Notes under the pieces: generated by a model
Seen by the model: only the letters and a program-made list of their open reading frames with translations
What the model was told of the DNA's origin: nothing
Database searches by the model: none
Shown: one piece after another, positions 1 through 64,000 of the stretch
How the letters are laid out: each line of letters begins with the position of its first letter
Position numbering within the stretch: the stretch's first letter is position 1
Program-made: the position numbers and the translations under genes
DNA from: Fulvitalea axinellae
GTDB lineage: Bacteria; Bacteroidota; Bacteroidia; Cytophagales; Cyclobacteriaceae
NCBI RefSeq assembly: GCF_036492835.1
Contig: NZ_AP025314.1
Span: 2,210,010 to 2,274,009 of the forward strand
Direction: 5' to 3'
DNA length: 64,000 nucleotides

Positions 1-526
1 GGGCGAAGCTTATTTCGATGTCGAAAGGGATGAAGACAAACCGTTTACTGTGAAGTCGAGCGAATTGGTGACGACTGTGCTGGGTACGGAGTTCAATGTA
101 AAGACATTTGAAAACGGAAACGGCGAGGTTGCGGTAGCCGAAGGAAAGGTGAAAGTGTCCGGCTCTGACTCTACGCAAGAGGAAAAAGGCTATGTGCTAA
201 CCGTGGGCGAAGAGGTGGTTTATGACAAAGCCTCGGACGAAATGCGGAAGGCTGTCGCCGATCTGGATATTCTGCTTTGCTGGAAAAGGGAAAAGCTCGT
301 TTTCGACGGCGTAAAGCTCTCCAAAGCCTTCGCGATGTTGGAAGTGCGGTTCGGCAAGGAAATCCATGTGGTTGACGCCGAGGTGAATGATTGTGAGATT
401 TTCGGAATGTACGAGGATGAGGATTTGGCCCACATTCTCAAGACTATGAGTTTCGCCGTCGGTTTTGAAATGGAGTTTTCGGAGCGCGACGGGACTATTT
501 TGATAAAGGGAAAAGGGTGTCGCTAA
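1..526 (+). CDS. FecR-like anti-sigma factor, C-terminal part (5' end outside window)
   Basis: The open frame runs in from the window edge; positions 2 onward translate to GEAYFDVERDEDKPFTVKSSELVTTVLGTEFNV, the typical FecR-domain signature. It lies directly upstream of a SusC with an STN domain, the classic trans-envelope signalling arrangement. Confidence 0.8.
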   Translation, partial: GEAYFDVERDEDKPFTVKSSELVTTVLGTEFNVKTFENGNGEVAVAEGKVKVSGSDSTQEEKGYVLTVGEEVVYDKASDEMRKAVADLDILLCWKREKLVFDGVKLSKAFAMLEVRFGKEIHVVDAEVNDCEIFGMYEDEDLAHILKTMSFAVGFEMEFSERDGTILIKGKGCR

Positions 527-777
527 CAGTTTTTTGAGCCACTGCTTTTCTGTTTTCTAAATTAAAATTGAGTTTTGAAATATAGCTTGGGGATAGCCCC
601 GGGCTAGCGGATCATGTTTTTGACGAATAAAAAATCGCAAAGCCCGAGAGTGAGTTTTTTCGGTTGGGCGTATTATGAGAATTTAATTTAGGAAGTGACT
701 GACCGGACCAAGTACCACCCCGGCCGGACAGCCACCGATGTCTAAATAATCTTCAACTATTTAAACAGTGCAAAAGT

Positions 778-3700
778 ATGGGAAAAATTCTATCTAATGC
801 AATCGTAAGGCGCACATTGTCGTTGACGGTGTTTTTTTGCGTCCTTTTTTCGTCCGTCGCCATATCCAGTGATATTGGAAGCCAATCGGACGTTGCGGAA
901 TCCGGCGAGCGGATGACCCTGAAAGTGCGGGGCGTTACGCTTGAGAATGTTTTTTCTATGATAGAGGCCCAAACCTCTTTTAAGTTTATTTATCGGAAAG
1001 ACAACGGCGAGACCAGCAAGAAGGTAACGCTTATGATGGAACGGGAAGATCTGAACACCGTTCTTAAGGAAATCGGCAAACAGACGGGGGCCAGCTTCCA
1101 GACAGTAAAGAATTCTATTTCTGTCAAAATTGGAGAAACGCCGAAAGGGGCCGTAAAATCAAAAAAACAACAGGAGCGCAGGCTAAAAGGCAAAGTGACC
1201 GATGCCGACTCCGGCGAAGCGCTGATCGGCGCTACGGTAATGATCAAGGGCACTACGCAGGGAACCACAACTAATATGGAGGGTGTTTTTGACTTGCCTT
1301 TGCCGGCTGGCGCCACGGCCGTTATCGTCTCTTTTGTCGGGTATACGGAGGAGGAGCTTGAGATCGCCAACAGCTCATTCATCGATATCAAACTGCGCCC
1401 GGATATGTCAACCCTCGGCGAGGTGGTGGTGACGGCCATCGGCATCAAGAGAGAGAAAGCCAAATTGGGATATGCCATCAGCGAAGTGTCGGGATCGGAA
1501 ATCGCCGAGTCGGTTGACAATAACGTTTTCAATTCCCTGAAAGGAAAAGTGCCGGGGATGGTGATCAATACCGCTACGGGCGGTTCCACGGGATCCTCAA
1601 ACGTGGTGCTTCGCGGTTATTCCACCGTTCAGGGCGATAACCAAGCGCTGATCGTTGTCGACGGTATTCCTTATTCCAATAATTCGTTCGGTCAGGGAAA
1701 CAGCAACAGCGGGATTGACTTGGGTAGCGGTATCGGCGATATCAACCCTGAGGATATCGAGAGCGTAACGGTTTTGAAAGGCGCCAACGCCTCGGCTTTG
1801 TACGGATCCAGGGCCATAAACGGCGCTATTGTGATCACTACCAAAAAAGGAAGCGGCAAGAAAGGCTGGGGAGTCCAGTTTTCGAGCAGTATGGTAGTGA
1901 AGGAAATGGGTTTCGAGCCGGACTTGCAAAACGAATACGGGCAGGGAGGCAGCGCCAAAACTTTCGGTGAGTTTGACGGAGTGGACGATGACGGGATGCC
2001 TTACTTGGCGCTGAACAACGTCCGGAGTTGGGGAGCGAAGTTTGACGGGCAGGATGTTAGCGTAAAATGGATCAGGGAAGAGCCCGTGAGAAAATACGTT
2101 TCGCAACCGGATAACTACAAAGACTTTTTCCGTACGGGAACAAATTTCATCAACAACCTGAGTGTCACTGGCTCCGCCGATAAAGCTACGATCAGGGTCA
2201 ATATAATGGCGAATAACCTTAAGGATATCGTACCGACATCGGAACAGGACAAGTATGGCCTGACCGTTCGCGGAACGCAACAAATAGGGGAACGCATAAA
2301 TCTCGACGCCAAGCTTTCTTATATCACCAGCCAGACCCACAATCGTCTGACTTTGGGCAACCAGCGCGGAGCGTATAGCGGTTTGGTGACGGGGCCGAGG
2401 AGTTTTTATCTTGATGACCTGAAGCGCTACAGATATCCGGTAACCGGAAAAACGTATGACCAGCACAGAACGTTCGGCGACAATATGCCTGTGGCTTGGA
2501 GTACGAGTACGGGATCCAGCGCCGGTAACCCTTATTGGGAATTGTATGAAAACCCGAACGATGACAAGCGCGACCGCCTGAACGGAATGGTGAAAGTGGG
2601 CGTGGACATTTTGCCCGGCCTTCAGGTTTTCGGCCGAATCGGTTGGGACAATTCGTATATCGAAGCCCGCAAAGTGGCGGAGAAATATTCCAGATACTAC
2701 CGCTTCGACGGGCAGTTGACCAGTTCTATGGGCGAACGCACGGAGCTGAATACCGATTTCTTGGTTTCTTACAATAAAGATATCAATTCCGATTTCTCCG
2801 TATCGGCTAACGTGGGCGGAAACAGAAGAAAAGAGGAACGGACATACAAGGAACTGCACGGTACGCATTTTACCGTAATGGATTTCAACTCGTTCAACAA
2901 TATCGAACATAGATACCAGAGCGAATCGAAGGAAGAGCGCGCGGTGAACTCCGTGTACGGTATGGTAGCTTTTTCTTACAAAAATATAGCGAACATCGAC
3001 GCCACATTGCGAAACGATTGGACTTCGACATTGCCTGACGGAAACAACTCGTTCCTTTATCCTTCGGTAAGCGGTTCGTTGGTTTTCTCGGAAGCGTTCA
3101 ATATCAAGGGCAAAATATTGTCTTTCGGTAAGTTGCGGGCTTCCTACGCCGAAGTGGGTAACGATACCAGACCGTATATCACCAAACGGGCTTACTCTTT
3201 CAACAACGACGAAATGGGCAGGGCTTACGCCTATCTCCCGAAAAGGGTTTGGAACGAAGGCTTAAAGCCGGAGCGGAACAAGTCGGTCGAGCTCGGTTTG
3301 GATCTCGGTTTTTTTGATGACAGGCTTTCTCTGGATCTGACTTGGTATCGCAGTAATGTGGTAAACCAGATTTTGGAATCGTCACCGTTGGCCATCAGCT
3401 CGGGTTATGAGAGCTGGGCTATCAACGCCGGCGAAATCCAGAATTCGGGTATAGAATTAAGCCTCTCGGCTATTCCTGTTAGGGTAGGGAAGTTCCAGTG
3501 GACAACCCGTTTCAATTATGCGGACAACGTTTCCGAGGTGGTGGCATTTGACGAGGACACCGACCAGATCGTGTTGGGCAATGGCCGTGGCGTGCAGATT
3601 TTGGCGAAAAAAGGCGAGCCGTACGGAGCCATCTACGGACGTAAATTCCTGAGAAACGATGAGGGCGTAGTGGTGGTGGACCAGCACGGCTTTCCGATGT

Positions 3701-4344
3701 ACGAAGAAGGCGACCAGCGGATCGGGAACGTAATGCCGGACTTTACGGCGGCCGTAAACAACGAGTTCAGTTACGGAAAATGGCGGATGAACGTACTGGT
3801 CGATATGTCTTTCGGCGGAGAAATCACCTCTTGGTCGGAAACGTGGATGGGACTCCGCGGTACGGCGTCCAAGACTTTGGAAGGCAGGGCCGAATGGATC
3901 CAAGCGCGTGAGAACGGAAATGTGGACGAGGAACACATCTATAGTTCCGAAGGCGGTTATGGAGAATGGGTAGGCAACAGCGTGTACGAGGACGGAACCC
4001 CGAACGAGGGCGAGAACGCCAAATACCTGAACCCGTACCGTTATTGGGACGAAATGAAAAGGGACAAAGCCGGCGAATCGACTTTGGTGGACGCTTCGTA
4101 CGTGAAGCTTCGCGAACTGAGCCTGAGTTATGATTTGACCGATTTGGCCAAGAAAATCGGAGCGCCGATAAAGAACGCCAGCCTTTCGTTTTCCGGCAGG
4201 AACTTACTTCTGTTACATTCGGATTCAGATCTTTTCGATCCCGATTCTTACAGGTTCAGCACCGGCACCAGCTCCTTGGGCATCGAGTCGGCGGCATGGC
4301 CTAGCATGCGTTCTTACGCCTTCACTTTCAGAGCTTCATTTTAA
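778..4344 (+). CDS. SusC/RagA-family TonB-dependent outer-membrane receptor with N-terminal STN signalling domain
   Basis: 1188 aa with a signal peptide. It has an STN-like N-terminus (MTLKVRGVTLENVF), a carboxypeptidase-regulatory-like domain (KGKVTDADSGEALIGATVMIKGTTQGTTTNMEGVFDL), plug motifs (TAIGIKREK, NPEDIESVTVLKGANASALYGSRAINGAIVITTKKG) and a C-terminal aromatic residue. A SusD gene follows 17 bp downstream. Confidence 0.9.
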   Translation: MGKILSNAIVRRTLSLTVFFCVLFSSVAISSDIGSQSDVAESGERMTLKVRGVTLENVFSMIEAQTSFKFIYRKDNGETSKKVTLMMEREDLNTVLKEIGKQTGASFQTVKNSISVKIGETPKGAVKSKKQQERRLKGKVTDADSGEALIGATVMIKGTTQGTTTNMEGVFDLPLPAGATAVIVSFVGYTEEELEIANSSFIDIKLRPDMSTLGEVVVTAIGIKREKAKLGYAISEVSGSEIAESVDNNVFNSLKGKVPGMVINTATGGSTGSSNVVLRGYSTVQGDNQALIVVDGIPYSNNSFGQGNSNSGIDLGSGIGDINPEDIESVTVLKGANASALYGSRAINGAIVITTKKGSGKKGWGVQFSSSMVVKEMGFEPDLQNEYGQGGSAKTFGEFDGVDDDGMPYLALNNVRSWGAKFDGQDVSVKWIREEPVRKYVSQPDNYKDFFRTGTNFINNLSVTGSADKATIRVNIMANNLKDIVPTSEQDKYGLTVRGTQQIGERINLDAKLSYITSQTHNRLTLGNQRGAYSGLVTGPRSFYLDDLKRYRYPVTGKTYDQHRTFGDNMPVAWSTSTGSSAGNPYWELYENPNDDKRDRLNGMVKVGVDILPGLQVFGRIGWDNSYIEARKVAEKYSRYYRFDGQLTSSMGERTELNTDFLVSYNKDINSDFSVSANVGGNRRKEERTYKELHGTHFTVMDFNSFNNIEHRYQSESKEERAVNSVYGMVAFSYKNIANIDATLRNDWTSTLPDGNNSFLYPSVSGSLVFSEAFNIKGKILSFGKLRASYAEVGNDTRPYITKRAYSFNNDEMGRAYAYLPKRVWNEGLKPERNKSVELGLDLGFFDDRLSLDLTWYRSNVVNQILESSPLAISSGYESWAINAGEIQNSGIELSLSAIPVRVGKFQWTTRFNYADNVSEVVAFDEDTDQIVLGNGRGVQILAKKGEPYGAIYGRKFLRNDEGVVVVDQHGFPMYEEGDQRIGNVMPDFTAAVNNEFSYGKWRMNVLVDMSFGGEITSWSETWMGLRGTASKTLEGRAEWIQARENGNVDEEHIYSSEGGYGEWVGNSVYEDGTPNEGENAKYLNPYRYWDEMKRDKAGESTLVDASYVKLRELSLSYDLTDLAKKIGAPIKNASLSFSGRNLLLLHSDSDLFDPDSYRFSTGTSSLGIESAAWPSMRSYAFTFRASF

Positions 4345-4361
4345 TCAAAACGACAGAACCA

Positions 4362-5780
4362 ATGACATCCAGATATCTTAATATACCGTTTTTGGCCCTG
4401 ATTTTTTCGTTCTGCCTCTTTTCTTGCGAAAGGGATTTCGAAGAATTCAATACAAATGGCAACGCATTGGAAGAGGTTAGCCCCGTGTTTCAGGTGGGGG
4501 AAATTACCCGCGATTTGCACCAGAGTTATTCCCAAAGCTATAATGTGGGAAGCGAGTGGCAACACCAATGGGCCCGCTCATACGGCGATACCAGAGGCTA
4601 TATTTACGACAACGGACAAGCGCACGCGTGGAAAGAAAGCTACGCCGCTTATCGCGATATTGTCGATCTGATAGGCAAAGTGGAGCCCGGCACCGCGGAA
4701 GAGAATCCGGTGATTTACTCGGTGGCTTTGGTGGCCAAAGTTTTCCACTTCCATATGCTCACCGACCTTTACGGCGACGTGCCGTATACGGAGGCGGGCC
4801 AGGGAGCCTCAGGCTTGGTGAAACCCGGATATACCGCCCAAAATGAAATCTATTCAGACTTGTTCGCTTCGTTAGACGAGGCGATCGCCCTGCTCGATGG
4901 AGCCGATAATCTTACGGGACTCAATGACATCGACCGGTTGTACGCCGGCGAAGCGGAAAAATGGCTCCGCTTCGCCAATTCTTTACGCTTGCGTATGGGA
5001 ATGCGAGTGCGCTACGCCGATCCGGCTTTGGCCGAAAGGGAAGTGGGCAAAGCGTTGGCGGAGAAGCTGATAGAAGAAAACGAGCATAACGCTAAAGTCT
5101 TTGAATTTGAGAGCCAGATGTTCCAAAAAGAAAAAGAGAACATGATGCACCCGAGTGTTTTTATGGTTGATTTTATGGCTGGAGACCCTCGGTACGATCT
5201 CTATTTCGGGCCGAATACCAAGGGCGAAATCATTGGTTACGTAAACGGATCGGTGGAGACTCAGGGCGACTTTTCGAGAATAGGCCAAGGCATAGCGATA
5301 AAAGATCGGCCGGACAGAATTATGGGAGCCTCCGAGGTTGCGTTTTTATTGGCGGAGGCTCATCTGTTCGGTATCGGTACGGCAAACGACACCGATAAGG
5401 CGAACGAGGCTTACCGGAAAGGAATACGGACCAGTATGGAATTTTGGGGAGTTGAAGCCGGACCGATCGAAGAGTTTTTGACAAAGGAAAAAACAACTTT
5501 GTCGGGAACGGACGAAGAAAAGCTCGAAATGGTAATAATGCAAAAATGGGCCGACCTGATCGATAATGGTGTGGAGACTTATGCCGAGGGTAGGCGTACG
5601 GGATATCCGGTGATTGCGCAACGCAAAGACGCCGGGCTTTTCGTCCTCGGCGATACCGACGGCGTGATGCCTAGAAAATGCAAATACCCGGAAAGCGAGG
5701 CTTTCTACAATACGGAAAACTTCCAGAAGATGTCAGCGCAACACGACTTTCTGACCAAGGTGTGGTGGGATAAAAAATAA
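4362..5780 (+). CDS. SusD/RagB-family nutrient-binding outer-membrane lipoprotein
   Basis: 472 aa with a lipoprotein signal (LALIFSFCLFSCERD). Size, position directly after SusC, and helical TPR-like composition with conserved W/Y-rich stretches are typical of SusD-like proteins. Confidence 0.85.
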   Translation: MTSRYLNIPFLALIFSFCLFSCERDFEEFNTNGNALEEVSPVFQVGEITRDLHQSYSQSYNVGSEWQHQWARSYGDTRGYIYDNGQAHAWKESYAAYRDIVDLIGKVEPGTAEENPVIYSVALVAKVFHFHMLTDLYGDVPYTEAGQGASGLVKPGYTAQNEIYSDLFASLDEAIALLDGADNLTGLNDIDRLYAGEAEKWLRFANSLRLRMGMRVRYADPALAEREVGKALAEKLIEENEHNAKVFEFESQMFQKEKENMMHPSVFMVDFMAGDPRYDLYFGPNTKGEIIGYVNGSVETQGDFSRIGQGIAIKDRPDRIMGASEVAFLLAEAHLFGIGTANDTDKANEAYRKGIRTSMEFWGVEAGPIEEFLTKEKTTLSGTDEEKLEMVIMQKWADLIDNGVETYAEGRRTGYPVIAQRKDAGLFVLGDTDGVMPRKCKYPESEAFYNTENFQKMSAQHDFLTKVWWDKK

Positions 5781-5814
5781 GATTGATCCCAAATTAAGAA
5801 CCCGTCAATACGTT

Positions 5815-5866
5815 TAGAAGAACGTCCGAATCGGTCTAGCCCACCGAGGAGGACGTTCTTTTTTAT
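5815..5866. terminator. Bidirectional rho-independent terminator between convergent SusD and the reductase gene
   Basis: Stem agaagaacgtcc...ggacgttct with a loop, followed by a TTTTTT run. It lies between a + gene ending at 5780 and a - gene ending at 5944. Confidence 0.5.
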
Positions 5867-5943
5867 AAAAGGCAAGGACCTAACATCAGGTAAGCTTTAG
5901 AAACAGTTGGTGTACCTAATACCTAATACCAAATACAGCCACT

Positions 5944-7017
5944 CTACTTGTCAAAATCAATTTTAACCTTTTCACTCACCGGATAAGCTTGGCAAGTGAG
6001 AATCGCTCCGTTTTTAATTTCCTCTTCGGTTAGGGCAAAACAGGATTTCATTTCCGTTTTTCCGTTTACCAAAGTAGCTGTGCAAGTTCCGCAAACTCCG
6101 CTTTCGCAGGAGTAGGGTACATCGGCGCCGGAATCGAGCAAGGATCGAAGGATCGTGTTGCCGGATTTCACTTCCGTTTTTATGGTTTTTCCGTCTAAAG
6201 AGGCTTCCAATTCGGCGTTGTCGACAGGGGTGACGGTTTTGTCAAGGTTACTGTCGGAGTGGCCGAACATCTCTATTTTGATTTGCTCGGAAGGTACGCC
6301 CAATGAAAGCAAAGTGTCGCGGACGCAGAGATTCATCGCTTCCGGCCCGCAGACGAAATACTCGGTGCTTTGCGCTATCGGCGGATGCTCGTTGATAAAG
6401 GCTTCCAAGCTTTTGGCGTCGATGCGCCCTTTTTTGCCTTCCCATTGCTTCCAGCTCGACCAGACTTTTGGAGAGCTTAGCGTATGGCAAACCTTTAACC
6501 GGTCAAGATGATTCAGCCTAAGCTTTTCGAGTTCTTTCTCGAAAATAATGCTGTCTTGGTCCTTGTTTCCGTAGAAAAGATTGATAGTGTTGGTCTTCGA
6601 TTGATGCAAAGCCGAGCGCAAAATTGACATAATCGGCGTTATGCCGCTTCCGGCCGCAATCAGGAAATATGTTTTGTATTCGTCCGGCTGTATTTCGGCT
6701 TTGAAACTGCCCAAGGGCAAAGTCGCTTCCACGGTATCGCCCGGCTTTAGGTTGTCATTGATAAAGTTCGACACGATTCCCTTTTTTACCCTTTTTACGG
6801 TAACGCTCGGAGCTTCCGTTCCGAACGGGTTACTGTTTAGGGAATAGCTTCTGCGGTGTTCCGTATTGTCGATCAAGAATCGGAAAGTAAGGTGTTGGCC
6901 GGGCAGAAAACAGAAGTCGGATTTTATTTCTTCCGGAATATCAAAACTGACCGTTACGGCCTCGCAGGTGGCGGGCTGTACGTCCGCTACTCGCAGTTTG
7001 TGGAAATGTGTGGCCAT
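5944..7017 (-). CDS. Oxygenase reductase component: FNR-type FAD/NAD(P)-binding domain fused to C-terminal plant-type 2Fe-2S ferredoxin
   Basis: The ORF is 5944..7119, but the likely start is MATHFHKL at 7017, directly abutting the stop of the upstream Rieske gene at 7022. It has an RSYSLNS FAD-binding motif, an NAD-binding segment (YFLIAAGSGITP) and a C-terminal CESGVCGTCTATL 2Fe-2S cysteine cluster. Confidence 0.8.
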   Translation of the reverse strand: MATHFHKLRVADVQPATCEAVTVSFDIPEEIKSDFCFLPGQHLTFRFLIDNTEHRRSYSLNSNPFGTEAPSVTVKRVKKGIVSNFINDNLKPGDTVEATLPLGSFKAEIQPDEYKTYFLIAAGSGITPIMSILRSALHQSKTNTINLFYGNKDQDSIIFEKELEKLRLNHLDRLKVCHTLSSPKVWSSWKQWEGKKGRIDAKSLEAFINEHPPIAQSTEYFVCGPEAMNLCVRDTLLSLGVPSEQIKIEMFGHSDSNLDKTVTPVDNAELEASLDGKTIKTEVKSGNTILRSLLDSGADVPYSCESGVCGTCTATLVNGKTEMKSCFALTEEEIKNGAILTCQAYPVSEKVKIDFDK

Positions 7018-7021
7018 GGCT

Positions 7022-8194
7022 TTACGATTTTTGATTTTCCGAATCCACCCATTTCTGTATCCGTTCCTGAAAACCCCTAACGGTGCTTTCGCCGTGTTGG
7101 GCCGTAGCCTCCACGCCAAAGAGCGGGTTGCTTAACGATTTCTGCTGTTGTTCGCAGACGTAGATGTCTTCCTGCATAAAATCTCCGCTGGCCATCGGGT
7201 CGTCCTCGTCGTAGTTGCCGTATTTGGTATCCATTCCCATGATTTTCGGCCACCATTTCTTCGAAGACTCGCTTTGCTTGTAATATTCCATATCGGTCAT
7301 CGGCTGTAGTTTGGTTCTTACGATGACTTTGGTCTTGTCGGGAGCCAAAGGAATGGCCACGAACACGCTCCAGCTTGATTCGCTTTCGGCCAATCCGACA
7401 TTCGGGAATAGCCAAGGAACGTAAGCGCCCAAGTGTTCGTCAGTCATTTCCGTGATGCGTTTGAAAGGCATCAGTTTGTCCAGGTTATCTCGATAATCCT
7501 TTGCCAGGGGTTCGCGGAAGAGGTAGTGGTCGCCTACGAATCCGAATTCGGCTTTGGCGTGGTCGTACATATTCAGCGTGCTGGAATGCAGATGCGCCAA
7601 GTGGTAAACGTCTATATAGTTTTCCGCCACAATCTTCCAGTTGGCGTTGATCGTTTTCTCATAGCCCGTATCCGGGTATTCGAGTAGTTTGTCGGGGTTG
7701 TGCGGGCCCAATTTTTCTTTGCAGCCCCTAAACCACTCCGCGATACTTGGCGCTTCCGGCGACGGATGCGCCCAAACCATTCCTCTCCAAATGTCTACGG
7801 ACGCCTTGTGGAGGCAAATTTTTCCCATATCCAAATCCGGAAATTCCTTTTCCTTTTCGGGAACATTTACCAATTGGCCGGTAAGGTCGTAGGTCCAGTC
7901 GTGATAAGGGCAGGTGATGGCCTTTTGCGCTTTGCCGACGGCACGGAGCAATTGTGTGCCACGGTGGCGACAAAGGTTATGAAAAGCCCGGAGACGCTGG
8001 TCACGGCCTTTTACGACAAGGATATTCTGCTTGCCGCACTGTACTGTGATATAGTCTCCGGGATTCTTCAGGTCTTCCGGAAATCCGGCGAATTGCCAAG
8101 TGTTTCCGAATATCTTTTCCTGTTCCATTTCAAGCCATTCGGTGGAAGTGTAGGCCTCAACGGGCAGGACGGGCATCTTTCGGTCTTTGTTCAT
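7022..8194 (-). CDS. Rieske [2Fe-2S] non-heme-iron oxygenase, alpha (catalytic) subunit
   Basis: 390 aa with the Rieske motif CRHRGTQLL...CPYHDW (CxH-x17-CxxH) near the N-terminus. The C-terminal mononuclear-iron catalytic region has conserved His/Asp residues (DVYHLAHLH). It is translationally coupled to the reductase gene. Confidence 0.85.
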   Translation of the reverse strand: MNKDRKMPVLPVEAYTSTEWLEMEQEKIFGNTWQFAGFPEDLKNPGDYITVQCGKQNILVVKGRDQRLRAFHNLCRHRGTQLLRAVGKAQKAITCPYHDWTYDLTGQLVNVPEKEKEFPDLDMGKICLHKASVDIWRGMVWAHPSPEAPSIAEWFRGCKEKLGPHNPDKLLEYPDTGYEKTINANWKIVAENYIDVYHLAHLHSSTLNMYDHAKAEFGFVGDHYLFREPLAKDYRDNLDKLMPFKRITEMTDEHLGAYVPWLFPNVGLAESESSWSVFVAIPLAPDKTKVIVRTKLQPMTDMEYYKQSESSKKWWPKIMGMDTKYGNYDEDDPMASGDFMQEDIYVCEQQQKSLSNPLFGVEATAQHGESTVRGFQERIQKWVDSENQKS

Positions 8195-8231
8195 GGGTGG
8201 TGGGTTTGTGGTGGAGCGGGTTTATTGTGAA

Positions 8232-9107
8232 TTAATTGATGGGTACATGGAGCTCGACTTTCAGTAGGTTTCCTTCTTTGTCGGAACGGTAGACTTCGTA
8301 AGCGTTCGAAAGCCCTTCGTCAAGGTCTGATTGAGAAATCTTGGCCCAAAGTTCTCCCAGCCAACTTTCGTAATTGTTAGGGTTGGAAGTGAAAACCGCA
8401 TATTCACTGGGTTTGATTTTGATTGTGGACATAGAATCCGGCGTTTTGGCTTTATTTTTTTTAAAGCCAACACTTAATGTATAGGCTTCTTCGGATGCCC
8501 AATTGTAATCATTGTAAACCACGTAAAGCGGTTCGCCATAGAGATTGTCGGGAGTGGTCAGGGATTCGGCCCCGGAATAGAATTTATAGATTAAGTTTTG
8601 GACCTGTCCGGCGCTATCGGTGGAATTGGGGATGAATTTCATCGAGATTCCCGTAATCAACAGCGTGTCGTTTAGATCTTGGGTTTGGTACTTCAGGCTT
8701 ATTTTTCCTTCCTCCGAAATATCGGGTATTCGATCGTTTTTGGTTTCTGTGGTTGCGGAATCGCTTGTTGTTAATTTTCCGGGAATAGTGTCGTTTAGCT
8801 TCAGGCTATCGGGTTCGGTAAATTTCCCTACGGATCTTCCCACAAAAGCTTTGGGACCGTAAGGCTCTTCGGTTACGCTGAAATAAAGGCTGTAGGCCGA
8901 AAGCGATAGCCAAGTGAAAATTATAATCCAATAAAGGATCGGGTTGTCTTTTCTTTCCACAGGTTCGATAAAGAATGTAGTGCCGAACCTGATGTCGGGA
9001 ATAACCCAGACTAGGAACATGACGCCCCATACCCAAGTCCAGTTTTGGAAGATGGCGACGTAAAGCAGGCAAAGGCCGAGTATGGCTCTGATCTTGTATT
9101 TTCTCAT
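8232..9107 (-). CDS. Membrane-anchored GyrI-like (effector-binding/SRPBCC-like) domain protein
   Basis: 291 aa. The N-terminus has two hydrophobic helices (ILGLCLLYVAIF, VMFLVWVI, IIIFTWLSLSAYSLYF). The C-terminal approx. 110 aa end in AYEVYRSDKEGNLLKVELHVPIN, typical of GyrI-like small-molecule binding domains. Confidence 0.55.
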   Translation of the reverse strand: MRKYKIRAILGLCLLYVAIFQNWTWVWGVMFLVWVIPDIRFGTTFFIEPVERKDNPILYWIIIFTWLSLSAYSLYFSVTEEPYGPKAFVGRSVGKFTEPDSLKLNDTIPGKLTTSDSATTETKNDRIPDISEEGKISLKYQTQDLNDTLLITGISMKFIPNSTDSAGQVQNLIYKFYSGAESLTTPDNLYGEPLYVVYNDYNWASEEAYTLSVGFKKNKAKTPDSMSTIKIKPSEYAVFTSNPNNYESWLGELWAKISQSDLDEGLSNAYEVYRSDKEGNLLKVELHVPIN

Positions 9108-9212
9108 TCGCGTAGATTGGTGGCGCAGTGATGCAAAAGTAGCGTCAGCGTTTTTCTAAGAATTTGATACAGGTCAAAAAAAGCCCCGGATATTTCCGGG
9201 GCTGAGTGTTCA

Positions 9213-9776
9213 TTATGACGATGAGCGGATTCGGCTTAGCGTTTCTTGCGAAATGCCGAGGTGCGTGGCGATATCGCCTAGCTTTACCCGAAGCTCTATA
9301 TCGGGAAAATATTCGAGAAGCCGGACATAGCGTTCCTTTGCCGAAAGAAACATGTAGCCTTTTCCGTAGTAGTCTATAAAAGCGACTTGCTCTTCTGAGA
9401 GTATTCTGCAGAAGCGTTCGAAAGCGGGGTGCTTTTCCTGCAAGTTCACGTAATGTTTGTGGTCTATGGAATAGAGTATGGAGTCTTCAGTGGCTTTGAT
9501 GTATTCGAAACTGGGCTCCAAAGTCAAGAAACTGTACCACGAGGTGACAAAAAAGCCTTCTTTGTAAAACCAAGATGTGATTTCCTTATCGTCGTGATAA
9601 TAGTAAGTGCGTATGATGCCCGTATCTAGATAGTAAAGCTTTCTGCATGTGCGCCCTTCGGTAAGTAAAACATCGTTTTTCTTGATTTCTTCTTTCCTGA
9701 AAAGGCTTCGTATATCCGCCTCCAGATCCTCCGGAATAGGTGTCCGGGCTTTGATATCAGCTAATAATCGGTCCAT
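9213..9776 (-). CDS. Crp/Fnr-family transcriptional regulator
   Basis: 187 aa. It has an N-terminal cNMP-binding-like beta-roll (CRKLYYLDTGIIRTYYYHDDKEITSWF) and a C-terminal HTH (DIATHLGISQETLSRIRS). Confidence 0.85.
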   Translation of the reverse strand: MDRLLADIKARTPIPEDLEADIRSLFRKEEIKKNDVLLTEGRTCRKLYYLDTGIIRTYYYHDDKEITSWFYKEGFFVTSWYSFLTLEPSFEYIKATEDSILYSIDHKHYVNLQEKHPAFERFCRILSEEQVAFIDYYGKGYMFLSAKERYVRLLEYFPDIELRVKLGDIATHLGISQETLSRIRSSS

Positions 9777-9987
9777 AGGTCTGTGTGTGAAAGATCGTTT
9801 AGGGCTGTAAAATATGAGCTAAGTATGTCAATTGAAAAGAAGGAGCCCGATTTTTTCATATGTATGAGAATGGTGCCAAACGTTCATAGAAAATGGAATT
9901 TTTGTAAACTCTGAGGAAACTTTAAGCAAGAAACATTGTGTCGTGTGATAGGGTTCAATAATGAATCCGCAAGTCTTTTAAGCCCGA

Positions 9988-20083: not shown

Positions 20084-20749
20084 ATGAAAAAGATCTTCGC
20101 TTCACTCGTAGTTATGATTGTTTTGGTGGCGAGCTCATTCGCTCAGACTGAAGGTTCGAAATACCACCAAGCGATGTCTGGGGCTTTGGCTCAAATTGGT
20201 AAATGTAAAACGGCCACTGATTTTATGAACGTTTCCAACACTTTCGAACGGATTTCCCAAGCGGAAAATAAGCGTTGGACTCCGGCTTATTATGCTATCT
20301 ACACAAAGGCTATTTCCAGTTTTGTGGAACAGGATGAAGATAAGCGGGAGCAGACTGTTGACGGAGCGCAAGAACTAATGAATGGGCTAAAAGAAAAGTA
20401 TCCGGATAATTCGGAAATAATGGCCTTGCAGGGTTTTCTATATCAGGCCAAACTTTCGATTAAACCGGCTTCAAGAGGAATGTTTTACGGCCCCAAAGCT
20501 GAGAGGGCGCTGGAGAAAGCGATTGAATTGGACGAAAATAACCCTAGAGCCCATTATTTATTGGGAAGAAACTTAAAAAATACTCCTGCGTTTTTCGGAG
20601 GAGGGAAAACCAAAGCTTTAAAAGAATTTAAACTAGCCGAAAGTGCTTATGAAAAGGAATCGGGTATTGAGCCAAATGTCCCTTTTGCTCCGCGATGGGG
20701 AAAAAGTCAGAATAAAAAAGAAATGGAAAAGATCACGGAAAAGCAATAA
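20084..20749 (+). CDS. Secreted TPR-like helical repeat protein (hypothetical)
   Basis: 221 aa with signal peptide MKKIFASLVVMIVLVASSFAQ. It has helical-repeat character (ALQGFLYQAKL, PRAHYLLGRNL). Confidence 0.6.
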   Translation: MKKIFASLVVMIVLVASSFAQTEGSKYHQAMSGALAQIGKCKTATDFMNVSNTFERISQAENKRWTPAYYAIYTKAISSFVEQDEDKREQTVDGAQELMNGLKEKYPDNSEIMALQGFLYQAKLSIKPASRGMFYGPKAERALEKAIELDENNPRAHYLLGRNLKNTPAFFGGGKTKALKEFKLAESAYEKESGIEPNVPFAPRWGKSQNKKEMEKITEKQ

Positions 20750-20804
20750 GCGATAAAATAACCGTCTTTTGATAGTTTAAATAAGGAGAAACTGATATTG
20801 TGAT

Positions 20805-21857
20805 ATGGGAAATAAAAGAGTAAAAGATGAATCGGAAAGTTTCGCCTTTAATCTGCGTGGAGTTTTAATTATCGTTGCGGTTATAAGTGCGTTTTCTTTG
20901 CCGTTCCATTCTTGGGATGAGGCGTTTAGGGTAGTAGTTTATAATTTCCTCACTAGTGTTTCGCTTTGGTTGGCAAACGGTTATCCATCATATTTTATTG
21001 ATAAAAGAATATCTTGGGTTGAGGAGCCGAGAAAGCGCCTTCTGACTGGCTTGGGTGCTTTCTTTATTTTCAATTTGATCGCCATTTTCGCAGTTAACTC
21101 ATTCGCTTATACAACACTGGATAATCGTGAATTTGATTTCGTGAAAATGATTACCACACCTTGGTTTCAAGGCGCTTCAGTTATCCAATTAGCTATTTCC
21201 TTTTTGGTTAGTGTCGTGATTCATACCCTTTCGTTTTGGAGGGAGTGGAAGTCTTCGGTGTTGGAAGTGGAGCGTTTGCGTGCCGAACGCATGACTCGTC
21301 AGTTTGAATCATTGAAAGATCAGCTCAATCCTCATTTTTTGTTTAATAGCCTTAACGCTTTAAGTTCCTTGGTTTATGAAAGTCCAGAACTGTCGGATAA
21401 ATTTATTCAAAGGCTATCTTCCATATACCGGTATTTATTGGATACTCAAGAAAGAGAGGTTGTTGATTTCTCTGAAGAAATCGAGTTTACCCGCTCTTAC
21501 GTTTTTCTTCAAAAGATTCGATTCGGTGATAATCTTAAGGTTGAAGAAGATTTAGGGATGAATACGGGTTGGATGATTCCGCCACTTTCGATACAGCTAT
21601 TGGTGGAAAACGCTATTAAACATAATCTTGTATCGAAGGAAAATCCTTTGACGATAAAAATTGAAACGAAAGACAATAGGTTATTCGTAAGCAATAATAT
21701 TCAGAGAAGGCCTAGTGGCAAAGAATCAACGGGAAAAGGATTGGATAATATTCGGCAAAGGTTTTTATTTTTGAGTGGCCGGCAGGTGGAAATTAGTGAC
21801 GATGGGACGGAGTTTACGGTTGGAGTACCTTTGTTGGAAATCGAATATAGCGAATGA
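20805..21857 (+). CDS. LytS/YehU-type sensor histidine kinase
   Basis: 350 aa. An N-terminal membrane segment is followed by the His_kinase signature LKDQLNPHFLFNSLNALSSLVYE and HATPase-like motifs (LLVENAIKHN, GKGLDNIRQR). Confidence 0.85.
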   Translation: MGNKRVKDESESFAFNLRGVLIIVAVISAFSLPFHSWDEAFRVVVYNFLTSVSLWLANGYPSYFIDKRISWVEEPRKRLLTGLGAFFIFNLIAIFAVNSFAYTTLDNREFDFVKMITTPWFQGASVIQLAISFLVSVVIHTLSFWREWKSSVLEVERLRAERMTRQFESLKDQLNPHFLFNSLNALSSLVYESPELSDKFIQRLSSIYRYLLDTQEREVVDFSEEIEFTRSYVFLQKIRFGDNLKVEEDLGMNTGWMIPPLSIQLLVENAIKHNLVSKENPLTIKIETKDNRLFVSNNIQRRPSGKESTGKGLDNIRQRFLFLSGRQVEISDDGTEFTVGVPLLEIEYSE

Positions 21858-22627
21858 AAATACTGATTGTAGAAGACGAACCTATCGCCGCCAATAAATT
21901 GGAAAGAATGGTTCGGGCTAAAGAGCCGGAAGTTGTGGTTTTGGATAAACTTGATACGGTTAGTTCGGCGGTTGATTTTTTCAAAACCGGGAAGGAATCT
22001 CCCGATCTTGTATTTATGGATGTCCGTCTGGCTGACGGTCTTAGTTTCGATATTTTTGATCAGGTGGAAGTCGATTATCCCATTGTATTCACTACCGCTT
22101 ACGACGATTACGCATTACCGGCTTTTAAAGTTAATAGCGTTGATTATTTACTAAAACCCATAAACGAAGAAGCTTTGGGTATGGCTTTGGAAAAATATAA
22201 AAAACGTCATGCCATAACGGAGAAAATAGGATTGGAGGAAATAGATGCTTTAAGAAGCGTAATGTCGGAACGGCGGAACAAAAAGAAATACAAAGAGCGT
22301 TTTGTGGTAAGGGCAGGAGAGAAGCTGAGGTCCGTTAGGGCGGATAACGCGGTTTGTTTTTACAGCGAAAGCCGAGTGACTTTTTTGCGTGATAGTGAAG
22401 GCCGGAACCATGTTGTAGATTATACTTTGGAGCAGGTTGAGAATGCTGTTGATCCTGATCTGTTTTTTCGGGTAAACCGTAAATTTCTGGTTGGGATTGA
22501 CGGTATTGGGGAGGTCGTTTTTTATTCCAATAGTAGATTGCGAATAATGTTGGACGGGTTTGAACAGGCGGAAGTGATTGTGAGCCGAGAGCGGGTTTCT
22601 GATTTTAAGGAATGGTTCGGTCAATAA
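21854..22627 (+). CDS. LytTR-family response regulator (REC plus LytTR DNA-binding domain)
   Basis: 257 aa. MKILIVEDEP...DLVFMDVRLADG is a receiver domain, and the C-terminal LytTR fold is present (FVVRAGEKLRSVRADNAVCFYSE). It overlaps the histidine-kinase stop by 4 nt. Confidence 0.9.
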   Translation: MKILIVEDEPIAANKLERMVRAKEPEVVVLDKLDTVSSAVDFFKTGKESPDLVFMDVRLADGLSFDIFDQVEVDYPIVFTTAYDDYALPAFKVNSVDYLLKPINEEALGMALEKYKKRHAITEKIGLEEIDALRSVMSERRNKKKYKERFVVRAGEKLRSVRADNAVCFYSESRVTFLRDSEGRNHVVDYTLEQVENAVDPDLFFRVNRKFLVGIDGIGEVVFYSNSRLRIMLDGFEQAEVIVSRERVSDFKEWFGQ

Positions 22628-22649
22628 AAAATAGAGTTTTTTGAAAACG

Positions 22650-22690
22650 AAAGAGGCTTTCCCATTTACGGGAAAGCCTCAATTTTTTTA
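22650..22690. terminator. Bidirectional terminator between the LytTR regulator and the tricorn protease gene
   Basis: aagaggctttccc-attta-cgggaaagcctc followed by aattttttt. Confidence 0.55.
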
Positions 22691-22703
22691 AGAACGAGAA
22701 AGG

Positions 22704-25700
22704 TTATTTCAATAACTCTTTAACCGCTCTTTCCAATTGGGCGTCTGTTCCCGTTGAGTAACTGTCAGGTGCGTTTTCGACAATAATGTCCGGAACGGCC
22801 GGGCCGTTTTCTTGATTAATGTCTGTTGCTTTGGTGTACCAAGCTCTGAAAGGCATTCTAAGCAAAGCGCCGTCGATCAGGGACATTCCTCCTGTGGAAA
22901 TAACCGCACCGAAAGTCGGTTGGCCCACGAGTTTTCCGATGCCTAAATGCTTATAAGCATGCGAGAAAATTTCCGCATTCGAATAACTCTTTTCGTTACA
23001 AAGCGCAATCGAAGGTTTTGTCCAGGCGGCGAAAGGAAGGCGTTCGCCGTACGGATAGTTATTGGCGAATTGCTTGTGGTTTTTCAGGTCCGGAGTGGCG
23101 CCACGCGGAATGGTGTATGCGTGTTGGCGTACGCTGAGTACGGTCATCAGATAGTCGGTGATCCAGCCGCCGCCGTTGTTCCGCACGTCGATTACTACGG
23201 CCTCTTTGCCTTGGGTTGCGGCGGTGAGGTCGCGCTCAAAGGCTTCGAAGCTTGTCCAGCTCATCTGCCTGATGTGGAGGTAACCAAGCTTTCCGCCCGA
23301 GTACTTGTCGGTCAGACGGCGTTTTTCTTCCACCCATTCGTTATAGATGGCGTTGCCAAGGCTGGAAGTCGGCCTGATGATGATGTCGGTCTTTTTGCCC
23401 TTTCTGTTTACGCTCAGTTGGATACGGTCGTTAGCCTTGTAGCCGTTCAGGATCTGGTAAATATTATCTTCGCCAATCGGCATTCCGTCGATCGCTACTA
23501 TTTTGTCACCGACTTCAAGCTTACTTTGTTTGCGGTCGGCAGGCGTGTTCGGAATTACGTGCGTTACGGTATTCGAAGCGTTGAGCGCTGCGCCAAGTTT
23601 CGGAGTCCGCTCGTTGTTCAGGTGCTTTTTATCCGATGCGTACATGCCCATATGGCTGGCGTTCAGCTGGCCGAGCATCAAGTTAAACACGTAGCGGAAA
23701 TCCGCCGAAGTGGAGGCGTTGATGGCCAACGGCTTGTATTGTTCCTTAAGCGTCGCCCAATCATATCCGTGCATTTTCGGATCGTAAAAGCCGGTGGCTA
23801 TCGCTTGCCAAGCTTCCTCGAACATCTGGTCCCGTTCGGCTTTTTTGTCATGCTTCATCCTTGCGGTGGTAGACATGCCGGTGCCTTTTCCAGCCGTAGA
23901 CATCTTCTTCAAAGATCCGTTTTCCAGCAAATAGAGGCTTTTGCCGTCTTTGGCCAATGACATTCCGTATGCGTAGCCGTTGAGCTTCGCTAGATTCTTG
24001 TTTTCGGACTTGTCCCACTTAACAGAGTTGAAGGTTGTCTTGCCGTTGTTTCTTGCCAAAAAGTAAATCGTTTGGCTTTTTGAACCGAAAACAGGGCTGG
24101 TTTCGTCACCAGGAGCATTGGTCAGCTGTACCAAACGTTTGTAGAGCCCGTCGGTATCCACTTTGGTAAGCTTCTCTTCCTTTTCCTCTTTTTTATCTTT
24201 TTTCTTCTTCTTTTTCTTAGAGTCTTTTGCTGGCGCCACCGGTTTTTTAGGAGCGTCTTTTTTATGCTCCAACTCGTATTCTATATCCTGTTTGGTTTTG
24301 TCCCAATCTTCTTTGGTTAGCCAAACCATCCACACGTCGTTGTCGCCGTTATTACGGTTTGAAATAAACGCGATTTTCTTGCCGTCAGGGCTCCATCTCG
24401 GCGAGTAATCGCTACGCGGGTGCATACTTACGTTTACCGGCTCTTGGCTTTTGTCTATCGGCATTACGTATACCTCATTGTTGAAGTCGAGGTCTTCCGA
24501 TGCGTAAGTGATCCAGTTGCCGTCCGGGCTCCAGTTTACGTATTCTGGAGCGTTCCAGCCTTCGAGCAACACTTTTTCACCGGAGAGTTTCTTTCCGGCT
24601 TCAATGTTTGCGATATGTGTCGCTTTCGAACCGTCAGGCTTAGTTTCCGAGTAGATAATCTTTTTGCGATCCGGTGAAAGGTTCGGATTGTCGAAATTAC
24701 CTCCGTCTGGAGTGATTTTGAGATATTCGAAAGCCAAAGCCCTATGCAAAAGACCTTCTTGATCCTTGGCCGCCGTCACTTGATAAATCTGTTTTTCGCC
24801 GTCGCGATCAGAGACGAATAGAAGCGTGGAATCGTTGAGCCACACGGGCGAGTCGTCGCGGAAAGCGTGTTTTGAGACATTCACAGCCGTCGGTTTTTTG
24901 CTGTCGGCTTCCCTGATAAACACTTCGCCACGGCTGACGGTGGCTATGTATTTCCCGTTCGGTGATGTTGCGTAGTCCTTGACTTGGTTGCGAATCGTAA
25001 GGAAACTGTAAGGATCTTCGCGATAATCGGCTGGGAAATCAAGGTCCATTTTCACTGGGCTTCCGGCCGGGAGGTCAAGCGTATAAGCTTCGTCGGCGCG
25101 GGTAAGGGCTACGGTTTTGCCGTCGGCGCTCACGTCAAAGCCCCTGATTCCGAATCCTTCAAAACCGGTAATCGCTTCGGGTGATCCTTTGGCTTTACCG
25201 TTGGCGTCTATAGTCAAGCGATGGATATTGTATCGACCCGTTCTGGCGCTGAGGAAGAGAACGGCGTCATCTCCCGCCCAAACGGGAGAGAAGTCATTGC
25301 CCAAATGTTTTGTCAGGCGTTGAGCGCTTTGGTTCTCGTTGTCGTAAATCCATACGTCAAGGTTAGCTGGTCCACGGTAATCTTCCCTTGATGTGCGGCA
25401 ATAGCCTTTTGTGAATACCACAAAACGTCCGCTTGGCGAGGTGCTGGGTTGCGAGCCGTTTACTTTGAAAGCCCGTTCCGGTGAACCGCCCGTGGCCGGA
25501 ACGGTGTAAATCGAAGGTTCTTTTTCGTTGCCGATAAAATGGCGCGAAGAGCTGAAAAGCAGATTTCCGTCTTCGGTCCAGTCAGAGACGGCGTCGTAAG
25601 CGTCGTAAAAAGTCACTCTGCTGGACGTTCCGCCGTTGGCCGGAATCGTGAAGATGTCGCCGTTGCCGTGTCTCGACCCGCTGAATGCTATTGCCGACCC

Positions 25701-25928
25701 GTCCGGGCTCCAAACAGGCCCGCTTTCCGTTCCTTCGTGTATGGTGAGCCTTCGGGCTCCGGAGCCGTCTTTCGAGGCTGTCCAGATATCGCCTTGGTAG
25801 GCGAAAGCGATTTTTTTCCCGTCGGGTGAGGGGGAAATGTCACGTACAAGCTTTTGCGCTTGTGAGTTTAGGGCAAGGCCAGCACTCAAGAGGAGCAAGC
25901 CTGTCTTTTTATAAATCTTTCCTAGCAT
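22704..25928 (-). CDS. Tricorn-protease-like peptidase S41 (beta-propeller/TolB-like repeats plus PDZ plus S41 domain)
   Basis: 1074 aa with a signal peptide. It has repeated SPDG/WSPDG propeller motifs, a PDZ-like segment (GDKIVAIDGMPIG) and an S41 core (EAVVIDVRNNGGGWITDYL). An internal low-complexity KKKKKKKDKKEEKEEK insert is present. Confidence 0.85.
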   Translation of the reverse strand: MLGKIYKKTGLLLLSAGLALNSQAQKLVRDISPSPDGKKIAFAYQGDIWTASKDGSGARRLTIHEGTESGPVWSPDGSAIAFSGSRHGNGDIFTIPANGGTSSRVTFYDAYDAVSDWTEDGNLLFSSSRHFIGNEKEPSIYTVPATGGSPERAFKVNGSQPSTSPSGRFVVFTKGYCRTSREDYRGPANLDVWIYDNENQSAQRLTKHLGNDFSPVWAGDDAVLFLSARTGRYNIHRLTIDANGKAKGSPEAITGFEGFGIRGFDVSADGKTVALTRADEAYTLDLPAGSPVKMDLDFPADYREDPYSFLTIRNQVKDYATSPNGKYIATVSRGEVFIREADSKKPTAVNVSKHAFRDDSPVWLNDSTLLFVSDRDGEKQIYQVTAAKDQEGLLHRALAFEYLKITPDGGNFDNPNLSPDRKKIIYSETKPDGSKATHIANIEAGKKLSGEKVLLEGWNAPEYVNWSPDGNWITYASEDLDFNNEVYVMPIDKSQEPVNVSMHPRSDYSPRWSPDGKKIAFISNRNNGDNDVWMVWLTKEDWDKTKQDIEYELEHKKDAPKKPVAPAKDSKKKKKKKDKKEEKEEKLTKVDTDGLYKRLVQLTNAPGDETSPVFGSKSQTIYFLARNNGKTTFNSVKWDKSENKNLAKLNGYAYGMSLAKDGKSLYLLENGSLKKMSTAGKGTGMSTTARMKHDKKAERDQMFEEAWQAIATGFYDPKMHGYDWATLKEQYKPLAINASTSADFRYVFNLMLGQLNASHMGMYASDKKHLNNERTPKLGAALNASNTVTHVIPNTPADRKQSKLEVGDKIVAIDGMPIGEDNIYQILNGYKANDRIQLSVNRKGKKTDIIIRPTSSLGNAIYNEWVEEKRRLTDKYSGGKLGYLHIRQMSWTSFEAFERDLTAATQGKEAVVIDVRNNGGGWITDYLMTVLSVRQHAYTIPRGATPDLKNHKQFANNYPYGERLPFAAWTKPSIALCNEKSYSNAEIFSHAYKHLGIGKLVGQPTFGAVISTGGMSLIDGALLRMPFRAWYTKATDINQENGPAVPDIIVENAPDSYSTGTDAQLERAVKELLK

Positions 25929-26205
25929 AAGGTTGAGAGTGGTCGGGCCAAGTGATTTTTAGATAAAAGCGGTATTGTTTCGCCTTTTCCAAAAACGTAG
26001 CGCATGGTACGCTGAGCCCATTTTTCCATGTTTGGTTTCCACCGAATATATAATAATAAACTGAATTGATTCTGAAGCCGAATGTATGAGCGGTGCGAAT
26101 AGCTGTTGTTTGGTAACGAAAGAATAATTTTTCACTGTGGTAAGTTGTATTGATAATCTACATATTTACGGAAGGTTTAAGAGTTTTTGTATAAACATAT
26201 TTGTA

Positions 26206-27867
26206 ATGTCAAATCGATTTGTAAAGAATTGGCGCAAGCTTTTGTACGTTCCGCTTTTTTTGTTTGCGGTTGACGGATTGGCGCAGAAAAAGAAACCGAA
26301 ATTGGTTGTCGGGATTGTTGTGGACCAAATGAGGCAAGAGTTCCTCGACAGGTTTAAGGACGATTTCGGAAAGGAGGGTTTTAACCGGATGCTAGCGGAA
26401 GGGTTTGAACTGAAAAACGCCCATTATAACTATTTGCCGACTACCACAGGCCCGGGCCACGCTTCGGTGTTCACTGGCACAACGCCTGCTTTTCACGGAA
26501 TAGTCTATAATAATTGGTATAGCAGAAAAGCGGAGTCAAAGCTGTATTGTGTGGAAGACAGTGGCGTAAGTATGGTAGGCGCAACGGGAGAGTCGGGTAA
26601 GCGGTCGCCCAAAAACCTAGTGACTACCACAGTCACCGATGAGTTGAAAATAGCGACTCAATTTCGTTCAAAGGTTGTGAGTGTATCGGTGAAGGACAGG
26701 AGTGCCATACTTGGTGGCGGGCATAACCCGGACGGCGCTTATTGGTATGATGGCAAGAGCGGTAATTTTGTGACCAGTACTTATTACGGTCAAGAATTGC
26801 CGGCATGGGTGAATGAATTTAACGGCCGGAAGCTACCGAAAATGTACGCTAAAAAGGAGTGGAAACCCATCCTTCCGATGTCGGCATATAATGAAAGCCG
26901 TCAGGACGGAGCGGAGTACGAACAAGGCCTCCACGGGACGGAATTTCCTTACAAGGCGTCGCATATGCACGGCAAAAAGGGAAACCGGATTACGGACACT
27001 CCGTACGGCAACGATCTGTTGACCGAGATGGCGATGGCCTCCGTTTTGGGAGAGAAATTGGGAAAAGGGAATGAAACCGACTTTTTGGCGATCAGTTATT
27101 CCTCCACCGACAAAATCGGCCATGCTTATGGGCCGGCTTCAGTCGAAATCCAAGATACGTATATTAGGCTTGACCGGAATATAGCGGAGCTCTTGTCGTT
27201 TTTGGATAAACAAGTGGGGCAAGGCGAATACGTGGTCTTTTTAACCGCTGACCATGCGGCTTCCGAGGCGCCGGGTTATTTGGAAGAGCATAAAATGCCG
27301 GGCGGATATTTTGACCAAAATGGAATGGAAGAGGCATTGGAAAGCTTTCTTTCCCAGAAATATGGCGCCGGTAAATGGTTGGATTACGTCGATTTCTTTC
27401 AGCTGTATTTCAATCCCGAAACGTTGGAAAAGCACGGGCTTGATCGCAGAAATGTTAGCCGGGTAGTAGCCGATTGGTTATTGGACTGGGAAGGCGTCGC
27501 CAGAACTTTCACAGCCAAAGAGGCGAATTTGGCGGACTATAACGGCGGAGGTTATAAAGGCATGCTTTCCAGAGGGTTTTATCCGAAACGTTCAGGGGAT
27601 GTTTTTTATCTGATGAATTCGGGATGGTTGGTTAGAGACAGCGGAAAAGGCACTTCTCACGGAGCAATTTACGCTTATGATACTCACGTGCCGATCTTGT
27701 GGTTTGGAGCTGATATTCCCCATGGCTCTTCCGTAAAATACCACCGTATTACGGACGTGGCGCCGACAGTGTCGCTTATGTTGGGAATAAAATTGCCAAG
27801 CGGAAGCACAGGCGAGCCGATTTCGGAGATCTTGGAAGAAGACAAAACTGGTGGGGCAGTGAAGTGA
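26206..27867 (+). CDS. Alkaline phosphatase / nucleotide pyrophosphatase-phosphodiesterase family protein (PafA-like)
   Basis: The ORF starts at 26137, but the likely start is MSNRFVKNWRKLLYVPLFLFAVDGLAQ (signal peptide) at 26206. It has AlkP-superfamily motifs: GIVVDQMRQEF, TTTGPGHASVFTGTTPAFHGIV, DRSAILGGGHNP, LTADHA. Confidence 0.85.
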   Translation: MSNRFVKNWRKLLYVPLFLFAVDGLAQKKKPKLVVGIVVDQMRQEFLDRFKDDFGKEGFNRMLAEGFELKNAHYNYLPTTTGPGHASVFTGTTPAFHGIVYNNWYSRKAESKLYCVEDSGVSMVGATGESGKRSPKNLVTTTVTDELKIATQFRSKVVSVSVKDRSAILGGGHNPDGAYWYDGKSGNFVTSTYYGQELPAWVNEFNGRKLPKMYAKKEWKPILPMSAYNESRQDGAEYEQGLHGTEFPYKASHMHGKKGNRITDTPYGNDLLTEMAMASVLGEKLGKGNETDFLAISYSSTDKIGHAYGPASVEIQDTYIRLDRNIAELLSFLDKQVGQGEYVVFLTADHAASEAPGYLEEHKMPGGYFDQNGMEEALESFLSQKYGAGKWLDYVDFFQLYFNPETLEKHGLDRRNVSRVVADWLLDWEGVARTFTAKEANLADYNGGGYKGMLSRGFYPKRSGDVFYLMNSGWLVRDSGKGTSHGAIYAYDTHVPILWFGADIPHGSSVKYHRITDVAPTVSLMLGIKLPSGSTGEPISEILEEDKTGGAVK

Positions 27868-27967
27868 GTTTGGATTGAAAAAAATGAAAATGGACTTTAG
27901 GCATAAGGACCAAGAGTTTGTTTTTAGAAAGATAAAGGAACGGGAGCCGGTTTCGGTGTCCCGTTTT

Positions 27968-29299
27968 TTATGCGTTGATATTTATGTCGCTATTGATTCC
28001 TTGACGGATACCGATATTCGGAGATTTTCCGTTAAGAGCCAGGATATAACGGAACGATTCCATAGCGAACGAAGGCCAGCGACGTAACGGAAGCTTATTG
28101 CCTTGCGCTCCCCGGAATTCGAATATTCCGGCATCGAGGTCGGAATGTCTGCCTACTTTTTCTGTCTTTTTGCCCAAATAGCCCATCGAGGTATCACCCG
28201 GCAAGCCTACTAATCTGTCTTTTCCAAACGGAATATCCCTTATCCATTCCAACCTGCTGAGCGGAAACTCTTCGGCGCTAGGGTGATCGGAATAAATGTC
28301 TTTTTGGATACCTCTTTCTATTACGGATTCGAACGGGTCATACTCTTTGTATCCTCCACAAGCGTTGATGACAATATCCAGCCATTGTTGTGGGTTATTA
28401 CGGAACCTTATGGCTTCATCTTCGGGAAGTAGCTCGAACAATCTGCCGAAATCAGTACGGGCCATCAGCGTATCGGCGATGATTTTTGGGTATTCTACGG
28501 CTAAGTTCGCTTTGGTAAGGTCATCGTAAGTGTGGTACGGTTCGGCGAGCATTCCAAGTTGTCCCCGGCCGGCGATCAGGTAACTGGCCATCATAGTCAA
28601 AAGCCCGTGTAACTCCGGGCTATATTCCGCCCTGTCAAGATTTCGCATTACGGTAGCGCCGACTCGGGCCATATAGACGAGTGTGCTTTGGAGTTCTTTT
28701 GGCGCTTCGGATGAAGAGGGGGAGAGCAGAAACGGTATCATGGAAAGGTCAAGCCCCGAAGTGATTTGTGGTCCGCCTTCTAAGTCGGAATCTCCCGGAA
28801 ATATTACAAACTCATGATCTTCCGGGATTCCAGTTACAGCGTCCAGATGGAAGGATCGTTTACCGGAGTGGACCAGTAGTTTTTCTCCATAAACTTGAAT
28901 CTCACTCATTATTCTTTGCAACTCCATCATCCCTTCCACGCTTTCGTCCAATGGAGGATAAATGATGAATTCCAACTCCGAACCGCCCATATACGCCCGG
29001 TCGGCTTCTACCTTGAATCCGTTGTGGTTTTGCCTGCCTACTTTCTCCCTTTTGTTGAGGACGTGTCGTCTTATTTGGCCTCCTCTTTTTCCGGCGGACA
29101 TGACCTCTTGCCTTACCACTTGCCAACCCGTTTCGAATTCAAAGCCTACGGCGCATTGTATTGGCAAGTTAGATAGACTAGGGGGAGGGGGCTTCGATAT
29201 TCCGCCTCTGTTAGTGCCATCGTCTTTGCGTTGAACTGTTTCTTTCCGGTTGTCGAGTACTCTCATAACGGTCTTTGGCCCTTGGGATTCTTTGGGCAA
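27968..29299 (-). CDS. Hypothetical cytoplasmic protein
   Basis: 443 aa with no signal peptide and no recognisable motifs; an alternative start MRVLDN is 11 codons in. Codon usage is consistent with neighbouring genes. Confidence 0.5.
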   Translation of the reverse strand: MPKESQGPKTVMRVLDNRKETVQRKDDGTNRGGISKPPPPSLSNLPIQCAVGFEFETGWQVVRQEVMSAGKRGGQIRRHVLNKREKVGRQNHNGFKVEADRAYMGGSELEFIIYPPLDESVEGMMELQRIMSEIQVYGEKLLVHSGKRSFHLDAVTGIPEDHEFVIFPGDSDLEGGPQITSGLDLSMIPFLLSPSSSEAPKELQSTLVYMARVGATVMRNLDRAEYSPELHGLLTMMASYLIAGRGQLGMLAEPYHTYDDLTKANLAVEYPKIIADTLMARTDFGRLFELLPEDEAIRFRNNPQQWLDIVINACGGYKEYDPFESVIERGIQKDIYSDHPSAEEFPLSRLEWIRDIPFGKDRLVGLPGDTSMGYLGKKTEKVGRHSDLDAGIFEFRGAQGNKLPLRRWPSFAMESFRYILALNGKSPNIGIRQGINSDININA

Positions 29300-29585
29300 A
29301 TTTTGTGCGAATTGAGGAATTCGGTTGAATCCTGTTTCAATGAAGGTTTGGTGACCGTGAAAATTTTAATGCGAAAAGTAGCGTAAGGACGGGAGTGTAA
29401 CGGATAGTTGAAATTCCGTTTTTCGCTTAAAGGGTTCGGAAACGGAGAGTTTGAGATTGAATTTCACATGAACGGAACGGTTCATAAATTCTTGTTATAG
29501 GCTGTGTTTTTATTTGAGTGGTATTGTAATTATTTCATAAAAGATTAGTTTTGAGTTAAGAACTTTTTGATCGGAACATAAGCTT

Positions 29586-30239
29586 TTGTGTATGAAGGAA
29601 TTAATGTTTTTGGCTTTGTCTGGCCCAAATTTAATAGCGACGAGTTTGCTGGTTTTTGTGCTGGTATATGGTCTGGTCGCAATGTTGGGCTTGGTAGAGA
29701 TGGATTCCGTTGATATTGATTTTGATGTGGACGCCGATGCTGATGTCGATGTTGACGTCGACTCCGATGTGTCAACCGGAGGCGGAGGAATGCACGGCTT
29801 TTTGTCCTTTTTCAATTTGGGACGTTTTCCGCTTATGATTTATCTGTCGGTTTTGGCCCTGCCGTTTTGGGTGCTGTCAATTTTGATGACGGCCACATTG
29901 GCGGACCTCTCTTTGCCGATGTGGATAGGATATCTGGGCTTATTGCCTATACTGTTGATTTCAATGTTTATCGCCAAATTCCTTTCTACGCCTATCGCCA
30001 AGCTTTGGTATAAACTGGACGGGCATGAAGAGGTGACAATGGAAGGCCAAGTGTGCCATCTGTTATACAAGGCCGATTCCGAATCTCTGAGTCAGGCTGA
30101 GGTGGAATGGAGCGGGGACAAATTGCGTGTAAACGTAAAGGCTATGGATGGAAAAATTCTGAAAGAAGGAGCCAAGGCGGTAATTGTTTCGAAGGCGAAA
30201 GAAGCCGACTATTATTTGATTGACGAATTTTCTTTATAA
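29586..30239 (+). CDS. YqiJ/NfeD-like membrane protein (DUF1449-type) with acidic DV-repeat linker
   Basis: 217 aa. It has an N-terminal TM helix, an acidic tract (DSVDIDFDVDADADVDVDVDSDVSTGGGG), two more TM helices and a C-terminal OB/beta-barrel-like region. A flotillin gene lies two genes downstream. Confidence 0.7.
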   Translation: MCMKELMFLALSGPNLIATSLLVFVLVYGLVAMLGLVEMDSVDIDFDVDADADVDVDVDSDVSTGGGGMHGFLSFFNLGRFPLMIYLSVLALPFWVLSILMTATLADLSLPMWIGYLGLLPILLISMFIAKFLSTPIAKLWYKLDGHEEVTMEGQVCHLLYKADSESLSQAEVEWSGDKLRVNVKAMDGKILKEGAKAVIVSKAKEADYYLIDEFSL

Positions 30240-30299
30240 ACCTAAGTGCCGGGGAACCGTGGGGAATGGATTTTTTCTTATTCTAAAAAATACGAAAGG

Positions 30300-30755
30300 A
30301 TGAAAACGCTCCAATCTTCGAAAAGTGTCATTATTGACGCCGATGCCCGGACTCTTTGGGAGGTGCTGACAAAAGCGGATTACACCAAGGCTTATATGTT
30401 TAATTGCGAAGTGAATACCGACTGGGAAGTGGGGTCGCAGATTACTTGGAAAGGGAATTTTCAGGGCTATGACGCTTTCCAAAAAGGGGAGGTGTTGGCT
30501 TTTGAGCCCTTTGATTCCCTGTCATATTCCACTTTTGATCCAAACTTCGGTTTGGAAGACAAAGCCGAGAATTATATACATGTTGGTTATGCGTTGAAAG
30601 AGTTGGATGAAAAAGTGGAGTTGACTGTAAGCAATAAGACTTTTGACGGGGATGAAAAGCGCATGGCCCATGTGGAGCAGGGTTGGGCTATGGTGATTCC
30701 GCAGATAAAGGAGGTGGCTGAACGGATTATGCGTAAAGCTGACGAAACTGAATAA
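30300..30755 (+). CDS. SRPBCC-superfamily protein (AHSA1/START-like ligand-binding fold)
   Basis: The ORF starts at 30246, but the probable start is MKTLQSSKSV at 30300. SVIIDADARTLWEVLTKADYTKAYMF...WKGNFQGY is the typical AHSA1-like SRPBCC N-terminal pattern. Confidence 0.7.
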   Translation: MKTLQSSKSVIIDADARTLWEVLTKADYTKAYMFNCEVNTDWEVGSQITWKGNFQGYDAFQKGEVLAFEPFDSLSYSTFDPNFGLEDKAENYIHVGYALKELDEKVELTVSNKTFDGDEKRMAHVEQGWAMVIPQIKEVAERIMRKADETE

Positions 30756-30905
30756 TTTTTTTGCCGAAAAGCGGCAAACCATCATAAATATTTTGGCAGA
30801 GAGGCCGGTAATTATGTGTAGGCCGAGAGCTTTAGGGCTCCGGAACGACGGCGGTCACTTTTTGTAAATATACTATAGTAAATACATCTAATTTTAATCT
30901 TTGTT

Positions 30906-33095
30906 ATGGACGGAATTGGAGGAGCCTTAGGGCTGACAACGATCGGTATTGTATCGTTTGTAATAATTTTCATTTTTGCTTTCATAGTTAAAATGTATAA
31001 TAAAGCCTCGCAGGGTGAGGTGTTGGTGCGTACAGGTGGTTTGGGCGGCGCTGACGCCAAACCGCGTGTTTCGGCTTCGGGACTTTTTGTGGTGCCCGTG
31101 ATTCACCGCTTGGAAAAGATGGATATCCGCGTAAAGACCATCACCATTTCGCGTACTGGAAGCGAAGGTTTGGTTTGTAAGGATAACCTCCGCGCGGATA
31201 TCAAAGTGACCTTCTTCGTACGTGTAAACGTAGACGAAGTTGCGCAGGTGGCTAAATCTATCGGTTGTGATCGCGCTTCGGATCCTGACACTTTGAAAGA
31301 CCTCTACGAACCGAAATTCGCCGAGGCCCTGAAGACTGTAGGTAAGCAATTCGAATTCGTGCAACTTTACACCGCCCGTAAGGAGTTCAACTTGGCGATT
31401 GTTAACACTATCGGCACGGACTTGAACGGTTATCGTTTGGAAGACTGTGCGATTGACTTCTTGGAGCAGACGCCGGTTGACAAGCTGAATGACAGCAACA
31501 TCTTGGATGCCGAAGGTATCAAGAAGATTACGGAGTTGACGGCCAAGCAGACCACACAGGCCAACTTGATCCAGCGTGACAAGGAAAAAACCATCAAGCA
31601 ACAGGACGTGGAAGCTCAGGAGACTATCCTGAACTTGGAGCGCCAGAAGGTGGAAGCCGAAGAGCGTCAGCGTAAGGAAATCGAAACGATGCGTGCCCGC
31701 GAGCAGGCCGAGATCATGAAAATCCGTGAAGAGGAGCGTTTGAAGTCTGAAAAGGCCCGCATCGAAACGGAAGAGGCCGTGCAGATCGCAGAAGAGAATC
31801 GCTTGCGTGAAGTATTGGTGGCTTCTAAGAATAAAGAAAAGACCGACGCCGTGGAATCGGAGCGAGTGGATCAAGCTCGTCTCTTGGAAGAGACCGAGAA
31901 AGAGCGTATCGTAGAATTGGCTCAGATCGAAAAGGAGCGCGCTTTGGAGCAAGAGCGTAAGAATATCCAGGATGTGATTCGCGAGCGTGTTTCTGTAGAG
32001 AAAGCCGTGGTGGCCGAGCAAGAGAAGACCAAAGACTTGCAAGCCATTGCCGAAGCGGACCGTAACAAAGCCGTGGCGCTTAAGAACGCTGAACGCGACG
32101 CCGAGGCCAGCTTGGTGAAAGAGATCAAGGAAGCCGAAGCAGCCAAAGAAGCGTCCAAGTTAGAATCGGAGCGCATGATGATCGAGGCGAAAGCCAAGGA
32201 ATCCGCCGCCGTTCACGACGCCGAGGCGATGAAGACATTGGCCGACGCCACAGCCGCCGAAGCCGCCGCTTTGGGTATGTCCGAAGCTCAGGTGATGGAA
32301 GCCAAAGCCTCCGCCAAGGAGAAGGAAGCCGAAGCCGAAGCTGCGATGGTGGAACTTACCGCCATGGCCGAAGCCAAAGGAATCGAGGCCAAAGGAGTGG
32401 CGCAAGCCGAAGCGGACCGTGGCCAAGGCAATGTGGACGCCGAAGTCTTGAAGAAGAAAGGTTTGGCGCAAGCCGAGGTTATCGACGCGCAGGCTGACGC
32501 CAAAGAAAAGCAGGCGATGATCGACGTGAAGGTGCTCAACGAGAAGTTGGCTGTGGAAGCGGCCGGCATCGAGAAGAAAGCCGAAGCGATGAAGGTTCTC
32601 GACCCGGCCTCTGTGGCGCACGAGGAATTCCGTTTGCGTTTGGAGCAGGACAAGGAAATCGAACTCGCTCGCATCGACGCTCAGAAAATCGTTGCGGCCG
32701 AGCAGGCTGGCGTATTGGGCGAGGCGCTCAAAGCTTCGAACATCGACATCATCGGTGGCGAGTCTATGTTCTTCGACAAGTTGACAAGCTCAATCACTAC
32801 CGGTAAGGCCATCGACAAAGTGGTGGGCAACAGCCAGACTCTGACCGAAGTGAAGGACAGATTCTTCAACGGTGGAAACGGCAACGACTTCAAAGCCAAT
32901 TTCCGTTCGTTCATCAGCCAATTTGGCGTATCGTCGGATGATCTCCGCACGATGACCATCTCGGCCTTGTTGATGAAACTAACTCAAAACGCCAAGAGCG
33001 ACAGTGACCTGAACACTATCCGTCAGCTCGAAAATCTCTCGGACACCATGGGTGTAGGTGACAAAACGCCGGAGAGTCTCGGACTCCACGAATAG
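30906..33095 (+). CDS. Flotillin-family (SPFH/band-7) protein, YqiK-like, with very long EA/KE-rich coiled coil
   Basis: 729 aa. It has an N-terminal TM helix, an SPFH domain (GEVLVRTGGLG...VVPVIHRLEKMDIRVKTI...LVCKDNLRADIKVTFFVRVN), then approx. 400 aa of E/A/K/R heptad-rich sequence. Confidence 0.9.
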   Translation: MDGIGGALGLTTIGIVSFVIIFIFAFIVKMYNKASQGEVLVRTGGLGGADAKPRVSASGLFVVPVIHRLEKMDIRVKTITISRTGSEGLVCKDNLRADIKVTFFVRVNVDEVAQVAKSIGCDRASDPDTLKDLYEPKFAEALKTVGKQFEFVQLYTARKEFNLAIVNTIGTDLNGYRLEDCAIDFLEQTPVDKLNDSNILDAEGIKKITELTAKQTTQANLIQRDKEKTIKQQDVEAQETILNLERQKVEAEERQRKEIETMRAREQAEIMKIREEERLKSEKARIETEEAVQIAEENRLREVLVASKNKEKTDAVESERVDQARLLEETEKERIVELAQIEKERALEQERKNIQDVIRERVSVEKAVVAEQEKTKDLQAIAEADRNKAVALKNAERDAEASLVKEIKEAEAAKEASKLESERMMIEAKAKESAAVHDAEAMKTLADATAAEAAALGMSEAQVMEAKASAKEKEAEAEAAMVELTAMAEAKGIEAKGVAQAEADRGQGNVDAEVLKKKGLAQAEVIDAQADAKEKQAMIDVKVLNEKLAVEAAGIEKKAEAMKVLDPASVAHEEFRLRLEQDKEIELARIDAQKIVAAEQAGVLGEALKASNIDIIGGESMFFDKLTSSITTGKAIDKVVGNSQTLTEVKDRFFNGGNGNDFKANFRSFISQFGVSSDDLRTMTISALLMKLTQNAKSDSDLNTIRQLENLSDTMGVGDKTPESLGLHE

Positions 33096-33099
33096 TCTG

Positions 33100-33180
33100 A
33101 GTAAAGAGTAAAGGGTAAAGCGTAAAGAGTATGGTGTCGTAACTTCGTCGCTTTTACTCTTTGCGCTTTGTTGTTTTTTA
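33100..33180 (+). terminator. Imperfect hairpin / terminator-like structure after the flotillin gene
   Basis: gtaaagagtaaagggtaaagcgtaaagagta ... tactctttgcgctttg forms an imperfect inverted repeat followed by a T-rich stretch. It is built from the same short motif repeated in the downstream leader. Confidence 0.35.
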
Positions 33181-33317
33181 ACGTTGATAAGCGTGTGATT
33201 TAAATTCTAAATCAATCCTTGACGGGATGTGGATGGAACGAGCCTCATTTCAGTTTTAAATTTGTGACTGATTCGTTTTGGGCGCGTTATGGATTGGGAT
33301 TTCAGCACTCTGATTTT

Positions 33318-33383
33318 TTACTCTGGACTCTTTACGCTTTACTCTGTACCAAACTTATTACTCTGGACTCTTTACGCTTTACT
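33318..33383 (+). repeat. Two direct copies of a 26-bp motif (tactctggactctttacgctttactc) in the leader of the giant ATPase gene
   Basis: Exact copies lie at 33318-33343 and 33358-33383. The reverse complement (gtaaagcgtaaagagt) occurs at approx. 33124-33140 inside the upstream hairpin region. Confidence 0.8.
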
Positions 33384-33393
33384 CAAAAAAAAC

Positions 33394-36300
33394 ATGTCGG
33401 AAACTACCGAAAAACAAGATATACAACTGGACGGCGGTACATACGAAGTCCTGAAAACGCGTTTGCGGAAGGAGAGCGAAGTTCTGCGTGAACGCTTGAA
33501 TGTTCTGAACGAAAACCGGAAAGACGTTTTCGGCGCCATCGACCTCTCGTTGTTGGCCACCGAACGCGTCACTACCGAATACAATTGCGTGCCTTGGGAC
33601 ATGTGTGCCATAGGCGATCATTTCCTGTTCGGCTATAACGTGCATATGGGGCTGAAGGTGGAGTACAAGCCTTCGGACGTATTCAGCATGTTTCGCTACG
33701 ACGACCTGTCTTTCGTACACGAACCGTTGGACATGCTACAGGACGAAGCCTTTGTCAAGGATTTCAAGAACCTTTACAAATATTACAAAGGCACCCGGTT
33801 CGTCAAATTCGCCCGGATGGGTCAATACCTGCATATGGTTTTCCGCATTGGGCAGGGATTGGACGATATCAAGACATTTAAATGGCTGGTTAGCGAAGGG
33901 GAATTGCGTTATGTGGACGCCCGGAGCGATCACGAGCTGAAATACCCTTCCCAACACGAGTTTGAATGGATCAAGACTACCCGTGAGCAGTTTTGCGAAG
34001 GCGAACACCCGCATATTTCCATCGAGGACATCGTTTTTGTGGAGACGGTAGGCGGTGACTTGACCATAAAAGTAGAGGATAATACCGAAGACGGAAAAGG
34101 AATTTATAACGAGCTTGTCCAGCATAAGGAACAGCGATTGGAAGACGCCGAGGTGTATTACGCCATCTTGGGACATCTTGTTATACTGAAAATAAAACCC
34201 TATCAGGAAGAATTCCGGTATTTTGTCTATAACGCCAAGCTTCAGGAAGCAATTCGGATAGACGCGCTGGAGGATAGCTGTATCCTGTTGCCCGAAAACC
34301 ACGGTTTAATCTTCTCCAACGGCTATTATTTGCAGTCCGGCGACTATAAGCAGTTCGACAATAACCTGTCGGATATGCTGTACGAGCGTTGCGTGCCTTC
34401 GCCTAATGGCGAAGACTTTATGTACGTATTTTACAATCGCCGGAAAGGGATTTACCTGTTGCTTCACTATAACCTGATTGCGCAGAAAGTGGAAAGCCCG
34501 GCGATTTGCCACGGTTACTCGACCTTCGAAAACGGGGAAATGTGCATGTTCCGGGCCGATGACGAACCGAAGAAGCACCATGTTGTCCAGATTTGGCAAA
34601 CCCCTTACGTTGGGCCTGACTTCCAGCTGGAAGGGCAGTCGGATTCTTTCCTGTATAAGATCGGGAACAAGGATATTGTAAAAGCTATGGCCGAGTGTCA
34701 GGCTTTGTTGAATCTGGTCGGGAAAGAGGAAGCGTACCGAGACCAATATTTGGACATCATCAAGATGGCCACCGACTCCTTGGACACGTATCACTGGCTG
34801 GGCAAACCCGAGGCTTCGGAGTTGGCGGAGCCTCTGAAATCTATCCGTGAGACGGCGGTTGCGGCCGTGGACGAATACGAGAAAGTCCGCAAAATTCAAC
34901 AGCATACGAATACGGAGGTCAAGCGGGTATCTAGGGAGGCTGATGATCTTATCGCTAGGCTTAAGCGTGAGGTCCCTCAGCTGATAGGTGACTTCGTCCA
35001 GAACCTGACCGACCTGCGCAAAGTTCGTGGCGAAGTGATTTCCCTGAAGGAACTCCGCTATGTGGACGAGTCCAAGGTGGAGAAGTACGAAGCTTCGCTA
35101 GCCGATTTCGCCGATCAGGTATCGAAAGATTGCGTTCGTTTCCTTTTGAAACCCGAAGCCTTGGAGCCATACGCCGAGCAGGTGGAGGCCATCCGTAAAG
35201 AGGTGGAGAAAGTCACGAAAGTGGTGGAGGCTGACGCCTTAGATGAGCGCATCACGGCGGTGTCGAACGAATTGGAGATGTTGATCGAGACGGTCAGCAA
35301 CCTCAAGATCGACGACGCCACGGAAGTCACTCGCATCATCGACAGCATCTCGGGCATTTATTCCAGCTTCAACCAGATCAAAGCCTCGCTCAAGCGCAAG
35401 CGCAAAGAGCTGATGGGCGAGGAGGGACGCGCCGAGTTCAACGCCCAGATAAAGCTGGTGGACCAAGGCGCCGTCAATTTCCTCGACCTCTGCGACACGC
35501 CCGAGAAGTGCGAGGAATACATGACCAAGCTGATGGTTCAGCTGGAGGAATTGGAAGGCAAGTTCTCGGAGTTTGACGAGTTTATCGATAAGATTTCCGT
35601 CAAGCGCGACGAGCTTTACAACGCCTTCGAATCCAAGAAAATCACTTTGGTGGAGGCCCGCAACCGCCGCGCCACCACCTTGCAGAAAGCGGCCGAGCGT
35701 ATCATCGCCTCGGTAAAGAGCCGTCTTTCTCGCTTCAAGGAAGTATCCGAAATCAACGGCTATATGGCCTCGGATATGATGGTGGAAAAAGTCCGTGGCA
35801 TCGTGCAGGAACTCTTCGATCTTGGCGATTCCGTCAAGGCCGACGACATCCAAAGCCGACTCAAAACCGCCAAGGAAGACGCCCTGCGTCAGCTCAAGGA
35901 CAAGTCCGAACTCTTCGTGGGCGGCGACAACATCATCCGTTTCGGTACTTATGACTTCGCCGTCAATACCCAGCCTTTGGACCTTACGATGGTCTATCGC
36001 GAGGGCCGGATGTTCTACCATCTAAGCGGAACGAACTTCTTTGAGGAAGTGACCGATGAGGAATTCAACGCCAGCCGTCCCGTTTGGGATCAGGCCACCG
36101 TGGCCGAAAACCGCGAGGTATACCGTGGCGAATACCTGGCCTATTTGATTTTGAAAGAAGCCGAAGCCAAGACGCTTTCCCTTTCGGAAGAAGAAGGCGT
36201 ATTGAGCGTATCCGACCTCTCGGATATGGATCATGACGCCCTGATGGCCGTGGTGCAGCGCTATATGGCCCTGCGCTATAGCGAAGGCTACGTGAAAGGC

Positions 36301-38295
36301 GTGCATGACCACGACGCCACCAAGATTTTGGAAGCCCTCCTTGAGATGCAGACCCGTGTGGGGCTCCTGCGTTACGGCGCCTCTACCCGCGCCTTGGCCG
36401 GTTTTTACTGGAACCATTGGGAAGAGAAGGGCCAGCGTGAACTGTTCGAAGCGCAGATACACAGTGCTGGGATTATCCTGCGGGCCTTCCCCGATACGAC
36501 GGAGTTCGAAGCCTTGAAAACCGAGCTCGGCGAACGCCTGCAAGCCTGTGCCGAAGCGACGGAACTTTTCGTCGTGCGTGATTTTGCAGAAGCGGCCGAT
36601 TACCTTTTCGAACAAGTGGCCCTGAACGAAGCCTTTGTGGTGGACGGCAAGGCCTATGACCTGCGCAAGCGTTTCGAATCCGAACTGCGTGGACGCAAGG
36701 TCGATACCGCATTCGGTGAGTCCGTAGCCAAGTTGGAAGATCCGGCCTTGAAATACAGGCTCGTGCGCAACTGGCTCAAGGCCTTCACGCAGGACGCCGG
36801 CCTTGAGGCCGAAATACGTTTCGTGGACGAAGTGGCCGTGATGTTGCTCGATGGCGAAACCGATAAGAAAAGCGTGCGCGAGGTACGCCTCGAACGTGAA
36901 CTGGAAGAGATGCAGGGCGCCCACGACCGTCTGGCCGAACAGCGCTACGGCTTGCACTTCCACGACTTCAACCGCCGTCTCGGCGACTACGCCAGCGACA
37001 CCGTGCCGATGTACGGACGCTTTCAGGAACTGAAACAGCAGATGTCCGCCGACTTCGCCGAGGCCCTGCGCCTGAGTGAGTTCAAACCGCGCGTGCTGTC
37101 CTCCTTCGTACGGAACCAATTGCTCGACAAGGTCTATCTGCCCATCATCGGCGCCAACCTCGCCAAGCAGATCGGTACCGCCGGCGAAGGCAAGCGCACC
37201 GACCTCATGGGCATGCTCCTGCTCATCTCGCCTCCGGGCTACGGTAAGACGACCATCATGGAATACGTCGCCAACCGCCTCGGGCTGGTCTTCATGAAGA
37301 TCAACGGCCCCGCGCTCGGGCATGAAGTGGTGTCCGTGGACCCCGCTCAGGCGGGCAACGCCGGCGTTCGTCAGGAATTGGAGAAGTTGAACCTCGCCTT
37401 TGAGATGGGCGACAACGTGATGATCTACCTCGACGACATCCAGCACTGTAACCCCGAATTCCTGCAGAAATTCATCTCGCTCTGTGACGGCCAGCGAAAA
37501 ATCGAGGGCGTGTACAAGGGCAAGACCAAAACCTACGACTTCCGTGGCAAGAAAGTCTGCGTAGTGATGGCCGGCAACCCATACACCGAGAGCGGCGACA
37601 AGTTCCGCATCCCGGACATGCTCGCCAACCGTGCCGACATCTACAACCTCGGCGACATCCTGGGCGAATCGGATCACGAGTTCAAGCTCTCGTATATCCA
37701 GAACTGCCTCACCTCTAATGCGACCTTGGCCAAACTGGCGGCCAAGAGCCACAAAGACGTGCTCAGCGTGCTCAAGATTGCCGAGACCGGCAACCGCGAA
37801 GGCGTGGAATTCGAGGCCAACCACTCGGCCACCGAGATAGGCGAGTACACAGAGGTGCTCAAAAAGCTCCTCTACGCCCGCGACGTCATCCTGAAGGTGA
37901 ACCTGGAGTACATCCGCTCGGCGGGACAGGCCGAAGAGTTCCGTACCGAACCGCCGTTCAAACTGCAGGGCTCGTACCGCGATATGAACAAGATAGCCGA
38001 GAAAGTGGTGCCCGTGATGAACGACAAGGAACTGCGCACGCTTATGGTCTCGCACTACGAGCGCGAAGCCCAGACCCTGACGGCCGGCGCCGAAGCCAAC
38101 CTGCTCAAATTCCGTGAGCTGATAGGCATCGCCACCGACGACGAGCTCACCCGCTGGGAAGAGATCAAGGAAGTCTTCCGCAAAAAGCAGAAGCATACCC
38201 TATCAGGCGGCAACCAACTGGGCCAAATGCTGGAACAGGTGGAACGCATGGCGGAGAGCCTTGGTAGGATTGCTGGGGAGAGGGAGAGTGTTTGA
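33394..38295 (+). CDS. Giant (approx. 1630 aa) protein with a single C-terminal AAA_5/MoxR-type AAA+ ATPase module; N-terminal approx. 1250 aa novel
   Basis: The ORF is open from 33289, but the likely start is MSETTEKQD at 33394, after the repeat leader. Walker A is LLLISPPGYGKTTIMEY, Walker B is VMIYLDDIQHCNPEFLQKFISLCD, and the sensor/arginine region is VCVVMAGNPYTESGDKFRIPDMLANRADIYNL. The rest is rich in coiled-coil-like segments. Confidence 0.75.
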   Translation: MSETTEKQDIQLDGGTYEVLKTRLRKESEVLRERLNVLNENRKDVFGAIDLSLLATERVTTEYNCVPWDMCAIGDHFLFGYNVHMGLKVEYKPSDVFSMFRYDDLSFVHEPLDMLQDEAFVKDFKNLYKYYKGTRFVKFARMGQYLHMVFRIGQGLDDIKTFKWLVSEGELRYVDARSDHELKYPSQHEFEWIKTTREQFCEGEHPHISIEDIVFVETVGGDLTIKVEDNTEDGKGIYNELVQHKEQRLEDAEVYYAILGHLVILKIKPYQEEFRYFVYNAKLQEAIRIDALEDSCILLPENHGLIFSNGYYLQSGDYKQFDNNLSDMLYERCVPSPNGEDFMYVFYNRRKGIYLLLHYNLIAQKVESPAICHGYSTFENGEMCMFRADDEPKKHHVVQIWQTPYVGPDFQLEGQSDSFLYKIGNKDIVKAMAECQALLNLVGKEEAYRDQYLDIIKMATDSLDTYHWLGKPEASELAEPLKSIRETAVAAVDEYEKVRKIQQHTNTEVKRVSREADDLIARLKREVPQLIGDFVQNLTDLRKVRGEVISLKELRYVDESKVEKYEASLADFADQVSKDCVRFLLKPEALEPYAEQVEAIRKEVEKVTKVVEADALDERITAVSNELEMLIETVSNLKIDDATEVTRIIDSISGIYSSFNQIKASLKRKRKELMGEEGRAEFNAQIKLVDQGAVNFLDLCDTPEKCEEYMTKLMVQLEELEGKFSEFDEFIDKISVKRDELYNAFESKKITLVEARNRRATTLQKAAERIIASVKSRLSRFKEVSEINGYMASDMMVEKVRGIVQELFDLGDSVKADDIQSRLKTAKEDALRQLKDKSELFVGGDNIIRFGTYDFAVNTQPLDLTMVYREGRMFYHLSGTNFFEEVTDEEFNASRPVWDQATVAENREVYRGEYLAYLILKEAEAKTLSLSEEEGVLSVSDLSDMDHDALMAVVQRYMALRYSEGYVKGVHDHDATKILEALLEMQTRVGLLRYGASTRALAGFYWNHWEEKGQRELFEAQIHSAGIILRAFPDTTEFEALKTELGERLQACAEATELFVVRDFAEAADYLFEQVALNEAFVVDGKAYDLRKRFESELRGRKVDTAFGESVAKLEDPALKYRLVRNWLKAFTQDAGLEAEIRFVDEVAVMLLDGETDKKSVREVRLERELEEMQGAHDRLAEQRYGLHFHDFNRRLGDYASDTVPMYGRFQELKQQMSADFAEALRLSEFKPRVLSSFVRNQLLDKVYLPIIGANLAKQIGTAGEGKRTDLMGMLLLISPPGYGKTTIMEYVANRLGLVFMKINGPALGHEVVSVDPAQAGNAGVRQELEKLNLAFEMGDNVMIYLDDIQHCNPEFLQKFISLCDGQRKIEGVYKGKTKTYDFRGKKVCVVMAGNPYTESGDKFRIPDMLANRADIYNLGDILGESDHEFKLSYIQNCLTSNATLAKLAAKSHKDVLSVLKIAETGNREGVEFEANHSATEIGEYTEVLKKLLYARDVILKVNLEYIRSAGQAEEFRTEPPFKLQGSYRDMNKIAEKVVPVMNDKELRTLMVSHYEREAQTLTAGAEANLLKFRELIGIATDDELTRWEEIKEVFRKKQKHTLSGGNQLGQMLEQVERMAESLGRIAGERESV

Positions 38296-38314
38296 TATAG
38301 TGTGCTTCAATATA

Positions 38315-38366
38315 AAAAAGCTGGCACTGAAGTGTTGTCAAGTTACTTCAGTGCCAGCTTTTTTCA
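38315..38366 (+). terminator. Strong rho-independent terminator
   Basis: aaaaaagctggcactgaagt-gttgtcaagtt-acttcagtgccagctttttt is a perfect 14-bp stem followed by a T-run. Confidence 0.75.
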
Positions 38367-38492
38367 TTTTATAGGTTGTATTTTAAGAAAGTTTATTCAT
38401 TTGTATGGTTTTAACTTAAGCTGAATAGACCTGTAAGATTTCTTGATGAGTAATTTTAACATTGAAAATAAATCATTTAATTCACGTTAAGT

Positions 38493-39233
38493 ATGCGGAG
38501 ATTTATTTTCTATGAATATCTTCTGAAAATATTGTCAGTTTTTTATTTATTAGGTTCATTTTTTATGGTTGAAATTATCCAAGATAAGTTAGATATCAGG
38601 TTGGATTTTGACCCTGATGTTGAAGATCCATCAAGGTTGTTTCGTGCTTTTGCAGAGATTATTGATAGTGTAAATTCGCTGGATTTACAAATTGCACGAT
38701 CAATAGATCCTAATGTGGAAAATAAACTCTTTTTGAAAGATATAGAGAAAGGTTCACTCATTGCGAAATTAGAAAAATGGATAACTTTAGATCCGTCTAA
38801 TGAACTCAAGATCACTCCACTACCAGAGTCAAATGATGTTAGAGAATATCTTAATGAAAGTCGGCAAGTTAGTTTGAAGAGTCTCAATTCGGACTCTCAA
38901 GATCTTGAATCATTAGAAAGACTGACTGCGAAAATAGATGATATAGCTAAATCAAAAAATATTGATAAATACTTTAACTATAAAAAGGTTGAGGTGCTTC
39001 CGGTTGCAGAAAATCTAAACAAGATATCACATGCGTCAAATAAGTTAGCGGATAAAGAAACCTTTGATATTATTTCTAATCATGACTCCACCGAATTAAA
39101 TAATACCTCACCCAAGATCAATATTGAAGACATTAAAACAGCTTTAACAAGCGAAGTTATTGAGAATACAACAACAGAGGTGTATAAAATTAAGAAACCA
39201 GACTTCTTAGGTGAATCCAGGGCCTGTTCATAA
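38493..39233 (+). CDS. Hypothetical protein, AT-rich (island cargo)
   Basis: 246 aa. It is low-GC and Asn/Lys/Ile/Asp-rich with an N-terminal hydrophobic segment. It lies immediately upstream of the ISAs1 transposase. No motifs were recognised. Confidence 0.45.
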   Translation: MRRFIFYEYLLKILSVFYLLGSFFMVEIIQDKLDIRLDFDPDVEDPSRLFRAFAEIIDSVNSLDLQIARSIDPNVENKLFLKDIEKGSLIAKLEKWITLDPSNELKITPLPESNDVREYLNESRQVSLKSLNSDSQDLESLERLTAKIDDIAKSKNIDKYFNYKKVEVLPVAENLNKISHASNKLADKETFDIISNHDSTELNNTSPKINIEDIKTALTSEVIENTTTEVYKIKKPDFLGESRACS

Positions 39234-39425
39234 AGCGTCTGAGAAAATAGGAGCTTACCACCATGAATTGCAATTTTGAATTACCACAAACAAACTTGCG
39301 GTTGATGGATAAGCTCCCAAAAAAACGAAATTAATCAATACTACCTCCAGTTACAACTAAGCCTTGTAGACCACAGGAACGCCAAGGGGAAGAAGCACGA
39401 ACTGGCTTTTGTCGTACTGTGCTTT

Positions 39426-40460
39426 ATGCTTGCCGTATTCAGGAGCGGAGGAAAACTCAATTTCTCACAGATTCACCGCTCAATGAAAAGGGATCACGAT
39501 TATTGGCGGGATTTCACAGGTGGTAAAAGTAAGTGTTGTGTGAGCCGTGTTCAACTCCGAAGAATCCTGAAGGATACAGATATACAGGGACTTAAGGCGG
39601 TTGCTGAAACCACTTTTAACGCAAACGAAACTATAGATCCGCAAGCTCTTCAATGGTTTTCGATTGACGGTAAAGAACTCCGGGGGAGTATCGACAAATC
39701 CTCAGGGGACAAACGCGGGGAAAGCGTGGTTCTGGTTACCGCGCAAGAAGATAAAACCAGCAAGGTTGTAGGCTACTATTCGGGTACCAAAGACTCCGAG
39801 CGGGGTATTGTCGACGAATATTTTGAAACTCAATCCGGTCTTTCGGGAACGGCTTATACGATGGATGCCCTTCACAATAATTCCGGGTTACTGGAGGGAA
39901 TCCATGGAAAACGGGGCGTCTACCTTTCACAAATAAAAGGGAACCAGAAAATACTCCGTGAAGACCTTCGAGACATGGAGCGGAGATCAGAATGTTTGGA
40001 TTATAAAAAGACCGTCGAAAAGGGCCATGGCAGGATCGAAACAAGAATATACCGGACCTACCCGGTGGAAACGGGATGCTTGGAGCGTCGCTGGTCGAAT
40101 ACGGGGATGAGCTGCTTCATACGGGTAGACCGTACCCGTAAAGTCGTTAAAACAGGAAAAACATCAAGCGAGACATCATACTACGTCAGCAATATAAATA
40201 CCGGTCTTATTGATCAATACAACTTGCCTAACGCCGTAAGGGGACACTGGTCCGTAGAGGCAAACAATAATATGAGGGATACGAACTTCGGAGAGGACGG
40301 GTTAAGGAGCCTTGTCTCTGGTATACAGCAAAGTGTTTCATGTATTTTGACTGCTGTAATGAATATTTTGATCCAAAGGAACGCTGGTGAAAATATGAAT
40401 GAAATGCGAGAGGAGATCGTAGCAGATATAAATTCTATTCACCAATATTTTAATAGATAG
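39426..40460 (+). CDS. ISAs1-family transposase (DDE); canonical start missing, frame open from approx. 39306
   Basis: ISAs1 signatures are present: SIDGKELRGS, QIKGNQ, EKGHGRIETR, SYYVSN, GHWSVEANNNMRDTNFGED. The upstream in-frame residues (LVDHRNAKGKKHELAFVVLCF) still match the conserved ISAs1 N-terminal block, but there is no ATG before an in-frame stop at 39303. Confidence 0.75.
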   Translation: MLAVFRSGGKLNFSQIHRSMKRDHDYWRDFTGGKSKCCVSRVQLRRILKDTDIQGLKAVAETTFNANETIDPQALQWFSIDGKELRGSIDKSSGDKRGESVVLVTAQEDKTSKVVGYYSGTKDSERGIVDEYFETQSGLSGTAYTMDALHNNSGLLEGIHGKRGVYLSQIKGNQKILREDLRDMERRSECLDYKKTVEKGHGRIETRIYRTYPVETGCLERRWSNTGMSCFIRVDRTRKVVKTGKTSSETSYYVSNINTGLIDQYNLPNAVRGHWSVEANNNMRDTNFGEDGLRSLVSGIQQSVSCILTAVMNILIQRNAGENMNEMREEIVADINSIHQYFNR

Positions 40461-40699
40461 ACCTTTATGAACAAGCCCTGTAGGTGAATCCCAATGGGTT
40501 TTCAAACATGGAAGGTCTTCTATTCAAGCTAAAATACTCGATGTGAAATGGTTAAAAACATTTTTGTCAGGTCATATTAAGGTTGCTCCAGGGGATTCTT
40601 TAAAAGTATTGGTAAAGACTAGTGCTAGCTACAATAAAAATAGGGATCTAATCAATGAAGACAGAAATATTGTTAAAGTAATTGATATAATCCATAAAA

Positions 40700-41116
40700 A
40701 TGAGCAATCAAAAAAATCACCTAGTATCTCTGTCTGAGTTACTTTTTACCGTATTACCCGTAATAATCATATCGATCATATTTTTGTTTGAAGAAAAGTA
40801 TGGGAAATTATTTTATAATACTGAGTGGGCTATTTGTGCAATTATTTTATTTGGTCAGTCAATTGTAAAATTCTCCAGTGGTACAAGTAATTCTCAAAAG
40901 CGTTTCACTTGGCAGAAAATTGCATTGATTATAACTTTAATTATAGTTTTAGGGTTGATACCCTCTATTATTTTTCTTGTTATTAACATTCTTCATAAGG
41001 AAGAAGATCCAAGCTTTTTTTTGCATATGGTTCAAATTATTTGGGCTTTACTAAGTGGAGTTGTGTTTTTTTATATAGGTGGGCTTGGCCAAAAATTTTT
41101 AGAAGAAAAAAACTAA
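40700..41116 (+). CDS. Small polytopic membrane protein (hypothetical, AT-rich)
   Basis: 138 aa with four hydrophobic helices. It is low-GC. Confidence 0.4.
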   Translation: MSNQKNHLVSLSELLFTVLPVIIISIIFLFEEKYGKLFYNTEWAICAIILFGQSIVKFSSGTSNSQKRFTWQKIALIITLIIVLGLIPSIIFLVINILHKEEDPSFFLHMVQIIWALLSGVVFFYIGGLGQKFLEEKN

Positions 41117-41129
41117 TTTTTCTTGACCC

Positions 41130-41190
41130 CGGCTTGCGTCAGTGTGTTTAACGGCCATCGCAAGCATCTTTGCTTGCGACGGCGATGGGA
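41130..41190. repeat. Solo REP-like palindromic element
   Basis: ccggcttgcgtcagtgtgtttaacggccatcgcaagcatctttgcttgcgacggcgatgg shares the gcttgcg...tttaacggccatcgcaag head of the larger repeat units downstream. It carries the hairpin gcaagcatctttgcttgc. Confidence 0.7.
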
Positions 41191-41228
41191 GTTAGTGTCG
41201 TGAGATTGTTTCTTAAATCTACTTTGTT

Positions 41229-41624
41229 TTGAAAATGAGAGTATTGAATGTCGTTGTTGCCTTATGTTTTGGATTTCTGAGCGCTAGTGTTTTTTTCGGA
41301 TGTAATTCATCCAAGATAGTTTCCCAGAAAGCGGAGACGGTTCCTATTGAAAGAATTTTGGATCCAACGAGTAAGTACATAAAGCTTTACATGGGGTTTA
41401 CGGTTACTAAATTTGACACTTTAGCGAATATCAGGGTAGTGAAAGTTATAGGACCTATTGTGGACTCCTTGTTTGTTGATAGTTTGAGTGTCTATGCAGA
41501 GAAGCGTATCAGGGAAGAAAGGTGGACAGCCGGAAAACAGAGAGGGAGAAAAGTTGATGTCGATATCATGTGGCCCCTTCAGTTTGATGCTGAGGAATGG
41601 GGTGGAAAGTTTAGTGATGATTGA
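41229..41624 (+). CDS. Hypothetical small lipoprotein
   Basis: 131 aa with signal peptide and lipobox (LSASVFFGCNSS). It is bracketed by REP-like elements. Confidence 0.5.
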   Translation: MKMRVLNVVVALCFGFLSASVFFGCNSSKIVSQKAETVPIERILDPTSKYIKLYMGFTVTKFDTLANIRVVKVIGPIVDSLFVDSLSVYAEKRIREERWTAGKQRGRKVDVDIMWPLQFDAEEWGGKFSDD

Positions 41625-41638
41625 GTAATTGTTCCCGG

Positions 41639-41805
41639 CTCCAGCTAACCGTATTTAACGGCCATCGCAAGTGTCCACACTTGTGATTTTCATATTAGCA
41701 AGCGTCCACGCTTGCCCGTTCAGTTTTTTCAACCTGGTGTAGGCAAGCGAGGACGCTTGCGGTTTGTATAGTCACAAGTGAAGACACTTGCGACGGCTGT
41801 TAGCC
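41639..41805. repeat. REPIN-like unit 1 (two inverted REP doublets, four hairpins)
   Basis: tttaacggccatcgcaagtgtccacacttgtga...agcaagcgtccacgcttgc...gcaagcgaggacgcttgc...cacaagtgaagacacttgcgacggctgttag. The second half is an inverted copy of the first. Near-identical copies lie at 42190, 42901 and 43698. Confidence 0.8.
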
Positions 41806-41806
41806 T

Positions 41807-42139
41807 TTAGATGACGATCACATCCAGCATACCGCATTGTTCTGTGTAGTAGTCAATTGCGCTACTGTATAAGTAATGTTCAGGGCTAGATACAATGCCC
41901 GCTTTTACCGGATTTTCGTGGATGTATTTGATCTTTTGTCGAACTACTTTAGGCGTGAATAACTCAATAGGGTGGTTGTCTTGTCTCCAGAGTTGGAAGT
42001 GTTTGTTGTTGCTGTTCTTTTTGCCGGCATAGCGGAACGCTCGAAGCATCCATTCCTTTCGGCTCTCCGTTTTGCTGTTGTGTAGTGTCTCGTGAATCTT
42101 TTTGGAAGTGAAGCCCTTCAGGTCCCGAATGGTTTCCAA
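41807..42139 (-). pseudogene. Truncated RAYT (REP-associated tyrosine transposase) copy, C-terminal two thirds only
   Basis: 110 aa, near-identical to residues approx. 75-184 of the intact copy at 43072..43626, with the YIHENPVKAGIVSSPEHYLYSS tyrosine motif retained. The HuH-containing N-terminus is replaced by REPIN sequence: after gtgggcgtg the sequence jumps to attgctcccccggctcgcgccagcatgtttaacgg. Confidence 0.75.
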
Positions 42140-42189
42140 AGTTGGGGAGTGTCTTTAGCGCGTCGCGCCACCAAGTGGGCGTGATTGCT

Positions 42190-42358
42190 CCCCCGGCTCG
42201 CGCCAGCATGTTTAACGGCCATCGCAAGTGTCCACACTTGTGATTTTTATATTAGCAAGCGTCCTCGCTTGCCCGTTCAGCATTTCCAATCTGGAGTGTG
42301 CAAGCGAGGACGCTTGCGGTTTGTATAGTCACAAGTGAAGACACTTGCGACGACTGTT
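42190..42358. repeat. REPIN-like unit 2
   Basis: cgcgccagcatgtttaacggccatcgcaagtgtccacacttgtgatttttatattagcaagcgtcctcgcttgc...gcaagcgaggacgcttgcggtttgtatagtcacaagtgaagacacttgcgacgactgttgg. Confidence 0.8.
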
Positions 42359-42951
42359 GGCGTGGAAAGGCTAAAAATATCTTTGTGAAATACAGGTTAA
42401 ATATAGAATCGTTGAGTCAATTGGAGCCATGCAAGAAGAGTTTCGATTATGACTCAGAGTATGATGACTTTAGTTCAATCTCTTCCGATATATCTGATGT
42501 TCTACATGAAATGGGAGTGGTGTTCCAGCTTCAAGTTGATAATGTTGAAATTCCGATCTTCATATGGGGAGACTTTGAATATTTTCTTGATGGATTTTAT
42601 GAGTATGCGGGATTTCTTTTCTCTAATCAGAAAAGCGAATTCATGTTTGAGTTACTTGAGCAAGGCATAGAGACACAAGTTTGTTTTTCGATTGAAGATG
42701 ATAGGGTAAAAGTAAGTGAAGAGAATTTTTATATGGGAAGTTATTATGTGAAAATGAATGAATTGAGATCTGACTTTAAGCGGTTCTTTAAAGAGTTTAT
42801 TTCACTAATTGATCTACTTATTCCAGGGATAAGTTTACATACTTGGTTTAAGCAATGGCGAGAGGGTATTCAGTCAATTATAAATGATGTCCACGGCTCT
42901 CCGGCTTGCGCCAGCTTGTTTAACGGCCATCGCAAGTGTCCACACTTGTGA
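42298..42951 (+). CDS. Hypothetical acidic protein whose predicted ends are encoded by REPIN sequence (real start probably internal, e.g. approx. 42511)
   Basis: 217-aa ORF. The central part is AT-rich with D/E/F/Y-rich sequence and no motifs. The first approx. 20 and last approx. 17 codons lie inside REPIN units 2 and 3, so the termini are probably artefactual or altered by repeat insertion. Confidence 0.3.
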   Translation: MQARTLAVCIVTSEDTCDDCWRGKAKNIFVKYRLNIESLSQLEPCKKSFDYDSEYDDFSSISSDISDVLHEMGVVFQLQVDNVEIPIFIWGDFEYFLDGFYEYAGFLFSNQKSEFMFELLEQGIETQVCFSIEDDRVKVSEENFYMGSYYVKMNELRSDFKRFFKEFISLIDLLIPGISLHTWFKQWREGIQSIINDVHGSPACASLFNGHRKCPHL

Positions 42952-43070
42952 TTTTTATATTAGCAAGCGTCCACGCTTGCCCGTTCAGTTTTTTCAATCT
43001 GGTGTGTGCAAGCGAGGACGCTTGCGGTTTGTATAGTCACAAGTGAAGACACTTGCGACGGCTGTTAGCC
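42901..43070. repeat. REPIN-like unit 3 (abuts the RAYT stop codon)
   Basis: ccggcttgcgccagcttgtttaacggccatcgcaagtgtccacacttgtgatttttatattagcaagcgtccacgcttgcccgttcag...gcaagcgaggacgcttgcggtttgtatagtcacaagtgaagacacttgcgacggctgttagcc. Confidence 0.8.
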
Positions 43071-43071
43071 T

Positions 43072-43626
43072 TTAGATGACGATCACATCCAGCATACCGC
43101 GCTGTTCTGTGTAGTAGTCAATTGCGCTACTGTATAAGTAATGTTCAGGGCTAGATACAATGCCCGCTTTTACCGGATTTTCGTGGATGTATTTGATCTT
43201 TTGTCGAACTACTTTAGGCGTGAACAACTCAATAGGGTGGTTGTCTTGTCTCCAGAGTTGGAAGTGTTTATTGTTGCTGTTCTTTTTGCCGGCATAGCGG
43301 AACGCTCGAAGCATCCATTTCTTTCGGCTCTCCGTATTGCAGTTGTGTAGTGTCTCGTGAATCTTTTTGGAAGTGAAGCCTTTCAGGTCCCGAATGGTTT
43401 CCCAAAGTTGTGGAGTGTCTTTAGCGCGTCGCGCCACCAAGTGGGCGTGGTTGCTCATCAGGCACCAGCTGAAAATCTCCAGACCTTTGTTCGTTTGGCA
43501 ATAGCGCAGGTTTTCCACAAAAATATCTTTGTAGACGGGGCGTGTGAAGACGTCGATCCAATGTACTGTGGCGAAGCTGATGAAATATAAGCCTTCCGGG
43601 TTTCGGAACTTGTATGCTGTGCTCAT
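43072..43626 (-). CDS. IS200-like Y1 (HuH) transposase of the REP-associated tyrosine transposase (RAYT) type, intact
   Basis: 184 aa. The HuH motif is SNHAHLV and the C-terminal RAYT signature is YIHENPVKAGIVSSPEHYLYSS (compare YxxxNPVxAGLV...YPWSS). It is flanked on both sides by REPIN units 3 and 4. Confidence 0.85.
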   Translation of the reverse strand: MSTAYKFRNPEGLYFISFATVHWIDVFTRPVYKDIFVENLRYCQTNKGLEIFSWCLMSNHAHLVARRAKDTPQLWETIRDLKGFTSKKIHETLHNCNTESRKKWMLRAFRYAGKKNSNNKHFQLWRQDNHPIELFTPKVVRQKIKYIHENPVKAGIVSSPEHYLYSSAIDYYTEQRGMLDVIVI

Positions 43627-43697
43627 TCTTCTGAATGGTCAAAGACTGTTCCTTATTGTGGGTTTATACACATTGGGAAGAATGTGATATATATGCC

Positions 43698-43862
43698 CTG
43701 GCCTGCACCAGTGTGCTTAATGGCCATCGCAAGTGTCCACACTTGTGATTTTTATATTAGCAAGCGTCCTCGCTTGCCCATCTAGCCTTTCCAATACGGT
43801 CGAGGCAAGCGAGGACGCTTGCAGTTTTTTTGTCACAAGCGAAGACGCTTGCGACGGCGTGG
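43698..43862. repeat. REPIN-like unit 4
   Basis: ctggcctgcaccagtgtgcttaatggccatcgcaagtgtccacacttgtgatttttatattagcaagcgtcctcgcttgcc...gcaagcgaggacgcttgcagtttttttgtcacaagcgaagacgcttgcgacggcgtgg. Confidence 0.8.
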
Positions 43863-44076
43863 GTAAATTCTGAAGGCAAAATTCCAGCGACTACTCGTGA
43901 GGAATTGCAACACTTTCTATAATCTCTAAACCGAAGGAAAACCGGTCTCGAAAAATCGAATGGCTAATCAACACTCCCGGAAAAGATGAATAAAAACTCG
44001 GCGGTTTCGGGAAAACACTAAAAAAGCCCCGCCAAAAGGCAGGACCATATAAGAATAGGGGGAATAAACCCTTGGT

Positions 44077-44679
44077 TTAGGCGCACCTCTCCCGGAGTTC
44101 GGAATATATCCGCCTTGCCTTAGAGCGCTTTGGTCGTGTTTCGGTCTTCGGTTCCGGTTTCTTTTTGACTTTCGGGCTGTCGTCGTAGAGGCCTTTGCGG
44201 TATAGCTCTGGGTGGTACTTGGCCACATAGAGGCGCAAAGCAGGACGCATCAGCGTAGGATTAATGGGTTTTATGCCGCAGTGATACAGGCTTTTGCGCC
44301 GAATACGGCAATATATCCGGTACGATAATCTGCCGTAGCGCCAATATTGGTCGCAAATATCGTCGGAGGCCCAGACAACCAGCAAGCGATCGGGGCCGGA
44401 GCGTTTTCGTCCTGCTATCGGAGGAAATACGGCACGCGCGGGCGAGCCTTTTCTTTCATTGGTAGTCGCCAAATACTTCCGGGCTTGATAAAGCTTGTGG
44501 GCGTTTTCGGCGGTGTAAACTCCCATAAAGTCATTACGGCGCAATTCGCGGGAGACAGTCGATGGGTTTATGCCCAGCCACTTCGCCACTTGGCGTATGG
44601 ACATGCCCTTGGCTTTGCATCTTTGTATCCAGATGCGGTCTGTCAGGTTTAGGTGCCGGTATTTGCCTTTTACCATCAT
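44077..44679 (-). pseudogene. IS30-family transposase remnant (N-terminal HTH region only, DDE domain absent)
   Basis: LTDRIWIQRCKAKGMSIRQVAKWLGINPSTVSRELRRN is the IS30 HTH signature, followed by an IS30-like linker (IAGRKR...SYRIYCRIRRKS). The ORF stops at approx. 200 aa with no DDE catalytic region. Confidence 0.7.
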
Positions 44680-44994
44680 CGGTTATGTAAGAGCAAAATG
44701 TTTGCCTTGCCAAACCCGTGTAACAACTTGAAAATGTAAGGAATCGGGGCACCAAAAACGAGTTGAAAAACTGTTTCCCCCAGCACGCTTTAGCGTGTTT
44801 AACGGTCATTGTAAGGTACAGTTTTTGAAAATAAGCAAAACTATATTCCTATATTTACGGCACCAGAAAAGAGGGAGTTTGGTTTTTGATATTCAGACAT
44901 CTTACGACGGAATCGTAAAACCTTTTGTTCTCTTATAAAGAAAAAATCACTTTCAATAACTTGGATTGAACGGCCACGTAGGTTTTCGTTTTTA

Positions 44995-45163
44995 CAGACA
45001 CCATCTTAAGGTCTCCAAACCTGTGTTTTCTTGGCAATGCCGAAGGCTTTCAACTAATATATTGTTGTAAGTTGGACGGGTGAACAGGTCTATCCAGTGT
45101 ACTGTGCCGAAGCTGATAAAATATAAACCTTCAGGGTTGCGGAGTTTATAGGATGTACTCATC
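44995..45163 (-). pseudogene. 5' fragment of a third, diverged RAYT copy
   Basis: The reverse strand translates to MSTSYKLRNPEGLYFISFGTVHWIDLFTRPTYNNILVESLRHCQENTGLETLRWC, matching the first approx. 55 residues of the intact RAYT. Similarity then ends before the HuH motif. Confidence 0.6.
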
Positions 45164-45914
45164 TTGGTGTTTTGGCAAGGATCATTACTTGGTCGTGGAG
45201 GTAAGGTCGGGTACTTGTTGTTTGATGTATCGCAAATAGGGCCCCTTGTAACGACGCTTATTCATTTTTTTTCGTAAAATTTTAATTTTGAAAGATTTTT
45301 TAGGAGAGGCCAACAAGTTGTTCTCGAAAATCAAATTGGAATATGTAAAGGGTGTTGATCTAGTGTTCGCTGTAGTGTTCCTGTCTGTGTTTTTTAACAA
45401 AGGATCACAGAAAAAATTCGATTTATTTAAAAACGCCTCGATAAGCAAAGCTTATGTATATAGGTCGACTTCTTCCTGAAAAAAGGTGCTACAAGTATAA
45501 GTTTGAAACGTACTCGGGTGATGTAAGGTACGGTAATGTCAGTCGAAATGCGACTGTGAGTACTGGGTGACATTACTTGGTTTTATATATAACGGAGAGG
45601 AGTTTGTGCTGTTGGTTGATCGTCCCATGGGCAAAGAGGATGAACTGGACGTTATGAGGGATGAGATTTCGGATTATGAGATTAGGCAAGCGATGCTGTA
45701 TGGAGTGGTATAATATGTACGCTTATATCTTAGCTACTGTAGGTGTTCGAGCTTTTATTATACAGCAAGGTTAGTTCAAAAGCTTCTGGTTTGGTGTGTC
45801 ACAAGCAAATATGCTTGCTTTGAAGGGAAGGAGTGCGGTGTTGTTTTTCTTTCATGTCATATAAAAATATCCAAAGTAATTGCCCGAAATATATTATTTA
45901 TTACTTTTAAAATA

Positions 45915-45963
45915 TAAATAAAATAAAAATAAAATAAAAATAAAATAAAAATAAAATAAAAAT
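45915..45963. repeat. 11-bp microsatellite (aaaaataaaat x approx. 4.5) immediately upstream of the 45974 gene
   Basis: aaataaaataaaaataaaataaaaataaaataaaaataaaataaaaat ends approx. 10 bp before the ATG at 45974. Confidence 0.85.
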
Positions 45964-45973
45964 ATTTTGCGTT

Positions 45974-47566
45974 ATGATGAGATGTTTGTTTGTTGTCTCG
46001 TGTTTCTTTGTTTTTTTAGGAGCGAAGGCTCAGAGTAAAATTGATTATACCGTAAGCCGGCCATATCATGATGACTTATTATTGGTTAAGATGCTGGCAC
46101 ATGATACAGAAGATTATGTCCTTTTTATAAGAAGGGATAAGAATAAAGTCGGTATACAGCTTTTTAACTATTCGGAGATGAAAATGGTGGCTAATAATTA
46201 CTATAAAGACCTCCCCAAGGACTTTCGAATAGAAGCCGTGCGGAAAATGGATGGACGAGCCTATCTTTTTTATTCGGTTGAAAAGTCGTCGCAACAACGG
46301 CTTTTCGCCAGAGAAATAGATATGAATCAGGGAGTGTTTGTTGGTCTTGAAAAAACAATATTTGACTTCAAGAAAGAGGTAGTTGCCCCACAATCTAGAC
46401 AACGCAACGATGCTGTCATCAGTCCGAGTTTAATGAATAGGAAATTTGACTTTTCTTTGTCTCATGATGAACGGAAGCTGATGGTCTATTGTCAAGTGAA
46501 AAAAGATGGCGGAAAAAAAGTTCGGAAAAACGTTCAGTTAGCGTATAAGGTATTTGACCCATCTTTGGGTGTGTTGCGTAAAGGCGAAGTGTCAATCAAG
46601 AATCTTGTTAAAAAAACACAGGCATTGGGTGGGCAAGTTAATAAGGACGGTATCCCCTTTTTTGTCACGTCGGATTACACTGGGTTACACCTTTACAAAG
46701 TATCTCCCGAACTGAAGATTTTGCATACGTTAGAGCATATGGGGTATGATAGGGGGAAAACAGTTTGTTTAGCGGACAACTCCAGTCAAGAGATAGTAAT
46801 TGTGGCTAATTATGTAATGACTAGAGAGAAGAAGCAGAAAGGTCTTTCTGATATTGTTCTGGGAACACACTATGCGAGATTTGATTCAGAGGGTAAGAAA
46901 CTTAAGGATTCGGCAGAAGAATTTCCTAAAAGCTTATTGAAAAAGTCATGGAATACAAAAATGATATTTTGTGAGATGCTAGGGCTTCAGTTGTTTGGTG
47001 AAGATCAGTTTTTGGCGATAAATGAGGAAAGAGCCGTAAACATCAGTTATAGCCTTCAACCAAAATCTGGAGGGAATGCAACAGGGTTTGAGAATAAACG
47101 TGATCAAATGGCTCTCGGGGGTGATTATGTAATAACGGCAAAGGATTCAGAAGGAAATACGAAATGGGTACGGCGGTTACCCAAAAATCAAATTCCACAT
47201 GCTTGGCATCGACTTACGGCGGGTATGAAGCACTTAGATATGGGCGAGAGTCATTATTTTGTGTTTATAGACCATAAAGTGAATGAAGGTGTTTTGAACG
47301 GAGCTGAGAATAAGAAAATAAAGTCTTATTTGACGGGACAGAAGTCAGGAATTGTTTATGCTTATCAGGTGGAGAAAGAGAGCGGGAGGGTTTATAGGCA
47401 TAGGCTGTTCGATAAGCGTAATTTGAGAAAAGGCCTTAAGGGTACCGACTTTAAGATGAACCGGATTACAAAATTGAATGAAAAAGAATTTTTAATAGAA
47501 TTGAGCAGAGGTAGTTCGAGTTCGTTTGTTGTCAAAGTGAGCGTTAATGAAGGAAGTGCGTTATAA
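45974..47566 (+). CDS. Hypothetical secreted protein, AT-rich (island cargo)
   Basis: 530 aa with signal peptide MMRCLFVVSCFFVFLGAKAQ. It is low-GC and K/N-rich with no catalytic motifs recognised. Confidence 0.6.
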   Translation: MMRCLFVVSCFFVFLGAKAQSKIDYTVSRPYHDDLLLVKMLAHDTEDYVLFIRRDKNKVGIQLFNYSEMKMVANNYYKDLPKDFRIEAVRKMDGRAYLFYSVEKSSQQRLFAREIDMNQGVFVGLEKTIFDFKKEVVAPQSRQRNDAVISPSLMNRKFDFSLSHDERKLMVYCQVKKDGGKKVRKNVQLAYKVFDPSLGVLRKGEVSIKNLVKKTQALGGQVNKDGIPFFVTSDYTGLHLYKVSPELKILHTLEHMGYDRGKTVCLADNSSQEIVIVANYVMTREKKQKGLSDIVLGTHYARFDSEGKKLKDSAEEFPKSLLKKSWNTKMIFCEMLGLQLFGEDQFLAINEERAVNISYSLQPKSGGNATGFENKRDQMALGGDYVITAKDSEGNTKWVRRLPKNQIPHAWHRLTAGMKHLDMGESHYFVFIDHKVNEGVLNGAENKKIKSYLTGQKSGIVYAYQVEKESGRVYRHRLFDKRNLRKGLKGTDFKMNRITKLNEKEFLIELSRGSSSSFVVKVSVNEGSAL

Positions 47567-47843
47567 CCCTCCTTCGAAACGATTTGTGATGTATTGGAGC
47601 GCCAACATTACCAAGATCACCCGGGTAATGTTGACACTTTTGTTTTAATTGCTTGTATACAAGTTTAGAATCTTAGGGTTGGTCTGTGGTAATTCTAAAA
47701 CTCTCCTGACATAAGGCTGTCATCAGGGCGATCTAAATTTATGAAACGTTAAAATGGATGATTAGTCAGTTACTTTTAATGAATTCAATTCTCCTTCTTG
47801 TAGAAGGCTAAATCAGATCTTAAAAATACAAACAGTCAGACTT

Positions 47844-48305
47844 ATGAGTAATCAAATGATCCAAACGTTTCATGTAGTCGGTATTTCTGTAAGAACAATT
47901 AATGAGAATGGCCAGGCCATGAAAGACATCGAGGCTTTGTGGGGAAGATTTTGGGGAGAGGGAATCGAGAAACAAATTCCTAACAAGGTGAATGATGATA
48001 TCTATGCGGTATACACCGATTATGTGACTGACCATACGGGACCATATACTACCATTATTGGAGTGCTGGTCAATTCGTTGGCAGATATTCCAGATGGCTT
48101 CGTGGGGGTGACTATTGAGGCAGACCACTACAAAAAGTATGTTTCAAAAGGGAAGATGCCAGAGGCGGTAGTCCATACTTGGATGGAAATATGGGAGGAT
48201 GAAAAATTGGATCGGTCTTATAAAGCGGATTTTACTGTTCACGGTGAAAAATACCACAACGGTAATGAAGCTGAGGTTGAGACTTTTATTTCTGTGCAGG
48301 AGTGA
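47844..48305 (+). CDS. GyrI-like small-molecule-binding domain protein
   Basis: 153 aa. IQTFHVVGISVRT...ALWGRFW...YAVYTDY...AEVETFISVQE is the canonical GyrI-like/AraC-effector-binding pattern. Confidence 0.7.
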   Translation: MSNQMIQTFHVVGISVRTINENGQAMKDIEALWGRFWGEGIEKQIPNKVNDDIYAVYTDYVTDHTGPYTTIIGVLVNSLADIPDGFVGVTIEADHYKKYVSKGKMPEAVVHTWMEIWEDEKLDRSYKADFTVHGEKYHNGNEAEVETFISVQE

Positions 48306-48467
48306 ACCTCGAGTGTGACTTAAAGATTATTTTGACCTTCAGGAATGTTTCTGAGGGTGTTTTTTAGTTTAGAAATTTGTCTAGCGAAGATGTCAATCTT
48401 TAGTAATAATTGCTTGCAGAAAATATATAAAAGGCATTTCTGGTGTTAATGCTAAGTTGGTTGATTC

Positions 48468-49106
48468 ATGTATAACTTTAAAAGTTTCGCGTTTAACCTA
48501 AAGACCTTAGAGTTCTATGATGTAAGACCTAAGTACTTGAGGTATCTTGATAATTGGGATATTTCAGGAAAAGGAGGTGGGGGAACGGCGAATGGAAAAG
48601 TAATGTATTTGAGTGTTTGTATTCTTTTGGACTTAACGAAATGTGTGTGTTGCAATAAGTCAATCACGCATTACGAAAGCTTGCATACCAATGGAGATTG
48701 GCTGTGGAGCGGTGATTTGAATCATTATTTACTTCACCATAAGCTCTTTATTTCGGATGAGTTTGCGGAGGCGGTACAACAAGTGCCGGATAGAAGAGCC
48801 TGTATCGAGATTACGGAGCGTTTTGAGGAGTTTATTGATAATAGATTTTCGTCATTTTCTCAATATTTAAAGAGTGGAGATGTGAAAATCAAAGTGTTGG
48901 CTCGTTGTGGCAACGAAAATAAGAACTGGCATTGGGTGGACCGCAATCCGCCTTATATTGAGGGAGATAAACCTGGAAGTGAGAGAGAGCGAAAGCATTT
49001 TTTTATAGAAGATAAAGCTATTGATGGTTATAAGTTTTATGCGGTAGACTATATCTCAGAAGACTGCGGTGAATTTGATAAAAATATGAGGCTGGTTTAT
49101 TACTAG
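48468..49106 (+). CDS. Hypothetical Cys/His-rich protein
   Basis: 212 aa. CVCCNKSITHYESLHTNGDWLWSGDLNHYLLHH suggests a metal-binding site. There is no signal peptide. Confidence 0.45.
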   Translation: MYNFKSFAFNLKTLEFYDVRPKYLRYLDNWDISGKGGGGTANGKVMYLSVCILLDLTKCVCCNKSITHYESLHTNGDWLWSGDLNHYLLHHKLFISDEFAEAVQQVPDRRACIEITERFEEFIDNRFSSFSQYLKSGDVKIKVLARCGNENKNWHWVDRNPPYIEGDKPGSERERKHFFIEDKAIDGYKFYAVDYISEDCGEFDKNMRLVYY

Positions 49107-49189
49107 AGATTTTTTCAATGCTTTCTCAGGAAATAAACGGAGGTATGAACGTGGGTTTTGGATAAAAAATTATATGTTCCCGATGTCTT

Positions 49190-50038
49190 ATGAAAGATAT
49201 CCCGATAAGAACTGTCCAACCGTCCGATTTTACCGGAAATTTTACGATCAGAAACCTGAGCGATGTCCTGATGGATAAGGATATGAACGAGGGACTACAT
49301 CGTCACGATTTCTATTTTCTTTTGATTCTTCGGAAGGGAGAGGGAGAACACCATATAGATTTCCAGCATTATCCCGTGGGCGACAGAATGGTTTTTCTGA
49401 TTCGTCCTTGGCAGGTGCATCAGTTGAGGCTTAAGCGGGGGAATAAGGGATACCTTTTGTTTTTCGACGCGTCGTTTTACCCGTCCAAAGAACCGCAACG
49501 TATGGCGATGCTTAGGAAGGTGGCCCTGACTAACGCCTATACCTTGCCACAGTCGGAGTTTGCCAGACTGTTATCGGTTGCGGAATCCATTTTTGAGGAA
49601 TACAAGGGGCGGGGCTTTGCGTATAAGGAGGCCGTAAAAGCGTATTTGGAAATCATTTTTATAGAATTGGGCAGGCAGTGCCGAACGGGGGTTGATGAGC
49701 GAAATCCCGATTCACTGAAGAGGTTACAGCTTGAGGAGTTTCTGGATTTGCTGGAAACCCGGATTTGCGAACAGAAGCAGGTTTCTTATTACGCGGAGCG
49801 CTTGAGTCTTACGCCTTATCAACTAAACGCGATGACCAAGAGGGCTTTGGGAGCGACTTGCTCGCAGTTGATAACCAAGCAGATCGTATTGGAGGCGAAG
49901 CGTAATTTGTTGGCCACCTCAAGCCAAGTCAACGAAATCGCTCACGGATTGGGCTATGAGGATCCCGCTTATTTTATCCGATTTTTTAAAAAACAGACAG
50001 GCTTTACCCCTGAAGCTTTTCGTAAGAACTTTAGCTAA
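49190..50038 (+). CDS. AraC-family transcriptional regulator
   Basis: 282 aa. It has an N-terminal cupin-like sensing domain and a C-terminal double HTH (VNEIAHGLGYEDPAYFIRFFKKQTGFTPEAFRKN). Confidence 0.85.
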   Translation: MKDIPIRTVQPSDFTGNFTIRNLSDVLMDKDMNEGLHRHDFYFLLILRKGEGEHHIDFQHYPVGDRMVFLIRPWQVHQLRLKRGNKGYLLFFDASFYPSKEPQRMAMLRKVALTNAYTLPQSEFARLLSVAESIFEEYKGRGFAYKEAVKAYLEIIFIELGRQCRTGVDERNPDSLKRLQLEEFLDLLETRICEQKQVSYYAERLSLTPYQLNAMTKRALGATCSQLITKQIVLEAKRNLLATSSQVNEIAHGLGYEDPAYFIRFFKKQTGFTPEAFRKNFS

Positions 50039-50105
50039 GTCCTGCCGTTTTTGCGGGATGTCCTATCCGTCAAGTGTCCTTCAGCCGTAATTTTGTTCAA
50101 AAATT

Positions 50106-50597
50106 ATGACTATGAGCACATTATTCAAAACCCTTATCGTTGGCGTTGGAGCTACCGTTGTTATGGATGTTTTTACCTTCTTATTGAATCTGATAGGCAT
50201 AAAAACGCTGGATTACCGTCTTCTTGGGCGTTGGGTTGGGCATATGTTTAAAGGGAGGTTTAGTCATCAGACGATCGTCGATTCCCTTCCGCTGCCATAT
50301 GAGCAACTGATTGGATGGTTTACGCATTACGCTATCGGAATATCCTTTTCGTTTCTTTTGGTAGCTGTTGTGGGCGATAAATGGTTGGAGTCGCCAAGTC
50401 CTTTGCCGGCTTTGGTTTTCGGAATCGTGACCATTGTGGCTCCGTTCTTTCTGATGCAACCGGCTTTCGGTTTCGGCCTTGCGGCTTCGAATCTTCCCGA
50501 TCCGGGAAAAGTCCGGATGCTGAGTTTCGTAATACACGCCGTTTTCGGGATGGGATTGTATTTGAGCGCTTTTTTGTTGGCCTTGCGGACGAGGTAA
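50106..50597 (+). CDS. DUF2938-like polytopic membrane protein
   Basis: 163 aa with 4-5 hydrophobic helices, a G/A/V-rich composition and a conserved YAIGISF-type segment. Confidence 0.6.
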   Translation: MTMSTLFKTLIVGVGATVVMDVFTFLLNLIGIKTLDYRLLGRWVGHMFKGRFSHQTIVDSLPLPYEQLIGWFTHYAIGISFSFLLVAVVGDKWLESPSPLPALVFGIVTIVAPFFLMQPAFGFGLAASNLPDPGKVRMLSFVIHAVFGMGLYLSAFLLALRTR

Positions 50598-50685
50598 TTT
50601 GCCTGATACCTTCCGCCCACTTAATGAGCGGGCCATTTTCTGAACCAAAGACCGCTGTTTTCACTTCAATACAGAAAAAGCGTTT

Positions 50686-51405
50686 ATGGGTATGCGTCAT
50701 GCGGTAATTACGGGTGCGAGCAAAGGGTTGGGCTTTGTGACGGCAAAGGTTTTGTCTGAGAATGGATTTGAGGTAACGGGCATTGCCCGAAAGGCGCCGG
50801 ACGAGTTTCCGGGTAACTTTTACGAGGCAGACCTGTCCAACGCCGAAGCTACAAAAGAGGTTTTGGAACGGATTGCGACCGAACGTACGGTTGACGCTTT
50901 GTTTAATAATGTCGGAACGGTAAATCCGCAGTCTATCGATGAGTGGACCTGCGAGAGTTTTGATGAGGTGATAAATCTCACCCTGCGTACCGCAATGTTG
51001 ACTACCCAAGCTTTCGTGCCGGGAATGCGGGCCAAGGGCTGGGGACGTATAGTCAATATGTCCAGTATTTTGGCTTTGGGCTATCCGAATCGCTCGAGTT
51101 ATTGCGCTTCTAAGTCGGCGATGCTAGGCCTGACCCGCAGTTGGGCGATGGAATTGGTAAAAGACGGGATCACGGTAAATGCCGTGGCGCCCGGGTTTAT
51201 CGAGACGGACCTTTTCAGGCGGGCGAATCCGCCGGGAAGCGATGGCGAAAAAAGGTATGTGTCGATGATTCCGAACGGGCGGATAGGGAAGCCCGAGGAT
51301 GTAGCCGAAACTGTCAGGTTTCTGATGTCCGAGTCTGCGTCTTATATTACCGGTCAGACGCTGTATGTTGACGGGGGCGTTACTTTGGGGCGGTTGGGGT
51401 TTTAA
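50686..51405 (+). CDS. Short-chain dehydrogenase/reductase (SDR) family oxidoreductase
   Basis: 239 aa. ITGASKGLGFVTAKVL is a Rossmann TGxxxGxG motif, NNVG is present, and YCASKSAMLGLTRSWAMEL is the catalytic YxxxK. Confidence 0.85.
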   Translation: MGMRHAVITGASKGLGFVTAKVLSENGFEVTGIARKAPDEFPGNFYEADLSNAEATKEVLERIATERTVDALFNNVGTVNPQSIDEWTCESFDEVINLTLRTAMLTTQAFVPGMRAKGWGRIVNMSSILALGYPNRSSYCASKSAMLGLTRSWAMELVKDGITVNAVAPGFIETDLFRRANPPGSDGEKRYVSMIPNGRIGKPEDVAETVRFLMSESASYITGQTLYVDGGVTLGRLGF

Positions 51406-51426
51406 GGCGGAATTAAAATATCAAGA

Positions 51427-51461
51427 GAAGTGGGCGTTGGTGCCAACGCCCACTTTTTTAT
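51427..51461 (+). terminator. Rho-independent terminator after the SDR gene
   Basis: gaagtgggcgttgg-tgcc-aacgcccac followed by TTTTTTAT. Confidence 0.65.
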
Positions 51462-51663
51462 CATTAAACAGTAAAAGGGCTACGTCGTATGTTCGCGCTT
51501 GTTAGGAACCGTGAAAAAATTTGACTCAATAAAATCCGAAACATTAAAGGTTGTCAAACTGGAAGTAACCCCACCAAAGACTTTGTTGGATAAACTGGAG
51601 GGGCGTGGAGGTATTGAAATCTTGTGGGATTTAGTTTTGTGATTTTTAAACCTAACGGTTTTT

Positions 51664-52647
51664 TTATGGATCATGATAGGGAGTCGAAAAAGTAAAGCTG
51701 AGATTTAAGCCTTGCAAAGCCGATTGAAGGCTCAAACCTCGTGAAACCAATTTTTTAGATTTTATAAATCGCTTAACCGAACGGTTTATTCTGGGGTATT
51801 CAGCCAAGCGTTCCAATTTTTTGATTAGGTTGTCGGGAAATGCTTTTTTGCCGATGAGTGTTCCCATGATTTGCCCGGCAATTGAACAGTTTGTGTCCGT
51901 GTCTCCACCGATCGAAACCAGTTTCGAAAAAATCTCTTCCGGGCCAAATGCAAGTGTTTGGTTGGCCGCCGCGATAGCCAAGGGTACCGAGTTTACAACA
52001 TACCCGTCATTTCCCAAGGCGCCGATGGCTTCTAGGTTTTCCATTTCTTTAACCCTGATTAGCCTGTCCCTGACCCTTGTGTCGGGAATCTGCGGGATTA
52101 TTTTTTCGACCAAACAAGATTTGCCGTTCCAGTTTCCGTTGAGAATCTCCCTTATGGCCAGAACTACGCATTTTGCCCCAACGTACGCTTCGTCATTGTG
52201 ATGGGTGAGAAAACAAATATCCCGAACAATTGAATAATCTATTTCGTCAAGAAAGGCCAGTGGAGCTATGCGCATGGCGGGCCCATTCCCGGCCGCATAT
52301 TCGCCTTTTCGTCCCGCAAGACTCCAATGAGCGCCAACATCCAAGGCCCTGAAGGCTCCCAAAGTACTGGCGCCAAGTCCCGATAATTTGCCTTTTCTAA
52401 AGTCGCTTAAGAATTTATCCGCTATCGTTTCCGGACTAATCTCCGCCGTCTCGGTCATAGCCTCAACCGTAGCCAATGTCAATTGCGTATCATCGGTAAT
52501 CTGCCATTTGGGCTCTTGGGTTTTCGGTTTTCCAAAAAGGTAATATGCCGATTCGTTTTCTTTAGTCAAATACTCGTAGCCACTGCCGTAAGCGTCTCCG
52601 ATAGCGCCCCCGAGTATGCATCCTTCGAACTGATCCGCCTTGTTCAT
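51664..52647 (-). CDS. ADP-ribosylglycohydrolase family protein
   Basis: The ORF is open to 52788, but the likely start is MNKADQFEGCILGGAIGDAYGSGYEY at 52647, the hallmark N-terminal motif of the ADP-ribosylglycohydrolase fold. A C-terminal GGDTDTNCSIAGQIMG metal-site motif is present. Confidence 0.8.
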   Translation of the reverse strand: MNKADQFEGCILGGAIGDAYGSGYEYLTKENESAYYLFGKPKTQEPKWQITDDTQLTLATVEAMTETAEISPETIADKFLSDFRKGKLSGLGASTLGAFRALDVGAHWSLAGRKGEYAAGNGPAMRIAPLAFLDEIDYSIVRDICFLTHHNDEAYVGAKCVVLAIREILNGNWNGKSCLVEKIIPQIPDTRVRDRLIRVKEMENLEAIGALGNDGYVVNSVPLAIAAANQTLAFGPEEIFSKLVSIGGDTDTNCSIAGQIMGTLIGKKAFPDNLIKKLERLAEYPRINRSVKRFIKSKKLVSRGLSLQSALQGLNLSFTFSTPYHDP

Positions 52648-52702
52648 GAATTGGGTTTTGAAAGCTTTCGCAAAGATATAGAGATTATTTGTTTGGAGCC
52701 GA

Positions 52703-53632
52703 TTAGTCCATGGTCCTGAATTCCGAAGGCAACATGCCGGTGTTTTTTTTGAAAAAACGGGTGAAGTACGAAGGGTCTTCGTAGCCAAGCTGGAAGGCGA
52801 TTTCGTTTACGCTGAGCGCTGTCTGCTTTAGTAAAACCTTAGCGCCCAATACCAAGGCTTTTGTTAGCCAATCCCGAGCCGTTTCCCCCGTTAATTGTTT
52901 TACGGTTTTGTTCAGGTGGTTGGGAGAAACGTGCAGTTTGTCGGCATAAAACTTTACAGAATGCTCTTTTGAGATATGTTTGAAAATGACGCTCTTGAAA
53001 CTGTTCATCAAATCTTCCTGCCGTGAAAAATTACTGATGTCAATCTGTTCCGGAAGAGCGCTGTTCAGCTCAAATAGCATGGCGACCAAATACGCTCTGA
53101 GTTTGCCCGCGTTGTGCGGTCCATGGTACTCTTGGTGCATCCTTTCCAAAATACTGGAAACGGCTTCAAACGTATCCTGATTAAGGGTCAGGGCGTGATG
53201 ATGCATGAACTGGTTTAGCCTTTCGAACTGTTTGGTGACATTGGTGGTGAATTGCGATTGGATAAGAAAATCGTAACTGAAATGACAATAGAAGCCTTGT
53301 ACGTCCTTTGAAAAACCCAAAAGGGAGGTGATTTGGTCTTGTTGCCAGAGATGTGCCTGGCCTTTGCGGACCTTCACCTCGTTGAGGTTGCACATCTTGG
53401 TCATCTCACCGTCAGTTATGAGGTAGAATTGGGAAACCTCCCTTCGGTAAGGAGGTATGGGCAATTTAATTATGTTCTTGAATTCCTCGAATTTGGCTAT
53501 CAGAAACCTGTCCGGATCCCCTTTGTACAAATGGTCACGTTCGCTTCCTTTTTCAAAGAATTTTTCCCTGAACTCGCTTGTCGAAAATTTTGATATGCTT
53601 GATTCCTGTGCGTTGCGTTTCATTCTGCTCAT
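52703..53632 (-). CDS. AraC-family transcriptional regulator
   Basis: 309 aa with C-terminal HTH VNEIAFQLGYEDPSYFTRFFKKNTGMLPSEFR. Confidence 0.85.
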   Translation of the reverse strand: MSRMKRNAQESSISKFSTSEFREKFFEKGSERDHLYKGDPDRFLIAKFEEFKNIIKLPIPPYRREVSQFYLITDGEMTKMCNLNEVKVRKGQAHLWQQDQITSLLGFSKDVQGFYCHFSYDFLIQSQFTTNVTKQFERLNQFMHHHALTLNQDTFEAVSSILERMHQEYHGPHNAGKLRAYLVAMLFELNSALPEQIDISNFSRQEDLMNSFKSVIFKHISKEHSVKFYADKLHVSPNHLNKTVKQLTGETARDWLTKALVLGAKVLLKQTALSVNEIAFQLGYEDPSYFTRFFKKNTGMLPSEFRTMD

Positions 53633-53765
53633 CTATCTCCAAACTTAATAGGTAACGCCTTGATTGTCGATACGTTAGATTGTTTTGTTCTGTTATTCGA
53701 TTGTTTTAAGCTAATTCTATGAGGGGGATATGGTTTAAATTTGTAGCAAAACAAAAGATAATGCA

Positions 53766-54938
53766 ATGAATAAATTTAATTTTAATCATTTACTGCTTTT
53801 TATAGCAACGGTAATTGTGGGTGTTGGATGCGACAAATGTGACGATACTGATCCGCAAGACCCCGATGACGGAAAGAAACAGATGTTTGTGACTTCGGCG
53901 ATGACAACCGATACGCAAATGACGCTGAAAAGCGTATTCTTCGTAAACGAAAGACTGGGTTACGCCACCGGCGGAGATCCTCTTATGTATCCAAAGTCGA
54001 GATGTGTTATTCTTAAGACCGTGGACGGCGGTGAAAACTGGAATACGGTTTGGGACAAGACATACGACCATCCGGGAGTGATTGCCGAATCCGTTTACGC
54101 AACGTCCGAAGACGATGTTTTCGTGGCTTATTCGAATGCCGCTATTTTTAGAAGTGGCGACGCTGGAGCCTCATGGGAAAAAGTGTGCGATTATTCTCAC
54201 AAAAAATCGAGGCTAACGGGCATTGCCTTCAGTGACGCAAATAACGGTATGGCAGTGGGCAATTTGTCTAACGGAACGGAAGGTTATATCCTGACTACGT
54301 CGGATGGGGGCGAACACTGGGATGATCCGCTGGATCCGCACTGGCGTAAGTCTTCGACGGAGTCGAACGTTTTAAAAGAAGCGGTTAAAAACAATCCTTT
54401 TTCATCGATTAATTTTTTCCACGGAAACCAGATGGAAGTGACGACTTATTTGACGGGCGGATTGTTGAACCGTGGGGTCGTTACGTCACATCAAAAAAGT
54501 TCAGATCAATGGAACGTGATGGAACCGAACAACCCTACGGCGCCTCGATTTGAGGATTTGGCGGTTGAGTACAAATTCATTGTGGCTGTGGGAAGTAACG
54601 GCGTTATTAGCGGAAACAATGAAAAAGGTGCGATGTATGCTTCTAAAGACGGTGCGGGTGCGCAATGGTTGCCCATAGATTATGGAGCCGATAACAAGCT
54701 GAAAGCGGTGGGACTCAAGAATAACACTATCGTGGCTGTGGGTTGGAATAAAGCCAATAATTTGACAAAGCCCGAGTTCGTGACTGTGTCTTTGGACAAA
54801 GGGGACACGTGGCAACGAATTCAGCACGACCACGTAACCGCAGGTTGGGAGGATGTTTTTATGGTCTCGGATAAGAAAATATTTATGGTGGGAAGCAAAG
54901 GCCTGATCATGAAGCTGGAAATCAATGCGGGTTCATGA
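53766..54938 (+). CDS. BNR/Ycf48-like beta-propeller lipoprotein
   Basis: 390 aa with lipobox (VGVGCDKCDD). It has repeated S/T-x-D-G-G-x-x-W motifs (TVDGGENWNT, SGDAGASWEKV, TSDGGEHWDD, SLDKGDTWQRI). Confidence 0.75.
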   Translation: MNKFNFNHLLLFIATVIVGVGCDKCDDTDPQDPDDGKKQMFVTSAMTTDTQMTLKSVFFVNERLGYATGGDPLMYPKSRCVILKTVDGGENWNTVWDKTYDHPGVIAESVYATSEDDVFVAYSNAAIFRSGDAGASWEKVCDYSHKKSRLTGIAFSDANNGMAVGNLSNGTEGYILTTSDGGEHWDDPLDPHWRKSSTESNVLKEAVKNNPFSSINFFHGNQMEVTTYLTGGLLNRGVVTSHQKSSDQWNVMEPNNPTAPRFEDLAVEYKFIVAVGSNGVISGNNEKGAMYASKDGAGAQWLPIDYGADNKLKAVGLKNNTIVAVGWNKANNLTKPEFVTVSLDKGDTWQRIQHDHVTAGWEDVFMVSDKKIFMVGSKGLIMKLEINAGS

Positions 54939-55032
54939 TCCGCAAATGCCCAAATTGTGTTTTCTCATAATAACCTTAAAACCCCGATAGGTCTATGATT
55001 CTGGCTTGAACATGGCTTTAAGCCGAAAACCG

Positions 55033-55065
55033 AAAGCGGAACCTTAATGTGGTTCCGCTTTTATA
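55033..55065 (+). terminator. Rho-independent terminator
   Basis: aaagcggaacc-ttaatgt-ggttccgctttt followed by a T-rich tail. Confidence 0.55.
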
Positions 55066-55327
55066 TAGCGAGATGCTATAAGAGGTATTAGTCTATGGAG
55101 CTCAGTAGAGGCGATTTTTTTGGCTGGAATAAGAAGAAGCTTTGTTCGTTCGGATAAGGCGTTTTGATTTGTTTGTAAGGTTAAGTTCCATTTACCCGTA
55201 TGTCCCTGAAAAGGAGTGAAAACCATAATTTCCAATAAATGAAAAAGGGCCCGCTTGGGCCCTTTAGGATTAAATCAAACCGATCTATATAAAGAAGCAA
55301 TTGCCTAGCTATAGCGTTTTCGACCTC

Positions 55328-55735
55328 TTAATAAAAGAGCTTTACGACAGCGCTAAGATTTGAGCGGGTAAAGGCGGAAGTGATGACTTTTTCCCCTGCC
55401 TGGACCGTAAGTTTTTTGATTCCGTAAACGTCTTCTTTGAGAAGTCCTCCGAAATAGCGGATCACACGTGTTTTGTAATCGAGATCATCGATTTTTTTCA
55501 GGTTGATTAGTGTATGGGTGTCTTCCGATTTCTGTACGCTGTCGGGTTTTACCGTTACGGTCATTGTGCCGGTTTCTTTGGACAAGCTCACAGCGATAGT
55601 TTTGCCGTGGAAATCGCTTTTGTCGAGGACTTGTTGTTCTACTGCTTGAACTACGGCGTCTTTCTGGAGACCTTCGCAAAGACCTTGTGCCGTGAGGGTA
55701 AGAAGAAGTGCTATGGCTAGAATCAGGCTTTTCAT
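55328..55735 (-). CDS. Small secreted hypothetical protein
   Basis: 135 aa with signal peptide MKSLILAIALLLTLTAQG. Confidence 0.55.
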   Translation of the reverse strand: MKSLILAIALLLTLTAQGLCEGLQKDAVVQAVEQQVLDKSDFHGKTIAVSLSKETGTMTVTVKPDSVQKSEDTHTLINLKKIDDLDYKTRVIRYFGGLLKEDVYGIKKLTVQAGEKVITSAFTRSNLSAVVKLFY

Positions 55736-56166
55736 GGCATTGTATGTTTGTCGGTTATGCCAAATCTAATCCATAGGGCGTGCCAAATATCAGAATCGGC
55801 CTTTACGGGGGCGCTGAGGTGGTTTGTCTTTGGGGTTGCAAAAAACAGTGTATCGTTATCGGACATTTTTTATGTTGGATTTTGTTCGGTTTTGGAGCAT
55901 TAACGGGGCGGTATAGATTTGTGTGATTGCGTCAGTTCCGTACCTGTTGTGTTTTGCCGTTGAGTGAGACGGTCTGTTGGCTGAAGCCTATATGCATTTT
56001 TAGCTCCGGTTTCATTTTTTACACGGTTTACGGGGTGTTTCCGAAAGGAAAAAAAGACGAAATTTATTTCTGATTCTAAGGTCTGTGGATACGTAGGTCA
56101 CGATGATGACCTGGACCTGCATTCGTTTTGCGATTCCACGGAAATGCTTCTGAAGATCCGATAATT

Positions 56167-57513
56167 ATGACCGACACTATTAACTATCAATACGCCGTAG
56201 CCTCGGCATTGCGTAAAACCGCCGAGGCCGACGAACTTTTGCTTTCGGAATACAGCGAACTGGAACGGAAAACCGGAGCGCCGTGTTTTTTCTGGGGAAA
56301 ATTGGCCGATCCGTATATCACCGCCCGGTGCCTGATTACTCTGTCGAAGGTAGTGCAGTCCAGCTTTAACCTTTCGCCTTTTCAGCTCGCGTTATTGAAA
56401 GACCCGGTGGTGACGGCAGGAAACGATACGATACGGTTCGAAGGTTTTTCGCATTGCGCCGGGGTTTACGCGCGTGTAGATGTATTGCCGGATGGCCATG
56501 ACGGAGAGTTTTTGGACCAAGGCACTACCAATGTCGATTTTAACCAACCCATGATTGGTGCTTTGGGCAGTGTGCGCCGAAAAGAGGATGTGATGTTGGC
56601 CGTAGGGCAAAAATCGGTGAGCGTGGAGACGTCCGGCGCCAAGGTGGTTGAGCGGAAAGTGCCTTTGCCCACAAAGTGGATAAAAGGAATGACCACTGTC
56701 CAGCTGTATCTAGCCGATAGCGAGGAACGTTTCCGCCTTAACCGTTTGCAGGCTTTACAACTTTTCAGAAGCGTTCCGAAAAGCAAAGTGAAAACGGATT
56801 ATTTTTTGGGAATGAGAGGCACCCGCCCGGTCTTGTCGCCCGCCAAGATGCCCGACGGCGTTTGCGTGGGTGGTGTCCATCGTTTGCGCCTTGTCGAAGG
56901 CCTTTTGCCTTTGGTTGACGAGGTCCGGGTTTTCGCTCATAAAGACATGCAGTCCACTACTTGGCAATTGTATTTTGGGCCGGTTCGCTTCAATATCACG
57001 CTTTCCCGTGATGCTTGGCGGGGCTTCTCGGGCGAGGGTGCCGCTTTGGAATCTTTGATGGAAGATGTTCCCGAAACATTGATCCGCCGTTTCGACAATT
57101 ACAGCTTTGCGAACCAAAGTTTCAACGCCACGATGACCGCTATCCAAACCGATGTCGATTTTGCGAAAATCGATCAATTGACGGCGAGGCTGTCGGCGAT
57201 GGGGCTTTTGGGCTTTGATTTGGATGATAACGCTTTTTACTATCGTCGCCTTCCATTCAAAATGGAGCGAATCATGAGCTTGAACCCGAGGGCGAAAGGC
57301 GCCGAAAAACTCTTGGAAAAAGGCAAAGTAACGATCGTAAGCAAAGACCCGGATAGGGTGGAGGCCAGGGTTGAGGGAAGCGGTGTCCGCCACACAATCG
57401 TGATTAAGGGGGAGAAAGCCCAATGTACCTGCGCTTGGTATGCCAAAAACCAAGGGGAACGGGGAGCTTGCAAGCATGTGCTGGCTGTGAAAAAGATGTT
57501 AAACACGAAGTAA
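56167..57513 (+). CDS. SWIM zinc-finger domain protein
   Basis: The ORF starts at 56128, but the probable start is MTDTINYQ at 56167. A C-terminal CTCAWYAKNQGERGACKHVLAV (CxCx13CxH) is the canonical SWIM motif. The N-terminal approx. 400 aa are uncharacterised. Confidence 0.75.
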   Translation: MTDTINYQYAVASALRKTAEADELLLSEYSELERKTGAPCFFWGKLADPYITARCLITLSKVVQSSFNLSPFQLALLKDPVVTAGNDTIRFEGFSHCAGVYARVDVLPDGHDGEFLDQGTTNVDFNQPMIGALGSVRRKEDVMLAVGQKSVSVETSGAKVVERKVPLPTKWIKGMTTVQLYLADSEERFRLNRLQALQLFRSVPKSKVKTDYFLGMRGTRPVLSPAKMPDGVCVGGVHRLRLVEGLLPLVDEVRVFAHKDMQSTTWQLYFGPVRFNITLSRDAWRGFSGEGAALESLMEDVPETLIRRFDNYSFANQSFNATMTAIQTDVDFAKIDQLTARLSAMGLLGFDLDDNAFYYRRLPFKMERIMSLNPRAKGAEKLLEKGKVTIVSKDPDRVEARVEGSGVRHTIVIKGEKAQCTCAWYAKNQGERGACKHVLAVKKMLNTK

Positions 57514-57526
57514 GAAAGCCGGAGAG

Positions 57527-64000: not shown

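Follow-up and report, generated by a model that had tools for sequence, protein, structure and literature searches.

A giant AAA+ ATPase of the DUF3686 family encoded downstream of YqiJ-like and flotillin genes in Fulvitalea axinellae

Genes and features of the locus

The window analysed here is a 64,000-nucleotide stretch of Fulvitalea axinellae DNA (NZ_AP025314.1, positions 2,210,010 to 2,274,009, forward strand). Within it, a gene for a giant AAA+ ATPase lies directly after genes for a YqiJ-like membrane protein and a flotillin (Table 1), as the original prediction had described, and the protein of about 1630 aa that it had proposed is a real gene product. The open reading frame spans 33289..38295 on the + strand, with a conserved start at ATG 33394 (MSETTEKQ...) preceded by an A-rich tract, and NCBI holds an identical 1633-aa protein under the name "DNA repair ATPase [Fulvitalea axinellae]". 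The Kyte-Doolittle maximum of the ATPase (19-residue mean) is 1.06, and therefore no transmembrane segment is predicted in it, whereas the YqiJ-like protein and the flotillin are membrane proteins. An antisense 724-aa open reading frame (36022..38196, - strand) was rejected as a codon-usage effect: 25 of 300 synonymous-codon shuffles gave an antisense open stretch as long or longer.

Table 1. Features of the ATPase locus, in window coordinates
Feature	Residues	Nucleotides	Strand	Remarks
YqiJ-like membrane protein, 217 aa		29586..30239	+	First gene of the unit; three hydrophobic segments
AHSA1/SRPBCC-family protein		30246..30755	+	Pfam AHSA1, E=7.5e-15
YqiK-type flotillin, 729 aa		30906..33095	+	Assigned with a 12-orthologue profile against E. 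coli YqiK
Flotillin-to-ATPase spacer, 298 nt		33096..33393	+	Repeat-rich, strongly structured
Spacer 38-nt inverted repeat		33098-33135 / 33348-33385		
Spacer heptamer array		33099-33131		
Spacer hairpin		33117-33131 / 33155-33169		Followed by a T-run
Spacer 30-nt direct repeats, two		33315-33344 and 33355-33384		
Giant AAA+ ATPase gene, DUF3686 family		33394..38295	+	1633 aa plus stop; predicted soluble
Beta-rich domain	52-402	33547..34599	+	About 27 strands; core of DUF3686 (31-467, nt 33484-34794)
Helical rod	419-840	34648..35913	+	Includes DUF7902 (588-672, nt 35155-35409)
Middle region	841-1235	35914..37098	+	AF2 model, fold unclassified
AAA+ module	1236-1470	37099..37803	+	MoxR/midasin/dynein-like
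Walker A, SPPGYGKTT	1279-1287	37228-37254	+	GYGKT at 1282-1286
Walker B, IYLDDIQH	1344-1351	37423-37446	+	D-D 1347-1348 invariant; end of beta3
Pre-sensor-1 beta-hairpin	1369-1374, 1377-1382	37498-37539	+	AF2 strands
MAGNPYTESG	1392-1401	37567-37596	+	Sensor-1 N1395; end of beta4
LANRADIYNL	1410-1419	37621-37650	+	R1413, arginine-finger candidate; end of alpha4, just before beta5
C-terminal helical region	1471-1633	37804..38292	+	
Near-invariant motif RTEPPFKLQGSYR		37942-37986		In the C-terminal region; sensor-2 candidate

The YqiJ-like protein matches Pfam YqiJ_N (E=7e-5) and E. coli YqiJ by BLASTP (E=6e-9), with transmembrane-like windows near residues 6-42, 81-108 and 107-140. The flotillin has a single hydrophobic segment, at its N-terminus, and gave no useful match against Pfam (including Band_7), NCBIfam or PDB sequences; its YqiK-type identity, a profile-level assignment, is settled only through comparison with E. 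coli YqiK (hhalign probability 100%, E=6.6e-40, 413 columns). Its layout is an N-terminal membrane anchor, a divergent SPFH domain, a long Ala/Glu-rich coiled coil and a C-terminal domain, and its orthologue on pQBR103 does match Band_7 (9.3e-11). The gap between the YqiJ-like and flotillin genes is 666 nt in the window, as against less than 50 nt or an overlap in most related loci and 120-620 nt in a few, and the AHSA1/SRPBCC gene within it is probably a local insertion outside the conserved unit.

The spacer ahead of the ATPase gene is full of repeats, in agreement with the repeat-rich leader noted earlier; its motif is present in 6 copies within the window, where 0.2 would be expected, and its RNA fold has an energy of -93 kcal/mol (z=-4.3). 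On the other side of the gene, GC content is 0.36-0.43 and there are a DDE transposase-like ORF, a Y1_Tnp ORF and an HTH_38 ORF. The location on the border of a mobile island thus holds for the window, with AT-rich DNA and transposase-like ORFs downstream, but it is specific to this genome and not a trait of the family. No conserved downstream neighbours of the ATPase gene were found across related loci.

A catalogued ATPase family

The protein had been described as an orphan with an N-terminus matching no family, and neither description survives. Pfam DUF3686 (PF12458) covers residues 31-467 over profile positions 2-448 of 448 (E=1e-183; 611 bits against a cut-off of 25), and DUF7902 (PF25472) covers residues 588-672 (E=3e-28; 98 bits against a cut-off of 26). 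Among 8,000 candidates scored, 5,466 homologues reached E<=1e-10; full-length homologues number more than 5,400 in at least 12 phyla, and the N-terminal domain matches 720 clusters formed at 50% identity. By these sequence matches the ATPase is a member of a large and already catalogued Pfam family. The N-terminal region does therefore have homology to a catalogued family, although the stronger case of a characterised family does not strictly apply, DUF3686 being uncharacterised.

Homologues in Pseudomonas, Streptomyces, Deinococcus, Vibrio and Proteus are still conserved over the full length at identities as low as 35-42%, and some megaplasmids carry family members. Among the best 120 matches listed for each of two protein searches, the architecture is an N-terminal DUF3686 domain, a helical region with DUF7902 and one C-terminal AAA module. 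Full-length DUF3686 representatives are 1600-1900 aa long with the domain N-terminal, a range into which the window protein fits; C-terminal additions of 150-250 aa occur in Planctomycetota and Verrucomicrobiota homologues, in one case with ankyrin repeats.

Structure was predicted from an alignment of the proteins returned by the two protein searches, and mean pLDDT in the C-terminal half of the ATPase is 90.8. Residues 52-402 are predicted to form a divergent beta-propeller-like domain and residues 419-840 a rod of spectrin-repeat-like bundles, the latter consistent with the long coiled-coil-like stretches that had been read from the sequence. A propeller-like head on a spectrin-like rod is typical docking and spacer architecture. 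The middle region is modelled as a small beta domain (residues ~847-885), a helical domain and a long helix leading into the ATPase module; it is the least conserved part of the protein, with a mean top-residue frequency of 0.41 against 0.84 in the AAA core.

Properties of the AAA+ module

Walker A, Walker B, sensor-1 and arginine-finger motifs all lie where the original prediction placed them. The module is also the only one of its kind in the protein, as had been claimed: the modelled stretch 841-1235 consists largely of helices and shows no second alpha/beta core. There is no variation in Walker A, Walker B, N1395 or R1413, and 96 positions within residues 1236-1425 show 95% conservation or more in an alignment of 86 sequences, a degree of constraint which shows strong purifying selection on the ATPase site.

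Classification of the module by predicted structure gave a MoxR/midasin/dynein-like assignment, its structural neighbours, CbbQ, NorQ, midasin and dynein, being remodelling ATPases. Features of AAA+ clade 7, the pre-sensor-II-insert clade of MoxR, midasin, dynein, MCM and the chelatases, are present in the canonical motif positions and in the pre-sensor-1 hairpin, which falls between helix 1354-1364 and strand 1388-1394 in a part of the AF2 model with pLDDT above 90. At the helix-2 insert position, between beta2 and alpha2, the model has only a conserved loop (1305-1322) without a regular hairpin. One deviation is the second acidic residue of Walker B, which is Glu in MoxR, McrB and dynein and an invariant Asp (DDIQH) in the window ATPase. 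No aromatic pore-loop motif was seen after beta2 of the module. Given the invariant Asp and the missing aromatic pore-loop motif, the ATPase may be a slow switch rather than a processive unfoldase.

Gene order in related genomes

A flotillin homologue lies upstream on the same strand in 75 of the 78 related loci for which at least 2.5 kb of upstream DNA was available. The flotillin-to-ATPase distance is within 400 nt in 52 loci, 401-1000 nt in 17 and 1-2.4 kb in 6, and small inserted genes sampled in these gaps (loci L051 and L011) belong to the PD-(D/E)XK_3 and DUF559 families. In most related loci a YqiJ-like gene precedes the flotillin gene. The resulting three-gene unit occurs in Bacteroidota, Planctomycetota, Verrucomicrobiota, Desulfobacterota, Kiritimatiellota and Omnitrophota, and likewise in Clostridia, Acidobacteriota, Pseudomonadota, Actinomycetota and Deinococcota; in two Clostridia loci (L072 and L078) the flotillin ORF abuts or overlaps the ATPase start. 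Gene order, with overlapping or close genes, is thus conserved across phyla. Loss of this synteny in related genomes had been named beforehand as the observation that would argue against a flotillin link, and the order YqiJ-like, flotillin, ATPase is instead kept.

No flotillin gene was found in the fetched DNA of three loci (L024, L037 and L045) despite ample upstream DNA, and in E. coli K-12 no ATPase gene follows yqiK, where sibD/ibsD are found instead. Neither gene is therefore an obligatory companion of the other.

Immediately upstream of the YqiJ-like gene, 21 Bacteroidota loci carry PspA/IM30 (Pfam E=4e-42) together with a CesT_Tir_1 gene. A PspA gene is also upstream on pQBR103, and about a quarter of the loci have a linked PspA gene; neither a PspA nor a CesT gene is present at the window locus. 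When all ORFs of the loci were clustered, the only recurrent neighbours were flotillin, YqiJ-like, PspA, CesT-like and HTH proteins, with no conserved VWA partner gene near the ATPase. At one locus, an unrelated VWA giant protein is encoded six genes from the ATPase.

Discussion

The locus is less novel than first thought, in that the family is already in Pfam and the operon type was described in 2024 from comparative genomics (Ravi et al., mSystems, PMC11237479). The published operon shares its three core genes and their order with the window locus, its ATPase likewise combines a propeller-like domain, a helical rod and an AAA+ module, and abbreviated versions without PspA are reported, which the window locus matches. 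The window differs from the full operon in having no PspA/CesT and in its additional AHSA1/SRPBCC gene and 298-nt repeat-rich spacer. That description occupies one paragraph of contextual inference, similar to ours, and does not include the ATPase clade, a structure or an experiment (PMC11237479). Our literature search found no experiments on an ATPase of the DUF3686/DUF7902 family, and neither papers about the SPFH proteins of P. aeruginosa nor papers about how ESCRT evolved mention a DUF3686 ATPase.

Because the gene almost always follows the flotillin operon, we consider the ATPase to be probably an ATP-driven partner of the flotillin scaffold. Stated in full, the reading that we prefer is of a soluble, probably ring-forming MoxR-type AAA+ protein that works with the upstream YqiK-type flotillin and the YqiJ-like protein with three transmembrane segments, and in this full form we hold it with about even confidence. 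SPFH proteins (flotillin, HflK/C, QmcA) form membrane-attached cages, and CbbQ, NorQ and RavA assemble as hexamers. The C-terminal AAA+ modules would likewise form a hexamer from which each subunit would extend an N-terminal arm of ~1235 residues, made up of the beta-propeller-like head, the spectrin-like rod and the middle domain. The arms would dock onto the flotillin (SPFH) cage from its cytoplasmic side, and ATP binding and hydrolysis would drive assembly, opening, disassembly or turnover of the scaffold, or work on proteins confined within it. In loci with a linked PspA gene, flotillin microdomains would in this way be coupled to PspA-based membrane repair. Physical contact between ATPase and flotillin, assembly into hexamers and the direction in which the scaffold is remodelled are all elements that we infer. 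Counting against the reading are the loci in which one gene stands without the other, the lack of a conserved VWA/MIDAS partner of the kind that characterised MoxR ATPases use, and the Walker B Asp and absent aromatic pore loop of the module.

A bolder version, in which DUF3686 ATPases are the missing ATP-driven regulator of bacterial SPFH/flotillin cages, is offered tentatively, as possible though doubtful: six arms would grip the dome, a hexameric MoxR-type motor would open or recycle it and, in the long operon, lesions would be handed to PspA. Six propeller-plus-rod arms superficially recall the beta-propeller/alpha-rod proteins of membrane coats. If true, it would give a flotillin scaffold, for the first time in any organism, a dedicated energy-consuming cycle, and bacteria a counterpart to the disassembly machines of Vps4 or NSF type. 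Being very widespread, strongly conserved and encoded nearly always just after a YqiK-type flotillin, the ATPase offers a concrete handle on the role of bacterial flotillin and on how SPFH cages assemble, open and are recycled.

Adjacency of the genes, taken by itself, would fit a protein that acts on flotillin as well as one recruited by flotillin for another target, and two alternatives bear consideration. CbbQ and NorQ, the closest structural relatives, serve other enzymes as maturation or activase chaperones, and the partner of the HflK/C cage is the AAA+ protease FtsH. The ATPase might correspondingly be a client-directed chaperone or extractase with the flotillin cage as its workbench, where confined membrane proteins or cofactors would be unfolded, extracted or inserted, in parallel with FtsH inside HflK/C, minus the protease, or with MoxR-type maturation factors. 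The HflK/C-FtsH precedent for pairing SPFH proteins with an AAA+ machine favours it, as does a report that S. aureus FloA/NfeD stabilise unfolded proteins in membrane microdomains (PMC11222466). However, the ATPase showed no recognisable protease, VWA/MIDAS or substrate-binding domain, its neighbourhood has no conserved client gene and its module no canonical pore loop; we judge this explanation unlikely, even though the genomic data alone fit it as well as they fit remodelling of the flotillin scaffold. Somewhat more improbable still is a remodeller of PspA (bacterial ESCRT-III-like) polymers, a functional analogue of Vps4, with flotillin and YqiJ acting as no more than a membrane platform for PspA recruitment. 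The PspA/IM30 and CesT_Tir_1 genes of the Bacteroidota loci and the PspA of pQBR103 speak for it, as does a report that B. subtilis SPFH proteins link PspA to the membrane. A Vps4-like ATPase moreover appears to be absent in bacteria according to a 2025 review (PMC7619361), and the bacterial Vps4 role would therefore be unfilled.

Two further proposals were considered. The name "DNA repair ATPase", used by Pfam and NCBI, has spread to many family members in public databases, and we find it to be a label without support: apart from the name itself there are only weak partial RuvB_N matches, confined to the Walker A region and below the Pfam cut-off (E=5e-4), set against the absence of any DNA-binding, helicase or nuclease domain found in the protein and of a conserved repair-gene neighbour. 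A function in DNA repair is scarcely credible. A phage-defence or abortive-infection ATPase, the suggestion made from the sequence at the outset, we regard as very improbable. A large protein with a single AAA module would suit it, family members on some megaplasmids would too, and a defence island could account for its place beside a mobile, AT-rich island, with transposase-like genes adjoining it in this genome. But elsewhere the three-gene unit stands in varied, mostly housekeeping contexts with nothing conserved downstream, the protein has no effector domain, and PADLOC-DB v2 yielded no meaningful match, the best being a coiled-coil stretch of LmuB (E=6.7e-4, 16 bits) and the others short Walker A matches. 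No relatives were found in 2.9 million viral contigs and 50,697 phage genomes.

MoxR proteins such as CbbQ, NorQ and RavA are about 270-500 aa long, are typically paired with a VWA/MIDAS protein and, where characterised, act via that partner; the window ATPase has 1633 aa, of which ~1235 are additional N-terminal residues, has no conserved VWA neighbour, and shares 14% sequence identity with CbbQ. Like HflK/C-FtsH and the prohibitin-m-AAA protease pair, it would join an SPFH scaffold, genetically or physically, to an AAA+ machine at the membrane, but unlike HflK/C-FtsH it has neither a transmembrane segment nor a match to a protease family. As in Vps4/CdvC-ESCRT-III, a soluble AAA+ gene lies beside one for a membrane-remodelling polymer in that quarter of the loci with PspA, a member of the ESCRT-III superfamily. 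Vps4 is, however, a classic-clade ATPase of about 430 aa with an MIT domain, whereas the window ATPase is of a MoxR-like clade, has no MIT domain in Pfam, and has flotillin, not PspA, as its family's near-constant neighbour. Midasin/Rea1 and dynein heavy chains concatenate six AAA modules in each chain, and the single module found here would need oligomerisation. The two membrane-protein genes are homologous to E. coli yqiJ-yqiK, with E. coli YqiK at 553 aa being shorter than the ATPase-linked flotillins of about 650-780 aa.

Conserved gene order

Gene order was quantified in 86 loci, comprising 80 from species-representative genomes, the first five of eight obtained by other routes, and the window. 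HMMs of the two upstream proteins, flotillin and YqiJ-like, were run on every ORF of the loci. A same-strand flotillin homologue lies upstream of the ATPase in 75 of the 78 loci whose upstream DNA extends for 2.5 kb or more, at a distance of up to 400 nt in 52 loci, 401-1000 nt in 17 and 1-2.4 kb in 6, which bears out the flotillin link of the original prediction; no flotillin gene was found in the other three of the 78 (L024, L037, L045). The flotillin ORF abuts or runs into the start of the ATPase gene in two Clostridia loci (L072, L078). The YqiJ-like gene lies 5' of flotillin in most loci, and in most of the loci examined other than the window the pair is <50 nt apart or overlapping. All-against-all clustering of neighbour ORFs yielded only three further recurrent neighbours, each upstream: PspA/IM30 (21 loci, all Bacteroidota, plus the Pseudomonas megaplasmid pQBR103), CesT_Tir_1 (16 loci) and a divergent HTH_3 regulator (19 loci). 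It yielded none downstream.

The window holds a short form of the unit, with PspA absent throughout its 64 kb. Its flotillin is divergent and without a Pfam match; the pQBR103 orthologue matches Band_7 (9e-11), and a 12-sequence flotillin profile aligns with E. coli YqiK (hhalign probability 100%, E=6.6e-40). For the small membrane protein of the unit, the E. coli match is YqiJ. E. coli yqiJK is not followed by an ATPase gene.

On pQBR103 (L003, NC_009444.1 85-97 kb) the three-gene unit sits right behind a yjf-type membrane-stress cluster (PspA/IM30, rhomboid, DUF2491, DUF350, DUF1190 and a glutathionylspermidine-synthase-like gene). Small selfish-looking genes occur within the flotillin-ATPase gap of L051 (7522-7941) and 5' of the ATPase in L011 (818-1258), whose contig is too short to reach flotillin; these inserts belong to the PD-(D/E)XK_3 and DUF559 families. 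The gap exceeds 400 nt in ~20 further loci.

Family membership and architecture

The ATPase gene is real and was correctly located. All motifs first quoted for it are present, and its flanks are as described: YqiJ-like and flotillin genes upstream, a repeat-rich spacer, and low-GC transposase-like ORFs downstream. It occupies a single plus-strand ORF (33289..38295); because the alignment of relatives and an identical 1633-aa NCBI protein agree, we place the start at ATG 33394 (MSETTEKQ...), just 3' of an A-rich tract. The 35 codons 5' of this ATG are unconserved and fall inside the repeat region.

The protein is not the orphan that had been proposed: matches to DUF3686 (PF12458, Pfam text "ATPase involved in DNA repair") and DUF7902, together with thousands of relatives, refute this. 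At least 5,466 of 8,000 candidates scored are relatives with E<=1e-10, and all of the best 120 of these are full-length. A profile search gave a like result in Planctomycetota, Kiritimatiellota, Desulfobacterota, Clostridia and Acidobacteriota, and among plasmids tblastn turned up relatives of full length, at 35-42% identity, in Pseudomonas (pQBR103), Streptomyces, Nonomuraea, Deinococcus, Vibrio, Photobacterium, Proteus and Halomonas. When only the N-terminal domain served as query, an exhaustive search returned 720 clusters at 50% identity, whose complete members are all ~1600-1900 aa with the domain N-terminal. Judged from such comparisons, DUF3686 ATPases share one ancient, fixed architecture. 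This catalogued family is large, and the Fulvitalea ATPase is an ordinary representative of it; the locus itself is of low novelty.

A C-terminal extension of 100-350 aa without a Pfam match is present in many of the members from Planctomycetota, Verrucomicrobiota, Pseudomonas and Deinococcus (C-terminal ends cited: proteins P0121, P0132, P0183; loci L047, L003, L005). One member, P0121 (Desulfobacterales HSG16), has C-terminal ankyrin repeats. Another, P0195 (eukprot g33011.t1, 1711 aa, 54% identity), comes from a eukaryotic protein set and may be bacterial contamination of the assembly.

Residues 1-840 were modelled with AlphaFold2 from an alignment of 72 sequences (mean pLDDT 86.6); the long N-terminal arm is predicted to comprise a propeller-like head followed by a spectrin-like rod. 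The model of residues 801-1633 (mean pLDDT 90.8, pTM 0.79) runs from a small beta domain through a helical domain and one AAA+ core to C-terminal helices. The AAA module matches PF00004 (1e-7) and AAA_5 (3e-5), and its core has the highest mean top-residue frequency in the protein (0.84, vs 0.41 in the middle domain). The ATPase has no hydrophobic stretch of sufficient length for a TM helix (top 19-residue Kyte-Doolittle mean 1.06). We take the motor to be a soluble, strongly selected, single-module MoxR-type ATPase, the type originally named. Its Walker B has an invariant Asp-Asp (DDIQH), which resembles DnaA more than MoxR, and no aromatic pore-loop motif was found after beta2 of the core. 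These two features suggest that the ATPase is slow or acts as a switch, and does not unfold substrates processively.

Features of the window and of the ATPase
Feature	Position	Strand	Remark
443-aa ORF	27968-29299	-	divergent from YqiJ-like gene; no Pfam match
YqiJ-like gene	29586-30239	+	
AHSA1/SRPBCC gene	30246-30755		extra, between YqiJ-like and flotillin genes; Pfam E=7.5e-15
Flotillin gene	30906-33095	+	
Antisense ORF	30927-32042	-	371 aa
Spacer	33096-33393		298 nt
GTAAAGN heptamer array	33099-33131		spacer
Terminator-like hairpin, then T-run	33117-33131 / 33155-33169		spacer
Two 30-nt direct repeats	33315-33344, 33355-33384		spacer
ATPase gene	33394-38295	+	1633 aa
Antisense ORF	35239-36021	-	260 aa
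Antisense ORF	36022-38196	-	724 aa
AT-rich region	38296-45000		GC 0.36-0.48
DDE transposase-like ORF	39426-40460		weak Pfam match
IS200-like Y1_Tnp ORF	43072-43626	-	
HTH_38 ORF	44077-44679	-	
N-terminal helix	residues 14-46		AlphaFold2 model
DUF3686	residues 31-467		Pfam, E=1e-183
Beta-rich domain, ~27 strands	residues 52-402		AlphaFold2 model
Long helices	residues 419-840		AlphaFold2 model
DUF7902	residues 588-672		Pfam, E=3e-28
Walker A SPPGYGKTT	residues 1279-1287		
Walker B IYLDDIQH	residues 1344-1351		
Beta-hairpin between alpha3 and beta4	residues 1369-1382		model; pre-sensor-1 hairpin position
MAGNPYTESG motif	residues 1392-1401		
LANRADIYNL motif	residues 1410-1419		

Possible functions

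SPFH proteins assemble membrane-attached cages, and the AAA+ protease FtsH partners the HflK/C cage. MoxR ATPases are ring-shaped remodelling chaperones, one of which, RavA, docks on a large oligomer via an extension. The ATPase shows near-constant, co-transcription-like linkage to a YqiK-type flotillin and a YqiJ-type 3-TM protein and, in Bacteroidota, frequent linkage to PspA besides. We propose that its subunits would form a ring whose arms dock onto a flotillin/YqiJ assembly, with ATP then spent on assembling, opening or recycling that scaffold, a mechanism whose chances we put at about even. A close relative of this proposal, in which the ATPase acts on proteins confined by the flotillin scaffold, we consider unlikely; a Vps4-like role on PspA, which fewer loci fit, is possible and a little less probable again.

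We find little support for a function in DNA repair: its sole support is the database name (the identical NCBI protein is called "DNA repair ATPase [Fulvitalea axinellae]"), while neither a DNA-related domain or neighbour nor supporting literature was found. Phage defence, raised in the original prediction, likewise has little support: PADLOC gave no meaningful match, no relatives were found in IMG/VR or phage genomes, the downstream context varies from locus to locus, and the mobile island beside the ATPase gene is peculiar to the Fulvitalea genome. The ATPase family offers experimenters a direct way into the workings of bacterial flotillins.

Exactly this operon type was described by comparative genomics by Ravi, Anantharaman et al. 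(mSystems 2024, PMC11237479), occurring with or without CesT/Tir-PspA and with abbreviated versions widely distributed. In the literature we found no experimental study of the operon or ATPase and no paper naming DUF3686. New here are the quantified synteny, the assignment of the motor to the MoxR clade, the predicted spectrin-like rod, and the finding that the ATPase lacks a VWA partner, a TM segment, a protease domain and viral relatives.

Spacer, base composition and downstream region

The flotillin-ATPase spacer is long (median ~120 nt in relatives). Its heptamer array, when reverse-complemented, matches the direct repeats, and the two form a 38-nt inverted repeat around ~212 nt, which ends 9 nt upstream of the ATG. 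As RNA the spacer folds at -93 kcal/mol (z=-4.3). It may represent a MITE-like insertion, or a structure through which ATPase translation is regulated.

GC is 0.51-0.59 across the flotillin and ATPase genes (31000-38000) vs ~0.42-0.47 in most of the window, and GC3 climbs along the ATPase gene, averaging 0.63 over its first third and 0.80 over its final third. We rejected the antisense ORFs inside these two genes as shadow ORFs of codon usage (GC3 = 0.72); for the ATPase gene, 25 of 300 synonymous-codon shuffles reach an antisense open stretch no shorter than the 724-aa ORF (mean 540 aa). In the 1-kb bin directly past the ATPase stop codon GC falls to 0.39. The AT-rich region there, which also has several family-less ORFs, resembles mobile or degraded-IS DNA and adjoins the operon in this genome only.

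What the first reader, a model, noticed from the sequence alone, without database searches (positions are those of the whole stretch)
41130..45163. REPIN-like palindromic repeat array with one intact and two decayed RAYT (IS200-like Y1 transposase) copies in a Bacteroidota genome
Four approx. 165-bp units (41639, 42190, 42901, 43698) are each built from two inverted REP doublets, four GC-rich hairpins in all (caagtgtccacacttg, gcaagcgtccacgcttgc, gcaagcgaggacgcttgc, caagtgaagacacttg). The second half of each unit is the reverse complement of the first, which is the REPIN architecture. A solo REP lies at 41130 and a degenerate one at approx. 44780. The intact 184-aa RAYT (HuH SNHAHLV plus the Y...NPV...YLYSS motif) sits between units 3 and 4, and its stop codon abuts unit 3. 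A second copy (41807..42139) lost its HuH N-terminus through an apparent REPIN insertion or recombination exactly at gtgggcgtg|attgctccc. A third copy survives only as approx. 55 N-terminal codons (44995..45163). RAYT/REPIN systems are described mostly from Proteobacteria. This looks like a locally amplifying and decaying system, and the repeat units also appear to have remodelled the termini of a neighbouring ORF (42298..42951).
Basis: partly seen in the sequence, partly recalled or inferred. Interest (0 to 1): 0.6.

Follow-up and report, generated by a model that had tools for sequence, protein, structure and literature searches.

The report
RAYT transposase locus with palindromic repeats
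This is a domesticated hairpin-cutting transposase gene (RAYT) of the marine bacterium Fulvitalea axinellae, sitting among local copies of its own four-hairpin palindromic repeat and two broken gene copies; it is a real but fairly ordinary member of a repeat system already described for Bacteroidota.

Summary
Window 41127-45818 of the Fulvitalea axinellae chromosome carries four 170-175-bp four-hairpin units, one collapsed single-hairpin copy, one decayed unit and a lone hairpin. All are co-oriented, and none occurs elsewhere in the 64 kb. One intact 184-aa RAYT lies between units 3 and 4. It passes the NCBIfam REP-associated tyrosine transposase cut-off, keeps the HuH and catalytic Tyr residues, and its model best matches E. 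coli TnpAREP (4ER8).

RAYTs 54-60% identical, from five other Bacteroidota loci, are flanked by the same hairpin core (CGCAAG..CTTGTG, always with a G.T pair). These repeats are therefore the cognate REPs of this RAYT clade and not integron attC sites. The clade matches Quentin subclass 2.6 / Bertels group 5, already reported from Bacteroidetes with "atypical secondary structures".

- Copy 2 keeps the HuH codons. It lacks codons 1-57 and has a frameshift.
- Only the 3' end of the neighbouring gene is altered by a unit.
- The two RAYT fragments break within 2 nt of the same codon. This is unexplained.

The source genome is withheld from the searchable collections, so the genome-wide copy number could not be tested. 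Verdict: new member of a known kind, modest interest.

The parts
41127..41197 (+). Collapsed 'double-foot' single-hairpin copy. It has the left relic, the left foot TTTAACGGCCAT, one perfect hairpin CGCAAGCA-TCTT-TGCTTGCG, and the right foot.
   Evidence: (family D3). The stem is the 5' half of an H1 type joined to the 3' half of an H4 type, as expected from a central deletion of a full unit.
41634..41805 (+). Unit 1, a four-hairpin palindromic unit. Its left extension carries a 5-nt deletion.
41807..42190 (-). RAYT pseudogene (copy 2), codons 58-184, 97% nt identical to the intact gene. The HuH codons are present, but a 1-nt deletion shifts the frame. Annotated as the 110-aa WP_338394563.1.
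42191..42363 (+). Unit 2. It abuts the 5' break of copy 2.
42385..42951 (+). 188-aa gene of an uncharacterised family. Its last 17 codons or so, and its stop codon, are supplied by unit 3.
   Evidence: Homologues start at MKYxL and end near residue 200 of the 217-aa ORF, and the unit begins at residue 201.
42899..43070 (+). Unit 3, the reference unit. It holds the relic half-REP 42899-42918, H1 42929-42952, H2 42963-42980, H3 43008-43025 and H4 43037-43058.
43072..43626 (-). Intact RAYT of 184 aa (BDD09356.1 / WP_338394565.1), with HuH at H60-A61-H62 and the catalytic Tyr at Y146.
43696..43866 (+). Unit 4, the most diverged full unit (84-86% identical to the others). It lies 70 nt upstream of the RAYT start codon.
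44778..44912 (+). Decayed unit. The left end (44778-44815) is clearly homologous. The right end (AGACATCTTACGACGG, about 44894-44910) is borderline. The interior has degraded.
44995..45162 (-). RAYT fragment (copy 3), codons 1-56 only, 76% nt and 73% aa identical to the intact gene.
45797..45818 (+). Lone H4-like hairpin, TGTCACAAGCAAATATGCTTGC.
   Evidence: (family D5). The match is weak on its own (E 0.66).

Best explanation
This is a REPtron of the Bacteroidota-type RAYT clade: a Y1/HUH REP-associated tyrosine transposase gene together with its cognate repeats.

The repeat is a composite of about 172 bp. It holds two outer hairpins (CGCAAGTG..CACTTGTG and its inverse), two inner hairpins (GCAAGCG..CGCTTGC), and a relic half-REP at the left end. 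As single-stranded DNA it folds either as four small hairpins or as one long REPIN-like hairpin.

Proposed mechanism, inferred by analogy with E. coli TnpAREP and IS200/IS605:
1. The RAYT binds the outer hairpins on single-stranded DNA.
2. The conserved G.T (A.C on the other strand) pair and the 5' foot may let it tell the two strands apart.
3. It cuts next to the foot and rejoins, so whole units are copied to nearby sites.

The copies landed just downstream of, or on the last codons of, + strand genes, always in one orientation. There the T-rich linkers make them look like terminators. The locus has since decayed: one unit collapsed to a single hairpin, one eroded, and two RAYT copies are truncated.

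Shown here: the protein family, its fold and its catalytic residues; the unit anatomy and folding; the common descent of all copies (shared relic); insertion in different gene contexts; and the recurrence of the hairpin core next to related RAYTs at other loci.

Inferred: that this RAYT moves these units, and where it cuts.
For: Protein:
- NF047646 REP_Tyr_transpos scores 92.6 against a cut-off of 80, whereas transpos_IS200 scores only 17.8 against 55. Pfam Y1_Tnp also matches.
- H60, H62 and Y146 are invariant in 25 homologues.
- A profile of the family hits 4ER8 at E 3.7e-5.
- The AlphaFold model has pLDDT 92. Its best PDB match is 4ER8, TnpAREP bound to a REP hairpin (E 8e-8, TM 0.63/0.70), followed by the ISDra2 and IS608 TnpA structures.
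- The motifs NHAH, YIHENP and YSS, the 184-aa length and the phylum fit subclass 2.6 / group 5, described as flanked by 'atypical secondary structures'.

Repeats:
- The counts are far above chance, and the fold z-score is -10.

Link between enzyme and repeat:
- In loci around RAYTs 54-60% identical (Aureibacter, Mucilaginibacter, Nibribacter, a Lewinellaceae MAG and contig CAWKVP01), CGCAAG..CTTGTG / CACAAG..CTTGCG hairpins occur only within about 1.2 kb of the RAYT gene.
- All 29 copies listed carry G.T at the second stem pair, while positions 7-8 vary with compensation (TG/CA, CG/CG, TT/AA). The collapsed copy in the window adds CA/TG.
- Mucilaginibacter has the same four-hairpin composite on both sides of its RAYT.

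Common descent and mobility:
- The left extension is the 5' half of the ancestral-type REP (GCTGG-CGCAAG on the - strand). It is shared by all six left ends, so the copies descend from one progenitor.
- The units sit between unrelated genes, which simple tandem duplication cannot produce.

Precedent:
- REPs concentrated around tnpAREP are reported for the Marinomonas REPtrons Ma and Mb.
Against: - There is no evidence that the units occur anywhere outside this 4.7-kb stretch. None is found in the other 59 kb of the window.
- Exact 18-mer scans of the genome and metagenome collections gave only chance hits. The source genome appears to be withheld from the tools, so this is weak evidence.
- No annotated protein anywhere carries a long unit-derived peptide. 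This test is insensitive.
- The HuH motif is NHAH rather than the published NH[LIV]H, and the 'WQ' motif is WR.
- There is no GTAG-like foot, so the cleavage site is unknown.
- No activity data exist for any group 5 RAYT that I found.
Confidence: 0.75

Rival explanations
1. The array arose by purely local recombination. A RAYT gene with flanking hairpins was rearranged by unequal or microhomology-mediated recombination and gene conversion. The units were never transposed by the enzyme and form no genome-wide family.
For: - All copies lie within 4.7 kb and are co-oriented.
- A 537-bp block (41654-42190 = 42919-43456) is a 97% duplicate with sharp edges.
- The break in copy 2 falls where the RAYT sequence GCTCATCAGGCACCAGC resembles the unit's left end CTCCCCGGCTTGCGCCAGC.
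- In five related loci the hairpins are also confined to the RAYT flanks.
Against: - The units lie between unrelated genes (a 131-aa lipoprotein-like gene, the 188-aa gene, the RAYT and an HTH gene). Tandem duplication does not give that pattern.
- Unit 3 replaced the end of a conserved gene, which is the signature of an insertion.
- Bertels et al. report about 31 replicon-wide occurrences of flanking 16-mers for group 5 RAYTs.
- Quentin et al. state that copies of the subclass 2.6 structures occur elsewhere in the genome.
Confidence: 0.15
2. An integron-like cassette array. The units would be attC sites (GTTTAAC .. GTTAGCC resemble the R'' and R' boxes), each following one gene, and all in the same orientation.
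For: - The layout is gene-unit-gene-unit with uniform orientation.
- Similarity between units ends right after GTT at the right border.
- A short copy and long copies share the outer stem, as attC sites with variable central parts do.
- A Cass2 family protein is encoded nearby.
Against: - No tyrosine recombinase was found among the ORFs of 120 aa or more that were scanned.
- The stems are fully paired, with no extrahelical bases and no unpaired spacer.
- A 20-nt conserved extension lies outside the supposed R'' box.
- The hairpin core follows the RAYT clade across genera, in loci with no cassette structure.
- Cass2 is only a GyrI-like domain name.
Confidence: 0.02
3. An autonomous IS200/IS605-type insertion sequence, unit-RAYT-unit, that moves as a whole. 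The three RAYT copies would be three insertions.
For: - There are three RAYT-derived sequences in 3.4 kb.
- The hairpins are subterminal on both sides of the gene.
Against: - transpos_IS200 scores 17.8 against a cut-off of 55.
- The tyrosine motif is the RAYT type (YIHENP) rather than Y..Q.
- The 90% identity cluster holds only the intact gene and two calls of copy 2, all from this locus.
- Related RAYTs sit as single genes between housekeeping genes.
Confidence: 0.05

Closest known systems
TnpAREP/RAYT subclass 2.6 of Quentin et al. 2018 (PMC6006769) = RAYT group 5 of Bertels et al. 2017 (PMC5581495)
   Same: - Bacteroidota host and a length of about 180 aa.
- Motifs of the NHxH, YIHxNP and SS types.
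- An insertion between alphaC and beta4.
- The gene is flanked by unusual, non-GTAG secondary structures.
   Different: - The motifs deviate slightly (NHAH, WR, YIHENP).
- Here the units form a co-oriented local array with other genes in between.
- Two truncated RAYT copies lie beside the intact one, whereas RAYTs are typically single-copy.
REPIN-RAYT systems of Pseudomonas and Enterobacteria (Bertels and Rainey 2011, PMC3116915)
   Same: - Two inverted REP modules form one long hairpin.
- They flank a RAYT gene on both sides.
   Different: - Each arm here holds two hairpins instead of one.
- The linkers are direct T-rich repeats.
- An asymmetric relic half-REP is attached.
- A dispersed population of tens to hundreds of copies, which defines a REPIN family, could not be shown.
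Marinomonas sp. MWYL1 REPtrons Ma and Mb (Corneloup et al. 2021, PMC8266576)
   Same: The REPs are concentrated close to the tnpAREP gene. The authors read this as local multiplication after a recent arrival.
   Different: These are groups 2 and 3 from Gammaproteobacteria, with GTAG-tagged simple hairpins.
E. coli TnpAREP with REP/BIME (Ton-Hoang 2012, PMC3333891; Messing 2012, PMC3479197; PDB 4ER8)
   Same: - It is the best structural match.
- Its hairpin substrate has a conserved stem irregularity that is required for strand-specific recognition. The invariant G.T pair here may play the same role.
   Different: - Sequence identity is only 16%.
- There is no GTAG foot here.
- The irregularity is a single G.T pair instead of an AA-GC bulge.

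Membership tests
RAYT / TnpAREP (REP-associated Y1 HUH transposase) | HuH metal-binding motif and a single catalytic tyrosine | tested here: met
   H60-A61-H62 and Y146 are invariant in an alignment of 25 homologues. They align to the HuH and Y regions of 4ER8.
RAYT / TnpAREP (REP-associated Y1 HUH transposase) | Scores above the curated family threshold and better than IS200 transposases | tested here: met
   NF047646 scores 92.6 against a cut-off of 80. NF033573 transpos_IS200 scores 17.8 against 55.
RAYT / TnpAREP (REP-associated Y1 HUH transposase) | TnpAREP fold | tested here: met
   The model has pLDDT 92.3. The top PDB hit is 4ER8_A at E 8.3e-8 with TM 0.63/0.70.
RAYT / TnpAREP (REP-associated Y1 HUH transposase) | Gene flanked by palindromic REP sequences (REPtron layout) | tested here: met
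   Unit 3 lies 1 nt from the stop codon and unit 4 lies 70 nt upstream of the start codon.
RAYT / TnpAREP (REP-associated Y1 HUH transposase) | Typically one copy per genome, not multiplied like an IS | tested here: inconclusive
   The 90% identity cluster holds only the intact gene and copy 2. Paralogues below 90% identity elsewhere in the genome were not surveyed.
RAYT / TnpAREP (REP-associated Y1 HUH transposase) | Cleaves and rejoins single-stranded REP DNA | not testable with these tools
   This needs a biochemical assay.
Subclass 2.6 (Quentin 2018) / group 5 (Bertels 2017) | Motifs NH[LIV]H, WQ, YIH[QN]NP and C-terminal SS; about 179 aa; Bacteroidetes; atypical flanking structures | tested here: inconclusive
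   The observed motifs are NHAH, WR, YIHENP and YSS, and the length is 184 aa. The host is in Cytophagales. The closest homologues (E 1e-69) are Bacteroidota RAYTs. The authors' own HMMs were not available.
REPIN (Bertels and Rainey 2011) | Two inverted REPs that can form one long hairpin | tested here: met
   The arms are 78-80% complementary. The fold is -50.7 kcal/mol with z -10.
REPIN (Bertels and Rainey 2011) | A population of many copies dispersed in extragenic space across the genome | not testable with these tools
   The source genome is absent from the searchable indexes. There is no copy outside 41127-45818 in the 64-kb window.
Integron attC array | IntI integrase and attI next to the array | tested here: not met
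   No recombinase domain was found in the scanned ORFs of the window. An integrase outside the window cannot be excluded.
Integron attC array | Imperfect stem with extrahelical bases and an unpaired central spacer | tested here: not met
   The predicted stems are continuous, apart from linker loops and single mismatches.
IS200/IS605 insertion sequence | Whole element present in several near-identical copies; transposase of the Y..Q type | tested here: not met

The most novel reading that the evidence does not exclude
The two RAYT fragments are the halves of one older RAYT gene. That gene was split at codon 57 by the insertion of a 2.8-kb segment bounded by co-oriented units (42191-44994). The segment carries unit 2, the 188-aa gene, unit 3, a second RAYT, unit 4, an HTH gene and the decayed unit. 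If so, pairs of these REPIN-like units can move the genes between them, the RAYT included, as a composite, cassette-like element. The 97% identity of copy 2 to the intact gene would then be due to later gene conversion.
Probability: 0.12. Interest if true: 0.6.

Novelty: new member of a known kind. Interest (0 to 1): 0.3.

Why it matters
It adds a well-resolved example of the little-studied Bacteroidota RAYT clade, for which published work mentions only "atypical secondary structures".

It gives three concrete starting points for biochemistry on a RAYT group with no activity data that I found:
- the unit anatomy: four hairpins plus a relic half-REP;
- a hairpin core conserved across the Cytophagales, Sphingobacteriales and Lewinellaceae loci examined, with an invariant G.T pair;
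- a locus where units have multiplied locally, collapsed and decayed.

The complementary breakpoints in the two RAYT fragments hint at either a recombination hotspot inside the gene or the movement of a larger unit-bounded segment. Neither changes current understanding unless confirmed.

Tried and rejected
**Genome-wide copy count.**
- Exact 18-mer scans of genome contigs and metagenome contigs gave 7 and 1 hits. The Bacteroidia MAG hit and the metagenome hit were read and lie in unrelated sequence with no hairpin. The other six come from unrelated Proteobacteria and fit the roughly 17 chance hits I estimated for the genome collection.
- Exact look-ups of the RAYT, of copy 2 and of the multicopy ISAs1 transposase found nothing. 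The F. axinellae assembly therefore seems to be withheld, and the scans say nothing about it.
- PLSDB has no F. axinellae plasmids. Neither the unit nor the ISAs1 gene matched.

**Six-frame peptide search.** I searched the protein database with a six-frame translation of a unit, hoping to catch unit-derived ORF ends elsewhere in the genome. Nothing scored at E up to 10. The search did not even recover the known 18-aa tail of the neighbouring gene, so it is too insensitive to use.

**Integron/attC reading.** I considered this seriously because of the GTTTAAC..GTTAGCC boxes and the gene-unit alternation. I rejected it for the reasons given under the rival explanations.

**Rfam.** Only sub-threshold microRNA-precursor matches appeared, which reflects a generic long hairpin.

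**More distant RAYT loci.** The plasmid-borne RAYTs of Persicobacter (40% identity) and Bernardetia (52%) have different flanking hairpins. Persicobacter has a GGTCGTAGTC..GACTACGACC long inverted repeat, and Bernardetia has GCGTAGTC..GACTACG and GCAAATC..GATTTGC. They do not inform on this REP type.

**Further degenerate copies.** Candidates at 44962-44983 and 45174-45262 were not significant against shuffles.

Full report
**Source.** The 110-aa ORF at 41807-42139 is identical to WP_338394563.1, and the 184-aa ORF is BDD09356.1 / WP_338394565.1. Both come from the 4,866,544-bp chromosome of Fulvitalea axinellae (Bacteroidota, Cytophagales, Persicobacteraceae). The position index returns nothing for any protein of this genome, not even for an ISAs1 transposase that the cluster table shows on 8 contigs. 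The genome therefore seems to be withheld, and the 18-mer scans of public collections cannot speak for it. The hits I read were chance, and the rest look like chance.

**Observation.** Four units lie at 41634-41805, 42191-42363, 42899-43070 and 43696-43866. They are 84-97% identical to one another.
- Each unit holds four hairpins with CAAG..CTTG stems and 4-nt loops. H1 is CGCAAGTG-TCCA-CACTTGTG, H2 is GCAAGCG-TCCA/T-CGCTTGC, H3 is GCAAGCG-AGGA-CGCTTGC and H4 is CACAAGTG-AAGA-CACTTGCG.
- The hairpins are arranged palindromically, with arms 78-80% complementary.
- Either strand folds into a single long hairpin (-50.7 and -53.3 kcal/mol, z about -10).
- A collapsed copy at 41127-41197 has both feet but only one, perfect, hairpin. 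Its stem joins the 5' half of an H1 type to the 3' half of an H4 type. This is the "double-foot" form that Quentin et al. derive from a central deletion in an inverted REP dimer.
- A decayed unit lies at 44778-44912, with a significant left end and a borderline right end.
- A lone H4-like hairpin lies at 45797-45818.
- The counts are far above chance. The 18-mer has 6 matches against 0.1 expected, and there are 19 CAAG-hairpins against about 1.
- All copies are on the + strand, and the remaining 59 kb of the window has none.

- Every unit starts with a 20-nt extension (CCCCGGCTTGCGCCAGCnTG) that has no inverted partner. Read on the - strand it is GCTGG-CGCAAG. That is exactly the 5' foot plus half-stem of the REP found next to related RAYTs in other genera. 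It is therefore a relic half-REP, and its presence in all six left ends shows the copies descend from one progenitor.
- The linkers after H1 (TTTTTATATTA) and after H3 (GGTTTGTATAG) are direct T-rich repeats, not inverted ones. As a result the units give terminator-like sites only on the + strand: 10 of the 18 sites found, 8 distinct hairpins.
- The units sit 9-10 nt after the stop codons of the + strand genes 40700-41116 and 41229-41624, or on the last codons of the gene 42385-42951.

**The protein.**
- The 184-aa ORF passes NCBIfam REP_Tyr_transpos (92.6 against a cut-off of 80) and fails transpos_IS200 (17.8 against 55). Pfam Y1_Tnp matches.
- In an alignment of 25 homologues, H60, H62 (HuH) and Y146 (YIHENP) are invariant.
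- The family profile reaches E. coli TnpAREP (4ER8) and the ISDra2 TnpA.
- The AlphaFold model (pLDDT 92.3) has 4ER8 as its best PDB match, followed by the ISDra2 and IS608 transposases.
- The motif pattern, length and phylum match subclass 2.6 of Quentin et al. 2018, which equals group 5 of Bertels et al. 2017. [quoted passage not shown] Bertels et al. report about 31 replicon-wide occurrences of flanking 16-mers for group 5.

**Link between enzyme and repeat.** I fetched loci around RAYTs 54-60% identical to this one. They come from Aureibacter tunicatorum, an unnamed 2.5-Mb contig (CAWKVP01), Mucilaginibacter jinjuensis, Nibribacter koreensis and a Lewinellaceae MAG.
- In each locus, hairpins of the form CGCAAG..CTTGTG or the inverse occur, and only within about 1.2 kb of the RAYT gene. 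The 20-kb loci have none elsewhere.
- All 29 copies listed have a G.T pair at the second stem position (A.C on the other strand). Positions 7-8 of the stem vary with compensation (TG/CA, CG/CG, TT/AA), and the collapsed copy in the window adds CA/TG.
- Mucilaginibacter has the same four-hairpin palindromic composite on both sides of its RAYT. Aureibacter has long co-oriented arrays, including a neighbouring gene enclosed by REP clusters.
- The hairpins are therefore the cognate REPs of this RAYT clade.
- A conserved stem irregularity is known to be required for strand-specific recognition by E. coli TnpAREP. By analogy, the G.T pair is a candidate strand discriminator. This is an inference.

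**RAYT fragments.**
- Copy 2 (41810-42190) covers codons 58-184 at 97% nt identity. It includes the SNHAHLV codons, with a 1-nt deletion after codon 75.
- The duplicated block is 41654-42190 = 42919-43456. Its left edge falls exactly at TTTAAC, the foot of H1, and its right edge at the break.
- Copy 3 (44995-45162) covers codons 1-56 at 76% nt and 73% aa identity. The N-terminus of the intact gene is closer to a metagenomic RAYT (78.6%) than to copy 3.
- Homology to the intact gene ends at 43456 for copy 2 and begins at 43459 for copy 3. The two breaks are thus complementary to within 2 nt.
- I cannot decide between a hotspot hit twice and a single older gene split by a unit-bounded 2.8-kb insert and later partly converted. 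In favour of a hotspot, the local sequence GCTCATCAGGCACCAGC resembles the unit's left end.

**Neighbouring gene.** A full HMMER search shows that the real gene is the annotated 188-aa form starting at 42385. It has the conserved N-terminus MKYxL. Homologues end at about residue 200 of the 217-aa ORF, which is where unit 3 begins. The unit therefore supplies a 17-residue tail and the stop codon. The 5' end is not remodelled.

**Rivals.**
- An integron-like attC array was attractive because of the GTTTAAC..GTTAGCC boxes, the gene-unit alternation and the uniform orientation. It fails for four reasons. No recombinase was found in the scanned ORFs. The stems are fully paired. A conserved extension lies outside the supposed R'' box. 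The hairpin core tracks RAYTs in other genera.
- An autonomous IS200-type element fails on the family scores, the tyrosine motif and the lack of other copies.
- Purely local recombination remains possible (about 0.15), because dispersal could not be tested. It does not explain units between unrelated genes, nor the replaced gene end.
- Local concentration of REPs around tnpAREP has a published precedent in Marinomonas.

**Verdict.** The finding is real and largely correctly read. It is a REPtron of the Bacteroidota RAYT clade, with composite four-hairpin units that have multiplied locally and are decaying. The kind is already described, so this is a new member of a known kind. The anatomy, the conserved G.T-bearing core and the complementary breakpoints are useful details but not surprises.

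Noticed in passing
window 39426-40460 (+): An ISAs1-family transposase (NF033564, E 1.5e-34). The identical protein is recorded on 8 contigs of F. axinellae, plasmids included. The RAYT locus therefore lies in a region that also holds an active-looking IS.
   Followed up: partly
window 44077-44679 (-), terminator-like site 44046-44025: A 200-aa protein with only an IS30-like HTH_38 domain and a basic tail. It lies between unit 4 and the decayed unit. A paralogue at 90% identity or more (FUAX_27570) exists elsewhere in the chromosome.
   Followed up: partly
window 43456-43459, 42190/42191 and 44994/44995: The breakpoints of the two RAYT fragments map to the same codon (57) of the intact gene, within 2 nt of each other. 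Yet the fragments differ greatly in divergence from it (97% against 76% nt identity).
   Followed up: partly
window 41664-41697, 42221-42254, 42929-42962, 43726-43759 and the H3 sites: Hairpins H1 and H3 are each followed by T-rich tracts on the + strand only. The units therefore look like one-directional intrinsic terminators for the upstream + strand genes.
   Followed up: partly
window 33289-38295 (+): A 1668-aa protein with DUF3686 ('ATPase involved in DNA repair'), DUF7902 and AAA domains. GC reaches 0.58, against about 0.45 in the surrounding sequence. It may be a horizontally acquired or defence-related gene.
   Followed up: no
window 47844-48305 (+) and 8232-9107 (-): Two proteins match the Cass2 / GyrI-like effector-binding domain. 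The 'integron-associated' name is historical and is not evidence of an integron here.
   Followed up: no
L009 3149-3822 (Aureibacter tunicatorum contig JAVDQD010000021.1): Twelve tandem 57-bp repeats lie directly downstream of the RAYT gene. Each holds one CCAAGTT..AACTTG hairpin preceded by GTAG/GAAG. An ORF is called across the array on the opposite strand.
   Followed up: no
window 56128-57513 (+) and 57527-60424 (+): A SWIM zinc-finger protein is followed by a 965-aa ORF. The pair was not examined further.
   Followed up: no
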